IMG/VR virus record: IMGVR_UViG_3300046002_006145
Location: 1 to 50,603 of that record
From: a virus
Taxonomy: Duplodnaviria; Caudoviricetes
Strand: one strand, 5' to 3'
DNA: 50,603 nucleotides
Shown here piece after piece: positions 1-50,603 of this stretch. The notes beneath the pieces were generated by a model. It saw only the letters and a list, made by a program, of their open reading frames with translations, was not told the DNA's origin and searched no databases. Within the stretch, counting starts at the first letter, position 1. Each line of letters begins with the position of its first letter. The position numbers and the translations under genes were made by a program.

Positions 1-127
1 TCATAATAACAAGTGAACCTCATGTTTTTATTAGATTTATAAGAAGCCCCTACGGTAACCGGAATAAAATCACTAAAAAAATAATTTACATCAGCTGTTT
101 TTCCGTTAGTATTTGAAATATAAAAAC
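1..127. repeat. Exact direct terminal repeat (copy 1); circular assembly overlap
   Basis: 1-127 is identical to 50477-50603; 127 is a common maximal assembler k-mer; an ORF reads in frame across the junction. Confidence 0.95.
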
Positions 128-497
128 CAGACGTTGCTTTATTTAAATTATATATATTTTTACCGGGTAATAAATCAGCTTTATTTAACAGTTCAAAATT
201 CTCAACATAATTAGTTAATCTTTCAATCCACTTTGTAGAAGTACCTGGAACATCACCAGCAACAGTCGCAGCATTTGAAGCCCAATCTTTACCAAGATAA
301 TTAACCTGGTCGCCTAATAAGTAGGCACCAGCAGTCCAAGGCGTTATTTTTACACCGCTTCCCTGTGCACCGGTGTTTCCTTGAATACCTTGGTCACCTT
401 TTACACCCTGAGCAATTGGAAATACTATCGATGAAGGTTGCATAGTCGGTAAGACTACTTGTACTGGTTGGCCGAATTCTAATATTATATCGCTCAC
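1..497 (-). CDS. 5' part of a junction-spanning ~474-aa fibre/adhesin protein (short collagen-like GXY run, CBM5/12-like Trp motif)
   Basis: GTG at 497 overlaps the TGA of the upstream ORF (GTGA). Reads MSDIILEFGQP...GVKGDQGIQGNTGAQGSG...WTAGAYLLGDQVNYLGKDWASNAATVAGDVPGTSTKW..., in frame with MRFTCYYD at 23/50499. Confidence 0.8.
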   Translation of the reverse strand, partial: MSDIILEFGQPVQVVLPTMQPSSIVFPIAQGVKGDQGIQGNTGAQGSGVKITPWTAGAYLLGDQVNYLGKDWASNAATVAGDVPGTSTKWIERLTNYVENFELLNKADLLPGKNIYNLNKATSGFYISNTNGKTADVNYFFSDFIPVTVGASYKSNKNMRFTCYY

Positions 498-838
498 GTT
501 CTTGACTCATTAATGGTTAGAAAAAGTGTTCTTGATTTTACTATAGATGAAGTACCAAAATCTACCCTTATTTCAATATCATATTCACCTGCGGCCATCC
601 CTGTGGTGTCGATTGTGAATACCATTTTACTATCACCGTTTAGCGTGATCAGTCCTGCACCTGGGTATGTTCCGGAAGCTGTCTTTACGAAAGCTTTTGC
701 AAACCCTGAAGCCTGTGTCGATTCCTTGTCGTACAAAAGGACCACTATCTGTGTGGCATCTGCAAAGACAAATCCTGACATTACCTGTGCGAACTTCTCG
801 CCTTGAAGGCACTCTATTTTATCGCCTGTTACGTTCAT
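494..838 (-). CDS. Small Ig-like/BppU-like structural adaptor protein
   Basis: 114 aa, beta-rich, ends FTIDTTGMAAGEYDIEIRVDF; translationally coupled to the fibre gene. Confidence 0.5.
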   Translation of the reverse strand: MNVTGDKIECLQGEKFAQVMSGFVFADATQIVVLLYDKESTQASGFAKAFVKTASGTYPGAGLITLNGDSKMVFTIDTTGMAAGEYDIEIRVDFGTSSIVKSRTLFLTINESRT

Positions 839-859
839 AAATTTTGTTTTATTTAGTTT

Positions 860-2320
860 TTAAAAATATCCTGATAAGTCTTTTACGCTTGCGTTTCCTC
901 GCCTTTCTATTGTTCCTGTCAGTGCATCCGGTGCATCGTCGTGCTCATTCCTTCCGACCTTCATATAGCTTGTCAATGACTTGTAAAAAGCTGGCCACAT
1001 CTTATCCCAACCCTTTGGAAAGTAGGTTAGATTCTGAACCTCTGACGATTTAGAAAATATCCTGACATTCTTGTTTTCGCCTTGGTGGAACCAATCTACA
1101 TTCGTGTAGTTGTTACCCATCGCACGCAATTGTTTTTCAACTGCCCTGGCGAATCCACGCCCTCCATTGTTCGACTCGATTATGGCTTCTTTCACTTCAT
1201 TTCGACTTAACAGTTCAGCTGTCTTTGGCTCTGTATATTCCATTGCTTTTTGGGTGTATAGAATATCGGTAACATAATTGGCCGTTTCTGTTTCGATGTA
1301 TGAAATAGCACACAAATAATCTTTTCCCTCGTCAGCTGTATCGATGTAAGCCTTCTTAATCATCGTTTTGCTATACGGTATGATTTCATATTCCCTGAAA
1401 GCTCGTTCGTACATTAGCCCTTGCAACGGTTTCGGGTCCTGTTGATAAAGCGATTCAAAAACGTGCGGTGCTCTTTCCCTTACTGATACCAGTTTTTCAA
1501 TGTTGTGCCTTGCTTCCCATAATGCTTCTCCTTGCTCTCTTGGGTCGTACTCGTTTGGCTCACTCATTTTGATGGCCTGATACGTTACGACAATCCAACC
1601 ACGTGGGTTGGTAATTGGGTCATATACCCCTTGCTGCTCTAAAAGATGCCCTGCAAGGTCAGCTTCGTGCCAACGGGTGAATACTATCAACTGTTGGCTA
1701 TCGTTGTGCAAACGTGTTTCAGCAACGGTGTCGTACCAATCTTCTACTGATTCCCTAACTGTTGGCGACCAGGCTGTTTTGGCATCTTTATAGATGTCGT
1801 CCATAATCAGCATATCAACAGGATCACCGGTCAAAGCACCACCAACACCAACCGTTTTGAAACCTCCACGAAAACCACATATCTCGCACTCGTCAGCGTT
1901 ACGCAACCAAGAGCCTGAAATGGTTGTTACGTTGGAAGCGTTCAGGGTCGTTTCTGGGAATATCTTGTGATATTCTGCTGTGTCGATTACCCTTTGGATT
2001 TCACGGTTAAACTTTCTCGCCTTTGGAGCTGAATACGAAACAACCGCCACTTTTCTGTTTGGGTCTTTACCAAGAACAAAGGCTGGCAGCCTACGTGTGG
2101 AACCTTCACTTTTTCCGTGTTGCGGTGGCATAAATACCATTAGCTTTTTAATGCTTCCGTCCGCAAATTCTGTAAGAACGTTGTAATATCTTTTATGGAA
2201 GTCAGCAGGATCGAATGTCGGCATTGTCGCTTTGGTAAACGTCAAAAGACCGTTCCGGCTTTCCCGAATCAGTCTTTCATCCAATGCTTTTAAATATTCA
2301 ATCTGCTCACTTCGGGTCAT
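860..2320 (-). CDS. terL: Terminase large subunit
   Basis: Walker A MPPQHGKS, Walker B LIMDD, coupling motif FTRWH, nuclease IDTADEGKDY and C-terminal HDDAPDALTG. Confidence 0.95.
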   Translation of the reverse strand: MTRSEQIEYLKALDERLIRESRNGLLTFTKATMPTFDPADFHKRYYNVLTEFADGSIKKLMVFMPPQHGKSEGSTRRLPAFVLGKDPNRKVAVVSYSAPKARKFNREIQRVIDTAEYHKIFPETTLNASNVTTISGSWLRNADECEICGFRGGFKTVGVGGALTGDPVDMLIMDDIYKDAKTAWSPTVRESVEDWYDTVAETRLHNDSQQLIVFTRWHEADLAGHLLEQQGVYDPITNPRGWIVVTYQAIKMSEPNEYDPREQGEALWEARHNIEKLVSVRERAPHVFESLYQQDPKPLQGLMYERAFREYEIIPYSKTMIKKAYIDTADEGKDYLCAISYIETETANYVTDILYTQKAMEYTEPKTAELLSRNEVKEAIIESNNGGRGFARAVEKQLRAMGNNYTNVDWFHQGENKNVRIFSKSSEVQNLTYFPKGWDKMWPAFYKSLTSYMKVGRNEHDDAPDALTGTIERRGNASVKDLSGYF

Positions 2321-2808
2321 TTTTCATTTTTCTTTTCCAGCTCTTTAATTTTGGATTCCAGTTCTTCGTCAGTTAGCTTCTCAAATAAGTCCTTTCCGTC
2401 CTTGCCTGTAAGCTCCGTATTCTGTCTGTTCTTCCAATTCTGTGGATCCTTATTCGTTTGGAAGTGGATAATAGCCCCAAGGTTTGGTGAAATAACCTTT
2501 TTAGTAATCGTTTGCTCCTTTATCTTTGGCTGTCCTGCCCCATTGTCCACCGTAACCGTTTTCTTTTCCTCGTATTCGTAACCTTTGATTATCTTGACAA
2601 GTGACCTTTCGCACTCGATTAAGTTTTTCGCAATGAACTCATCTTTAGCCTTTTGTATAGCAACTGCGAATTCTGCAATATCTGATTGCCATTGATAATA
2701 GCAACGTTCTGATATTCCGACACTTACACATATTTCGGCAATAGTATAACTATCCTTCTTAATCAGGTCGCATATCTTTGTTACTATCCTTTTGTTATAC
2801 TTTGGCAT
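2317..2808 (-). CDS. terS: Terminase small subunit
   Basis: N-terminal HTH (TIAEICVSVGISERCYYQW), AIIHFQTNKDPQNWK, ELTGKDGKDL; overlaps the terL start. Confidence 0.85.
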   Translation of the reverse strand: MPKYNKRIVTKICDLIKKDSYTIAEICVSVGISERCYYQWQSDIAEFAVAIQKAKDEFIAKNLIECERSLVKIIKGYEYEEKKTVTVDNGAGQPKIKEQTITKKVISPNLGAIIHFQTNKDPQNWKNRQNTELTGKDGKDLFEKLTDEELESKIKELEKKNEK

Positions 2809-2809
2809 A

Positions 2810-3679
2810 TTATTTAACTTTTTTGAGTTCTATTCCATAATTATTAATGGAATTAACTATTTGAACACCCTTTTTTTTTCTCAGTTTATTAAATCTAAAA
2901 TGGCTATAATCAACATGATGATGCGCTCTTCCAAACTTCCAAGACAAACGAGCATACTGTGGGTATTCGTGAACTAACATTTTAGACTTTGGAAGCGTTC
3001 CTTCTTTCGAATAAAAATCAGTATTGTTTCCTCCTTTAACAGTTTGTGTCATAGCTTTGAATTGAAGGAATGCATTAAACTGAACTGTACACCAACCTGC
3101 ATTCAACATATCAATTGAAATAATAGTGTCCTCATTGTACCTTCCACGCCAACGAAACGGAACATCATTTCGAATCAGGTTACAAGAATAGATCCGAGTA
3201 TTCATTACGAATGGTGGATGCTTTTCTTTCCTTGTGACAAACATTTCATAATTTGGACCAGCCATTGCGACATTTTCATATCTGTTGCAAAAATCTTCCA
3301 TGATTAAGAAGAAAACGGGATCCTTCACTTCGTAATAATTGTTTTTATTGTATCGGCTAAACCTGAAAATATTATCATCCATTACCCAGTGCCATTCATA
3401 GCCTTTTAGGATTGAAAGTTCCCAAGCAAAATTCCGTGCAGCTCCTGGTCCTTTGCTTTTAGTATTTCCAAGATCATCCAATGTTTGGTATTTGTCCTGA
3501 TACGTTTTATCCAATACGATTAAATGATCCTTCCCTATTGAATTCCGGTACAAATCAAATTCCTGCTCTTCGACTATTACCCAGTAATTTGTGACCTTCA
3601 TTCTTTCCAATGCTTTTACGGTAATGTTACTACTGTAACGACCTTTACTTGGAATGTGAATTGGGTACTTGTTTTCCAT
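2810..3679 (-). CDS. GT-A fold glycosyltransferase, TAGT/GREB1-like
   Basis: YPIHIPSKGR, GPGAARNFAW, WVMDDNI (DxD-like), RIYSCNLIRND, WRGRYNEDT, GGN motifs. Confidence 0.75.
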   Translation of the reverse strand: MENKYPIHIPSKGRYSSNITVKALERMKVTNYWVIVEEQEFDLYRNSIGKDHLIVLDKTYQDKYQTLDDLGNTKSKGPGAARNFAWELSILKGYEWHWVMDDNIFRFSRYNKNNYYEVKDPVFFLIMEDFCNRYENVAMAGPNYEMFVTRKEKHPPFVMNTRIYSCNLIRNDVPFRWRGRYNEDTIISIDMLNAGWCTVQFNAFLQFKAMTQTVKGGNNTDFYSKEGTLPKSKMLVHEYPQYARLSWKFGRAHHHVDYSHFRFNKLRKKKGVQIVNSINNYGIELKKVK

Positions 3680-3682
3680 TTT

Positions 3683-4315
3683 TCAGCCCTTTTCAGCTTC
3701 GTAAACGTGATCAGTTTGTGATCCTGCTTTTTCTTCTGGAAACCAAATTGACTTTGTTTTTTCAGAAAGTTTTTGATCAATCAGTTTCCCGAAATTGATA
3801 TAGTCTTCAATTGATTTAAAATGAATAATCAAGTCTTTTACTCCTGATTTATCTTCACCTTCATATTCTGGCATTCCATTCCATTCGTCTTCTGGATTGT
3901 TTTCTCCAACTGATTTCACGCCCCAATCTTCGGGCTTTATTTCCCATTGGGCTGAAAGTTCCTGTACGGCTTGCTGATCCCAATCAAGGTTTACGTGAGC
4001 CACGGCATTGTCAGCTAAAGCAAGTTCACGACCCATTTTTGAGTCCAAATCAACATCGGTACGCTTTACCACTACCAACTGATTGCCGGTTGTTTCAACG
4101 ATAATGCAATCTTCAAGCCCAAGACTTGCAGCTGTTTCTGTAACACCGTTACCCCCGATAATACGGTTATTTTTGTCCACCAAAATAGAACGACCAAGCC
4201 CCAGAGTAGAAATAGACTTTTCGAGCAAGTGCATACCGTATTGGTTGTGCTTGTTCAAATTCTTATCGTCCTGTATCAGTGACGATATTTTCTTTTCTTG
4301 TACTTTGCTGCTCAT
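3683..4315 (-). CDS. ParB/Srx-like N-terminal domain fused to a C-terminal 'EWxGMPE...SIWFP' domain
   Basis: SILVDKNNRIIGGNG and ELALADN ParB-N motifs; C-terminal EWNGMPEYEGED...IHFKSIEDY...TKSIWFP; directly upstream of the glycosyltransferase. Confidence 0.7.
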   Translation of the reverse strand: MSSKVQEKKISSLIQDDKNLNKHNQYGMHLLEKSISTLGLGRSILVDKNNRIIGGNGVTETAASLGLEDCIIVETTGNQLVVVKRTDVDLDSKMGRELALADNAVAHVNLDWDQQAVQELSAQWEIKPEDWGVKSVGENNPEDEWNGMPEYEGEDKSGVKDLIIHFKSIEDYINFGKLIDQKLSEKTKSIWFPEEKAGSQTDHVYEAEKG

Positions 4316-4629
4316 AACATTCTACGTTTTTGAACTTCCATTTTTTCAAAGAATAAGCTAAGTTTTTGCCTAACTGAAGGCTGTTTTTGTTTTATGAATA
4401 CCGTTCTATTTCCATCAAGCCAGACTGGTGGTTGTGTCACTCCGGAATGAATTGAAAGCCAAATGTTGCCAAAGAATAAAATTGAGATCCTTTCCCTTAG
4501 TGAAGGCCTCCAAAGTGAAATACACTCACGGCCATTGGTGAACACTTTCAGGTCGCCACATTCGGAATCAGTCAGCGCATTTGGTTTGGCCAGTGTCTTA
4601 TTTGATTCCTTAAAGTCTTTTGGTGTCAT
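4312..4629 (-). CDS. Hypothetical phage protein, first gene of the packaging operon
   Basis: 105-aa ORF whose stop overlaps the next start; TATTTTTG box upstream (4649-4656). Confidence 0.7.
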   Translation of the reverse strand: MTPKDFKESNKTLAKPNALTDSECGDLKVFTNGRECISLWRPSLRERISILFFGNIWLSIHSGVTQPPVWLDGNRTVFIKQKQPSVRQKLSLFFEKMEVQKRRML

Positions 4630-4664
4630 AGTTGCGATTATGTTTCACCAAAAATAAAGAAATC

Positions 4665-4679
4665 GTACCTGAGTGATAC
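4665..4679. promoter_or_regulatory. Palindromic operator copy (GTACCTGAGTGATAC, degenerate) upstream of the packaging-operon -7 box
   Basis: Matches the GTATCAC-N-GTGATAC family; 8 nt from a minus-strand TATTTTTG. Confidence 0.6.
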
Positions 4680-4710
4680 GATTTCGATATTAAAACTTAT
4701 GATTAAGTTA

Positions 4711-6039
4711 TTATGCTACTGCTTTTTCTTTACTTCTTGGCCTTGTTCTAATTACTATTTTCCTGATTTCATTTAAGTTTTCGCTAACCAAATCAATGAT
4801 TTTTTTATGATGTTTTGTGGCTTCGTTTTTAATTCCTCGTGCCTGTTCTATTTTCATATCCGGAATCAAAACTTCGATTGTTTCAATTCGCTTTCCGTTG
4901 ACCTTTGCTGAAAGGATCAATGATTTTTCCTTGAGATAGTATTCATTCGTGTAAACACAATGCCCTAACTCGTCGCCTTCTTGCTTGAATTCATCCACAC
5001 TTTGTAAAACATTTATTGTGATATTCCCTTTTTTGAATTCCAAATTGAAAAACTTTTGGTTACGTTCAATATATTGCACAATTGCCTTTTCCAAATTTTG
5101 CTGGCGTTTCTCGATTTTTAAACGTTCCTGTTCTAATGCTTCAAGCCTTAGTATTTCACGTTTCTTTTTCATCAAGCGGTCGTGTTCTGCTTTTAAGTTT
5201 TTAGGGCACACATATTTTGCGTTTCGCATATCCTTCTTGAAATAGGAAAGTAGGTCCAGGTAATCAAAATACATTGAAGCATCGCTGACTTTGTATTTGT
5301 TACGAAAACATATTTTAATCGAGTTCCAATAGGTATTGATTTTATAATTATTGTTCAAGCACTGGCCTAAAATAGAATATTGCTTTTCTTTTAATATGGT
5401 TTCTGCCTTTGGTGATTTAGGCAATAACTTAATAGCATCTAAAAAACTGATTCCGTTTAGTTTGGAATCAATACCATATTTTGAATATTCCTTTTTTATC
5501 TCTGAATCAGGGTGATATAGCCGAGCGTAAATATCATATTTATCACCACCCCATCGCCTTGTTTCCTGTCTTATTTCCATTGAACCTGACCAGGAATCCA
5601 TACACCAACTTGAATTATGACTTAATCCATACATTGTTGTTTTCCCGTCTGTCCTTATCCAGTATTGCAGTATTTCGTGAAGATTATATCTTGCCGGATT
5701 GCCTTTTTTGTAATGGCCTATAATCTCAAAATTTCTAATAACCTGAAATTCGTCCACTATTTCGGTTATGGCAAAATAATTGGTTTGTTTATCTGTGGTG
5801 TTCCTGACTTCTTTTACTTGAAGCTTTGTGCTGCAATGAGGGCAAACGGCTTTTTTTCTGCTCACTAATTCTGGCGCAAATGTTTCGCCACAATCCAAGC
5901 ATAACACCCTGTTTTTAGTTGCATAGGCTCTATGTTCCAGGCAATATTTATACGCCCAATCCGATTGACTTTTGCTTATTTTAGGCAGTTGAGAACTTAA
6001 CTCAACTACCTGTCTTTGAAGTTTGGTTGTCGCTCTCAT
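4711..6039 (-). CDS. PcfJ-like protein
   Basis: N-terminal CLDCG/CPHC Zn motifs; C-terminal LKAEHD, EGDELGHCV, IETIEV, QARG; follows a PcfK-like gene. Confidence 0.85.
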   Translation of the reverse strand: MRATTKLQRQVVELSSQLPKISKSQSDWAYKYCLEHRAYATKNRVLCLDCGETFAPELVSRKKAVCPHCSTKLQVKEVRNTTDKQTNYFAITEIVDEFQVIRNFEIIGHYKKGNPARYNLHEILQYWIRTDGKTTMYGLSHNSSWCMDSWSGSMEIRQETRRWGGDKYDIYARLYHPDSEIKKEYSKYGIDSKLNGISFLDAIKLLPKSPKAETILKEKQYSILGQCLNNNYKINTYWNSIKICFRNKYKVSDASMYFDYLDLLSYFKKDMRNAKYVCPKNLKAEHDRLMKKKREILRLEALEQERLKIEKRQQNLEKAIVQYIERNQKFFNLEFKKGNITINVLQSVDEFKQEGDELGHCVYTNEYYLKEKSLILSAKVNGKRIETIEVLIPDMKIEQARGIKNEATKHHKKIIDLVSENLNEIRKIVIRTRPRSKEKAVA

Positions 6040-6042
6040 AAA

Positions 6043-6453
6043 TTAGAAAAGTGAAGCTTGAATACCTACTTTTTGTTCCTCTTTTTTTGGACTGACTTTC
6101 TTTTTGATTCGTTCCTTTTCATCTGCTATAACCTTATCCATTGCTTGCTGTTTAGCTTGCTGAATTTCCTCTTCGGTAAGTTCTGCTTTGTGGTTTACAA
6201 CGTATTGCATTCCGGCAGGCGTTTTTCCTACTATGATATCGTCCTCGTCGTAATAGTGAACTGCCATACCAAATATTTCATCGTCAGTGAATCCATTGCA
6301 TTTAGAAGCCTGAACAGTGGTAAGAATGTAGTTTACACAATCATCGATATTTTTCTTTTCCTTTTTTAGTGTTTCAGCGAAAATAGTATCGTTGGAAGCC
6401 AACACTTCGAGGTGCTGGCTGATTACTTTTTTAAAGTTTTCTGTTGATTTCAT
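6043..6453 (-). CDS. PcfK-like protein (family that includes AcrIIA9-like proteins)
   Basis: KNIDDCVNYIL...GFTDDEIFGMAVHYYDEDDI, ends QASLF. Confidence 0.85.
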   Translation of the reverse strand: MKSTENFKKVISQHLEVLASNDTIFAETLKKEKKNIDDCVNYILTTVQASKCNGFTDDEIFGMAVHYYDEDDIIVGKTPAGMQYVVNHKAELTEEEIQQAKQQAMDKVIADEKERIKKKVSPKKEEQKVGIQASLF

Positions 6454-6468
6454 TTGTTGCGGTTTTAA
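6454..6468 (-). promoter_or_regulatory. TTAAAACCGCAACAA motif directly before ATG
   Basis: Identical copies at 7130-7144, 16084-16098 and 39191-39205; partial copy at 14076-14083. Confidence 0.65.
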
Positions 6469-6477
6469 GATTATTTT

Positions 6478-7128
6478 TTAAGACCAAAGCCTTTTAGCTA
6501 TTTCAAGATTTTTTTCAGCTTCATTAACAGCTTTTTTTGCATAAGTCAAAGAATATGAATGTGAACGTTCGTATTTTCCTGACTTTAACCCTTCGTGTTT
6601 TTCTTTAGCCTCTTCAACTTTGTATTCATAAAATTCAACGCTTTCCGGCATTGATAAATTAATGTCGTTTGTTTTTCTGTTCCAATACTCGGCTTTGCTT
6701 TCGTGTTGTTCAGCTTTTTTACCTTCCTCGATACATTTTCCCATTCTATTGTGATTTCTCTCAATAAGTGCACGGTGTCTTTTTTCTGAATGGTGGCCAA
6801 TTTTTATTGGTTCACCCAAAGAAAGAAAGTCTTTCCCCTCTTGTGATGCTTTCCAGTATTCAGTAGATTTGTTTTCTGAACCTTGCGCCCAGTTAAGGTA
6901 TCTCTCGGCTTTTTTCTTTGCAAACTCTTGAATGTTAAATCCATCGGCTCTAACTATCGAATAATAATAGAAATCGTCCTTTCTTAAAACTAAGTTAAAG
7001 ACGATGCACTCGTGTTCTTTTCCATATTTTGTTTCTAAAATGATGTTTTCACCCTTTTCGTGTCTTTCAGGGCATTTTGCTACGAATACATTTGCGGTGT
7101 ACTTTGCATAAGTGTTTTTTGCTTCCAT
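6478..7128 (-). CDS. DUF3560-domain protein
   Basis: GEPIKIGHHSEKRHRALIER signature. Confidence 0.8.
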   Translation of the reverse strand: MEAKNTYAKYTANVFVAKCPERHEKGENIILETKYGKEHECIVFNLVLRKDDFYYYSIVRADGFNIQEFAKKKAERYLNWAQGSENKSTEYWKASQEGKDFLSLGEPIKIGHHSEKRHRALIERNHNRMGKCIEEGKKAEQHESKAEYWNRKTNDINLSMPESVEFYEYKVEEAKEKHEGLKSGKYERSHSYSLTYAKKAVNEAEKNLEIAKRLWS

Positions 7129-7129
7129 T

Positions 7130-7179
7130 TTGTTGCGGTTTTAATTAAAAAGTATCACTGTGATACGTGGCAAATATAC
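7130..7179 (-). promoter_or_regulatory. Promoter cassette: TATATTTG -7 box, perfect operator GTATCACTGTGATAC (7152-7166), AAAACCGCAAC leader
   Basis: Minus strand reads TATATTTGccacGTATCACAGTGATACtttttaaTTAAAACCGCAACAAaATG. Confidence 0.75.
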
Positions 7180-7226
7180 ACATATATTGTATATAAATGT
7201 ATTAAATCATAAAAAAATTAAGTTTT

Positions 7227-7754
7227 TTACTTTTTATTAAAGAAACTGCCCATTGTCACCGGCCTTACTCGCATCGGGAACCCTGCAAAATTCCAAGCCA
7301 GTAAAGCACCATCCCTACCCTCTTGGTTTGTTCTTCTGGATATTGCCGTAAAAAAAGACAGTTCATCGTGGGTAATTTTGCCATCTGGACCTTTCCACAT
7401 CTTTTTTAGTGGCCTTGTTTCTATAACATCTAAGCCGTAATGCTTTGCCATTTCAATAATCTTTCTGGCAACTTCGTGGTTCCTGCCGGTAGAATTACCC
7501 TTGGCAGTTGCAACACGCCTGTTATCGCCTGAATTAACGTGCCAGTTCGATTTATTTAAGTAACCTGCTTCTACGATAAAGACAACAGATTGGCCTGTTT
7601 CGTCGTGCTGCTTCTTAACGAATTGCATATAGTCAAGTAATTGTGGAAAAGTAAGATTTGATATTTCGAGTTTTTTGGTGGTAGTTTCTAAAAAGGCAAC
7701 GCCCGACTTTTCACAGTCGGGGTCTATGCCAATGATGTTGTTATACTTTTTCAT
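7227..7754 (-). CDS. RuvC-like (RNase H fold) Holliday junction resolvase
   Basis: IIGIDPD N-terminal motif, IVE, C-terminal NQEGRDGALLA. Confidence 0.7.
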   Translation of the reverse strand: MKKYNNIIGIDPDCEKSGVAFLETTTKKLEISNLTFPQLLDYMQFVKKQHDETGQSVVFIVEAGYLNKSNWHVNSGDNRRVATAKGNSTGRNHEVARKIIEMAKHYGLDVIETRPLKKMWKGPDGKITHDELSFFTAISRRTNQEGRDGALLAWNFAGFPMRVRPVTMGSFFNKK

Positions 7755-7756
7755 AA

Positions 7757-8053
7757 TTAGAACGGAAGATCATCTTCGGCAGGAATTTCAGCATTATTTT
7801 CTTCAAGTGGCTTTGGTGCTTGTTGTTCACTTATTTTAAGATTACCAAAATAAACCTTGTCTTCTTTGGTAGCATCCTTAAAGGAAGTCTGCATACTGGC
7901 ATCATTGCCAAACTTGTCCTTTTCGTCATTTATCCAAACATTTAGGTTTAAATAAATCTTACCATTTTCAGCTCTTGAAAAGGCTTTGTTTCCTGATTTT
8001 GCTAATTCTAGCAGTTTTGAGAAGTCTAGGCTTCCGTACATTAATTTGCTCAT
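7757..8053 (-). CDS. Single-stranded DNA-binding protein-like
   Basis: 98 aa ending in the SSB-type acidic tail AEDDLPF; lies in the replication module. Confidence 0.65.
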   Translation of the reverse strand: MSKLMYGSLDFSKLLELAKSGNKAFSRAENGKIYLNLNVWINDEKDKFGNDASMQTSFKDATKEDKVYFGNLKISEQQAPKPLEENNAEIPAEDDLPF

Positions 8054-8064
8054 ATTTTCTGGTT

Positions 8065-8787
8065 TTAATAAATTACTTCTCTTATTGAATTTTTATGGTT
8101 GTAAACTCGCTCAATATTATAGATGTAGTTTTTTACATCGCCTTGTTTGTCCATTATATTGGGAGCAGAACCTATTTTTTGTTTTAATTTTTCGAAGTCA
8201 CATTTGCCTTTTTTAGCTATTGCCTGGACCGCACCAATAAGGTATCTATCACGTGAGAAGGCATATCGTTTGAAAATAGATTCTGTTAACTCTACTAAGA
8301 AAGTAGCTTCGTCAAAAAACTTAACTCTAAAATCACCTGACTGAAAATCGTCTGTAGATTTTTCAGTGTGTTTATTGTACATCAATAAATCAGTCGAAAG
8401 CTTGATGTTGGTGTCGTGAGCTTTCATAAATGATTTTAGAGCTTTATAGTCTTCAATTCCTAAGTTGATATAGCAGTTCAGGAAATCGTTTGCTTTCCAT
8501 TTATCTCCACGGGAGTTCAATTGTGCAATTTGTTTCAAGGAAAGGGTGTTGCAAACTACATAATACACTGGATTATTTGTTTTCTTACTCACTTCAAAAC
8601 GGTGTTGGCCGTCAATGATGTGAAAGAAGCCCTGTTCACTTTCAGATACTACAATTGGGCAATAAGGCAACATATTAAAGCCGTTTGATACATCACTGCA
8701 TATTTTATCTATTTTTGAAACACTTAAAACTCTGTTACCTATGATGTTTTCGAAGCACTCATATTTTTTTGATTGTTGTATTACCAT
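8065..8787 (-). CDS. ParB/Srx-like N-terminal domain protein
   Basis: PIVV...HIIDGQHRF motif; operator copy immediately upstream. Confidence 0.75.
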   Translation of the reverse strand: MVIQQSKKYECFENIIGNRVLSVSKIDKICSDVSNGFNMLPYCPIVVSESEQGFFHIIDGQHRFEVSKKTNNPVYYVVCNTLSLKQIAQLNSRGDKWKANDFLNCYINLGIEDYKALKSFMKAHDTNIKLSTDLLMYNKHTEKSTDDFQSGDFRVKFFDEATFLVELTESIFKRYAFSRDRYLIGAVQAIAKKGKCDFEKLKQKIGSAPNIMDKQGDVKNYIYNIERVYNHKNSIREVIY

Positions 8788-8814
8788 TTTTTTTATTAAT
8801 TCGAATTAAAGAAA

Positions 8815-8829
8815 GTATCACTCTGATAC
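8815..8829. promoter_or_regulatory. Operator copy GTATCACTCTGATAC
   Basis: Overlaps the stop of the 8818 ORF, 27 nt upstream of the ParB-like start. Confidence 0.65.
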
Positions 8830-9444
8830 GCATCTGGTTAAAACTGAATCGATTTTCGAAACAATATCACGAAAGCCTGAATTATATTTTATTTCGTTCC
8901 TGTATGTTTTTATTCCGTGCATTACGGTGGTATGATCACGATTGACAATTTGTCCAATCTCATAAAGTGACATTTTTTCAGTTTCTCGGCAATAATTAAT
9001 AATAATCATCCTTGCGAAAAACGTTTCCTTGGTTCTGCTTTTTGTAATTAAATCGTCAAACTTCAAGCCCATAACGTGGGTGATTGCATCTTTAAGCTTT
9101 TCAATCTTGCCAATGTTCTTGCAGGCGTTTGATTCAAACATTATCGGGATTCCGTATTCCTCGGCAATTTTAATTTCGATACGTGACTGTTTCGAATCAA
9201 TCCAGTTGTCCAGGACAAATATTGTATTCGAATTTAAAAGCATCTGGATGTCTTTGATAAGGTGTTGTTTCTTGGAGTGTTTTTCTGTTAGTCCATTCTT
9301 TATCGGATTAATCGGAACCATACCGATGCTGATAAGAAAGGATTCTGCGATGTCAAATTTTTGCTGTACGTGTTCGATTGGTATTCCACTGGTTTTGCCA
9401 GAGATATACGTTTTATGCTGTTTAGGGCTGTTTTCTGCGATCAT
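8818..9444 (-). CDS. DUF4406-like domain fused to a DnaA C-terminal-like HTH
   Basis: TYISGKTSG...WIDSKQSRIEIKIAE (DUF4406-like); SLYEIGQIVNRDHTTVMHG (DnaA domain IV-like). Confidence 0.7.
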   Translation of the reverse strand: MIAENSPKQHKTYISGKTSGIPIEHVQQKFDIAESFLISIGMVPINPIKNGLTEKHSKKQHLIKDIQMLLNSNTIFVLDNWIDSKQSRIEIKIAEEYGIPIMFESNACKNIGKIEKLKDAITHVMGLKFDDLITKSRTKETFFARMIIINYCRETEKMSLYEIGQIVNRDHTTVMHGIKTYRNEIKYNSGFRDIVSKIDSVLTRCVSE

Positions 9445-10129
9445 TTCCTTTTAAAATATAATAGTTACACATTTCGTTTAAGCGGCTCGATACACGGTCT
9501 TCATAGCGTTTTATAAAGGTTTCGTGGTTAATTGGTAAATTTGATGATATAAGCGTTAAGATATTTGTTTGGTCGCCTCGGTATTCAAGGATCTGCTGCA
9601 GGACGTTGACACGGTTTCCCATATACATACTTTCCAACGGCTCAGCTCCGAGGTCCTGAATAGCCATAACAGGCATTTTTTTAAACTTTTCAATTATTCC
9701 GTTAGTGGAATACTCGTCACAAACTGTGTCTGTTCTGTGACACGGCCAGTGCAGAACTCTTTTTTTTCCTCCGATACTAATGCAAACATTATCGATAAGG
9801 CAGTAAGCTGACATAATTTCCAAAGCCCAAGACTTACCAGAACCGGTATTTCCGGCAATGTATATTCCTGCGTCAAGTCTACCTGGAATAACTTGTGAAG
9901 TGGAAGGATCAATACATTTGAAATCTGGGTCAGCGTGTACCCAACGAATCAGGTTTTCAAAGACAAATCGATTTTCATTATCGATTGTGAATTTTTGGTT
10001 TCGTGCTTTTCCGATTGCTTCGACAACTTTCAGTGCAATTTCCATCTTGTATGGCAGATAAGTAATTCTGGTTACTTTCTGAAAAAGGCCTTGGTCGGCT
10101 ATTTTTTTAAGAATTTCTGCTATTTCCAT
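9422..10129 (-). CDS. DnaC/IstB-like P-loop ATPase (helicase loader)
   Basis: GNTGSGKS Walker A, IQDLGAE, ISSNL, DRVSSRLNEM. Confidence 0.8.
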   Translation of the reverse strand: MEIAEILKKIADQGLFQKVTRITYLPYKMEIALKVVEAIGKARNQKFTIDNENRFVFENLIRWVHADPDFKCIDPSTSQVIPGRLDAGIYIAGNTGSGKSWALEIMSAYCLIDNVCISIGGKKRVLHWPCHRTDTVCDEYSTNGIIEKFKKMPVMAIQDLGAEPLESMYMGNRVNVLQQILEYRGDQTNILTLISSNLPINHETFIKRYEDRVSSRLNEMCNYYILKGNDRRKQP

Positions 10130-10833
10130 ACTTCTGAATCTTTATATTTCAAATCTTCCTTTTTATAACTTACACTTTTTCTGAAACTTTTTTCATTTTT
10201 TGCCCAAGTTTCCAAACGTCTTTCCAAATCCCAAGTCTTTTCTAATTCCTGCTTGAATTTTGTTCCTGATTTATTTGGTTCTGCCCAGTATCGATAAAAA
10301 TCATTTAGAAAATCTTTGCCATAAACATCAAGATAAGGTTTGAGTGTGTCAGAAAACGAAAGTTTTCTGAAATCATACTTTTCTTTTATAATCTTACTCT
10401 TATCTTCTATTATTTTATCTTCTATTATATTATCTTCTCTTAATGCTATCGTTTCGCTATGCGGTTCGCTATCGCTTTTTAATGGGGTGGCTATAGCCAG
10501 GCTATCTTTTTGCCATCTTTTCAATGCTCCTTTGCGTCCGTTATCTGAATTTATGTTTGATTTTTCGGTAGCATTTGAGTATTGTCGAACAAGGAAATCA
10601 ATGACAATTTTACCGGAATCAATCTTTATTATTTTTTCAGAAATAAGCTCGTCAAAACACTGCTCGTTATTTAACCTTTTCTTTGCTTGCTCTAGTGTTA
10701 AATCACAATCTTTCTGCCAGTATAGTGCCATTAAATTAACATATACACCTTGTGATTCAATTGAGCAAAACATAATATCTCCTGCCAGCCATTCCGCTGG
10801 TTCAAATTGAAAATATGGTAGTCGTTTGCTCAT
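10120..10833 (-). CDS. Replication initiator (DUF1376-like N-terminus)
   Basis: LPYFQFEPAEWL...GVYVNLMALYW; NGRKGALKRW; FYRYWAE...WDLERRLETW; internal iteron-like repeats. Confidence 0.75.
   Translation of the reverse strand: MSKRLPYFQFEPAEWLAGDIMFCSIESQGVYVNLMALYWQKDCDLTLEQAKKRLNNEQCFDELISEKIIKIDSGKIVIDFLVRQYSNATEKSNINSDNGRKGALKRWQKDSLAIATPLKSDSEPHSETIALREDNIIEDKIIEDKSKIIKEKYDFRKLSFSDTLKPYLDVYGKDFLNDFYRYWAEPNKSGTKFKQELEKTWDLERRLETWAKNEKSFRKSVSYKKEDLKYKDSEVWK
10400..10506. repeat. Iteron-like repeats, putative replication origin
   Basis: 15-bp TTATCTTCTATTATW about 2.7 times (10400-10439), plus GCTAT at 10445, 10456, 10468, 10490 and 10501. Confidence 0.55.
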
Positions 10834-10839
10834 AGTATT

Positions 10840-11004
10840 CTATAATTTTTCAATTAAAGAAAGTTCACCAAGCTTCCAATTATGCTTTGCTAGGCGAGCA
10901 TATAATGTTGGCTTTGTAATACCAAGCTTTGCTGACAAATCATCGTGGGAATAGCTTAATAATAGCCTGTTCGCTTTTACTGTTGCTTCTAATTTTGTGA
11001 TCAT
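10840..11004 (-). CDS. 54-aa helix-turn-helix protein (not in the ORF track)
   Basis: MITKLEATVKANRLLLSYSHDDLSAKLGITKPTLYARLAKHNWKLGELSLIEKL; HTH pattern LSAKLGITKPTLY. Confidence 0.7.
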   Translation of the reverse strand: MITKLEATVKANRLLLSYSHDDLSAKLGITKPTLYARLAKHNWKLGELSLIEKL

Positions 11005-11072
11005 AATTTTTTCTTTTTAATTTTTTTACTAAATCGGGTTAAAGAATAGCGGTCATAAGAAACCGCTTTTCC

Positions 11073-11094
11073 GTATTACTGTGGTACAAATATA
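11073..11094 (-). promoter_or_regulatory. Promoter -7 box TATATTTG overlapping operator GTATTACTGTGGTAC (11073-11087)
   Basis: Minus strand reads TATATTTGTACCACAGTAATAC, upstream of the small HTH and replication genes. Confidence 0.7.
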
Positions 11095-11183
11095 AAACAT
11101 ATTTCAGTCATTATCTGTGAAATAAATAAATATTTATTTTTTAATTTAACACCAGCCCGAAGGCCAGTGTTTTTAGGTTATTC

Positions 11184-11927
11184 TTACTGCTCAATTATCG
11201 CAATATCAGGGCATATTTCCCTTATCTTTTCTAGTTGGCTGTCCACTACCTTATCCCTAATATCTTCCATTGTCTGGTTTGCTGCAGGCGAAAGAAGTAT
11301 GAATGACACGTCACGGCCATCTACTCTGGCGAAGGTTTCGATCTCTAGCGTTTCGGCTGGCATACCTTTGAAAATTGGTATTTTAAGCGTGAAAGCTGAC
11401 GGAAGGTTACTGTTTACTGTTTGGGCAAACTTATCGGTTCTGTCACCGTTTTCCTTTGCCGAACGTTCGATGCTATTGTTTACCGTGGCTGTGAAGTTCA
11501 TTAGTTCGGTAACCAGTTTCATATTCTCTGATTTGTCAGAAAAGAAAGCACGGTTCATTTTGAAAAACATTCCCAACTCAGTAGGTGTCCAAATCTTTCC
11601 AGTATTGATTCCGAATTCAAGGAACTTCGGATGCTCGGCCAGTGTGCCTTTAATGTTTCCAAAAAGATACTCGTCATTTTCGTTGTAAACGAGTTTGATG
11701 CTTATATCTTCACGGTTAACGAGAATGTGGCAACGCTTTTGGTTGATCTGGTCTTCCTGGTCCTTTCTCTTTGAAAGGAATTCAAGTACTGAACCGATAA
11801 CACCTCGCACATCCAACTTGATAGGTGCTTTAATTGGAAGCTCATTCACTGACTCTACTTCCCTTACAATAATTTCGGCTTTTGACATTCCAGGGGCAAG
11901 ATTTACTTGCAGTTTTTCGTTTTGCAT
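11184..11927 (-). CDS. Conserved phage protein (possibly DUF2303/YfdQ-like)
   Basis: 247 aa; C-terminal LPSAFTLKIPIFKG resembles DUF2303 proteins. Confidence 0.5.
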   Translation of the reverse strand: MQNEKLQVNLAPGMSKAEIIVREVESVNELPIKAPIKLDVRGVIGSVLEFLSKRKDQEDQINQKRCHILVNREDISIKLVYNENDEYLFGNIKGTLAEHPKFLEFGINTGKIWTPTELGMFFKMNRAFFSDKSENMKLVTELMNFTATVNNSIERSAKENGDRTDKFAQTVNSNLPSAFTLKIPIFKGMPAETLEIETFARVDGRDVSFILLSPAANQTMEDIRDKVVDSQLEKIREICPDIAIIEQ

Positions 11928-11955
11928 AATATTAATTTTTTAAAGTTTTTTTAAA

Positions 11956-12387
11956 TTAGTTTCCTGTTCCTGTTTCACGTACTACTTGAAAGATACTTCC
12001 TTGAAGCTCGTCGGCATAAGCAGGACGGCTTTCGATTAACTCACCGTCTTCGTTGTAGAATCCAACTTCACGTGTTTGAGGGTCAATAAACTTGAAACAA
12101 ACCTCGGTAACGTGTTCTGATTTATTTTTCAGTCCAGTAAGGATTGAAGATCTGTCTTCAATCAATGGTTTCATTCTCAATTTGAATCCTTCCATTGCGA
12201 ACTTTTTTTCGATTTCAATATCGTTGATTTCGATGGCTGTTTCTGAAAGTTCTTCTTTCATCTTTAGCAACTGGTCTGGTTTGAATCTCTTCATATAACC
12301 TTTTTGCTCAACTGAATCACAATTGTCTTTTAAAAATTCTACTCTTCTTTTCGGATCCTGAATATCCTTTCCTAATTCTCTTTGCAT
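11956..12387 (-). CDS. Hypothetical phage protein
   Basis: 143-aa ORF within the operon. Confidence 0.7.
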   Translation of the reverse strand: MQRELGKDIQDPKRRVEFLKDNCDSVEQKGYMKRFKPDQLLKMKEELSETAIEINDIEIEKKFAMEGFKLRMKPLIEDRSSILTGLKNKSEHVTEVCFKFIDPQTREVGFYNEDGELIESRPAYADELQGSIFQVVRETGTGN

Positions 12388-12417
12388 AATATTTGTGTTT
12401 TTGCCCTTCGGCTATTA

Positions 12418-13158
12418 TTAAAATGGTGTTTTGTTAAATGGAATTATCATTCCTGAATCTGCAATGTGTATTGTCTTTCCTGTGGCTTCGAACATATCTT
12501 GTCTGAACTCGTCAGCGTTACTGTTGCCATCGCTCAAATGGATTAAAATTATGTTATTCACTTGCGATAAATCATTAGCCAATAGGGCTTCTTTGCACGT
12601 TTCAAAAGACATATGACTTTGAAGCGTTCTGTCACGAAGTATCGATGGAACCCTACCAGCTTCGATGTTTCTTTTTAACAGATCCATTCTGTAATTGGCT
12701 TCGATAAGAACGTTATTCAAATTGGCGAACCTGTTTGGCAAAAAATAAGTGTCAGTTGCAAAAAGCACGTTTCCAGTTTCCGGATGATTAATAAGAAATC
12801 CAAATGGCTCTTTTGCATCGTGTTTCACTTTGAACGGTATTACTGAAAAATTGCCAATCTTTATTTTTTTCATATCTGTAAGCAAAAACGGAAGGAACTT
12901 GCTTTTTAAGCTTAGTTTTGAATTCGTTCCTGCTGACATAAAAACATTAATTCTGGCATCTAAAAAGTCATTGATATACTTTGCGTGGTCACCGTGTTCG
13001 TGACTTACCAAAGCCCCTACAACCTTGCTGATATTGAAATCCAAAGCATATTTCACTTCTTTAAAAGAAACCCCGCACTCGATAACGAGTGCTTCGGTTT
13101 CATTTTGAATTATGTAACAATTTCCTTTGGACGAACTGCCAAGAATGTGAAGTTCCAT
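12418..13158 (-). CDS. MBL-fold metallo-hydrolase (recombination-associated nuclease)
   Basis: GSSSKGN, SHEHGDH, HDA, TDT, IEANY, SHMS, LIHLS motifs. Confidence 0.9.
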   Translation of the reverse strand: MELHILGSSSKGNCYIIQNETEALVIECGVSFKEVKYALDFNISKVVGALVSHEHGDHAKYINDFLDARINVFMSAGTNSKLSLKSKFLPFLLTDMKKIKIGNFSVIPFKVKHDAKEPFGFLINHPETGNVLFATDTYFLPNRFANLNNVLIEANYRMDLLKRNIEAGRVPSILRDRTLQSHMSFETCKEALLANDLSQVNNIILIHLSDGNSNADEFRQDMFEATGKTIHIADSGMIIPFNKTPF

Positions 13159-14075
13159 TAAAAGCCTGGTTTAGTTGGCGCAGTTCCGTTGTTGTCGAAT
13201 AACTCTGTTGTTGCTTCTTTATCCGTTGAAACAGGCTCAGCAGCTTTTGCAGCTGGCTCAGCTTTCTTAGCTGGTTCCGGCTTAACTGTTTCGGCTTCCA
13301 CTTCCATATCGATAACTTCCTTATTTGCGCTTTCAGACTTTTCACGGGTTACTTTATCCGAAACATCTTCATAATCGATGTCAATAATATCCCTTATTTC
13401 GTCGTCTGTTTTCATACCCATTGAAAGCTCCGGTGCATAAGCATTGGTCCAGAAGGAAGCAGTTCGGTAAATAAGCATTTGGCGTGCCATTGTCTGCCAT
13501 TTTGAACCTGCCTTAGTGTACCAACCTTCCTGTATTGCCATTCTTATATCGATTGGCGAAGATTCCAAAACCTCGGAAGATCCTTTTGCAGTTGTGAAGG
13601 CAACACATTGAATGTTGTCAATTTGCGTTCCATCAAACTCTTTGGTCACGGCTGCTTTTCTTTGGCCATCCCAAACATAATCCGTATAAGGTACTTTTCC
13701 ACAACGGCCAAGGTTGGTGAAGCGATACTGTAATGGATTGAAACGGCCGCAAGTGTTAACGGTTGCGATAAGGAATTTGGAAGACCAGGAAGGGCGGCCG
13801 TAAATGATTACCATATTCTGCATAATCATAAGAGCCGAAGCCCCGATACGTTGTGCCATTTCAATTGCTATCATACAATTGGCCATTGCCTTGTTTTCCG
13901 GATTGATAGCCACGCCATTCTTTAATGCCAGATTAGTTCTGTACATATCAGGAACCAATTCTGAACTTGAAAACAGTTTGCAGACACGCTGCATTGTTTC
14001 GAATTGAACTGGGTCAAAGAAATTGAATGTTGCCACTTCGCTTGTCTTCGATACTTGTAAATTTTGATTTTCCAT
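13158..14075 (-). CDS. RecT/Redbeta-like single-strand annealing protein
   Basis: ANCMIAIEMAQRIG...MQN...GRPSWSSKF; SKWQTMARQMLIYR; sits between the AAA ATPase and MBL nuclease genes. Confidence 0.75.
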   Translation of the reverse strand: MENQNLQVSKTSEVATFNFFDPVQFETMQRVCKLFSSSELVPDMYRTNLALKNGVAINPENKAMANCMIAIEMAQRIGASALMIMQNMVIIYGRPSWSSKFLIATVNTCGRFNPLQYRFTNLGRCGKVPYTDYVWDGQRKAAVTKEFDGTQIDNIQCVAFTTAKGSSEVLESSPIDIRMAIQEGWYTKAGSKWQTMARQMLIYRTASFWTNAYAPELSMGMKTDDEIRDIIDIDYEDVSDKVTREKSESANKEVIDMEVEAETVKPEPAKKAEPAAKAAEPVSTDKEATTELFDNNGTAPTKPGF

Positions 14076-14104
14076 TGTTGCGGATTGTTTAAAAAAGTGA
14101 ATAA

Positions 14105-16081
14105 TTATTTAATTGTTAATGAGGCTTCTCTGGTAACTACCAGGTGAACCATTTGTGCATCTGTTTCAATAAAGTCGTTTACTGATTCGGCTGAATCAAT
14201 GAAAATCGGTGCAGCCACGTTGTAGAATTTCGATAATGAATTGATAATGTCAATACCTGCGTTTATCCTTTCGGCTGTGTTGGTGGCTGCAATAGGCACG
14301 CCAGCCTTATTGGTTGGAATACAAGCTTCGAACTCGTTACCGTCATTTGTCTTGTCGAATAATTGGAATTTTACTATTTTGAAAAGTCCGTTTATACGTA
14401 TGTCACACTCTTCAATTTTAACACGGTTGAAGTCGTCAATATTGAATTCCTGTTTTTCGCAGTCTGCTATCTGTTGTGCCAATTCAGAACCCTGTTTTTC
14501 AAGTGTTTTAATCTCGGTTTTGTATTTGGCAATCAAATCCTTTTGGGAAAATTCCTTTTTCAGTTCGTCACGCTTTGTAACCAGTTCGGTTTTTTTAGCG
14601 TTCAGTTCTAAATTGTCAACTGGCTTCACTTCTGAAATAGTGGCTTCGATAGCTTTAATTTCTTTATCCAATCCCTGCCATTCTGGAAGCTCGGAAGCGA
14701 TGATATTTACAGGTTCAATGGTGTGAAACTGTTTCAGTTGTTCGGTAAGGCTTGCAATCTCGGCTTTGCTATTTTCGGCAAGCAAATTATATTCTGAAGC
14801 TTCCTTTTCAATAGTTGCGATTTGAGTATTTAGAATTTCTATTTCGCCTTTAAGTTTTAATCCTTTGGTATTAATGTCTGCCAATTTTTTAGCCTTATCA
14901 GCTTTGAAGTTGACTAACATTTCAGATTTCTTTGCTTCAACGTCACCTGATTCAAATTCACGTTTACAAGTTGGGCAATGAAAGGTATTATCATCAAAGT
15001 TTAATTCCTTTGCGCTTTTCATTGTCCATTCTGTACGAAGATTTGAAACATCAATATTATTTTTTTCCAAGTTAGCCTTAACGCTTACAAGCTTATTTTG
15101 ACATTCGGTTATATAAAAATCTTCGTTTTTTAAGTTTGAATTTGCCTTTTTTATTCTGTCGTCTAATTCCCTGCGTTTTTGGGTTTCTTCAAAGCTATTT
15201 TCCGTAGCTTTTGAAGTTGCCAAATTCACAACTTCCTGCTGTTTAGTTTTAAGCGAATTAATCTGCTTTTGCTTTTCCTGAATTTCATCATACTGGCCAC
15301 GGATTGCAGCTGCTTTGTCCGAAATCTGTAATTCAATACCTGTAATTAAATCATCGGTTAAATTGATTTCACCTTCAATACTTTCGAAGTCTTTCTGTTC
15401 CGGCATTAATTTAGTCGTCTGATCAATCCTCGGCTGGATATTTTCAAGGTCGTCTTTCAACTTTTTCTTGCGTGCTGAAAGTTCCTTTTTGAAGTCACCT
15501 AATGATTTGCCGTTTAACAGTTCAAGCAGTGAAGCAAATACTGGGTTTGAATTGGCAATCTCTTTATCACTTACAGTTCCGGCAATTTGGAAAAGGAATT
15601 CACGTTGTTTCGTCCAGTGTAATGCAAGGAAGGCCGAAGGATTTGTTATCAGTTTGAAAACTGTTTCGTCTGCAATGGTGTCAACGAAAGCCTTGTATTC
15701 GCCAGCTTTTTTGGGAACATCATTGATATAGTATAGCGTTTCGCATCCGTCAAAAACCTCTTCGGCTGTTCCACGTCTGCGTGTCCATTTTTGGTGAAGT
15801 ACACGTCTGAATGTTGTTTCAGTTCCGTCAATATTGATAAGCGCTGCCACTTCCGAATCAACACGGTCAAGGCGTTTTCCGTCAATGGTTGGAATAATCT
15901 CAAAATCTTTTCTGTCAAACTGGTCTTTACCGAAGAGCATCCAGACGAAACCGTCAAAAACGGTTGATTTGCCTGTGGCATTCTTGCCAGAAATTGTAGT
16001 TTCCTTATGGAAATCTACGCTTAGTTCCTTATGTCCTCTGAAGTTTACAAGGCTCAAACTAAGTAAATTTACTTTTTTCAT
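14105..16081 (-). CDS. SMC/Rad50-like AAA ATPase with Zn-hook
   Basis: NFRG, GKNATGKST Walker A, coiled coil with CPTC, PIFIDSAES Walker B; ATG 16081 preferred because it follows the leader motif. Confidence 0.85.
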   Translation of the reverse strand: MKKVNLLSLSLVNFRGHKELSVDFHKETTISGKNATGKSTVFDGFVWMLFGKDQFDRKDFEIIPTIDGKRLDRVDSEVAALINIDGTETTFRRVLHQKWTRRRGTAEEVFDGCETLYYINDVPKKAGEYKAFVDTIADETVFKLITNPSAFLALHWTKQREFLFQIAGTVSDKEIANSNPVFASLLELLNGKSLGDFKKELSARKKKLKDDLENIQPRIDQTTKLMPEQKDFESIEGEINLTDDLITGIELQISDKAAAIRGQYDEIQEKQKQINSLKTKQQEVVNLATSKATENSFEETQKRRELDDRIKKANSNLKNEDFYITECQNKLVSVKANLEKNNIDVSNLRTEWTMKSAKELNFDDNTFHCPTCKREFESGDVEAKKSEMLVNFKADKAKKLADINTKGLKLKGEIEILNTQIATIEKEASEYNLLAENSKAEIASLTEQLKQFHTIEPVNIIASELPEWQGLDKEIKAIEATISEVKPVDNLELNAKKTELVTKRDELKKEFSQKDLIAKYKTEIKTLEKQGSELAQQIADCEKQEFNIDDFNRVKIEECDIRINGLFKIVKFQLFDKTNDGNEFEACIPTNKAGVPIAATNTAERINAGIDIINSLSKFYNVAAPIFIDSAESVNDFIETDAQMVHLVVTREASLTIK

Positions 16082-16083
16082 AA

Positions 16084-16126
16084 TTGTTGCGGTTTTAAAA
16101 TTACGTATTACTGTGATACAAATATA
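16084..16126 (-). promoter_or_regulatory. Promoter cassette: TATATTTG + operator GTATTACTGTGATAC (16105-16119) + AAAACCGCAAC leader
   Basis: Minus strand reads TATATTTGTATCACAGTAATACgtaattTTAAAACCGCAACAAttATG. Confidence 0.75.
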
Positions 16127-16187
16127 CACTTTTATTTAATATGTATGTGTTTTTAGTTTTATTTTTTAAATAATTGTGAAAATTTGT

Positions 16188-16493
16188 TTAAGCTGACTTT
16201 CTTTCTTCAGTAGTAAGATAGTTTGAACGGTTACTCGTTTTGGCTACAGTTTCAATTTGTACCCTGTTAATTCTTACGCTTGCATTCCTGGTTCCGTCCT
16301 TGATCGCACTTACAAGCCCTTCCAAAATCCATCTGTTAACTACCGAACTACCATATAGCCTTTGGGCTTCACGAAGCTTCAAATACGGTTTTATTAATCC
16401 AGCCACTTCAAGTGCTTTTCTTGCTCCAAGTTCTGCTGCATCAATAAGAGCGTTTCGGTATTCGGTTTCTGTCTGTGGTAATATCATTGCCAT
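16188..16493 (-). CDS. Excisionase-like DNA-binding protein
   Basis: YLKLREAQRLYGSSVVNRWILEGLV, MerR/Xis-like pattern. Confidence 0.55.
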   Translation of the reverse strand: MAMILPQTETEYRNALIDAAELGARKALEVAGLIKPYLKLREAQRLYGSSVVNRWILEGLVSAIKDGTRNASVRINRVQIETVAKTSNRSNYLTTEERKSA

Positions 16494-16765
16494 TTATCTG
16501 AAATCTTGAATTTTTGGTTAAAAATATAACTCGTTTCAATTATCGGTGAATCTGTTATCGGTATCTGGTACCGTGTGCAGAACCACCACGCTGATAATTC
16601 ATTTGCTTTAGAAACACCGACTTTTTTATAAATAGTCCTTGTGTGATTCTCGACTGTTCGCTCTGAAATAAATAACTTGCTGGCAATGATTTTCTTTGGT
16701 TGACCCCAAGCGATCATTTCTGCAATCTGGTATTCTCGTTTTGAAAGTGTTGCGGCATCTTTCAT
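16484..16765 (-). CDS. LuxR/GerE-type HTH regulator
   Basis: LSKREYQIAEMIAWG...IIASKLFISERTVENHTRTIYKKVGV. Confidence 0.85.
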   Translation of the reverse strand: MKDAATLSKREYQIAEMIAWGQPKKIIASKLFISERTVENHTRTIYKKVGVSKANELSAWWFCTRYQIPITDSPIIETSYIFNQKFKISDKWQ

Positions 16766-16767
16766 TA

Positions 16768-16980
16768 CTATTCCCCCCAGATTTCGTTTATACCATACTT
16801 GGCAAAAACATCTTCGATTGCCTTGGCTTCGCTGACTTTAGGTTCTACGTTTCCTCGTAACCTATTCAGCCAAGCTGGGCGTGAATTGATTTTTAATACT
16901 TCCTTCAAGTCGTTTCGTAGTTTTCTGGCTTCTTGAACCGTCACTTGGTTGAAGCCTTTTTGAAAAGAATAAATGTTCAT
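16768..16980 (-). CDS. Cro-like regulator (start 16980 or 17004)
   Basis: Small HTH-like protein divergent from the CI-like gene. Confidence 0.6.
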   Translation of the reverse strand: MNIYSFQKGFNQVTVQEARKLRNDLKEVLKINSRPAWLNRLRGNVEPKVSEAKAIEDVFAKYGINEIWGE

Positions 16981-17021
16981 ATTGAGTATATTTTGTACTT
17001 TCATTAAGTAATTAGAATTAT

Positions 17022-17052
17022 TACATTTGTTATTTATGAGATTACAAACATA
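17022..17052. promoter_or_regulatory. Face-to-face TAnnTTTG promoter boxes of the cI/cro switch
   Basis: TACATTTG on + (17022-17029) and TATGTTTG on - (17045-17052). Confidence 0.45.
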
Positions 17053-17120
17053 CAACATTGTTATGCAATATAACGTGTTTTTGCAAAGATAATTTATGCA
17101 TTTTTAAATAATAAATATAT

Positions 17121-17552
17121 ATGACTGTAAAAGAAAGACTTATAGAATACATCAAATACAAAGGAATAAGCATTCGATTATTTTGTAGAACTTCTGGGCT
17201 ATCTGAATCTTATGTAACGTCCATTCGTAGCTCAATCCAGCCTGATAAGTTGGATATGATTGCACAGCATTTCCCTGACTTAAATATTGGTTGGGTGGTA
17301 ACTGGTGAAGGTTCTATGATTAAGGTGTCCAGCCAATTACCGAGTATTGACCGTGAAATATTAATTCAAGCTGGTGCCGAAATATTCAAGGACAAATTAA
17401 TTGAAATGTTCAAGATGGGTGAGATATATTCGTCTGCTGTAGTACTTGAACAGAATACTATTATAAGAGATCTGTATGCAAAATTAATCAAGCTTGAAGC
17501 TGAAATAATTTGGCTAAAAGAGAAAATTGAAAAGATTGAACAAGTGCATTGA
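17121..17552 (+). CDS. CI-like XRE repressor without an S24 peptidase domain
   Basis: VKERLIEYIKYKGISIRLFCRTSGLS...FPDLNIGWVVTGEGSM; C-terminal coiled coil. Confidence 0.75.
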   Translation: MTVKERLIEYIKYKGISIRLFCRTSGLSESYVTSIRSSIQPDKLDMIAQHFPDLNIGWVVTGEGSMIKVSSQLPSIDREILIQAGAEIFKDKLIEMFKMGEIYSSAVVLEQNTIIRDLYAKLIKLEAEIIWLKEKIEKIEQVH

Positions 17553-17575
17553 TTTGTTGTGCAACTTAATAATAT

Positions 17576-17761
17576 ATGATTGAAATTGAATTGAATGCCT
17601 ATTATAATAAACCAGAATGGTACAGGTTTATGCCAAAATCCGTGTTTTTGGCTCTTGAATATGCCTACATAAGCGGATACTTAACGGTGGAAGTTCCGAA
17701 TGACGACTTCACAAGAATGATTATTTTGAAACAAATTAACGAAAAACTGCAACTTCAATAA
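17576..17761 (+). CDS. Hypothetical protein (lysogeny operon)
   Basis: 61-aa ORF packed tightly between two regulators. Confidence 0.6.
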   Translation: MIEIELNAYYNKPEWYRFMPKSVFLALEYAYISGYLTVEVPNDDFTRMIILKQINEKLQLQ

Positions 17762-17762
17762 T

Positions 17763-18083
17763 ATGGAATCAAAAGTTATAAGGCCAAAAGCAAAAGAGAT
17801 ACAGGCAAGATTTTTCCAGGCTATCGATATGCTTATAGAGTCAGGCAAGATAAAAAGCCTTCAATCTTTCTGTACTGATTACGGACTACACCGGCCGAAG
17901 TATTCAAACATACGTTCTTATTCTAAGGATGAAAGCAAATTGGGAACCGGTTACAAGTTTATCGATATTGATGCACTCGCTTACTTGGTTGGCGATTTTG
18001 GGGTGTCTTCCGATTGGTTGCTTACCGGTAAAGGTGGAATGTTTAGTAATAAGAAACGGTCCGTATTAATTTCTTCACTTTAG
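17763..18083 (+). CDS. Second XRE-like HTH protein
   Basis: SLQSFCTDYGL...FGVSSDWLLTGKGGM. Confidence 0.7.
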   Translation: MESKVIRPKAKEIQARFFQAIDMLIESGKIKSLQSFCTDYGLHRPKYSNIRSYSKDESKLGTGYKFIDIDALAYLVGDFGVSSDWLLTGKGGMFSNKKRSVLISSL

Positions 18084-18102
18084 GCATCCTTATCCCAATA
18101 GA

Positions 18103-20511
18103 ATGAAATATTCCGGCATTCGCGAAGAAGAGCTGAAAAACCGTATCGCGAAAGAATACTTTTCGATTTACGACTGTGCAAAAATTATTGGAAACGTTGA
18201 TTTCTGTGTTCGACTACACCAGGCAGGAAGACAGCTTTTTGAACAAGAATCGCTTCTTTGGGCAGAAGCCAAAACAGATTTATCGGATATTTACGATTCA
18301 ATTGCTCAATTAGTATTAACAATAGGAAAGGCAAGAACATTTGATAAATTTATGCCACCGCCACTACTCGGAGCAATGGATGGTGAGAAAATTGCTTTTG
18401 TTCCATATAATGAGATACACGATATATTTTACCAAAATGATTTTAACTGGAACGTCACACCCTCGGATAGTTCGACAAAAGAATTTCAGTTAATTAGAGA
18501 TAAAGTAAAGACAATCATTGACCCAAAAGCACTTTTATTCAACTTTGAAAGTGATGAAAAGGATCTTAGAAAATTCATTAAAGACAATTTCATTGTCGGT
18601 AAGTTAGGATTCACTAAGATAAAAATCGACAAGAATAACTTCATTGTCATATATAGCAAATGGCTCAAATCTGTTAAACCTTCAATAGCTGTTAACTGGG
18701 ACCTTGCCAAGAAAAAAGGTGTTATTGATGGCGACTTTTATCTTGCCGATTTGCTTTCGGCTGAGAATATTACTTTAAAAGAAAAGCTTTACGTCGTTTT
18801 GAAATCAAAACACTACGAGTTAAACCGCCATCAAGACGAATATGGTGCTTATACTTCGAGTAGTGTAGAATTTAACGACAACCAGATAGCTCATACACAA
18901 TTCTGGAATAGATATGAACGGCCACCAAAAGAGGAATATTGGGATTATATAGAAAATAGGCGTGATCTATTGGTTCCACAGGACGTTCGAGAAAGAAAAG
19001 GCAGTTATTTTACTCCTCAAAAATGGGTTGAGCTTTCACAAAAGTATCTTACCGAAGTCCTGGACGAAGATTGGCAGGACGAGTATTATATCTGGGATTG
19101 TGCCTCCGGTACAGGTAACTTATTACACGGATTGACAAATAAATACAATATCTGGGCATCAACACTGGACACCCAGGATGTTGAAGTTATGTATGACCGC
19201 ATTAGAAATGGGGCAAACTTACTTGAAGACCACGTTTTTCAATTTGACTTTTTGAATGATGAATTTACTAAGCTCCCACAACCATTACAGGACATTATAA
19301 ACAATCCTGAAAAAAGGCGAAAATTGGTAGTTTATATTAATCCTCCTTATGCTGAAGCTGACAGTAGGAAGGGTGAAGGTAGGTCAGGTATTGCCGTGTC
19401 ACTCATACATAAAAGGTATTCTGATAGGATGGGATATACAAAACGAGAATTATACATTCAATTCCTGACAAGGATATATCTTGAAATTAATGGTTGTTTA
19501 CTCGCTGATTTCTCTAAACTAAAGAACTTACAAGCTCCGAAATTTATAGATTTCCGTAACTTTTTCAAAGCAAAGCTTCTAAAGTGCTTTCTCGTTCCTG
19601 CTTATACTTTCGATAATGTTATTGGTAATTTTCCAATCGGATTTATGATCTGGGATACTGCAATAAGTGAAAATTTTGAACACTTTTTGGCTGATGTATT
19701 TGATGAAGATCAACGCTTTATTGAGCGTAAACACCTATGGGCATACGATGATGTTAAAGTTATAAATGACTGGACATTAACGTTTATTGATGAATCTGAT
19801 AAAATTGAATCATTGGGTACAATTATCGGAGTAGGTAGTGATTTTCAACATCAAAATACAGTTAGAATCGAAAAGCCTTTTAGGATGTGGAACCATAATT
19901 ATCAATGGCAAATTACTAAGGATAACTTAATTGAAACATCAATTTATCTGGCCGTTAGGCTATGCGTGAAAGCTACGTGGATAAATGATAGAGATCAATT
20001 CTTATTCCCAAATGAAGGATGGACAATTGACCAGGAGTTTCAAAACAATTGCTTTACCTTTACTTTATTTAGTCACAACTATATTAAATCAGACGACGGT
20101 GTTAATCACTGGATTCCATTCACAGAACACGAAGTAAATTCAAGAGAGAAATTCGAAAGTAATTTTATGACTTCGTTTATTAGTGGAAAGCTTAATCATA
20201 AACCTAAAGTAAATCTTTTCGAAACTAAAGAGAGCCGGAAGGACCCCTTGGAATTTTCCCCAGAGGCACAAAATGTATTTAACGCTGGCAGGATGCTTTG
20301 GTCATATTACCACGCACAACCAAAATGTAACGTGAATGCTACGTTATATGACATTAGGGAGTATTTTCAATGCAGGAATGATAAAGGGGTAATGAAAAGC
20401 AGAAGTGAAGATGAAACCTATATGGAACTAATCACCAACCTACGAAATAAGTTGAAACTTTTGCAAATTAAAATTGAGCCGAAGGTTTACGAATATGGGT
20501 TTTTAAAGTAA
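18103..20511 (+). CDS. Type IIG-like fused restriction endonuclease / N6-adenine methyltransferase
   Basis: N-terminal E...VDF...WAEAK PD-(D/E)xK-like motif, GSYFTP, motif I WDCASGTGNL, motif IV NPPY. Confidence 0.8.
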   Translation: MKYSGIREEELKNRIAKEYFSIYDCAKIIGNVDFCVRLHQAGRQLFEQESLLWAEAKTDLSDIYDSIAQLVLTIGKARTFDKFMPPPLLGAMDGEKIAFVPYNEIHDIFYQNDFNWNVTPSDSSTKEFQLIRDKVKTIIDPKALLFNFESDEKDLRKFIKDNFIVGKLGFTKIKIDKNNFIVIYSKWLKSVKPSIAVNWDLAKKKGVIDGDFYLADLLSAENITLKEKLYVVLKSKHYELNRHQDEYGAYTSSSVEFNDNQIAHTQFWNRYERPPKEEYWDYIENRRDLLVPQDVRERKGSYFTPQKWVELSQKYLTEVLDEDWQDEYYIWDCASGTGNLLHGLTNKYNIWASTLDTQDVEVMYDRIRNGANLLEDHVFQFDFLNDEFTKLPQPLQDIINNPEKRRKLVVYINPPYAEADSRKGEGRSGIAVSLIHKRYSDRMGYTKRELYIQFLTRIYLEINGCLLADFSKLKNLQAPKFIDFRNFFKAKLLKCFLVPAYTFDNVIGNFPIGFMIWDTAISENFEHFLADVFDEDQRFIERKHLWAYDDVKVINDWTLTFIDESDKIESLGTIIGVGSDFQHQNTVRIEKPFRMWNHNYQWQITKDNLIETSIYLAVRLCVKATWINDRDQFLFPNEGWTIDQEFQNNCFTFTLFSHNYIKSDDGVNHWIPFTEHEVNSREKFESNFMTSFISGKLNHKPKVNLFETKESRKDPLEFSPEAQNVFNAGRMLWSYYHAQPKCNVNATLYDIREYFQCRNDKGVMKSRSEDETYMELITNLRNKLKLLQIKIEPKVYEYGFLK

Positions 20512-20520
20512 TTAATAATA

Positions 20521-21813
20521 TCATTTTGCTTTCAGGAAGTTCAGAACTGCCCTATTGGAATTGTCAACCCGTGACCAATCCTTTTCAATGTAAGCATCTG
20601 CCATCTTCAAGCCCTGGTCGATATGGTTAAGGGCAAGATCTACATCGTCTTTAGACACCTCGCACTTGTTTCGTGCAATTGTAGCCCAAGAATGGCGTGC
20701 GTAGTACGTTGAAAGTGGTTCATCTATCTTACAGGCTTTGGCAACCTTTTTCAATCCCTTATTCACGTTAGAACTAAAAATGAGTGAATTGGTGTACCTA
20801 TTGTGAAAGTCAAAAACCCGTTGGCCTGTTTTGTCTTTGTATTTCTCGACAATTGGCATTGCTTCCGGTTCTACTTTTATTGAAATGAAAGCCTTGTCCA
20901 TTCGCCTGCCTCTGGTCTTTTTCCTTTCGTATGAAATACGGCCGTCTTTAAACTTGTCCATTTCGTAAAGGTCGGCAAGGTTGGCACCAACCATATAAAA
21001 CGATAGCATAAATATATCACGTGCAAAAATGGCACGTTCCAGAAGTAGCTTTTTTACTTCTGCATCACGAATGGCCAAAATCTGTTCCTTAGTAATGTTT
21101 CGCTTTTCGTTTTCCTGCCTACGTTTCAGTTTGTACTTTCGGAAAGGATAGTGAATAATTCTCATTTCCTCTTTGTCCTCGTCGTTGTATTCGTCCATTG
21201 CAGCATTGAAAAGCAAACGTATTCCGGTCATATAATCGAACAAGCTTATATCTGAAACACCTTTTCTCTTTATGGTTACGAAATTACCGAACTGGTTTTT
21301 TCTTTTTATTGTACGTTCGGTCCTCAAAAAGTCTTCAAGCTGCTGCAGGAACTTGGCTGTTATTTCGGTAATGGCAATCTTTTCACTTCCGTTACGAAAG
21401 TCAACTATGGAATTGACAACGGTTCTCAAACTCATTGCAGTTGTGGATCTGCCTTGTGCTTTCAGCTTTTCAATATGCTTTCGGGAAAATTCGATGAAGT
21501 TGATTGTCGAATCTGTTCCAGGCTTTGTTTCGCTGTCGAAATATTCGGCCAACTCCTTAACGCTGTACATTTGGATCCTATGGCCAAGCTTCTGTGACTT
21601 CAAATCTTCAAACTTCGTAATACGTTTGTTCAGCTCGTTGATAATATAGATGTCTTTCAGGGTGAAAGTCTTTTTGTTGATTTGCTTCTCGGTTACGTAA
21701 TACTCGGTTTTGATATAGCTGTACCCACGCTTCCAGCCAACACGGATTGAAACAGGGTATTTGCCGTCAATTCGCTTTTGATGTTCAAAGACACATATCT
21801 TAAAAGTTGCCAT
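20521..21813 (-). CDS. int: Tyrosine integrase (Bacteroidota type with arm-binding and SAM-like domains)
   Basis: YYARHSWATIA, LALNH, catalytic-like AYI; N-terminal DGKYPVSIRV; likely start MATFKIC at 21813. Confidence 0.9.
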   Translation of the reverse strand: MATFKICVFEHQKRIDGKYPVSIRVGWKRGYSYIKTEYYVTEKQINKKTFTLKDIYIINELNKRITKFEDLKSQKLGHRIQMYSVKELAEYFDSETKPGTDSTINFIEFSRKHIEKLKAQGRSTTAMSLRTVVNSIVDFRNGSEKIAITEITAKFLQQLEDFLRTERTIKRKNQFGNFVTIKRKGVSDISLFDYMTGIRLLFNAAMDEYNDEDKEEMRIIHYPFRKYKLKRRQENEKRNITKEQILAIRDAEVKKLLLERAIFARDIFMLSFYMVGANLADLYEMDKFKDGRISYERKKTRGRRMDKAFISIKVEPEAMPIVEKYKDKTGQRVFDFHNRYTNSLIFSSNVNKGLKKVAKACKIDEPLSTYYARHSWATIARNKCEVSKDDVDLALNHIDQGLKMADAYIEKDWSRVDNSNRAVLNFLKAK

Positions 21814-21910
21814 TTTCCGTACACTCTTCGTACAACAATGTGTTACAAACGTAGGTATTTTTGCTTTGATTTGCAAAATTGACATTTTCAGACACTACCT
21901 TATAGCAATG

Positions 21911-21952
21911 AAAAAGCCCGTAAGAATCAATTACTTACGGGCTTCTTTTTTT
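21911..21952. terminator. Hairpin terminator downstream of the tRNA 3' fragment
   Basis: AAGCCCGTAAG-9 nt-CTTACGGGCTT with A/T tracts on both sides. Confidence 0.75.
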
Positions 21953-21995
21953 GTAGCGAGAGGGAGGAATGATCTCCCGACCTCATGATTATGAA
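21952..21995 (-). tRNA. 3' half of tRNA-Met(CAT) (att core; not a complete tRNA)
   Basis: Minus strand TTCATAA TCATG AGGTC GGGAG ATCATTC CTCCC TCTCGCT ACA = anticodon loop, T-arm and acceptor 3' strand. Confidence 0.8.
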
Positions 21996-22177
21996 TTATG
22001 CAGTCTGACCGCTATATTAACTTATAAGTTAACTTTTTACGTGATTTTTTTAAAATGTTGGTACACTTATGGTAAAACAATCTTCACTTTGCACGAAATC
22101 CACTGACCTAAATCAGTGGAAATCTGGTTGCCTTTTTCGGCCGCAACTCCGTTGAAAACAACTTCGCAAAGATATGA

Positions 22178-22687
22178 TTATTTCTTATAAATGTTCGTGT
22201 AGTAGTATTCAGCAATCTGAACCGATTCACTCCAAGTCAGTTTTCCGTCTGCAAGGCTCTGAAGTATCAAGACACATAAAGAATGATAGTAAATGTTTTT
22301 CGTTTCATCTGGCGACATATTTATGGCCACGACGATTGCTTTCAGTTGTTCATTTGGATCCTGAATATTTGAAATAGTATTGGCAATGTTTAGCTGTATG
22401 ATAACCTTTGGCAGTATTAGTTTAAGTTTTGCCCTGATCATATTTATTGCCACATCGTCTGCTTTACCAGGAATGATAGCTGCCAATACTGTTTCAATAA
22501 TGTCACCAGCGAAGGAATCGTTCACATTTTTAAGAGCGTTCACGGCTGTTACGGCAATAGGTGCGATTTGCTTCACTTCGTCAGTTGCTTTTTTCCAAAG
22601 TCCCGTAAGGAATACCCAGATTTGGGTGATAAAAATTTTGAGTTTCATAATAATTGTTTTTAATGATTGATAAAAATTTGTTTTCAT
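22178..22687 (-). CDS. Lysis-module protein of unknown function
   Basis: Coupled to the endolysin (ATGA overlap); hydrophobic/amphipathic N-terminus. Confidence 0.6.
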   Translation of the reverse strand: MKTNFYQSLKTIIMKLKIFITQIWVFLTGLWKKATDEVKQIAPIAVTAVNALKNVNDSFAGDIIETVLAAIIPGKADDVAINMIRAKLKLILPKVIIQLNIANTISNIQDPNEQLKAIVVAINMSPDETKNIYYHSLCVLILQSLADGKLTWSESVQIAEYYYTNIYKK

Positions 22688-23154
22688 AAAAAATATAGTT
22701 TTGCTTCTGCTTTTCGTCTAGCAATTAGCCCGTTTAACTTAACCCCTTTGGAAGTGATATAATGAGTCGTCCACCACGCTTTCAATAGAGGATTGTTTGA
22801 ATTAACCATCGAAAACAAAGTATTTGATCCGCCAGTGTTATAGGTAAATGAAACTAAGGCATCGAACTCATTTTCTTTTAATGGCCTTGTTATTTTCCGA
22901 ATCACTATAGTTTCAAAAACTTGTAAATCTTCTTTAAGAGCCTTTTCAGCATCCAAAATATTAAGGATAGTTGCTTTTGGCATTTTATCGCTTTTCAAAA
23001 AGTTTCCTTTGCTGTCACGCATAGCACGTCCGTAACCTTCTGTCCAAATACCAGCAGGGCATTTTTTAGGCTGTAACCCAATTACGGATAAATCCCCATC
23101 GTGTAGGCTTTCAAAATGTTTAATTAAGTCTATTCCTATTTGAGTTGTTTTCAT
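22684..23154 (-). CDS. Endolysin, GH24 lysozyme
   Basis: IKHFE...CPAGIWTEGYG, ENEFDALVSFTYNTG, LNGLIARRKAEAKLY. Confidence 0.9.
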   Translation of the reverse strand: MKTTQIGIDLIKHFESLHDGDLSVIGLQPKKCPAGIWTEGYGRAMRDSKGNFLKSDKMPKATILNILDAEKALKEDLQVFETIVIRKITRPLKENEFDALVSFTYNTGGSNTLFSMVNSNNPLLKAWWTTHYITSKGVKLNGLIARRKAEAKLYFL

Positions 23155-23156
23155 AA

Positions 23157-23522
23157 TTATTTATGTGAAAATGACTGCTCGGTCTGTGGTGTATAATTAT
23201 TTTCTTCTTTGACGGCAATTCGTTTGTCGTAATAGTCTTTTATTAAAAACCCGAACAACAAGCCCAATCCTAATTTTATTAAGTCATAAACAATTGACTT
23301 GTCTTCTAATTTACGAACCCTTCCAGGTAAATCTTTAAAATGCTCCAAAGCGTTGTTGATGTTTAAAACTGAAATATTTGTAGATTCTACCGATTCTAAT
23401 ACTTTTTCAATAGTTCGGTTAAATTTAGCTTCGTGATTCCTTACCGATTCCATATCCTTCTTTAAATTATTTATATCTATTGTGTGCTCAATGCAGTCAG
23501 ATTTGGGTCTTCTTTCGTCCAT
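23157..23522 (-). CDS. Coiled-coil + single-TM lysis-associated protein
   Basis: Heptad-like region followed by LIKLGLGLLFGFLI. Confidence 0.55.
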   Translation of the reverse strand: MDERRPKSDCIEHTIDINNLKKDMESVRNHEAKFNRTIEKVLESVESTNISVLNINNALEHFKDLPGRVRKLEDKSIVYDLIKLGLGLLFGFLIKDYYDKRIAVKEENNYTPQTEQSFSHK

Positions 23523-23524
23523 TT

Positions 23525-23731
23525 TTATTTGTTTTGAATTTCTTGAATTACCTTGTCCTTTGCTGCACTTCCAGTGCTGGAACCAAAGAAGTATTGCAAG
23601 ATTGCGCTGATAAAACCTATCAATGCACCTAAAACTATTTCAGGTATATCGATGAATACAATAGCCGACATTCCAAAAAAAACAACAAATACCGCTAATA
23701 CGGTTTTTAGGGTTATGTTTTGAGTTTTCAT
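23525..23731 (-). CDS. Holin (2 TM)
   Basis: Two hydrophobic segments and YFFGSSTGSAAKD motif; first gene of the lysis cassette. Confidence 0.75.
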   Translation of the reverse strand: MKTQNITLKTVLAVFVVFFGMSAIVFIDIPEIVLGALIGFISAILQYFFGSSTGSAAKDKVIQEIQNK

Positions 23732-23757
23732 ATGATTTAGGTTGAATTTATTATAAA

Positions 23758-23789
23758 CAAAAATACTGATTACGGTATCAGCGTGATAC
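23758..23789 (-). promoter_or_regulatory. Lysis promoter: operator GTATCAGCGTGATAC (23775-23789) upstream of TATTTTTG
   Basis: Operator lies 9 nt from the -7 box. Confidence 0.65.
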
Positions 23790-23880
23790 GTTTTTGAATA
23801 AATAAATCATAAGTTTGTAAGCAATTTTATACCATTTTAAAATTTAACATATTAAAATACATTTATATTTAATATATGTA

Positions 23881-23902
23881 TATATTTGTATCACTGTAAT
23901 AC
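23881..23902 (+). promoter_or_regulatory. Moron promoter TATATTTG overlapping operator GTATCACTGTAATAC (23888-23902)
   Basis: The same 22-nt string occurs at 40536-40557. Confidence 0.75.
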
Positions 23903-23922
23903 TAACTTTAAAAACAATCATT

Positions 23923-24570
23923 ATGAAAAATTACTTTATTTTTTTAGCTGCAATGCTATTCGTTTTATCATCTTGTACCAACAACGATGATTCAATATTC
24001 AAGTTGGATCCGAGTGCCACAATTAGTTTAAATCCAGCTCCTGTTTGGAAATCAACTAAGGCAAAAATGGCTTCCGGTTATTTAACACCACTTCAAGTGG
24101 TCAAACAAGTTGGCGACATCGAATTTTATAACTATAAAATTTATGGAAACGAAGCAGTCGGAAGAGGTTTTTCAGGACCACAACGAGATACAATAACACC
24201 TAAGTTGAAAATGTGGGGAACAGACATTATTGACCAAGAAGGAAAATATGTTCCTGATTTTATCGAAGCCGAAGATCTTGTTTTGCGCAGATACTTGAAG
24301 ATTAATATTGTCACCAAAGAAGTAACTCCAAGAATAATGCACCCAATAACAGGTGGTCCAATGGATATTTTAAATACTTACGAAAGGGAAACATCGGACA
24401 CAATAGGCTATATTCCAAACTCAATTATGAGAAGTGCCGAATCGAGAATTAAAGCGGCATACGAAGCCCAAGACAATGAAGCCGTTTACAATATTTTTAA
24501 CGATACGTTTGTCTTTTATCCGATAACCGGTAAAGAGTGGCTGGCCTTGAAAGCCCAAAACCTTCAATAA
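23923..24570 (+). CDS. Lipoprotein moron (candidate superinfection exclusion)
   Basis: Signal peptide MKNYFIFLAAMLFVLSS-C followed by TNNDD; own promoter and terminator; opposite strand to its neighbours. Confidence 0.75.
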   Translation: MKNYFIFLAAMLFVLSSCTNNDDSIFKLDPSATISLNPAPVWKSTKAKMASGYLTPLQVVKQVGDIEFYNYKIYGNEAVGRGFSGPQRDTITPKLKMWGTDIIDQEGKYVPDFIEAEDLVLRRYLKINIVTKEVTPRIMHPITGGPMDILNTYERETSDTIGYIPNSIMRSAESRIKAAYEAQDNEAVYNIFNDTFVFYPITGKEWLALKAQNLQ

Positions 24571-24574
24571 AATT

Positions 24575-24609
24575 AAAAAGAGCCTACAATTAAATAGGCT
24601 CTTTTTTTT
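24575..24609. terminator. Bidirectional intrinsic terminator
   Basis: AAAAAGAGCCTA-loop-TAGGCTCTTTTTTTT between convergent genes. Confidence 0.85.
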
Positions 24610-24610
24610 A

Positions 24611-27600
24611 TTAATTAACTCCTAAAATAGTATAATCAAAAGACCCAGCTATAATAGTGTTGCTACTATTCCTGACTTGAACCCTGAACGATGTTGTAGA
24701 TTTTGAAATAATTGAAGCTCTATATCCATCAACACTTGGCGTTAGAATTACCGTATATGTTGATACTCCTACAGAATGAATAACATCGTATATTCCAGTT
24801 GCCGTGTAAGTGGCATTACTTGCGCTTGACTTTGCGCCCCAACGATTTGTATGTGTTCCTGCACTCGATATACTTCCAGTTGCTAGAATACCAGGAATAT
24901 CGGTTGCCCCTTTTATCTTCAAACCATTTAATTTATCATAGAAAAGATATTGTGTAGTTGACCAAAAAGAAAAGAATCCGTCGCCACCAATTTCAGTTCT
25001 TGAAGGTGCAACCGATTGAACTTCAACGTAAGCGGCCGAAGTGTTTGACATACTTATCATTGCGGAATGGAATTTTGTAACGTTGAATGTTCCTTCTATA
25101 ATATATGTAATTGTGTAACTTCCTGCCGCTAGTGCTATTGTCTGGTTTCCACCTGGCGATAAAGTATATGAACCAACCCCCGAAATTTCAAACTTTTGAT
25201 TAATTGTATTTATTGTCACCCCTGAAGTGTCCGAAATCAAATATCCTAAAATACCACCTGCATAAATCTTTATCGATGTGGCAATAGGTATCGACAAAAC
25301 AGCCGAACGAACAATAGTAACCGGAACTACCAAAGGAATGTCACTGTAACTATTGTAAACTGTTCCAGCGTATATAGTTGTTACCCTATAATCTGTCGCT
25401 TCACGGATCCAACCGCCAGCAATAAGCGTGGCAAGCGGTGTTATAGCTTGTGTCGTAATTCTTATGCGTTCGTAAAGTCCTTCGAATCCAGTTATTGCAC
25501 CTGCAACAACTTTGAAAAGTCCAACGGTTAAGTTTCCGAGTTTATCCCAAAGTAGTGAGCCTTTTGCCCTATGTCCTGAACCGTCTTTTCTATCGATAAC
25601 GGCAACAGCCGTTGGTGTAGTTGCAGAAGCTAAAGCATCGGCATAAGTACCACCACCAAAAAGCACTACGTTGTCAGTTGCTAGTCCAGAAAGTCCACCT
25701 GTTACGTTTCCTGCAACGTCTTTAACCTGAATTAAAGTAGTACTTAAAAGACCACCTTCAATTGATGTATTGGCCTGCATTGCAGCCTTCAAATAATCAG
25801 TCAATGCTATATTGGCATCAACGTCCTCTGGTGCTGCTGTCCAATCTGTTACTTTATTACCTTTTTCGACCTTGATTAATTTCAAAAATCCGTGATAAGC
25901 ATAAGCCCCAGCATTTGAACAAACAATTCTTAAATTATCAAGCGTTGCAGGAAGCGTGATAGTTGCTGACTTGTATGTATAACTATTTTCGTTAACAGGA
26001 ATGTATAGCAAATTTGTTCCAGACGTTCCGGTACCTGTATTTTTTACCAAAAACGACCAGCTTTCTGTTCCACCAGTTGCGTATTTTCCGAAAAAAGAAA
26101 GTGAAATCGTTTCGCCAGCAACAAACATTGAAAGCGGAATTTCAAGAGTGCTTGAAAACTCCTTTTCGGCCTCACTTTCTGTTATATAATTCCTTCCACC
26201 TATCTGAATATTATTTACAGAATTACTGATTGCTGTTTGAATTGTTTCGCCCGAACTGAATTTGAAGTTCCCTTTAAATTCGCCAGCATCCAAATCGAAA
26301 TAAGTATTTCCATCGGCTGACTGGATCCTTCCCGTTTTAATAAAGCGACCATTTACCGTTGTGAATCCATACATCAAAGCTAAAGCCCTTGTATTATTTG
26401 CATCGACTGAATTCAGAATTCCGATAAGAAAATGGTAATAGGCACCATCGCTTTCAACACTTATTTTATCCGTGGAAAACAGGATTGAACCGCCAGAACC
26501 TGAACGGGAACACTTGGCATATACATATCTTGCTGTGTCTGTTGTTATTACCACATCACCGCCCGTGATAGTCCATACAATTGGATTATCGCCTGAATCT
26601 AGTATCGAATAATGTACTAAGCTTCCACCAGAATAGACAACACGGTTTTTGTTAGCCGCATAGTTTGGCTGAAATATTATCGCTTCAAGTCCAAACTGCA
26701 TTGATTTTGCTCCAACGGAAAGCATATTGGTTTCAATAGAAAGCGGTTTGATTTTATCAGTGTAGTAATCGCCTTCAACATCGAAGATCATATTCAAAAC
26801 CTCTTGTGAATCCTTCCAGTTTCGTCTTGCCTTAGCTGGATCATTCAGGTCGTTTATCTTGATAACCTTGTCAATAGTATTCATTCCAGAAATAACACGG
26901 TTAATCGTTGACACGGTAACTGATAAATCGGCAATAGTTAACTGGTAGGCATAATCGAGCATCAAATCACGAGTAAAACCTTTTACTCTGATAGTTTTGT
27001 CCACTTCCAAATCTGTGTCTTTAATTGGGATGAAATCGCCCACCCATACGATGTTTGAAAGTGCGTCTGCTCCAACTTGTGTTTTAAGATAGTTGCTATC
27101 AATCGTCAATCCATATTGAACCAAAGGCTGGCTATATTTTGCCAAATATGCAGCACCTTTCACGGCCAATTCTGCTTCGGCAGTATCGATGTATGACTGT
27201 GGCATATAAATGTCTGAAATTATATACTCGTCACCAACTTGGAACTGAAACGCTGCCGTGGTTGTTGATGGGAAAACATAATCGTTTTGGTCCGTCTGGC
27301 TTATGATTGTGAACTTCTTTGTAGCGTGTACGTAAGCTGTCACCTCAAATTCATATCCGGCAAGGTTTCCGGTATTGAAATGGATTTTGGCACTTGTTCC
27401 ATCCATCAAATATTTCGTTGTGCCATCGACGTTTTTTTCGTTCAAATCGAAATCCATTGAGCTGTCAATAAACTCAAAAACAGTTGCACCCAAAGACGAA
27501 ATAATACCTGTTCGGTGTGGGTAAATATCGTCGAAATCCCTTGTGCTTTCCCATATTCCATAAGTAGCAATGGCACCAGCATCTTCAATAAAGCTTTGCG

Positions 27601-28372
27601 ACTTTGATTTAGTGGCCAAGCAAAGTTTTGAAGCACGGTATTTTGGTGTGATGATATTCTTTGAACCACCGAAGCAATTTAACCTGGTAATGATGTTGGA
27701 AGAAGAAAGTTTCTCACGTGTCAATTCGTAGATTCCTTTTCCTTTGCCGTATTCGAAAGTATGGCCAAAACTGTTTCCAATAGTGCCAACATTTATGGTT
27801 CTGTTTCCTGATCCATCAATTGCAATCTTAAACTCCGTTCCAAAGCTATCTTCACCGCATAAAGATTGAAGCACGGTTAAACAATTGTCGGAATCGTTGA
27901 AGCTTAACGTCAATGTTTTCGTTCCTGCCGGATAAGTACCAACCGCCCATTTTCCTGCTCCAAAAACACGGTTCGCATTGGCCACAAGAACATCGAGAAA
28001 CAACTTTATATCACCAGTAATGGAATCGCCACTAATATCTTGAATATCGTTGCTGGTGGTGTCAATATTCACGTTGAAGGCAGCACGTAATAAGTCATAT
28101 TGAACCCCTTCAAACTGCATATCATACTGAAAATTGTTTTCAGAAATTTTCCTTTCACGTGCTGGTGTGTTCAGGGTATAGTCACGGCCAATGACTGTGA
28201 TCTTATCGCCAAGTAAGAAATTCATTTTCTTTGCCGACTGAACAGATATATCAATGACATCAGCACCCAATAACTCGACTGTTTGCAAAGCCTTTGTGAC
28301 AGCACTTACATTTTCCTTTGAATTTAGTTTTAAAGTAGATCCGTTTCTGTGGGTAATTATAATTTGTTCCAT
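24611..28372 (-). CDS. Tail tip/hub protein with central CBM-like and C-terminal receptor-binding regions
   Basis: 1253 aa after the Dit-like gene; YGKGKGIYEL...ITRLNCFGGSKNI, DIYPHRTG; IGGRNYI...EKGNKVTDWTAAPED module. Confidence 0.8.
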   Translation of the reverse strand: MEQIIITHRNGSTLKLNSKENVSAVTKALQTVELLGADVIDISVQSAKKMNFLLGDKITVIGRDYTLNTPARERKISENNFQYDMQFEGVQYDLLRAAFNVNIDTTSNDIQDISGDSITGDIKLFLDVLVANANRVFGAGKWAVGTYPAGTKTLTLSFNDSDNCLTVLQSLCGEDSFGTEFKIAIDGSGNRTINVGTIGNSFGHTFEYGKGKGIYELTREKLSSSNIITRLNCFGGSKNIITPKYRASKLCLATKSKSQSFIEDAGAIATYGIWESTRDFDDIYPHRTGIISSLGATVFEFIDSSMDFDLNEKNVDGTTKYLMDGTSAKIHFNTGNLAGYEFEVTAYVHATKKFTIISQTDQNDYVFPSTTTAAFQFQVGDEYIISDIYMPQSYIDTAEAELAVKGAAYLAKYSQPLVQYGLTIDSNYLKTQVGADALSNIVWVGDFIPIKDTDLEVDKTIRVKGFTRDLMLDYAYQLTIADLSVTVSTINRVISGMNTIDKVIKINDLNDPAKARRNWKDSQEVLNMIFDVEGDYYTDKIKPLSIETNMLSVGAKSMQFGLEAIIFQPNYAANKNRVVYSGGSLVHYSILDSGDNPIVWTITGGDVVITTDTARYVYAKCSRSGSGGSILFSTDKISVESDGAYYHFLIGILNSVDANNTRALALMYGFTTVNGRFIKTGRIQSADGNTYFDLDAGEFKGNFKFSSGETIQTAISNSVNNIQIGGRNYITESEAEKEFSSTLEIPLSMFVAGETISLSFFGKYATGGTESWSFLVKNTGTGTSGTNLLYIPVNENSYTYKSATITLPATLDNLRIVCSNAGAYAYHGFLKLIKVEKGNKVTDWTAAPEDVDANIALTDYLKAAMQANTSIEGGLLSTTLIQVKDVAGNVTGGLSGLATDNVVLFGGGTYADALASATTPTAVAVIDRKDGSGHRAKGSLLWDKLGNLTVGLFKVVAGAITGFEGLYERIRITTQAITPLATLIAGGWIREATDYRVTTIYAGTVYNSYSDIPLVVPVTIVRSAVLSIPIATSIKIYAGGILGYLISDTSGVTINTINQKFEISGVGSYTLSPGGNQTIALAAGSYTITYIIEGTFNVTKFHSAMISMSNTSAAYVEVQSVAPSRTEIGGDGFFSFWSTTQYLFYDKLNGLKIKGATDIPGILATGSISSAGTHTNRWGAKSSASNATYTATGIYDVIHSVGVSTYTVILTPSVDGYRASIISKSTTSFRVQVRNSSNTIIAGSFDYTILGVN

Positions 28373-29022
28373 ACGACAACGCCTGTAGTGGTTAATGATG
28401 TGATTTCGTCAATGTTTCCGGTAACTACGATGTAATAAGTGCCGTTGTTGGTGTAATCGTGCGTAATCGTTTGGGCTGTTCCGCTTGCATCGTAGGTATG
28501 TGAACCGTCACCCCAATAAATGTTAAGCAGTTTGGCACTTGTAAAAGTCACGCTTACGGTTTTGTTGGCATCGGCAGTTCGTGTATATTTCAAAACCTTT
28601 TTAATCGGTTCCGGCTCACTAAATTTTAGCTTGAAAGTACCTACCATTGAGTTTGAATTCCACTTCTTTGAAACATCAACACTATCGGTCAAATAGATTT
28701 CGAATACAAGTGGTTTTGGTGTGGTTTCGTTATCGATATAAACTTCTAGCCTTCTTGTTCCTGTCTTATCGAATAAAGCCAAAAACGTGTTGCATTTTGC
28801 CACGAATTCAGTTTGGCTGTCTGCCTTAATGAAGCAGTCAAGTTCAATCTCACGTGCTTCGTATAGTCGCTTGGTAAGATCCACAACCGAGCCGTTATAA
28901 TCAGCCCAGTCAACTGTTGGACTGTCTTTCGGTTTTGGTCGGCTCAAAAGCCCATCAGAGGACGAAATGTAAACGTTGTAATCTCGTAAATCAATATCGT
29001 CTATTTTGTATATCACTTCCAT
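28357..29022 (-). CDS. Distal tail (Dit-like) protein with PKD-like C-terminal domain
   Basis: Position after the tape measure gene; NIYWGDGS...THDYTNNGTYYIVV. Confidence 0.65.
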   Translation of the reverse strand: MEVIYKIDDIDLRDYNVYISSSDGLLSRPKPKDSPTVDWADYNGSVVDLTKRLYEAREIELDCFIKADSQTEFVAKCNTFLALFDKTGTRRLEVYIDNETTPKPLVFEIYLTDSVDVSKKWNSNSMVGTFKLKFSEPEPIKKVLKYTRTADANKTVSVTFTSAKLLNIYWGDGSHTYDASGTAQTITHDYTNNGTYYIVVTGNIDEITSLTTTGVVVWNKL

Positions 29023-29024
29023 AA

Positions 29025-29534
29025 TTAGTATGTTTTTTTGTTCTTTTCAATGATTTTAATAACCGAGGTTTCATTAGTAGATTCCGTGATTTGGCCACCG
29101 TATCTGTTAATGTAAACCTTAGCATTATCGTAGGTAAAAATGTGAACCTTGGCATTGTCAAAAACGTCAATCATAACGAATGAATTTCCTTTTGCCATAA
29201 CAGTAACTTCCGATTCATTCTTTATAAATATCTCACAAACATCGAAGTTTTCTGCCTTAACTGTACCGGAACATTTACCCAAAGCAATTGTTTTCGGCTC
29301 ACTTATAACCCTCAGTGTTTCATCCAAATGGATGCCGTGAGATTCCATTTTGCCCTTGAAGTTTTTACGGATAAAATCGTTTGTCGGGAAGTCATTCGAC
29401 AAACAGAAATCAATCCCTTTTACGTACATTTCTAGCATATTGTCTATGTCCGTTTCGTTCTTTAACTCCAAGTGCCAGTTTTCGCAAATGCCGTGTATCT
29501 TTGCCATCTTGGCCAGTTCGCTATTTAGTTTCAT
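29025..29534 (-). CDS. Hypothetical tail-region protein
   Basis: ORF between tape measure and Dit; repetitive beta-rich C-terminus. Confidence 0.65.
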   Translation of the reverse strand: MKLNSELAKMAKIHGICENWHLELKNETDIDNMLEMYVKGIDFCLSNDFPTNDFIRKNFKGKMESHGIHLDETLRVISEPKTIALGKCSGTVKAENFDVCEIFIKNESEVTVMAKGNSFVMIDVFDNAKVHIFTYDNAKVYINRYGGQITESTNETSVIKIIEKNKKTY

Positions 29535-29545
29535 AAGCTTAAATT

Positions 29546-32500
29546 TTACCAAAGTCCGTGAGCACGCCCACCGTTTACAAGGGTGTTCATTGCCGTTAAT
29601 ATTCCGTTTAAATTGTCCGTGTTTACCACTATCTGATTCAGGGCTAAAAGCTGACTTCTAAGCACTGATATAGATTCAATTTGGTTAATACGCATAGCGT
29701 TCATTTGCCCTGAAATCACCCCAGCCGTGTCTTCCGAAACGCTTTTAATCGAACCACTAAGAGCTTTCTTATTGTCGTTTGCTCCTGAAACATCACCAGT
29801 AATATATTTCTTGATGTCGTCTGGAAGGGCTTCGAGTGCAGAACTTAATCCTGGTCCGACTGCCGAAAGTTCATTTCCCATCTGTACGGCTGAATTCATA
29901 ACAGCATCAAAACCAAGGAAGTTTCCTTCGCTATCAACCCATTGCGCCATATACTTGTTTATGATATTTCCAACTGGTTCTTCGACAAGTTTTTGGATCA
30001 ACATTTTACGCATCACATCGCCAACAATGTCGTTTACCTTATCACCCCAAGCAGCTGCAGCATCTTCACCTGCAGAAAAAGCGTCAATTATAGCACTTCC
30101 CAAATCATTGGCAGCCGATGAAACATCCATTCCAAGAATATCTTCACGCATTTTAGCAATCTTGTCCTCAATAGCATTAATGTTATCCTGAATGTTATTC
30201 TGGTATTCCTGTACTTTTCCGCTATCAGTTTTTTTCTTGTCATTTTCTGCTTTGGCTAATGCGGCATATTCTGCTTGTTGTTTTTTAAGATTGTCTATCG
30301 TAGCTTTTTGGCTTGAATAACGTCCACTACCCAAGGCTTTGTCTATTGCACGCTCTAATTTTTCATAAGATACTTTCAAGGCATCAACTTCGGCTTTATG
30401 TTTCCTTATAGACTTTTCAAGCTTCCTATCTTTCGCTCCTGCAATCAGGTCAATTGCGCTCACTATATATTCCACCGAACCTTTAATAATATCAACTGGA
30501 TTACCTTCTGCAAGCCCTTTCATTACGGTAGCAGTACCGTTCATCATTCCTTTGATATCTCCAAGAACCTGTTTATCTTGTTCCGTAGTTTTAACACCGA
30601 GTTTATCAAGAGATCCTACAACTTGATCAAATACCTGTCCTACTGCGTCAATTGCGGCAGACGCATCACTCATCACTTCTTTAAAATTTACCGACGACTG
30701 GTCTGTCTTATATTTTTTTAATGCTTCAGAAAGGGCAAGAAAAGGATTTCGCTGTTCGATGATATTTGTAATATCATTTATTTTTTGACGTAAAGTTTCA
30801 AGGTCTTTTGGGTCAAGATTCATATTACTGAACTCACCTTCAACTTTATCCTTCAGTTTGATTAACTCACGTGTTGTAACGTTGTCAAGATTCCCAAATA
30901 GTTTTGACCAGTCAGGTGACTTCATTAACTCGTCAACTGAAAGTGCAGAACTATCTTTTGAGAATTGTTTTTTTCGTTCGTCAAGTGATTGCTGAATTTG
31001 GGCTTTTTCGGCATCTGTTTTAGCATTTAACAAACCACTTTGAAGCCTTTCAATATCCCTGTTATAATCAGTTTCAAGATCAAACATTTTCTGTTTCATA
31101 TCCTGAAACTTCGCAAGCAGCTCGTCTAGCTTTTCTTTTTCAGCTTGTGTATCGACAAGCTCAACGGCTTTTTTATCGGCATTCGCTTTGCTTACTGCTG
31201 TTGCACGTAACGACTTGAAGCTTGACAGATCAGGATTTTTAACACCAGCTTTTTTGGCTTTTTTAATGAATTCCTTTTCCTCGTCGTCAATGCCTTTCAT
31301 CGTTTGCTTCAAGTCGAAGTCAATCAACTCTTTTTTAGCATCAATCCTTTGTTGTGTAAGTTCCTTTTCTTTGGTGAAAGACAAATCAGTTTGTTTCAAT
31401 TCATCGTCGTACAACCTGATTTTGGTTTCAATGCCGTCACGAATAAGCGATTGTTCCTCGGAAATTGCTTTTTTCTGGGCATCAAGTTTATCTTTGTCGA
31501 AGTCTTTGTTGTCTTTTACCGAAGTATCACCTTTTGTTTTTTTACCAAGTATTTTATTTGATTCGGCTTCACCTTGTGCTATTTGATTCAGTAACTTTTT
31601 ACGCTCATTATTATAGTTTTTTGCTTGTGGGTCTAGCTTTTTAAGTGCGTCTTGTGCGATCTTTACCTGGTCTTGCCAATAATCTGCATTTTTGACAATA
31701 GGTGATTTTGGGTCTGGTGCTTTATCACCGCCCGTGGCTTTATTGATTTCCTCTTTCAGCTTTTTCTGCAAATCCTTTTCGGCATCAAGAACGGCTTTAT
31801 TGTTTTTAGCATTCAGTTCGACTGACTTCATCGCACCCAATGCAGGGTTCCCAACTGCTGTTGAAATGGCAATATTCGCTTTATCAATCCAGTCAAGGTT
31901 TTCAGTGCCTCTTGATGCTTTATTTATTCTGTCGTCACTTGCCGAAAGTTCTTTTTCAAGGTTTTGGATTTTTATTTTCTTGCTTAATGCTTCAATATAT
32001 CCGTTTATAGCAATAGTTCCTTCTTTGGTTTTTATGTTATCAAGTGTAAGCCCGTTTAAGTGTTCTGGGCTTAATGCGATTAATTCTTTTAATTTTTGGT
32101 TACGGAATTCACGGCTGTTACCTTCGTCGTTTATTAATGAAATTAAAGTCGATGATTTGCTTTTTTCCTCGTCAATTTTCTTGTTCGATTCGTCCATTGC
32201 ATCATTATAACGCTTTGTTGCTTTTTCGGCTTCAGTTTGAGCAGAAGTAACTTGGTATATTACCACTGCAAGCCCAACCAAAGCCGTAATAGCCAAAACA
32301 TAAGGGTTGGAAAGCATAGAGTTGTTAAGTGCAAGTTGAGCTGCTGTAAGACGGCTTTTTGCCACTGCTGCAACACCTTCGGCAGTGGTAAGTGTAATCG
32401 TCGAACCAGTATTTCCAATATTGGCAAGAATTTGTTGATAGGCTATTTCAGCTTGTAGTGCGCTTACTGCATTTGCAACTATAACAGCCGCTTTGTAAGT

Positions 32501-33373
32501 TCCATAAGTAGCTGCCAAAGCAAATAACACTTTACCAACGGTTTCGTAGTTTTCAACTAAGCCTGTAAGTCCTGAGATACCACTTGAAATAACACCATCG
32601 TTACTTTCACCAATAGTATTAAGCATCCTGTCAAAAGCATCGCTTAAATTGCTTATTTGGCCTGTGATTGTTTTTGATTGTTTTTCCATTAAGTTGAAAA
32701 ACATTCCACCTTCATCGGTCAGGTTTTGAATGACTTTTTGAACCTCTGGAAATCCAATTTTACCATTTTCAACCATTTTTGAAATCTCGCTGTCGGTAAC
32801 TCCCATCACTTTTGCAAGCTCACTAATCATTGGAATACCAGCTTCAGAGAATTGTCGTAAATCGTCGCCCATAAGTTTTCCTTTGGCTTTCACTTGCCCG
32901 TAAACTGTCACAAGCCTTCCAAGTGGAACCGAAACACCAGCCGAGATATTACCCAAACGAATAACAGTATCGTTCACCTCTTCGGCAGCAACCTGATAGG
33001 CAAGCAATTGTTTTGCTCCTTGTGCAACTTCGGTAAGCGTAAAAGGTGTTTTGGCAGCCGTGTCAACAATCTGAGCCATTAACTGGTCGGCCTTTTCCTT
33101 ACTTCCAAGCATAGTTGTAAAAGCAACGTCAAGCTGCTGGAATTCGCCTCTTACGGTAAGTAATTTGTTTCCCAGCATTCCTAAAAATGCCGTGCCACCA
33201 ATGGCAGCCAAGGCAGTTCCAACACCACCAAAACTGTTTTCCATATTCTTGCCTTCATTGACGAAAGTATCTGAAACGCCCTTTATTCGTCTTTCGGCTT
33301 CCAAGGCTGTTTGCTGAAGTCTGGTGTTGTTCAAGTAAAAATCAAACTCTAATGATCCGTTGTCTGTGTTCAT
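29546..33373 (-). CDS. Tail tape measure protein
   Basis: 1275 aa, helical; tape-measure domain AAKTPFTLTEVAQGAKQLLAY...GKLMGDDLRQFSEAGIP. Confidence 0.92.
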   Translation of the reverse strand: MNTDNGSLEFDFYLNNTRLQQTALEAERRIKGVSDTFVNEGKNMENSFGGVGTALAAIGGTAFLGMLGNKLLTVRGEFQQLDVAFTTMLGSKEKADQLMAQIVDTAAKTPFTLTEVAQGAKQLLAYQVAAEEVNDTVIRLGNISAGVSVPLGRLVTVYGQVKAKGKLMGDDLRQFSEAGIPMISELAKVMGVTDSEISKMVENGKIGFPEVQKVIQNLTDEGGMFFNLMEKQSKTITGQISNLSDAFDRMLNTIGESNDGVISSGISGLTGLVENYETVGKVLFALAATYGTYKAAVIVANAVSALQAEIAYQQILANIGNTGSTITLTTAEGVAAVAKSRLTAAQLALNNSMLSNPYVLAITALVGLAVVIYQVTSAQTEAEKATKRYNDAMDESNKKIDEEKSKSSTLISLINDEGNSREFRNQKLKELIALSPEHLNGLTLDNIKTKEGTIAINGYIEALSKKIKIQNLEKELSASDDRINKASRGTENLDWIDKANIAISTAVGNPALGAMKSVELNAKNNKAVLDAEKDLQKKLKEEINKATGGDKAPDPKSPIVKNADYWQDQVKIAQDALKKLDPQAKNYNNERKKLLNQIAQGEAESNKILGKKTKGDTSVKDNKDFDKDKLDAQKKAISEEQSLIRDGIETKIRLYDDELKQTDLSFTKEKELTQQRIDAKKELIDFDLKQTMKGIDDEEKEFIKKAKKAGVKNPDLSSFKSLRATAVSKANADKKAVELVDTQAEKEKLDELLAKFQDMKQKMFDLETDYNRDIERLQSGLLNAKTDAEKAQIQQSLDERKKQFSKDSSALSVDELMKSPDWSKLFGNLDNVTTRELIKLKDKVEGEFSNMNLDPKDLETLRQKINDITNIIEQRNPFLALSEALKKYKTDQSSVNFKEVMSDASAAIDAVGQVFDQVVGSLDKLGVKTTEQDKQVLGDIKGMMNGTATVMKGLAEGNPVDIIKGSVEYIVSAIDLIAGAKDRKLEKSIRKHKAEVDALKVSYEKLERAIDKALGSGRYSSQKATIDNLKKQQAEYAALAKAENDKKKTDSGKVQEYQNNIQDNINAIEDKIAKMREDILGMDVSSAANDLGSAIIDAFSAGEDAAAAWGDKVNDIVGDVMRKMLIQKLVEEPVGNIINKYMAQWVDSEGNFLGFDAVMNSAVQMGNELSAVGPGLSSALEALPDDIKKYITGDVSGANDNKKALSGSIKSVSEDTAGVISGQMNAMRINQIESISVLRSQLLALNQIVVNTDNLNGILTAMNTLVNGGRAHGLW

Positions 33374-33376
33374 CTT

Positions 33377-33667
33377 TTATCCCATTGTGTTAATAAAGCT
33401 CATTATGCTGCCTGCGTTTTCCTTGTTAAGTTTCAGCTTTTCGTCTTTGTCTTTTCCTTCGTGGTCGTATGAAGGTAAATCGGACATAATACGCTGTACA
33501 ATCGCCCAAGGGATGCCGTTGTGTAGATAGTGCCAAGTCCAGCCGAAGTGGGCGCAAATCGAACCTCTACGACCGTATGGACTGTTTAATCCACGTTGTT
33601 TTCCTCTACTCGAATCGGCATCGTCGTCCTGCTGGCTGACATTAATCGAATAGAGTTTGTAAAATCC
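33377..33667 (-). CDS. -1 frame extension of the tail assembly chaperone (gpGT-like)
   Basis: Open -1 frame ...GLNSPYGRRGSICAHFGWTWHYLHNGIPWAIVQRIMSDLPSYD...MG* ending 3 nt before the tape measure start; no early ATG. Confidence 0.65.
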   Translation of the reverse strand, partial: GFYKLYSINVSQQDDDADSSRGKQRGLNSPYGRRGSICAHFGWTWHYLHNGIPWAIVQRIMSDLPSYDHEGKDKDEKLKLNKENAGSIMSFINTMG

Positions 33668-34152
33668 CCCAAATTGGACATTGTATTGACCAGGATAGCC
33701 AACTGTAACAATTTTGAAGGTTTGATATGTATAAAGAATAGTTCTGTAAGTTCGTCAAGTCGTTTGTCGTCGTACTTGTAAATGAACCCTGAACCGTTTT
33801 TTTTCGTTTTAATGTAGTCTTGACCAAGCACCGCAAAAGCCACAATACGTGCCAATGTTTCACCGTGTTTGCCTGTCATTTTCTTAGCCTCTTGAACACC
33901 TGATTCGGAAGACATCACGGCTTCGTCAATTCTAAGTTCAATTTGTTCCGAGGAAATCAAATCAAGTACGGCCAAAGTAGGTTCTTTGATAGTGAATTTA
34001 AGTGTTTCTGTTTTTGTGTATCTCTTTTTAAATCGGCCAAAGAAACCGTTTTGACGAACTTCAAATGTTCGTTCAATATCGAAGTTCACACCCTTGTCAA
34101 TTAGCAAGTTCAGTTCGCTTTTTTCGGCATTAATATTTTGATCTTCATTCAT
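33586..34152 (-). CDS. Tail assembly chaperone (gpG-like)
   Basis: Lies between the major tail and tape measure genes. Confidence 0.75.
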   Translation of the reverse strand: MNEDQNINAEKSELNLLIDKGVNFDIERTFEVRQNGFFGRFKKRYTKTETLKFTIKEPTLAVLDLISSEQIELRIDEAVMSSESGVQEAKKMTGKHGETLARIVAFAVLGQDYIKTKKNGSGFIYKYDDKRLDELTELFFIHIKPSKLLQLAILVNTMSNLGDFTNSIRLMSASRTTMPIRVEENNVD

Positions 34153-34184
34153 TTTGTTACGGTAGTTTTTAATTGTATTATTTT

Positions 34185-34219
34185 AAAAAAAGCCCCGAAA
34201 ATTTGCAAATCCGAGGCTT
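34185..34219 (-). terminator. Terminator after the major tail gene
   Basis: Minus strand AAGCCTCG...CGGGGCTTTTTTT. Confidence 0.6.
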
Positions 34220-34245
34220 CAATTACTAAGTCAAAATACTCTTGT

Positions 34246-34992
34246 TTAGACTCCGGCTTGTGTTACTGGAACAATTGCAGAAATTCCGTCTGCTGTAACA
34301 GTCACATTTGCAGTTCTTGCCTCAGAGTTGGTGTTCGCTGTAACTTTAACAGTCACGACTTTCAATGCTCTTGTCACGGTAATCCAGTCAAGGTCACTTG
34401 GTGCAGCAGCATAAGTCACGTTACCAGTTGAAGTGGCAGTGATTGTTTTACCTACTGCATCAGCAGCAGAAGTGAACGACAATGTTGTCGGTGTCACAAC
34501 CAATTGAGTTGCACCGTCATAAGCCAAGATTGACTTACCAGCAGTTACAGCCATTGGCGTGATTGTAAAATCTACAAGGAAGATTCCTTTTGCGCTGAAA
34601 TCGGCATTGATAACCGCTTCAATATCGGCATTTGGGATGTCGATATAGTGACCTTGCTGTGTTTTTACACGAACAGCTTTGTTGGCCACAACTTCGTCAC
34701 CGTTGAAACCCCAGATTCCTGCTGTATTTGTTCCACCAACATAGTCGGCTAACATTTGAGCATCTGGATCCATAATAGAAAAAGACAGTACAGGTACTTT
34801 CTTTTGTTTTTTACGGACTTCCGGTGCTGATTTGCCCTCTTCGAAGTGTTCGGTAACTTCTGCGGTGGCTTGCGCTAACTTACAAGTGTCTTTGTAAGTT
34901 TTACCGATTTTAGCCAAAGATCCAGGCATTGTTCCTACTGTGGAAGCGATGCCAACTTCGACTTGCGATAATCCTAAAGTGATTAATGCCAT
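34246..34992 (-). CDS. Major tail protein with C-terminal BACON-like domain
   Basis: Position; C-terminus DWITVT...VTVKVTANTNSEARTANVTVTADG...VTQAG. Confidence 0.8.
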   Translation of the reverse strand: MALITLGLSQVEVGIASTVGTMPGSLAKIGKTYKDTCKLAQATAEVTEHFEEGKSAPEVRKKQKKVPVLSFSIMDPDAQMLADYVGGTNTAGIWGFNGDEVVANKAVRVKTQQGHYIDIPNADIEAVINADFSAKGIFLVDFTITPMAVTAGKSILAYDGATQLVVTPTTLSFTSAADAVGKTITATSTGNVTYAAAPSDLDWITVTRALKVVTVKVTANTNSEARTANVTVTADGISAIVPVTQAGV

Positions 34993-35011
34993 AATCTTTT
35001 TATTTTTTTAA

Positions 35012-35419
35012 TTAATGAATAAACCAATTGATTCTGATGTTTACATAGTGTTGTTCGATTTCAGCTTCTTGAATCATCGTCTGATTTTCGATTGTGAAAC
35101 CTACACCTGTAATTTTTGATAATCTTATAGCGTTCAAAACGAGTTCCGAAATTGCTTTCAAACGTGTTCTGTTGGCCATTTTTTGTGCGGTGCCTCCGAT
35201 AGTTACCGATTGGTCCGCAACGTGAATGTTTACGTTAGAAGTTCCAAGCTGTGGTTCAAACTCCTGAGTCAATGCAATAGTGTTAATCGTAATATCTTCC
35301 AGCTCTGAATTCAAAGGACGTTGACCAGCGTACACGCTTCCAGTGATAGCCGAAGTTATCGCTGTAGTGTTTTTTAATATGCCGTATAAATAGGCATCCG
35401 TGTCGAAAGTCTGTTTCAT
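35012..35419 (-). CDS. Tail terminator-like protein
   Basis: Position immediately before the major tail gene; 135 aa. Confidence 0.6.
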   Translation of the reverse strand: MKQTFDTDAYLYGILKNTTAITSAITGSVYAGQRPLNSELEDITINTIALTQEFEPQLGTSNVNIHVADQSVTIGGTAQKMANRTRLKAISELVLNAIRLSKITGVGFTIENQTMIQEAEIEQHYVNIRINWFIH

Positions 35420-35420
35420 T

Positions 35421-35876
35421 TTAACTTATTGCTGAATTGATATTCTTTTTTAACTCTGCCAGCATACGTGGCAATTCCTGTTTTGCAAATAACTCGGTTG
35501 AGGTTAGAACGTCACGACCTCTTGACTCAACGGCAAGAGCGTAATTCATTCCGGCAACAACTACCAAGCAAATCCCTTCTTTATACTTAGATCCTGCCTT
35601 TATAGCAATTGAACGACCCTCATTTGTTCCTTTCAATCCTGAACCTGTTTGCTCGAATGATACGTGCAAGGCAACACCATTTTTAAAAACAATGTAACCA
35701 ATAGATGAACGAAGGTTTCCCGTCTGGTCCATATAGTCACCACTTATTCTTGCTTTCGTAACGCATTGTTCACCCAAGTACTGCAAGCGTTGAATAGACC
35801 TCTTTTCAATAACCTGAATAAAAGCATCAATACGAGCTTTAATCTGGGCTTGCGTGAATTTAGGTTCTAAAGCCAT
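35421..35876 (-). CDS. HK97 gp10-like neck/tail completion protein
   Basis: YMDQTGNLRSSIG, VAGMNYALAVE motifs. Confidence 0.75.
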   Translation of the reverse strand: MALEPKFTQAQIKARIDAFIQVIEKRSIQRLQYLGEQCVTKARISGDYMDQTGNLRSSIGYIVFKNGVALHVSFEQTGSGLKGTNEGRSIAIKAGSKYKEGICLVVVAGMNYALAVESRGRDVLTSTELFAKQELPRMLAELKKNINSAIS

Positions 35877-36196
35877 AATCTTTCGTGTAGTTGTCCAACA
35901 TCATACTTTAGTACTTGCCCCTTAATGCGAACGAATCCGTCAGGACTGCTCGTTTCAGAAATAAGCACCTCGGCATTTTCTTTAATCCTTTCGGAAGATA
36001 GTGGAAGGTGGACTACTGCTGCGAAGACAATTGCTTTTCCATCTTGGCCGTTGATAACAGATCCTTTTCCGTTTGATTGTTCCCGACAAATAGAATGAAG
36101 TACCCAGCTTTCAGTCGCAGTTGACCAATTACCGTCGGCATCTTGCGAAGCTTCTGTAACTGTTTTTACAAAAAGAAAGTGTGGATATTGATTCAT
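35867..36196 (-). CDS. Head closure protein
   Basis: Likely ATG at 36196 (MNQYPHFL...QDADGNW); position after the adaptor gene. Confidence 0.6.
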   Translation of the reverse strand: MNQYPHFLFVKTVTEASQDADGNWSTATESWVLHSICREQSNGKGSVINGQDGKAIVFAAVVHLPLSSERIKENAEVLISETSSPDGFVRIKGQVLKYDVGQLHERLWL

Positions 36197-36197
36197 T

Positions 36198-36509
36198 TTA
36201 CCAGTAGTTTGAACGGTTACGAATTGTATTACCAGCCAAAGGATTGACAACACCGTGTTTCTCGTATATCCCTGAAGCTAACTTTATAAGGTTGCTTTTA
36301 TCGGTTGCTGATATTTGATAATCGCCTTCGGAAAGATTTGCCGAAGTGACAATCAAAGTATAAACGGCAGCCGTGGCCAACTCGAAAGCTTTTGTGATTC
36401 CAGTGTAAACATCAGAGTCATTTAATCCATTATCAATAAGTATCTTTTGAAGCTTCACGGCTTCAATTGGATAGTTTACGGATGCTGAAAGGGCTTCTAA
36501 GTTTGTCAT
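36198..36509 (-). CDS. Head-tail adaptor
   Basis: 103 aa directly after the capsid gene; NLSEGDYQIS motif. Confidence 0.65.
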   Translation of the reverse strand: MTNLEALSASVNYPIEAVKLQKILIDNGLNDSDVYTGITKAFELATAAVYTLIVTSANLSEGDYQISATDKSNLIKLASGIYEKHGVVNPLAGNTIRNRSNYW

Positions 36510-36527
36510 TGTTCAGTGAGAGTTTTA

Positions 36528-36553
36528 AAAGGGTGTCGAATTCGACACCCTTT
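36528..36553. terminator. Perfect 26-bp inverted repeat after the major capsid gene (terminator)
   Basis: AAAGGGTGTCGAATTCGACACCCTTT. Confidence 0.75.
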
Positions 36554-36559
36554 CAATTA

Positions 36560-37654
36560 TTACTTATTCCAGCTTGTGGCAGAAGTTTGTAACAATACAG
36601 AACGGCCTGCCAAGTTCCACGCTGGGAAAATGTTGGCGATTCCTTCAGTTACTTCTTTCACTGGGCTTTCTTCGGAATACTTTTTAATCAAAGTATGACC
36701 GTTCATTACTTTCATTGCTGAAGAGTTTTGAAGGTTCATATCGATTGGACGTTTCCAGTGTGTTTTTCCAAGAACTTTTGATTCAGAGAATAATACAACG
36801 TCAGCTTCGAATGGGTTTCCTGTAGCACGGCTACCGTCTGCCAATTCGATTGTGATGTCCTGGTCGATTTCAATGATTTGTAAACCGTTGAATGCAACTC
36901 TACGAGTTAACATTTGGTTCACGTCTGACAATGCAGGAGTTTGAGCCATACCTGACAAGTTAGACAAGTAAGAAGCACACAATTTGATAGCCTCGTCAGT
37001 TTGCACTAATTTGGCCAAAGTTGCAGTGCTCATAAAAGCATACTTGTAAGTAGCACCCAATAATTTACCGGCAGCAACAGCAGCAGGGAAATCTTTTGAG
37101 AATGGTTTGGCACTTGCAACTGTGTCCCAAATTACGTTTGCACCAATTTTTTGAGCAGCAGGGATTTGATAATCCACGTTGTACTCAGTGATAACACCAG
37201 CGTTATTAGCATTGGTGAAAGTCAATTTTCCAAGCGAGATTTGTTTCAAAGCCATCCATTCAGCTCTTGCAGCTACACCAGTCCAAACGTACTGTGTATC
37301 TTCTGCCCAGAATTCAACCAAGGCTTTAAGGTCTGGGTTGTTGCTGGCCATTGCAAGCATAATGTCGTATTCCGTTAACTCATCTTCTTGTTTTTCACGA
37401 GCGATTGAGATTTTCGGAATGTCACCCTGAATTCTGCTGATAGCTTCACGGGTTTTTTTCGGGATTGAAGATCCACGGCTAACAAGGTCAGCAGCTATTT
37501 TCAAGCCAGACTGTCCTTCAAGCATTTTCCAAGTTAGAAACGGTGTTTCTGTAAGTGGAAATAACGTTGGGTAGTAGTAAGGTTTCAAATCGTAAGTGTT
37601 AATTACGGCTTGCATATCTTTCTCATTCAACCCTTGCATCAATGATTTTTGCAT
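36560..37654 (-). CDS. Major capsid protein (lambda gpE-like)
   Basis: 364 aa; GDIPKISIAR, ARAEWMALKQISLG, VDYQIP, AFMSTATL. Confidence 0.85.
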   Translation of the reverse strand: MQKSLMQGLNEKDMQAVINTYDLKPYYYPTLFPLTETPFLTWKMLEGQSGLKIAADLVSRGSSIPKKTREAISRIQGDIPKISIAREKQEDELTEYDIMLAMASNNPDLKALVEFWAEDTQYVWTGVAARAEWMALKQISLGKLTFTNANNAGVITEYNVDYQIPAAQKIGANVIWDTVASAKPFSKDFPAAVAAGKLLGATYKYAFMSTATLAKLVQTDEAIKLCASYLSNLSGMAQTPALSDVNQMLTRRVAFNGLQIIEIDQDITIELADGSRATGNPFEADVVLFSESKVLGKTHWKRPIDMNLQNSSAMKVMNGHTLIKKYSEESPVKEVTEGIANIFPAWNLAGRSVLLQTSATSWNK

Positions 37655-37680
37655 TTTCTTTAGTTTTTAGAGTTAAACGA

Positions 37681-38262
37681 TTAAACGATGTAGTGAATAC
37701 CTTTCAACGTAGCCGTTACTGTAGCATTTACAGAAGGTGCGTTTCCAGTTTTTACAACAGCCAATACCCAAGCATCAGTGAACAAACTTTCGCTTGCCAC
37801 AACGTCTTGATTTTGTCCTGCAATTACAGTCGGTGCATACTTCACAACTTTGTCACCAGCGTTAGACTGGAAAGCAACAGTTTTTGAAGCGGCAGTGATA
37901 ACAACCCCAAGAGTGGTTCCAACAGTGATAACATCTTTGTCGGCATTGGTTGTTTTGTCGATGGCAGTAATTAACTGGCCATTAGCTCCCTCAGTTGCGA
38001 ATCTATCGCCAACTTTGAAGTGAGATCCTTTTGCTACATCGTAAGCCACGGCACTAATAATAGCATCGGTTACGATTAAAGCGGTTTTGCACACGTGGTA
38101 CATACCATCTGCAACGGCATACGCTAACGGTGTGCCTTCTTTCAAAGCAGCACCACCAATATCGGCAACCGAAACGGTTACGCCCCCTGGTACATCAGCT
38201 ATACGGTGCAGAATAGCTTTTATGACACGGCTGTCAGCCGAGCGAGTGATTTTTAAAGCCAT
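37681..38262 (-). CDS. Head decoration/cement protein
   Basis: Between scaffold and capsid genes; DVPGGVTV, LKEGTPL. Confidence 0.65.
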   Translation of the reverse strand: MALKITRSADSRVIKAILHRIADVPGGVTVSVADIGGAALKEGTPLAYAVADGMYHVCKTALIVTDAIISAVAYDVAKGSHFKVGDRFATEGANGQLITAIDKTTNADKDVITVGTTLGVVITAASKTVAFQSNAGDKVVKYAPTVIAGQNQDVVASESLFTDAWVLAVVKTGNAPSVNATVTATLKGIHYIV

Positions 38263-38292
38263 TTGTTTAAATGTTTTAAGTTAAAATTCGTT

Positions 38293-38979
38293 TTACAATT
38301 CTTTGCCTGAAAGAACCTTGGTGTCTTCTGATTTGCTCGTTATAAACGAAGCAACGCCAGCAGAAACCCCTTCTTTATTCGTGCCGCCCATAATTGGTTT
38401 GCCGTGTCCAGAAAGTCCTTTGTCAGCCAGTTCTTGATTAAGAGCCGTGATGTCTGTTTCAAATTCAGTCAAGTATTCATTGAAGGAATCGTCAGTATCG
38501 AAGTTCATTCTGCCAAAGTCTTTCAACTTCTGGGCTTTGAATGTTTCCGGAACGTCTTTAAGTTTCCCTTCAAGTGTTTGAAGCCTTGATTCTTTTGTTT
38601 TTTGTCCTTCGAAGCCACCTATCTTGTCTGCAAGTGCTTTGTTTTGGTCAATCAAAGCTTTAGCCCAAGCAGGCATTTGGTTCGGGTCAGTAGGGTTTGT
38701 TGGGTCCGGTTTCGGGTCGCCTTTTTTCTCTACCAAGTCAAACTTTTCTTTCAGTGTACTTTCAAAGGTTTTTGTCGAAGTCGACACCTCTTTGTCCACA
38801 TCTTTGCGAAAGTCTTTTACGAAATCATTCACCTGATCTGGGGTGAACTTTTCGACTAATGCGTTCGCTTCTTCATCGGTTGTAGCTTGCGTGGCCAAAG
38901 CCCCTGCCAATTGCGCCAATCCGTCTTTTCGCACGCCTGCAAATTTTGCGATCAGTAATGCGAGAATGATGTTTTTCAT
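38293..38979 (-). CDS. Capsid scaffolding protein
   Basis: Charged, helical, Pro-rich linker then MPAWAKALID; position. Confidence 0.7.
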   Translation of the reverse strand: MKNIILALLIAKFAGVRKDGLAQLAGALATQATTDEEANALVEKFTPDQVNDFVKDFRKDVDKEVSTSTKTFESTLKEKFDLVEKKGDPKPDPTNPTDPNQMPAWAKALIDQNKALADKIGGFEGQKTKESRLQTLEGKLKDVPETFKAQKLKDFGRMNFDTDDSFNEYLTEFETDITALNQELADKGLSGHGKPIMGGTNKEGVSAGVASFITSKSEDTKVLSGKEL

Positions 38980-39016
38980 TGTGTTCAAATGTTTTGGTTA
39001 ATAATCAGATTGACAA

Positions 39017-39043
39017 CAAATATAAATAGTATTACTGTGATAC
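39017..39043 (-). promoter_or_regulatory. Head/tail operon promoter: operator GTATTACTGTGATAC (39029-39043) 4 nt upstream of TATATTTG
   Basis: Read directly from the sequence. Confidence 0.7.
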
Positions 39044-39153
39044 TATATTGATTTATGTGTACTTATGAAATAGTTATGCAATAGTGTTTAAGGCTAATTT
39101 GGCAAATAATGAAATTTTAACACTTTATTTTACATTTGTATTAAGTATATATA

Positions 39154-39205
39154 TATATTTGCATATGTATTAGAGTAATACATACATCATTTAAAACCGC
39201 AACAA
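39154..39205 (+). promoter_or_regulatory. Promoter cassette: TATATTTG, operator GTATTAGAGTAATAC (39167-39181), TTAAAACCGCAACAA leader
   Basis: Same architecture as the 7130-7179 and 16084-16126 cassettes. Confidence 0.7.
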
Positions 39206-39295
39206 ATGAAAAAATCAACACAATTAAAAGCAGTCTTATTAATAGCTGCTTACTTCCCGATCAGAATCTTAGTTCAGTTAATCTTTAACATTTAA
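39206..39295 (+). CDS. 29-aa hydrophobic peptide
   Basis: MKKSTQLKAVLLIAAYFPIRILVQLIFNI directly after the leader motif. Confidence 0.6.
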   Translation: MKKSTQLKAVLLIAAYFPIRILVQLIFNI

Positions 39296-39297
39296 GA

Positions 39298-39402
39298 ATG
39301 AAGCTATCACCACATAACGAAAAGCGCATCACGTGGGCTGTCGTTGCAATAGTCACAGTATTATGGGCATCATTTATCATTAGTCTATTTTATGAGCACT
39401 AA
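39298..39402 (+). CDS. 34-aa single-TM peptide
   Basis: MKLSPHNEKRITWAVVAIVTVLWASFIISLFYEH. Confidence 0.55.
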   Translation: MKLSPHNEKRITWAVVAIVTVLWASFIISLFYEH

Positions 39403-39538
39403 AGAGATTATAACCCAGAACAACAAGGAATTACTCAACCGGTTGATTCCTTCCAAAGCCTTACCGATATACTGCAACTCGGTAAAGGATCCAAACGCAG
39501 AAGTATTTAATCAACCTATATCAAAATGGAAAAAATAA
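39392..39538 (+). CDS. 48-aa hypothetical protein
   Basis: MSTKEIITQ...SKWKK, overlapping both neighbours. Confidence 0.5.
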   Translation: MSTKEIITQNNKELLNRLIPSKALPIYCNSVKDPNAEVFNQPISKWKK

Positions 39539-39690
39539 TAATTGAAAAAGTAAACGGTAAGTGGCTGATTAACGGCAAGACCTACACCAATATTAACGAC
39601 GATGAAAAGAAATTCTTTGACGAATTCATTCTCTTTATGAAGTGGGAACAAGGAAAAGACGAGTTCGATAAACGAAATAAAGTATCTTGA
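39526..39690 (+). CDS. 54-aa hypothetical protein
   Basis: MEKIIIEKVNGKWLINGKTY...RNKVS. Confidence 0.6.
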   Translation: MEKIIIEKVNGKWLINGKTYTNINDDEKKFFDEFILFMKWEQGKDEFDKRNKVS

Positions 39691-39692
39691 TT

Positions 39693-40229
39693 ATGGACAC
39701 ATCACCAAAATTATACTTCCTTAAAAACAGCGAAGGCAAGTTTTTTAACTCAAAGTATAAAAACTTCAGTACGATTCTTAACGCCAATTATGAGCGTGAC
39801 AAGGTTCGAATGCAATCCATATTGAACCTTCCACAGTTTCAGGGTTGTGAAATCCACGAAATGACCGAAGAGAACTTTCGCATCTTAATGGGCTGTGAAA
39901 CAACCAGGGTAATCTTGGCCGGACAATACTTCGTGCAGCTATTGGAGCAGTTCGATATGAAGCTGCCAACCATTTCACAGATAGGTAAGAATATGCACAA
40001 GAAATGTAAGTCGGTAATCGATGAACTAACACCAATGACGATCTGGCATAAGAGCTTCATCAAGTCGCAGGAAGACCAGACAGATGAAGTGCAAGGCTTT
40101 TATCAGGAATTCATCGAAACTATGGCAACGATTGAATTATTTCAATGTGCCGAGGTTACGGCAATAATGAAAGCCTATCACAAGGACAAGGCAAGTATGT
40201 TGGGTATAACAAAGAAAATTCTAAAATAA
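39693..40229 (+). CDS. Hypothetical protein
   Basis: Long ORF within the operon; ATG 39693 follows the upstream TGA. Confidence 0.7.
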   Translation: MDTSPKLYFLKNSEGKFFNSKYKNFSTILNANYERDKVRMQSILNLPQFQGCEIHEMTEENFRILMGCETTRVILAGQYFVQLLEQFDMKLPTISQIGKNMHKKCKSVIDELTPMTIWHKSFIKSQEDQTDEVQGFYQEFIETMATIELFQCAEVTAIMKAYHKDKASMLGITKKILK

Positions 40230-40230
40230 A

Positions 40231-40491
40231 ATGAAAACAAAAAACACAATCATCCACGTGGAATTCCACGACGGACCAAGAAAAGGGCAACACCACTATT
40301 TTGGTTCCATTACGGCCATCTTTGACAAGATACCAAAGCACGAAGTCAAGACTACCATACAGGCCTTGTATCGCTTCAATTTGGATTCTGGTAAGCCTTT
40401 CAATAATAAGGTTTGCATCATTCGCAAAGGTGTCATTCATCGTAAGCCTGGGAACCGTACTGCACCAGTTAAAATCCTAAGACTACAATAA
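40231..40491 (+). CDS. Hypothetical basic protein
   Basis: 86 aa, HYFGSITAIFD. Confidence 0.7.
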   Translation: MKTKNTIIHVEFHDGPRKGQHHYFGSITAIFDKIPKHEVKTTIQALYRFNLDSGKPFNNKVCIIRKGVIHRKPGNRTAPVKILRLQ

Positions 40492-40535
40492 CAAAACTTT
40501 AACATAATTATAGATATATACTGAATACATATGTA

Positions 40536-40557
40536 TATATTTGTATCACTGTAATAC
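40536..40557 (+). promoter_or_regulatory. Internal promoter TATATTTG overlapping operator GTATCACTGTAATAC (40543-40557)
   Basis: Identical to 23881-23902. Confidence 0.75.
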
Positions 40558-40574
40558 ATTTAAATCAATTAGTT

Positions 40575-40922
40575 ATGAAAATAAAACTAAAAATTACCTC
40601 CAATGAGCTTCGGTTTTTGGAAAAGAAAACTTATTACGTTACCGGAATCCATATAAACGATTTGACACGTGATAAAAAGTCCGCTTATACTATTATGCTG
40701 GACATTGCCGATAAGGTGGCAAATAAGGCAAAGAGCCTAAACCGTCAGGCTTCATCTGATAATAAGAATCACGATATTTCTTTGAAGTGGCACGAGGCCG
40801 AAACCCTTGAAATGTTTCTTACCGGTTTGAATGAACCAGGTGAAGATCCTTACAGTGCAGATCCTTACAGTGCCAATATGTCCAGAAAGATTATTTCACA
40901 ACTTAATCAAAAGCTGGCCTAA
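40575..40922 (+). CDS. Hypothetical protein
   Basis: 115 aa; carries an in-frame 15-bp tandem duplication (40844-40873). Confidence 0.7.
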   Translation: MKIKLKITSNELRFLEKKTYYVTGIHINDLTRDKKSAYTIMLDIADKVANKAKSLNRQASSDNKNHDISLKWHEAETLEMFLTGLNEPGEDPYSADPYSANMSRKIISQLNQKLA

Positions 40923-41134
40923 TGAAACACTTAATTCAAGCAACTAAGGCGTATAATTCAATGGAAAAAGTAGTACGCACAATAATAAACCGCCATACAA
41001 GCCAAGTTCAGATTCAAGATGCCGTTATCCAGGCTCGCAATTTAGGAGTTGAAAAGTGGCGTGAACAAACCGGAATACCTAACAGGTGGAAAGGCATTGT
41101 CGAAGAAATAGTTACTAACGAACAACCAATTTAA
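40922..41134 (+). CDS. Hypothetical protein
   Basis: 70 aa; TAATG-coupled to the upstream gene. Confidence 0.65.
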   Translation: MKHLIQATKAYNSMEKVVRTIINRHTSQVQIQDAVIQARNLGVEKWREQTGIPNRWKGIVEEIVTNEQPI

Positions 41135-41136
41135 TT

Positions 41137-41412
41137 ATGAAAAATCCAACAAACCAAACAGCAGAAGTACTTTATGAAATACTGAATAATGTAAGCGTTT
41201 CCAGAAAGGATATTTTAATCAGCACCGGAGTATTGAACCCAACGGCTCGAATTGCCGACTTACGAATTCGTCACGGCATAGATATTACTTGCGAAAACGT
41301 CAAGACAAGGAATAAGTTTTCAAGGCAAGTAACATACGGAACTTGGAGTATACAGGGTCAGGAAAACATCGACAAGGCTCATGCTGTATATAACCAAATC
41401 AACGCGAATTAA
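41137..41412 (+). CDS. Winged HTH (HTH_39-like) protein
   Basis: PTARIADLRIRHGIDI motif. Confidence 0.65.
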   Translation: MKNPTNQTAEVLYEILNNVSVSRKDILISTGVLNPTARIADLRIRHGIDITCENVKTRNKFSRQVTYGTWSIQGQENIDKAHAVYNQINAN

Positions 41413-41413
41413 G

Positions 41414-41608
41414 ATGGAAAAAGAGTACAAAGGCGTGAGTTGGAATAGACAGAAACAACGATGGATTTCAAGGGTAATTTCAAAAGGTATTACTTATGAC
41501 TGTGGTAGTCACGCTGAGCAAGTTGACGCTGTTAAGGCAAGAGATAGGTGTATAATTCATAATGGGCTTGGAGTTCAGAAATTGCAAATTATTAAACCAC
41601 GAGTATGA
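41414..41608 (+). CDS. Stand-alone AP2-domain DNA-binding protein
   Basis: YKGVSWNRQKQRWISRV...CGSHAEQVDAVKARD; ATG at 41414. Confidence 0.7.
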   Translation: MEKEYKGVSWNRQKQRWISRVISKGITYDCGSHAEQVDAVKARDRCIIHNGLGVQKLQIIKPRV

Positions 41609-41721
41609 AAAACTACATTAATGTGCTTATTTTTAGGCTAAGAAACTGGGTCAGGAACATTTCAAAGAGTTGTCCACGAGAAACAAAATGGTAAAATTAT
41701 GAAATCAAATATTTATATAAA

Positions 41722-42036
41722 ATGGAAAAGTTTACAATAATTGCCATTTCCGTAGACAGCGACTATGGCAACGCTTTCGTAATTGAAGGCGATGATCTAT
41801 ATTACTTCATCAACGAAAGACCAGAAAACGGAGGTTTCGATACTGTTTACCCCTGCCCTATTGGACAGGTTGCTGGTCGCTTTCGCCACAATTGGTTCTT
41901 GGACAATGGCGAACATAGCCCAGTTCCGGAAGACCTCGTAAATCGAATAAAAAAGCAGCAAAGCAATCCTGACTTTCAAAAGCTTTGCGAGCAACAGAAA
42001 CGACAATTCGGAAAGAAACGATTTGAATTTGATTAA
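41722..42036 (+). CDS. Hypothetical protein (candidate immunity to the MuF C-terminal toxin)
   Basis: 104 aa, acidic N-terminal half, convergent on the MuF 3' end. Confidence 0.6.
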   Translation: MEKFTIIAISVDSDYGNAFVIEGDDLYYFINERPENGGFDTVYPCPIGQVAGRFRHNWFLDNGEHSPVPEDLVNRIKKQQSNPDFQKLCEQQKRQFGKKRFEFD

Positions 42037-42072
42037 AAAAAAAGGCTGGAATTTAACCCAGCCTTTTTTTTT
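42035..42072. terminator. Bidirectional intrinsic terminator
   Basis: A9-GGCTGG-loop-CCAGCC-T9. Confidence 0.85.
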
Positions 42073-44662
42073 ATAGCTTAACGATACCAGAACTTTTTTC
42101 CAAGTATAATTTAATACCAAATGATTTGAGCTTTCTTATAACTTCAGGCGTGAACCTACTTGCATCACTCTCTGATATAAGTATCTTTTCAACGTGAGTT
42201 AGATCAACCTTACCGTGATACTGCAGCTCAATATACGAAGTTCCAAATTTGTTTGTGAACTTATGAATATTTTTCGTTCCAACAGATTTTGAAGCTGAAA
42301 TGATATTGTTAAAACTATAGTTGCTTACAGAACTAACCTTTGGATTTGTAGTCAATGAAGGTGCAAGTCCAGAACCCAAACTATCATTCATTGTAAATGT
42401 AGCCTGAACATTATCTTTCTTAAAGTAAGCTATAGTCCTGCCGTAACTTGAAGGTCCGTAGTTGCCAATCTCTACAGCCATATCCTTATCACCCAAATAT
42501 CCATAATGCTCGTAATCGAATGCTTTTGCCTTCTTAGTATCTGTACCAAATAGGTTATTTGAAGCCGTAATTCGACGGTCAGGGTCAAGCATACCACCCG
42601 ATTTTACATTAAGTCCAAGTTCTCTAAGTTCTATCTGATTAAGGAAGCCGTGCTGCATTATTCCTTCTATATCACGTCCATTGAAACGCATTGAGAATTC
42701 ACCGTTATCAATAAGCTCGGCCATATAACCTTCGATTTCATTAATATCACTTTTAGATAATCCACGTGCTTTATCTTGAATCCATTTCCTTACGGTTTCT
42801 TCCTGATTGGCCAACGTTGGTGGCATTCCGGCTGTACGCTGAATCTTATATTGTTCACCAACCTTGCCTACTTCGTCAATAGCTTTCTGTATGCGTTTTA
42901 GGTCAGTAGTTCCTGTAGCAAGTGAAGCTTTCAGTTCACTAACAGCTGCTTTTACATCAGTTTCTTTGTAATCTTTAAAGCGATATATGACAGTCTTAGC
43001 CTGGTCGGTTATCCTTTCAGACTCATAAGAAGCTTTCATCAATTCAACGTCACGCTTGTATAGCGCAATCATTGTGTCGGAAGTGCTGTATCTGGAATGT
43101 GAAGGGATCCAATCTATTTCGAATTCAAGCTTGGAAATCTTCTCGGCTGTGCCTAACCTGGATATGTCAGCTATTTTTCTTTCGTAAGCGCCAAATAGCG
43201 AATCAACTTCGGACTGGCTAAACTTAGTAAGCAGATGTTCACGGCTTAATGGGTCTGCTTTTATAAGCTTTTGAGCTTTTATATCTTTAACCAATTTGCT
43301 CGATTTACCTGCTATCTGTGCATAAGTCAAGCTTTCATCTTCAATAGCTAGTTTCAAGGCTTCAAGGTTCTTGCTGGAAATACCAAGGCTTTCGGCTTCT
43401 ACTATTTTCTTTTTAGCGTAAACTATTTCAGCTATCTTTTTATCTGCCAGTACTTTTGCTTTTGCTGCTGCGATTGCTTGCTCTGCTGCTAGTGCTTCGG
43501 CTGCTGCCTTTGCTGCTTCTGCCGCCAATTTTTCTGCTGCAAGTGATTCCGCACTCTTTGTGGCTAGTTTCAGGCCACCAGACATCCTACCACCCACAAA
43601 GTTGTCTTTAATGAAATAAGGCTGTGATTTCCAACCTTTGGACCGTTCTGTATTATCAGCAATCCAATCTTTGAAACCTTTCGGAACGTCTGTAACGGTA
43701 TTGGCTGATTGAAACGGCTTGTATTCCGTTCCGTTAATGGCTGAAGAAAGCTCGTTTAGTTCGTCCGTGTTAAATTCTTTCGGGTCTTGAAGTATTGGAA
43801 TACACTTGCACCGGCATTGTGGGTGCCAGCCTACGAATTTGAATTCCTTTGGGTACTTGCCTTTGACTATATCGCAAATGTCATAAACAGGGTGATTATT
43901 TGACAGCATCACTTCGAAGCCGACAACGAAGTCAAGTTGCTGCCAACGAAGCTGGTCCGATTCTCGATATGCCATATTTATTTCGGAACGTGTCAAACGC
44001 ATTGCGTTTTTGTGACTGCTTCTATATTTTCCCTGCCCAGGATGGAATGCTTCGGCATTCTTTGAAAGGTGCAACACACCCCGTTTATCACGTACCTGTC
44101 TGAAAAGCTTATCCGGATCCACAAGGTATTGTTTCAATTCTCTTGAAAGTGATTGAGCTGATTTACCGTCACCAATAGCCACATCGATACCCAGTTCCAT
44201 TTGTTTCTTCATTTGGCCTGAGTAGTTCCATATCCTATCAGATAAGCCCATACCGTTAACCTTTCGTGTTTGGAAGGTTTTTAAGGCGTCAAGGTTTCTG
44301 TCCTGGTATTTATTCAGTACCGATTTTTTAACCTTGGAAGTGTCGAGTATGGCTGAAAGGAAAGCATCATTCTTTTGGCAGGCATAAAGCCATTGTTTTT
44401 CGCTTCCCTGAACGATAACGCTTTGCATCTTATTAGCCAACTGTGAAGCAATGACTTCGGCTTTGGCTTTTGTGCCTGGATAATCTGAAAAAGAAAAAGG
44501 CTTGGCAGGATCTATTTTTAATTTTGATGCCATCTGAGAATATTCAGCTACAGCCTGATTGTACAGCGTATCAATCGCCTTTGTGTACTGTTCCGTTTGC
44601 TGAATGTGACTGGCATCGAATCCTTGAATTGAAAAGCCTTGTTTCTTTGGTGTTTTAGACAT
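42071..44662 (-). CDS. MuF/SPP1 gp7-like minor head protein with a long C-terminal extension (ART/DUF3626-like)
   Basis: LSDRIW, RLTRSEINMAY, GWHPQCRC; Ala-rich linker; C-terminal GFLNQIE...SGG...HYGYL...YG...TFTMNDSL...YIELQYHG. Confidence 0.8.
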   Translation of the reverse strand: MSKTPKKQGFSIQGFDASHIQQTEQYTKAIDTLYNQAVAEYSQMASKLKIDPAKPFSFSDYPGTKAKAEVIASQLANKMQSVIVQGSEKQWLYACQKNDAFLSAILDTSKVKKSVLNKYQDRNLDALKTFQTRKVNGMGLSDRIWNYSGQMKKQMELGIDVAIGDGKSAQSLSRELKQYLVDPDKLFRQVRDKRGVLHLSKNAEAFHPGQGKYRSSHKNAMRLTRSEINMAYRESDQLRWQQLDFVVGFEVMLSNNHPVYDICDIVKGKYPKEFKFVGWHPQCRCKCIPILQDPKEFNTDELNELSSAINGTEYKPFQSANTVTDVPKGFKDWIADNTERSKGWKSQPYFIKDNFVGGRMSGGLKLATKSAESLAAEKLAAEAAKAAAEALAAEQAIAAAKAKVLADKKIAEIVYAKKKIVEAESLGISSKNLEALKLAIEDESLTYAQIAGKSSKLVKDIKAQKLIKADPLSREHLLTKFSQSEVDSLFGAYERKIADISRLGTAEKISKLEFEIDWIPSHSRYSTSDTMIALYKRDVELMKASYESERITDQAKTVIYRFKDYKETDVKAAVSELKASLATGTTDLKRIQKAIDEVGKVGEQYKIQRTAGMPPTLANQEETVRKWIQDKARGLSKSDINEIEGYMAELIDNGEFSMRFNGRDIEGIMQHGFLNQIELRELGLNVKSGGMLDPDRRITASNNLFGTDTKKAKAFDYEHYGYLGDKDMAVEIGNYGPSSYGRTIAYFKKDNVQATFTMNDSLGSGLAPSLTTNPKVSSVSNYSFNNIISASKSVGTKNIHKFTNKFGTSYIELQYHGKVDLTHVEKILISESDASRFTPEVIRKLKSFGIKLYLEKSSGIVKL

Positions 44663-44680
44663 TATGTATTGGTGAATGTT

Positions 44681-44824
44681 TTACCTTTTCTTTTTACGTT
44701 TAGGAATAAATATTGGTGAATTGGCAGCCTGTTTGAAATAAAAAAAAGGTTCATCACTTTGCCTTGACTGATTTTCAATCTGTCCCCTCCTATCTCTATG
44801 GAATTTATAATCAGCCTTTTTCAT
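44681..44824 (-). CDS. 47-aa basic peptide between portal and MuF
   Basis: TAATG-coupled to the portal stop; MKKADYKFHRDRRG...SPIFIPKRKKKR. Confidence 0.45.
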   Translation of the reverse strand: MKKADYKFHRDRRGQIENQSRQSDEPFFYFKQAANSPIFIPKRKKKR

Positions 44825-46296
44825 TATGCAGGAAGAGTTGGTTCGTTAATAGAAAAGGTATTCTTTGTTGTCTGTTCAGCGTTGTACTGCTCGAAATCGG
44901 CATCAGTGTCATTCGTAAGTCCTGCTTTCTCGAAGGAAGCCTTTTGAGAAATCACCGGAACGCCACCATTGGCATCAATCCATATTTTCATTTCTGCAGC
45001 TTCGTCCACAATCATATATGGGGTGATAATAGGCTCAACCATTAAGTTATCAGCCTCTGAAGCTAACTTAGTGTTGAATTTACCAATGAACGCCTTAATC
45101 ACGTTGATTCTGCGTTGTAGATATTCATCGAAAACTTCTTGATGGTCGGCAACCTTCAAGTGAGCATCCATAAACATAAGCTTCAAAGCTATTCCAGAGA
45201 TAGCACCAAGTCCTTTAACGGCATCAAATGAAATGTCCGGTGTTTGGGTAATGGTGTAAATCATTTGAAGCAGCGTATTTATTTCAAGCTTAACGGCTTC
45301 CGGTGCATTAGCCCACGAAAGGTATTGAGCAGACGAGTTTTCATCACCTTGCAGGATAGCACCAGACTCGCCCTTTTTAGCAAATCCAAGCAGTTTTCCT
45401 TTTACGAAAATCTTAGGGCTGGCGTGATAATCGTTCGTATCTGCAAAGTTTGACAGTAATTTTTCCAATCTGTCAATCAGGTTTTGAACGTCAGCCCATT
45501 CCACTTGCGGTTGGTTACCAAAGATTACAGGGATTTTTCCAATTGCGATTGCCTTTGGATAGCCTTCTACTAAGGCGTGCCCATCTGTAGCCGTTTCCCA
45601 CATATAGTGGTATTCGTCTGTATAGGTTTCGAAATAGCTTTTTGTTACTGTCTTTTCAGTGATTGAAAACTCACGGGAAAAGGCTGTCATATCGCCTGTT
45701 TCATCGAAGTAAGGGTACAGTGTATCGCCAAGAAGCGGTGAGAAGATTGCACAACGAAGTTTAAACTTACTATCAAATCCATAAACTGAATTGTCACTTG
45801 CCACTGGGTACCAATACTCGGCCACCTCAGTACAACTGAAAATGTTCCTGGCGACCTTGCGGTTGAAAGACTTTTCTTTGATGTCGTACATCACCCTTTT
45901 TAAAGCTTTCAAAACTGCCTTTTGATTGTCGTTTTCTGCCGAAGCATCTAACGTAACGGCATTACCAAAGATGAAAGACACTGCACGCTTAACGATAAGC
46001 TTCTGAATAGCCAATGCAACACGTGCCACTGGTTCGTATCTGTAGCCTGTTGGTGTTTCACCGCCTGTAACGTTTATCACGTTGTTGTCGTTGGTTTGAT
46101 ATTCAGGGTCGTCTGGGTCAATCTTCACCTTTTTATCAGGCCTCTTAATCCTATCGTACACATCGTGCTTCAACGGTTCAAGATTATTCTTGTAGGTTTC
46201 TGTTTGTGGGTTTTCGATATTGCGTTTTGACTTTAGCTCAGTTATCGCTTTGCCGTGGTCAAGGTCTTCCAGTAGTAATAATTCTTTTATGTCCAT
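44824..46296 (-). CDS. Portal protein (SPP1 gp6-like)
   Basis: IVKRAVSFIFGN, GKIPVIF, LLSNFADTNDY, TQTPDISF, SGIALK. Confidence 0.9.
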   Translation of the reverse strand: MDIKELLLLEDLDHGKAITELKSKRNIENPQTETYKNNLEPLKHDVYDRIKRPDKKVKIDPDDPEYQTNDNNVINVTGGETPTGYRYEPVARVALAIQKLIVKRAVSFIFGNAVTLDASAENDNQKAVLKALKRVMYDIKEKSFNRKVARNIFSCTEVAEYWYPVASDNSVYGFDSKFKLRCAIFSPLLGDTLYPYFDETGDMTAFSREFSITEKTVTKSYFETYTDEYHYMWETATDGHALVEGYPKAIAIGKIPVIFGNQPQVEWADVQNLIDRLEKLLSNFADTNDYHASPKIFVKGKLLGFAKKGESGAILQGDENSSAQYLSWANAPEAVKLEINTLLQMIYTITQTPDISFDAVKGLGAISGIALKLMFMDAHLKVADHQEVFDEYLQRRINVIKAFIGKFNTKLASEADNLMVEPIITPYMIVDEAAEMKIWIDANGGVPVISQKASFEKAGLTNDTDADFEQYNAEQTTKNTFSINEPTLPA

Positions 46297-46304
46297 TATT
46301 TTAT

Positions 46305-46319
46305 GTATTAGTGTGATAC
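46305..46319. promoter_or_regulatory. Operator copy GTATTAGTGTGATAC just upstream of the portal start
   Basis: 8 nt upstream of the portal ATG; no adjacent TAnnTTTG box seen. Confidence 0.6.
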
Positions 46320-46347
46320 GTATTTGATTAAATAAGATTGATAATTA

Positions 46348-46458
46348 TTATATATTCCAAATTAATGTGCTATTCCCACTTCCTATGAAATATGCTTCTG
46401 CCTTAATAGTTGTAGTTGTCAGACCTCCATTAGCAGCTATTTTCTTTGAGAATGTCGT
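46348..46458 (-). pseudogene. Possible start-less 3' remnant of a displaced fibre gene
   Basis: Open frame TTFSKKIAANGGLTTTTIKAEAYFIGSGNSTLIWNI* lacking a start codon. Confidence 0.3.
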
Positions 46459-46467
46459 TTAGGATTG

Positions 46468-49400
46468 TCATTTACTTTTAAATAAATAGTTTTCAATACA
46501 TATAAAGCCATCAGATGAAATCCCTCCTGGTCTTGAAACATCTTGTTTGTTAATATTTAATTGTGACCACGTTTTACCTTCATCATTTGATATTCCAACG
46601 TGTCCAAGTTGTCCTATATAAATCATTGTGCCATAGATTTCTTTAAAGAAATAACAAACTTCTCTTGACTCAAAAATACAAGTGAATAATGCTTGTGAAT
46701 CAAAATCAACTAATTTTCCTTTCCATACTCCTTGACTTGACCGTTTAAAAGTATCAGTTCTATCAGGTGGCATTAGTACATTTCCTAATTCAGTTTTTTC
46801 ATTATCTACTCCTACATAAACGGTATTATCTTGGTCTTGCTTCAATAGAATTCCAAGCGGTCTTTGAACAGAATTAACAGTACTATTCAATCTTGTAAGC
46901 GATAAGGTATCCCAAGGATAAAAAGAAATAAAAGCATCGGAAGCTATAACTGATAACCATAAAATCCATCCATCAGGATACACTTCGCCAGCACCTATTG
47001 CAAATCCATCTTTACATTTATTAATTGAATGAATGTGTCTAGTTTGTAAGTTATTATGAGGATTATTAACAGCTTCCATTAATCTAAAAGAAGTTGCATT
47101 TATATATTTAACTTTAAAATGAACCCCATTCCCAAAAGATAAGCCATCAAAACCGGTATTAATAATCCAATCCCATTCACTTGCCGCTGCACTAATTTGC
47201 TTTTCAAATAAGATAATTTCGCCATCAATAAAATTGTGGTTAGTAGTTGTGTTTACTATAATATCACTTCCAGAATCTACTATTGAAGCAACAGCAATTG
47301 GTGTATAATATTTAAACTTTTTAGTTTTTTCAATTTCTTTACTTGCTGAACTTGGAACATATTGGCTTCTTTTTATAACATTAAATAAAGAAGTTCCAGC
47401 AGAAGCTGCCATTCCAACAGAGATTAAATTTCTTAATAAAAAAGTGGCATCTGCTGCTCTAATATTTGCATCTATACTGTTTATAATATCTCCTTTTGAA
47501 CCATATTCATATCGACAAAACCAATTTCTACCACCATCATTGCTCATAAAAACACAAATCCTTACACTTCCGGTAGTTGGGGAATTGGATTTATATGTTC
47601 CTAGAATAGATATTTTATTATCAGCCTCAAACCCTCCCATAAATCCAAATGAATTTGTATCTATTCCACGCATTGGAGCATAAAATCTACCAAAAGTAGT
47701 TGTACCCCCATCGGACTTTGTTTTTGTAATAGTAGCTGGATAGCCACCGTTTCCATAACCATTATCAGTAGAAATTAAAGGGTGCATTTCATAAGCTGAA
47801 TCTGGTAAACAAGGGAAATATTTATATTTTCCAGTACTAATTAAAGTTGCATCCGAACCTACATTTGTTTTTACTGGCGTCCATCTTTCTGGAAGTTCCC
47901 ACACACAAGATTCATCAAATAATTTATAATCGGTAGATTGAACAACTCCATCACTGCTTATAGCTCTACTTGGAAAGTTGTGATAAACTTGACCATTTTG
48001 AGTTATTACATTCATTCTCCATTCTGAACCAGGATATGAAGTTGTTGCGTTTCTAGTCCAAGGCATTAAAACAACTCTTTCAATAGTAGATCCGCTAATT
48101 AAATTTGGGAAATTAGTACTGTTAAGTATTATTTCTTCTTGCACACCATCAAATCCATCAATACTTAGTGAAATAGCAGTTGTACTAGTCCACACTACTA
48201 TCTTATTAAGTGTAGCGACAAGCGTTTTTGCGGCTATGTTTTTATAAACAACTGCATTATTATCTTCAAAAATTTTAACTAAATCTCGATTGACAAAAGA
48301 AAGCGCATCTGTTATTGTTACTGGCGTAGTAAATTCATCTAAAAACTGTATTTTTTTTCTTATGCTGATAGGAGCTTCGTCATTTGAAAAAATAAATTGA
48401 GTTTTTATCGCACTTAATCCACTACTTCCATCCATTGAAATCCATCCAATATTTGTAGGATCAAAATAAACGTATTGAATAGAGTTTGTAATAACAACTT
48501 CGCCATTGGTAATAATTGAATTTGCGGTTTTATTATATATTTTTTTTACCCCATTAAAAGAAACCATTTTTGAAGAATCGCCAATAGTATCTAAATTTCT
48601 TTCAGTAAAATATAACTTTATTTTTGAACCAACAGAGGCTAAATTTCCTATAATAACAAGGACTGCTTTTTTAGTTTCCAATGGAATTGGCAATAAATTT
48701 GCACCACCAATAGCACCGGTTTGTTTTTCCCAATAACTATATACGTTTTCTTTTTTATTAAAATTATAATCAATTATTTTATACTCAACCTTTACCGTAT
48801 TTGTTGTTGCCGGTTGTGATAAACTGATTTTCTCGCCATTTTTACTGATAGGAACCGCAAAATAGTAAGTTCCATCTGGATAAAAATCATAATCTTTACT
48901 AATAAATTTATTTTTATTAATACAGAAGCAATCTGTTGTAATATCCTTACTAGTTCCGTCATCCATTGTCAATATAACCGAAAACCCTGGTCCCTCTCCA
49001 ACGGTATTATATTTAAAAAGAATAGCATTTCCTTTTTCTTGTCCATCTAAAAACACGGTACTACCTATTGAACCAGTACCATTTTTTAAAAGATAAAATC
49101 CATTATAATTAAAACTTTCGGTATTAATTTCTTTTTGATATACTTGATATTTACAAGTAACACTACTACTATCAGAAACAGTTTTCCCAATACCTATATA
49201 ATCAAACATAGAAACATCAATGGCAAAACGGTTGTCTGACGATATTTTTAAAGTAGTTAATTCTTTTTTAGTTGGATTCTTATAGTTTATATTATTTGTA
49301 AAATCAATAACATAAAGCTTATTAAATAGTGTCGTTGTTCCATCAGGATAGAAACCGACAAGTTGTAATGTCGTATCGGCAGTAGCAACATTTAACGAAA

Positions 49401-49533
49401 CTACTAAACTATTAAAGCCCCTACAATCTATTTTATTTGCAGTATAAGCTGAAACCCCAGTTAAAGAAGTAAACAGGGTGGCGTTTTTTTCCCTGCCTTG
49501 TGTTCTAATTATATTATTATCTAATAAACCCAT
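46468..49533 (-). CDS. Large AT-rich protein with Asp-box (BNR) motifs; sialidase/beta-propeller-like adhesin or depolymerase
   Basis: SNDGGRNW and SNDEGKTW Asp-boxes; 1021 aa, beta-rich. Confidence 0.65.
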   Translation of the reverse strand: MGLLDNNIIRTQGREKNATLFTSLTGVSAYTANKIDCRGFNSLVVSLNVATADTTLQLVGFYPDGTTTLFNKLYVIDFTNNINYKNPTKKELTTLKISSDNRFAIDVSMFDYIGIGKTVSDSSSVTCKYQVYQKEINTESFNYNGFYLLKNGTGSIGSTVFLDGQEKGNAILFKYNTVGEGPGFSVILTMDDGTSKDITTDCFCINKNKFISKDYDFYPDGTYYFAVPISKNGEKISLSQPATTNTVKVEYKIIDYNFNKKENVYSYWEKQTGAIGGANLLPIPLETKKAVLVIIGNLASVGSKIKLYFTERNLDTIGDSSKMVSFNGVKKIYNKTANSIITNGEVVITNSIQYVYFDPTNIGWISMDGSSGLSAIKTQFIFSNDEAPISIRKKIQFLDEFTTPVTITDALSFVNRDLVKIFEDNNAVVYKNIAAKTLVATLNKIVVWTSTTAISLSIDGFDGVQEEIILNSTNFPNLISGSTIERVVLMPWTRNATTSYPGSEWRMNVITQNGQVYHNFPSRAISSDGVVQSTDYKLFDESCVWELPERWTPVKTNVGSDATLISTGKYKYFPCLPDSAYEMHPLISTDNGYGNGGYPATITKTKSDGGTTTFGRFYAPMRGIDTNSFGFMGGFEADNKISILGTYKSNSPTTGSVRICVFMSNDGGRNWFCRYEYGSKGDIINSIDANIRAADATFLLRNLISVGMAASAGTSLFNVIKRSQYVPSSASKEIEKTKKFKYYTPIAVASIVDSGSDIIVNTTTNHNFIDGEIILFEKQISAAASEWDWIINTGFDGLSFGNGVHFKVKYINATSFRLMEAVNNPHNNLQTRHIHSINKCKDGFAIGAGEVYPDGWILWLSVIASDAFISFYPWDTLSLTRLNSTVNSVQRPLGILLKQDQDNTVYVGVDNEKTELGNVLMPPDRTDTFKRSSQGVWKGKLVDFDSQALFTCIFESREVCYFFKEIYGTMIYIGQLGHVGISNDEGKTWSQLNINKQDVSRPGGISSDGFICIENYLFKSK

Positions 49534-49548
49534 TTTATTTTGTTTTTT

Positions 49549-50603
49549 TTAAGTTATTGTTAAAGCAGTTACTGTTCCGTTTAAATCTCTTGTAATAGTT
49601 TCAGTTAGAGTTAAAGTTACTCCATTATGTATTTTAGTGGCGACAAGGATAGTTACTAAATCGTTTAAATCTCTTGTTAAGGTTAGCACTCCACTATCTC
49701 CATCAGCCCATATAACTGATATAGGACTATTAATCAAGTCATTTGTATAAGTTATACTTTGAGGAATATATGACTCTGACAACAACATTTCTTTAAATAC
49801 AGAAGTAGCTGAAATTCCTAATTGACTCTCTAATATTGTTTCAGAATAATCTACATAAGTAGTAGGGGAAGAACCTATTTCAACTTGCATAGTATTCAAG
49901 TACGAAACAAGAAAAGACACGATGACAAATGCAGCGTTTGATGGTGTTGTAAACGAATTTCCGCTTGCGCTATTACCTCCCGATACATAAACATAATTAC
50001 TATCATAATAACACGTAAATCTCATTTGTTTTGCTGATGGTGAAACATATTGAGTATTAGGTAAAACCGGTATATAGTAAGACATACCCCAATTAACATC
50101 CGTAGAGATTACATTTAAATCTGTAATAAGCTTCCCAGAGGTTGCAGTTAATTTATTAAATTTATTTTTACCAACTACTAATCCAGCTTTGGTTTCATTC
50201 AATACTCTACCCATAAATGAACTAAGTGGTTTTGTATTTTGTAAATCTGATAAGTTATTTACAATATCATTTTTAACTAATAAAGACGGATCGATATTAG
50301 CTAAAGGAATAGTTAAAGTATAAGTTGCATAAGTTGTAGAAACTGTACCTAATTCTAATTGATAATTGACATTGTCTGCTACTACTCCTGAAAAAATAAC
50401 ATAAGCAACTCCTGGTGGAACAGTAAATGTAGTTCCGCTTGCACTATTCCCCCCCGATACATACATTCTATTAATATCATAATAACAAGTGAACCTCATG
50501 TTTTTATTAGATTTATAAGAAGCCCCTACGGTAACCGGAATAAAATCACTAAAAAAATAATTTACATCAGCTGTTTTTCCGTTAGTATTTGAAATATAAA
50601 AAC
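49549..50603 (-). CDS. 3' part of the junction-spanning fibre/adhesin gene (two tandem CBM-like repeats)
   Basis: MRFTCYYD.N..YVSGGNSASG..FT.P unit occurs twice; frame continues through the terminal repeat to GTG 497. Confidence 0.8.
   Translation of the reverse strand, partial: FYISNTNGKTADVNYFFSDFIPVTVGASYKSNKNMRFTCYYDINRMYVSGGNSASGTTFTVPPGVAYVIFSGVVADNVNYQLELGTVSTTYATYTLTIPLANIDPSLLVKNDIVNNLSDLQNTKPLSSFMGRVLNETKAGLVVGKNKFNKLTATSGKLITDLNVISTDVNWGMSYYIPVLPNTQYVSPSAKQMRFTCYYDSNYVYVSGGNSASGNSFTTPSNAAFVIVSFLVSYLNTMQVEIGSSPTTYVDYSETILESQLGISATSVFKEMLLSESYIPQSITYTNDLINSPISVIWADGDSGVLTLTRDLNDLVTILVATKIHNGVTLTLTETITRDLNGTVTALTIT
50477..50603. repeat. Exact direct terminal repeat (copy 2)
   Basis: Identical to 1-127. 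Confidence 0.95.

Follow-up and report, generated by a model that had tools for sequence, protein, structure and literature searches.

The window, that is, the whole stretch of 50,603 nucleotides analysed here, is the complete 50.6-kb genome of a phage: it comprises the whole IMG/VR record, carries direct terminal repeats (the end repeat is 127 nt long), and was rated 100% complete by CheckV. The phage is temperate, with no DNA polymerase of its own among its ORFs. No match to cultured phages was obtained in megablast with window positions 1-12000. All features described below lie on the minus strand. The packaging operon starts with an ORF of 105 aa (4312..4629) that matches phrog_34105 weakly (1e-4) and overlaps the start of the following gene via ATGA. 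This gene (3683-4315) codes for a protein of 210 aa, designated ParB-X, which consists of a ParB-N fold and a C-terminal part designated X. Its TGA is followed after 3 nt by the ATG of a glycosyltransferase gene (GT; 2810-3679, 289 aa, Pfam TAGT), and the TAA of GT after 1 nt by the ATG of terS (2317-2808; phrog_309, 1.6e-21). The terS gene overlaps terL (860-2320; phrog_38, 8e-88; Terminase_6N) by 4 nt. The tight coupling of a ParB-N gene and a GT-A gene directly upstream of terS-terL, described in the original prediction, is thus borne out by gaps of 3 nt and 1 nt. A terminator-like hairpin with an 11-bp stem and a T run (4659..4685; one found, against a mean of 0.4 in shuffled sequences) marks the end of the PcfJ/PcfK block upstream and lies some 30 nt ahead of the first packaging-operon ORF. 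The 105-aa ORF is outside the conserved cassette, a homologue being present in 1 of 80 related loci.

The GT protein is composed of a GT-A catalytic domain of the TAGT family PF20691 (residues 5-217; 3029..3667) and a conserved, basic C-terminal extension (residues 218-289; 2813..3028). The family was reportedly defined by Iyer et al. in 2013; the association with TET/JBP, from which its name comes, was not found for the GT of the window. The Pfam match (8.8e-44, 150.3 bits at a cut-off of 27.5) covers profile positions 1-205 of 205, and phrog_842 was matched at 1.1e-43. The active-site motifs of phage GT-A DNA glycosyltransferases are given as R...DDD...EDY/F (bioRxiv 10.1101/2023.12.21.572611). 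Motifs of this type were recognised in GT, the residues being assigned in an alignment made by eye, as R82, D101-D102-N103, and E183-D184-T185, all invariant in 36 of 36 aligned homologues; the third residue of the acidic triplets differs (N and T instead of D and Y/F). Judged by its sequence, the catalytic core is intact, and the degeneration of catalytic residues considered in the original prediction was not seen in any of these homologues. The AF2 model (pLDDT 91.3, pTM 0.90) has a GT-A fold and no membrane segment. GT-A enzymes were found with it by Foldseek in PDB (best E 8.7e-6), GT2-like chains were aligned in VIA-align with Z from 14.3 down to about 10, and the top matches in BFVD are TAGT-labelled proteins with TM 0.87-0.88. 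The nearest solved folds belong to enzymes acting on polymers, proteins, or small molecules, not on DNA. A profile search of PDB sequences revealed no relative of GT (a single match, E 0.8), and an NCBIfam scan of 19 ORFs, both cassette proteins included, revealed nothing for GT or ParB-X. GT is basic (pI 9.4), as are 36 of 36 homologues (pI 8.98-9.84). The C-terminal extension has pI 10.1 and invariant R251, H253, H254, and Y258, and is a candidate surface for binding a polyanion or the partner. Across the same 36 loci, column identity averages 60% for GT and 31% for its partner; the far higher conservation of GT is as expected for universal substrates.

The beta-glucosyl-HMC-alpha-glucosyltransferase of T2/T6 (PMC13216743, PMC13390438) shares PF20691 and the GT-A fold with GT, and its name has been given to the Aeromonas and Lactobacillus homologues in PHROG and RefSeq. 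The relationship is only remote. None of the 32 records found in tblastn with GT (E<=1e-5) is a T-even phage, and a T-even-type model (Klebsiella phage PKO111) ranked 20th against GT, with TM 0.58-0.60 and 16% identity. Glucosyl-5hmC, the acceptor of the T-even enzyme, cannot exist here, as the enzymes that would make it, dCMP hydroxymethylase and an alpha- or beta-GT, are missing; no Thymidylat_synt-family gene was found in the genome, and among the ORFs scanned neither an alpha- or beta-GT family nor any GT family other than TAGT came up. The transferred T-even name is misleading for the homologues of GT.

The N-terminal part of ParB-X (residues 1 to about 127; 3935..4315) was identified by PHROG and PDB profile matches. 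It has no Pfam ParB_N match of its own. ParB-like families of PHROG were matched (phrog_620, 5.3e-16), and a profile of ParB-X with 35 relatives matched the solved N-terminal domains of Noc, Spo0J, and ParB at 3e-13 to 1e-10 over query positions 1-105. The PDB profile matches end at about residue 105-134. In the Pfam scan of ParB-X, no HTH, ParB_C, or N6_N4_Mtase family was found, and the protein has no recognisable DNA-binding domain. Both nucleotide-binding arginines are replaced in the window, by N21 in the N-x-R motif (R in 28 of 36 relatives) and by V58 in the G-H-x-R motif, Box II (R in 29 of 36). In other ParB-fold proteins, replacement of the Box II arginine abolishes NTP binding (PMC12704722). 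With both arginines missing, the ParB-N of the window, as far as its sequence tells, probably has a scaffolding role instead of that of an NTP switch.

Genes for fusions of ParB-N with a DNA methyltransferase typically open the late or packaging operon. ParB-X matched such phage fusions (phrog_498) at 2.2e-15 over positions 32-145 of 633. In both cases the same type of ParB-N module goes with an enzyme that modifies DNA or, here, is predicted to do so; in the fusions, which have an N6_N4_Mtase, the link is covalent and canonical bases are methylated (PMC12704722), whereas here there is a separate X adaptor and a predicted sugar transfer. The pair 5mYOX176/ParB176 offers the other comparison. 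ParB176 is needed for the activity of 5mYOX176 on dsDNA and is specific to its enzyme, its R16A and R56A mutants still work, and 5mYOX-associated ParBs are described as lacking HTH (PMC13229309, O'Toole et al. 2026). As here, a ParB-N-fold protein with no recognised HTH is encoded next to the gene for a DNA-modifying enzyme, in the window a predicted one. ParB176 residues N14, R16, S29, and R56 line up with N19, position 21, S34, and position 58 of ParB-X, and the activation still achieved by the NTP-site mutants of ParB176 matches the natural loss of both arginines in ParB-X. Unlike in that pair, which has a dioxygenase, the partner enzyme here is a glycosyltransferase, and the C-terminal part is X instead of a recognised ParB dimerisation domain.

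X is a module of about 70 aa (residues 138-205; 3701..3904), delimited by alignment and fusions. It holds the 'GMPE...SIWFP' motif (W145-P193), the most conserved part of the ParB-X family, within the string EW-GMPEY...IIHF...F-KLI-Q...KTKSIWFP...Y. It is acidic (pI 4.5), the partner protein as a whole being acidic across homologues (median pI 4.83), and it belongs to no Pfam family, matching only unnamed viral clusters. Fusions were sought with our own HMMs run on long GT homologues and in an exhaustive X profile search. X stands directly N-terminal to GT in 57 of 120 long GT homologues, two of which are ParBN-X-GT triple fusions, and X-GT fusions are found in the cultured Aeromonas phage Aeh1 and Vibrio phage 1.076.O. 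The X profile search returned 3313 representatives, the best 149 of which include 107 ParBN-X, 31 X alone, 7 X-X, and 2 X-X-GT proteins; a word-index search for X in longer proteins found nothing. X-GT is fused to an exonuclease and DNA polymerase A in two proteins, GT alone to an SNF2 helicase and also to a DUF2800/PD-(D/E)XK nuclease, and X to the N-terminal half of a C5 DNA methylase. Some of the metagenome fusion proteins may be artefacts of gene calling. Relatives of GT also have accessory FkbM and class-I methyltransferases, a GT32-like domain, and tandem GT-GT fusions. On the strength of its sequence and fusions, X is predicted to be an adaptor module dedicated to this TAGT clade and is newly recognised here. 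The original prediction had taken 'GMPE...SIWFP' as part of ParB-N, which has to be corrected, since the motif belongs to a separate domain tied to GT by the fusions. When the partner was compared in BLAST with the ParB proteins of E. coli phage vB_EcoS-683R6 and Lactobacillus phage phi jlb1, only ParB-N aligned and X was not detected in either of them, so distant cassettes may use another C-terminal module.

A ParB-X homologue is found beside GT in 66 of 80 IMG/VR loci, usually as the ORF directly upstream. A labelled terL is among the next three downstream ORFs in 43 of 78 loci, or in 43 of the 44 that have any ORF of at least 350 aa in this interval. These downstream terL genes come from at least four unrelated families (Terminase_6N, Terminase_3, TerL_ATPase, and GpA), and the terminase, portal, and capsid families of the cassette-bearing phages are likewise unrelated. 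What these phages have in common is confined to the two cassette genes, other genes of the window being matched in at most 4 of 80 loci. There is no third co-travelling gene; the largest cluster of upstream neighbours, a protein of 116 aa, comprises seven loci. Homologues of GT were scored in at least 8000 protein clusters and at least 600 IMG/VR stretches, and the hosts of the cassette span several phyla (Bacteroidota-like, Proteobacteria, Lactobacillus). In Vibrio phage 1.076.O, the GT gene is located between portal and head-morphogenesis genes. Plasmid-borne spread was ruled out, with GT on 1 of 72,556 plasmids. A distant cousin, the ynaK ParB/Srx gene with a TAGT gene, resides in prophages of 1580 of 5426 complete E. 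coli genomes (about 29%); a literature search on ynaK brought nothing relevant among the papers listed. The ParB-X/GT pair is a very common, horizontally mobile late-operon cassette.

Enzymes that could prepare a hydroxymethylated acceptor were searched for in the window and in related records. The window has 63 ORFs of at least 45 aa. In hmmscan (E<=0.01) of 61 of them, the two left out being 45 and 56 aa long, no Tet_JBP or other 2OG-Fe(II) family, C5 DNA_methylase, or Thymidylat_synt was found. Six-frame searches of the window record gave no match with PF00303 or PF00145, and none with PF12851, for which no positive control gave a signal. The absence of recognisable TET/JBP, C5-MTase, and thymidylate-synthase-like genes from this complete genome, as originally noted, holds, and the profile search for a TET or hydroxymethylase hidden among the hypothetical proteins likewise brought no 2OG-Fe(II) family in the 61 ORFs. 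The HxD/E motif is absent from the unassigned non-structural ORFs g6, g17, g18, g31, g35, g54, and g63, and the 16 of 63 ORFs with HxD/E...H spacing all have other assignments. Within the limits of Pfam and of this crude HxD/E...H motif test, a hidden dioxygenase was rejected. Profile HMMs of phage 5mYOX are reported to have retrieved thousands of contigs in which PF12851 is not annotated (PMC13229309), so a very divergent oxidase may have been missed. Among cassette-bearing genomes, those at least 90% complete were counted as complete, 14 with the window. PF12851 was found in 0 of 50 related records, the 13 other complete genomes included, again with no positive control giving a signal. PF00303 was found in 0 of 51 records, with controls giving a signal in 10 of 14, and PF00145 in 4 of 51, the window not among them; a C5-MTase is present in 4 of 14 complete cassette genomes. 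None of these partner enzymes is among 139 neighbour representatives.

In these respects the cassette can be set beside the 5mYOX(TET/JBP)-C5-MTase-GT-A DNA hypermodification clusters of phages (Burke et al. 2021, PMC8256090; bioRxiv 10.1101/2023.12.21.572611). Their GT-A enzymes are of the same broad family, with an R...DD(D)...ED(Y/F)-type core, and are often found near ParB-like genes and terminases, and an accessory second GT and methyltransferases accompany them as they do relatives of the GT described here. Unlike these clusters, the window has no 5mYOX, C5-MTase, or ThyS, and its GT needs or travels with X, for which no mention was found in the passages of those two papers that were consulted.

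A tentative preference, its probability slightly short of even, is given to the reading in which ParB-X is the docking partner of the basic GT and guides it, late in infection, to phage DNA, with an acceptor other than phage-made 5hmC or 5hmU. The acidic X would dock onto GT, because in many other phages it is fused directly to the GT N-terminus. ParB-N would then hold or gate GT on replicated phage DNA while the packaging genes are expressed, a role modelled on that of ParB176, by which the thymine dioxygenase 5mYOX176 is activated on dsDNA. GT would take its sugar from a common nucleotide-sugar donor and attach it to phage DNA, and the acceptor might be a feature of all DNA, for instance a nitrogen of a normal base, exocyclic or in the ring, or the end of a DNA molecule. 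A phage-made 5-hydroxymethyl-pyrimidine is disfavoured as acceptor since the cassette travels alone, in phages without TET/5mYOX and thymidylate-synthase-like hydroxymethylases and mostly without C5-methyltransferases. The proposal that the enzyme has another acceptor stands as the most economical reading, with no TET or ThyA in 14 complete genomes. The more specific claim, that canonical DNA itself receives the sugar through the cassette, at a base nitrogen or at genome ends and without a hydroxymethyl handle, is possible and rather doubtful. We know of no precedent for a sugar on an unmodified DNA base. Counting for DNA as target are the fusions of GT or X to DNA polymerase A, SNF2 helicase, nuclease, and half of a C5 methylase, and a ParB-N of the type seen in phage ParB-DNA-methyltransferase fusions (phrog_498). 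Counting against the preferred reading are the acidity of the partner and of X, the lack of a recognisable DNA-binding domain in the partner, the Box II arginine missing from the window copy of ParB-N, the glycosylation of a protein by the TAGT-domain protein GREB1, and the nearest solved folds to GT, which do not act on DNA.

Genes for glycosyltransferases are often neighbours of those for their protein acceptors, and GT may instead glycosylate a protein, either ParB-X itself (e.g., at Thr187 in X) or a packaging or virion protein, ParB-X being then a substrate or regulator and not a DNA tether. This is unlikely, although X has a nearly invariant Thr187 in a K-T-K stretch and, being acidic, is not expected to bind DNA. 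The location of the gene in a head/packaging module, with portal and head-morphogenesis neighbours in Vibrio phage 1.076.O, and its near-absence from plasmids suggest a virion-tied function; yet with terminase, portal, and capsid families unrelated among the phages, ParB-X would be the only protein common to all, and an acceptor domain fused to its own enzyme, to DNA polymerase A, and to half of a C5 methylase is hard to rationalise. ColGalT1, SunS, and GalNAc-Ts are among the structural neighbours of GT, whereas GT is uniformly basic and the ParB-N is of a type common to DNA methyltransferase fusions. The family also has a protein O-GlcNAc transferase, GREB1 (PMC7968844), which like GT carries a TAGT-type domain outside any TET context. 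Unlike GT, GREB1 is a large animal protein whose O-GlcNAcylation target is a transcription factor, ER-alpha, and it has no ParB/X partner; it shows only that the TAGT family is not limited to DNA acceptors.

More improbable is a cell-envelope polymer, a nucleotide, or a small molecule as target, with ParB-N as a nucleotide-binding module; the result would be superinfection exclusion or receptor masking in the case of the envelope, and, e.g., inactivation of a defence signal in the case of a small molecule. TarP, a prophage GlcNAc transferase of wall teichoic acid, and other GT-A enzymes acting on polymers or small molecules are among the structural neighbours, but the GT model has no membrane segment, the gene is placed in the late packaging operon and not in a lysogeny module, and the hosts of the cassette (Bacteroidota-like, Proteobacteria, Lactobacillus) differ widely in their envelopes. 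ParB-fold proteins do bind various NTPs (PMC12704722), but the nucleotide-binding arginines are missing from the ParB-N of the window. The accessory methyltransferases, the GT32-like domain, and the GT-GT fusions indicate that a glycan is built and leave its carrier unspecified, while the fusions of GT to DNA polymerase A, helicase, and nuclease point elsewhere.

Least probable is a conventional DNA glycosyltransferase acting on a hydroxymethyl-pyrimidine or on a base-linked sugar, the acceptor being supplied by a missed divergent 5mYOX or by a host enzyme: the characterised phage TAGT/GT-A DNA enzymes are all described as using 5hmC or glucosyl-5hmC (PMC13390438, PMC13216743, bioRxiv 10.1101/2023.12.21.572611), many contigs found with phage-5mYOX profiles are reported to lack PF12851 annotation (PMC13229309), and the PF12851 genome searches had no responding control, but there is no 2OG-Fe(II) family in 61 of 63 ORFs, the seven unassigned ORFs have no HxD/E and the 16 with the spaced motif are otherwise assigned, the cassette has no third co-travelling gene, a ThyA-like gene was found in none of 51 records in a search whose controls worked, a temperate phage without its own DNA polymerase fits a pre-replicative pathway poorly, and a hydroxylase common to hosts of several phyla is unlikely.

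The description of the modification as possibly undescribed, given in the original prediction, holds only in part. Solitary TAGTs, or GT-A genes without 5mYOX or ThyS, have already been reported as unexplained (PMC13216743; bioRxiv 10.1101/2023.12.21.572611), and ParB as partner of a phage DNA-modifying enzyme has been established experimentally for a thymine dioxygenase (PMC13229309).

At present, the role ascribed to TAGT-type enzymes is confined to the final step of 5hmC/5hmU pathways. The cassette represents a very large and very conserved branch of TAGT, in which two genes travel together, the adaptor is supplied by the cassette itself, and an enzyme that primes the base is lacking. As its cousin resides in 1580 of 5426 complete E. 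coli genomes, the question of the target is directly testable in a laboratory host. Whichever target is found, the RefSeq/PHROG T-even name is spreading to proteins that cannot have such an activity. If the target is protein, the cassette would be a widespread, unrecognised phage glycosylation system tied to packaging. If it is DNA, the acceptor chemistry would be new and carried by thousands of phages, and it would bear on how phages evade restriction as well as type IV and glycosylase defences, and on nanopore/SMRT reading of phage DNA, and it might provide a DNA-labelling tool.

The genome is complete according to IMG/VR (direct terminal repeats, CheckV 100%) and has an end repeat of 127 nt. 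The phage is a temperate siphovirus with genes for an integrase, a RecT/SbcC-type recombination module, a DnaC-like loader, an SPP1-type portal, a tape measure, and a BACON-domain tail protein, as well as repressor-like genes. On the minus strand, a terminator-like hairpin (4685..4659) precedes a closely packed run of ORFs. The first ORF (105 aa, 4312-4629) overlaps the start of the ParB-like gene (210 aa, 3683-4315) by ATGA; TGA, 3 nt, and ATG lead from there into the glycosyltransferase gene (GT; 289 aa, 2810-3679), and TAA, 1 nt, and ATG into terS (2317-2808), which shares a 4-nt overlap with terL (860-2320), the last of the run. These junctions confirm the original prediction that the GT and ParB-like genes are tightly coupled upstream of terS-terL.

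Directly upstream of this packaging operon (4711-7128, minus strand) is a trio of PcfJ-like (3.4e-33), PcfK-like (1.3e-39), and DUF3560 (1.6e-38) genes, families known elsewhere from conjugative elements. Another ParB-like protein, different from the first (8065-8787, minus strand; phrog_12305, 1.5e-19; 'DGQHR' motif), is encoded 4 kb upstream of the ParB-like/GT pair. A second ParB-like gene is present in some related loci too, e.g., L059 (8150-8908). Within the replication module (8818-9444, minus strand), DUF4406, which is nucleoside 2-deoxyribosyltransferase-like, is fused to a DnaA C-terminal DNA-binding domain, an unusual case of such a domain tethered to DNA. An 802-aa ORF (18103-20511, plus strand) adjoins the integrase and repressor-like genes and has DCASGTG and NPPY-type methyltransferase motifs; its matches are weak (N6_Mtase 0.0078, MADS2 methyltransferase 3.7e-4, no PHROG family), and it is a candidate adenine methyltransferase expressed in lysogeny, orphan or defence-associated. 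The head-morphogenesis protein (863 aa, 42071-44662, minus strand) matches phrog_16625 'Bxa ADP-ribosyl transferase' at residues 202-598 (1.2e-87). A tail-fibre-like ORF spans the record ends (3-497 joined via the end repeat to 49549-50499, minus strand), with collagen-like G-x-x repeats and the segment 'MRFTCYYD...VSGGNSASG' twice. An AT-rich 64-nt intergenic element occurs four times (11089-11152, 23839-23902, 39112-39175, and 40494-40557; 61-78% identity to the reference copy). It ends in a TATATATTTG-like motif, which we take to resemble the Bacteroidota -7 promoter consensus TAnnTTTG, and the copies are probably phage promoters. Together with the BACON domain (34246-34992), they point to a Bacteroidota host.

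The GT matches Pfam TAGT over the full length (8.8e-44), and its AF2 model is confident (pLDDT 91.3, pTM 0.90). The predicted fold is GT-A/GT2-like without a close solved relative; Foldseek against solved structures reached E 8.7e-6 at best, with TM no higher than 0.49, and VIA-align gave Z 14.3 with a smooth fall to about 10. Viral models labelled TAGT aligned at TM 0.87-0.88, whereas a T-even-type enzyme reached only TM 0.58-0.60, with 16% identity. Invariant in GT homologues are R82, D101-D102-N103, and E183-D184-T185, corresponding to the R...DDD...EDY/F residues described for phage GT-A DNA glycosyltransferases (bioRxiv 10.1101/2023.12.21.572611). In the same loci the GT is conserved about twice as well as its ParB-like partner (60% vs. 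31%). All 36 GT homologues analysed are basic (pI 8.98-9.84), and the C-terminal extension of the GT has pI 10.1.

The GT family is very large and tightly conserved, with at least 8000 scored candidates (all E<=0.001) and homologues confirmed in at least 599 IMG/VR stretches; identity levels off near 60% among the matches listed. BLAST across the best 80 loci found a GT ORF in 78 and a partner homologue in 66, the latter usually as the same-strand ORF immediately 5' of the GT (one ORF lies between them in L004 and L028, and about 1.6 kb in L048). Each of the other window genes has homologues in at most 4 of the 80. A labelled terL is within three ORFs downstream of the GT in 43/78 loci, and any ORF of at least 350 aa is there in 44 only; the families are Terminase_6N (16), Terminase_3 (14), TerL_ATPase/nuclease (9), and lambda-type GpA (4). 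Searching GT by tblastn in cultured phages gave 32 records (Aeromonas 12, Vibrio 6, Escherichia 5, Tenacibaculum 3, Lactobacillus 3, and others), none of them T-even phages. Two phages, vB_EcoS-683R6 of E. coli and phi jlb1 of Lactobacillus, have a distant cassette (24-25% identity) of ParB_N, TAGT, terS, and terL; the E. coli phage, like the window with its phrog_16625 match, has an ADP-ribosyltransferase annotation, there on a gene that follows the portal. DNA of the E. coli cassette is in 1580/5426 complete E. coli genomes (889 at >=80% coverage), annotated as ynaK. The pair is a real, ordinary-looking cassette that is mobile and placed in late or packaging operons.

The partner family is variable in the ParB-N half and has a conserved core at residues ~143-205 with the consensus EW-GMPEF...VHF...F-KLI-Q-IT-KTK-IW-P...Y. 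The 'GMPE...SIWFP' motif had been ascribed to the ParB-N gene; it is present there, but in a separate adaptor domain, designated X. The TAGT proteins of Aeromonas phage Aeh1 (399 aa) and of Vibrio phage 1.076.O (389 aa) have X at their own N-terminus and no ParB-N. When the 120 GT homologues of more than 506 aa were classified with HMMs from our own alignments, X was directly N-terminal to GT in 57 (X-GT 26, X-X-GT 18 plus 8 with a split GT match, ParBN-X-GT 2, tandem/other 3); the remainder are GT-GT tandems (28) and GT with other regions (35). Split X and GT in the window differ from the fused forms by a stop codon and 3 nt only. An exhaustive profile search with X alone gave 3313 representatives (2452 at <=1e-10), the best 149 being ParBN-X (107), X alone (31), X-X (7), X-X-GT (2), and ParBN-X-X (1). 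A further metagenomic protein among these 149 (P0258, 2774 aa) has 16 partial matches to the X profile, which our X HMM at 1e-3 did not reproduce; Pfam gave only a weak RIOX1 winged-helix match. X is without a Pfam family and belongs to unnamed viral clusters. Other contexts of X are in front of an FkbM methyltransferase or a GT32-like domain and behind the N-terminal half of a C5 DNA methylase. The AF2 model of the partner has pLDDT 81.7 and is confident in the core of X (92-97), which is one helix between extended segments, a fold that looks as if it would need a partner sheet. X (pI 4.5) and the whole partner (4.8; family median 4.83) are acidic. X is predicted to dock on the GT.

The N-terminal ~105 residues of the partner are a ParB/Noc/Spo0J N-terminal domain (PHROG matches; profile vs. 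PDB 3e-13). Relatives keep the arginine of N-x-R in 28/36 and of G-H-x-R in 29/36; the window has N21 and V58 instead. Other ParB-fold proteins are reported to need the Box II arginine to bind NTP (PMC12704722). ParB176 with R16A or R56A is described as retaining dioxygenase activation (PMC13229309), so by analogy a scaffold role is plausible for the ParB-N of the window.

Our leading, still tentative reading is that X would bind the GT, ParB-N would place it on DNA, and DNA, at a site other than a 5-hydroxymethyl base, would accept the sugar. A ParB enabling a DNA base-modifying enzyme on dsDNA has been published (PMC13229309), and DNA-methyltransferase fusions have the same type of ParB-N. 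Phages whose structural and packaging proteins are unrelated also have no macromolecule but DNA in common. The basic GT argues in the same direction, as do fusions of X-GT to exonuclease and DNA polymerase A (two proteins), of GT without X to SNF2 helicase and to DUF2800/PD-(D/E)XK nuclease, and of X to half a C5 methylase. Against it count the acidic partner, the lost NTP site, and the glycosylation of an unmodified base, for which we know of no precedent. A protein acceptor is less likely, but two further points against DNA favour it: GREB1 has a TAGT domain able to act on protein, and near-confinement of the GT to phages (one homologue in 72,556 plasmids) would also fit a virion-linked protein target. 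Transfer to the envelope or a small molecule is more doubtful still.

A conventional pathway hidden in the genome is the least probable. The absence of TET/JBP, C5-methylase, and thymidylate-synthase-like genes noted in the original prediction held: a Pfam scan of 61/63 ORFs (>=45 aa, E<=0.01) brought up neither Tet_JBP nor another 2OG-Fe(II) oxygenase, nor a C5 DNA methylase or thymidylate-synthase family, and six-frame searches of the record found neither PF00303 nor PF00145, nor PF12851, for which no positive control rang. As a crude necessary-condition test for a dioxygenase, HxD/E...H spacing was found in 16/63 ORFs, all otherwise assigned (terL, PcfJ/K, DUF3560, RuvC-like, second ParB-like, DnaC-like, MBL hydrolase, SbcC-like, the methyltransferase-like 802-aa ORF, integrase, lysozyme, tail proteins, and one 86-aa ORF). 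HxD/E is missing altogether from seven unassigned ORFs. O'Toole et al. report PF12851 annotation on 83-94.6% of contigs retrieved with phage-5mYOX HMM profiles, leaving thousands without (PMC13229309). The proposed survey agreed, with PF12851 in 0/50 related whole records (0/13 at >=90% completeness; no positive control rang). PF00303 was in 0/51 (0/14 at >=90% completeness, where controls rang in 10/14), and PF00145 in 4/51, all among those 14. The 139 neighbour representatives include no TET, ThyA, or C5-MTase; occasional members are N6/N4, Dam, and MT-A70 methylases, class-I and FkbM SAM methyltransferases, GT9- and GT4-like enzymes, and HNH nucleases, and 24 unannotated ones matched PHROG replication proteins, a second ParB, or nothing. 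The Aeh1 fusion (L082, 3698-4897) is named 'beta-glucosyl-HMC-alpha-glucosyltransferase' in RefSeq, probably wrongly. The Aeh1 genome has one canonical thymidylate-synthase match (1.2e-93), the only other being a sub-threshold 127-aa fragment, and Tet_JBP was not found in a search where no positive control rang.

Solitary TAGTs are already in print, in 288/753 phage genomes with 'yet-to-be defined function' (PMC13216743), and about 65% of GT-A/GT-B contigs are given as without 5mYOX or ThyS (bioRxiv 10.1101/2023.12.21.572611). Burke et al. (PMC8256090) report ParB genes near such clusters and credit Iyer et al. 2013 with proposing that ParB guides modification at the packaging stage. The words 'glycosyltransferase', 'terminase', and 'TAGT' never occur in the main text of a 2025 survey of ParB-CTPase fusions. 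The expectation of a possibly undescribed system is only partly borne out. Literature searches found no description of the X domain or of the ParB-X/TAGT unit; the bioRxiv supplements and Dataset S10 of PMC13229309 may list such contigs. New here are the fusion evidence tying X to the transferase, the range of X and GT fusions, the charge complementarity of X/partner and GT, and the degenerate NTP site.

In three loci (L073, L067, and L080), a GT9-like protein, a class-I SAM methyltransferase, and an MptE-like protein are encoded upstream of ParB-X, and elsewhere the GT is fused to an FkbM or class-I methyltransferase, a GNAT domain, or a second TAGT domain. From these neighbours and accessory domains, it seems that a methylated or longer glycan is made by some versions of the cassette.
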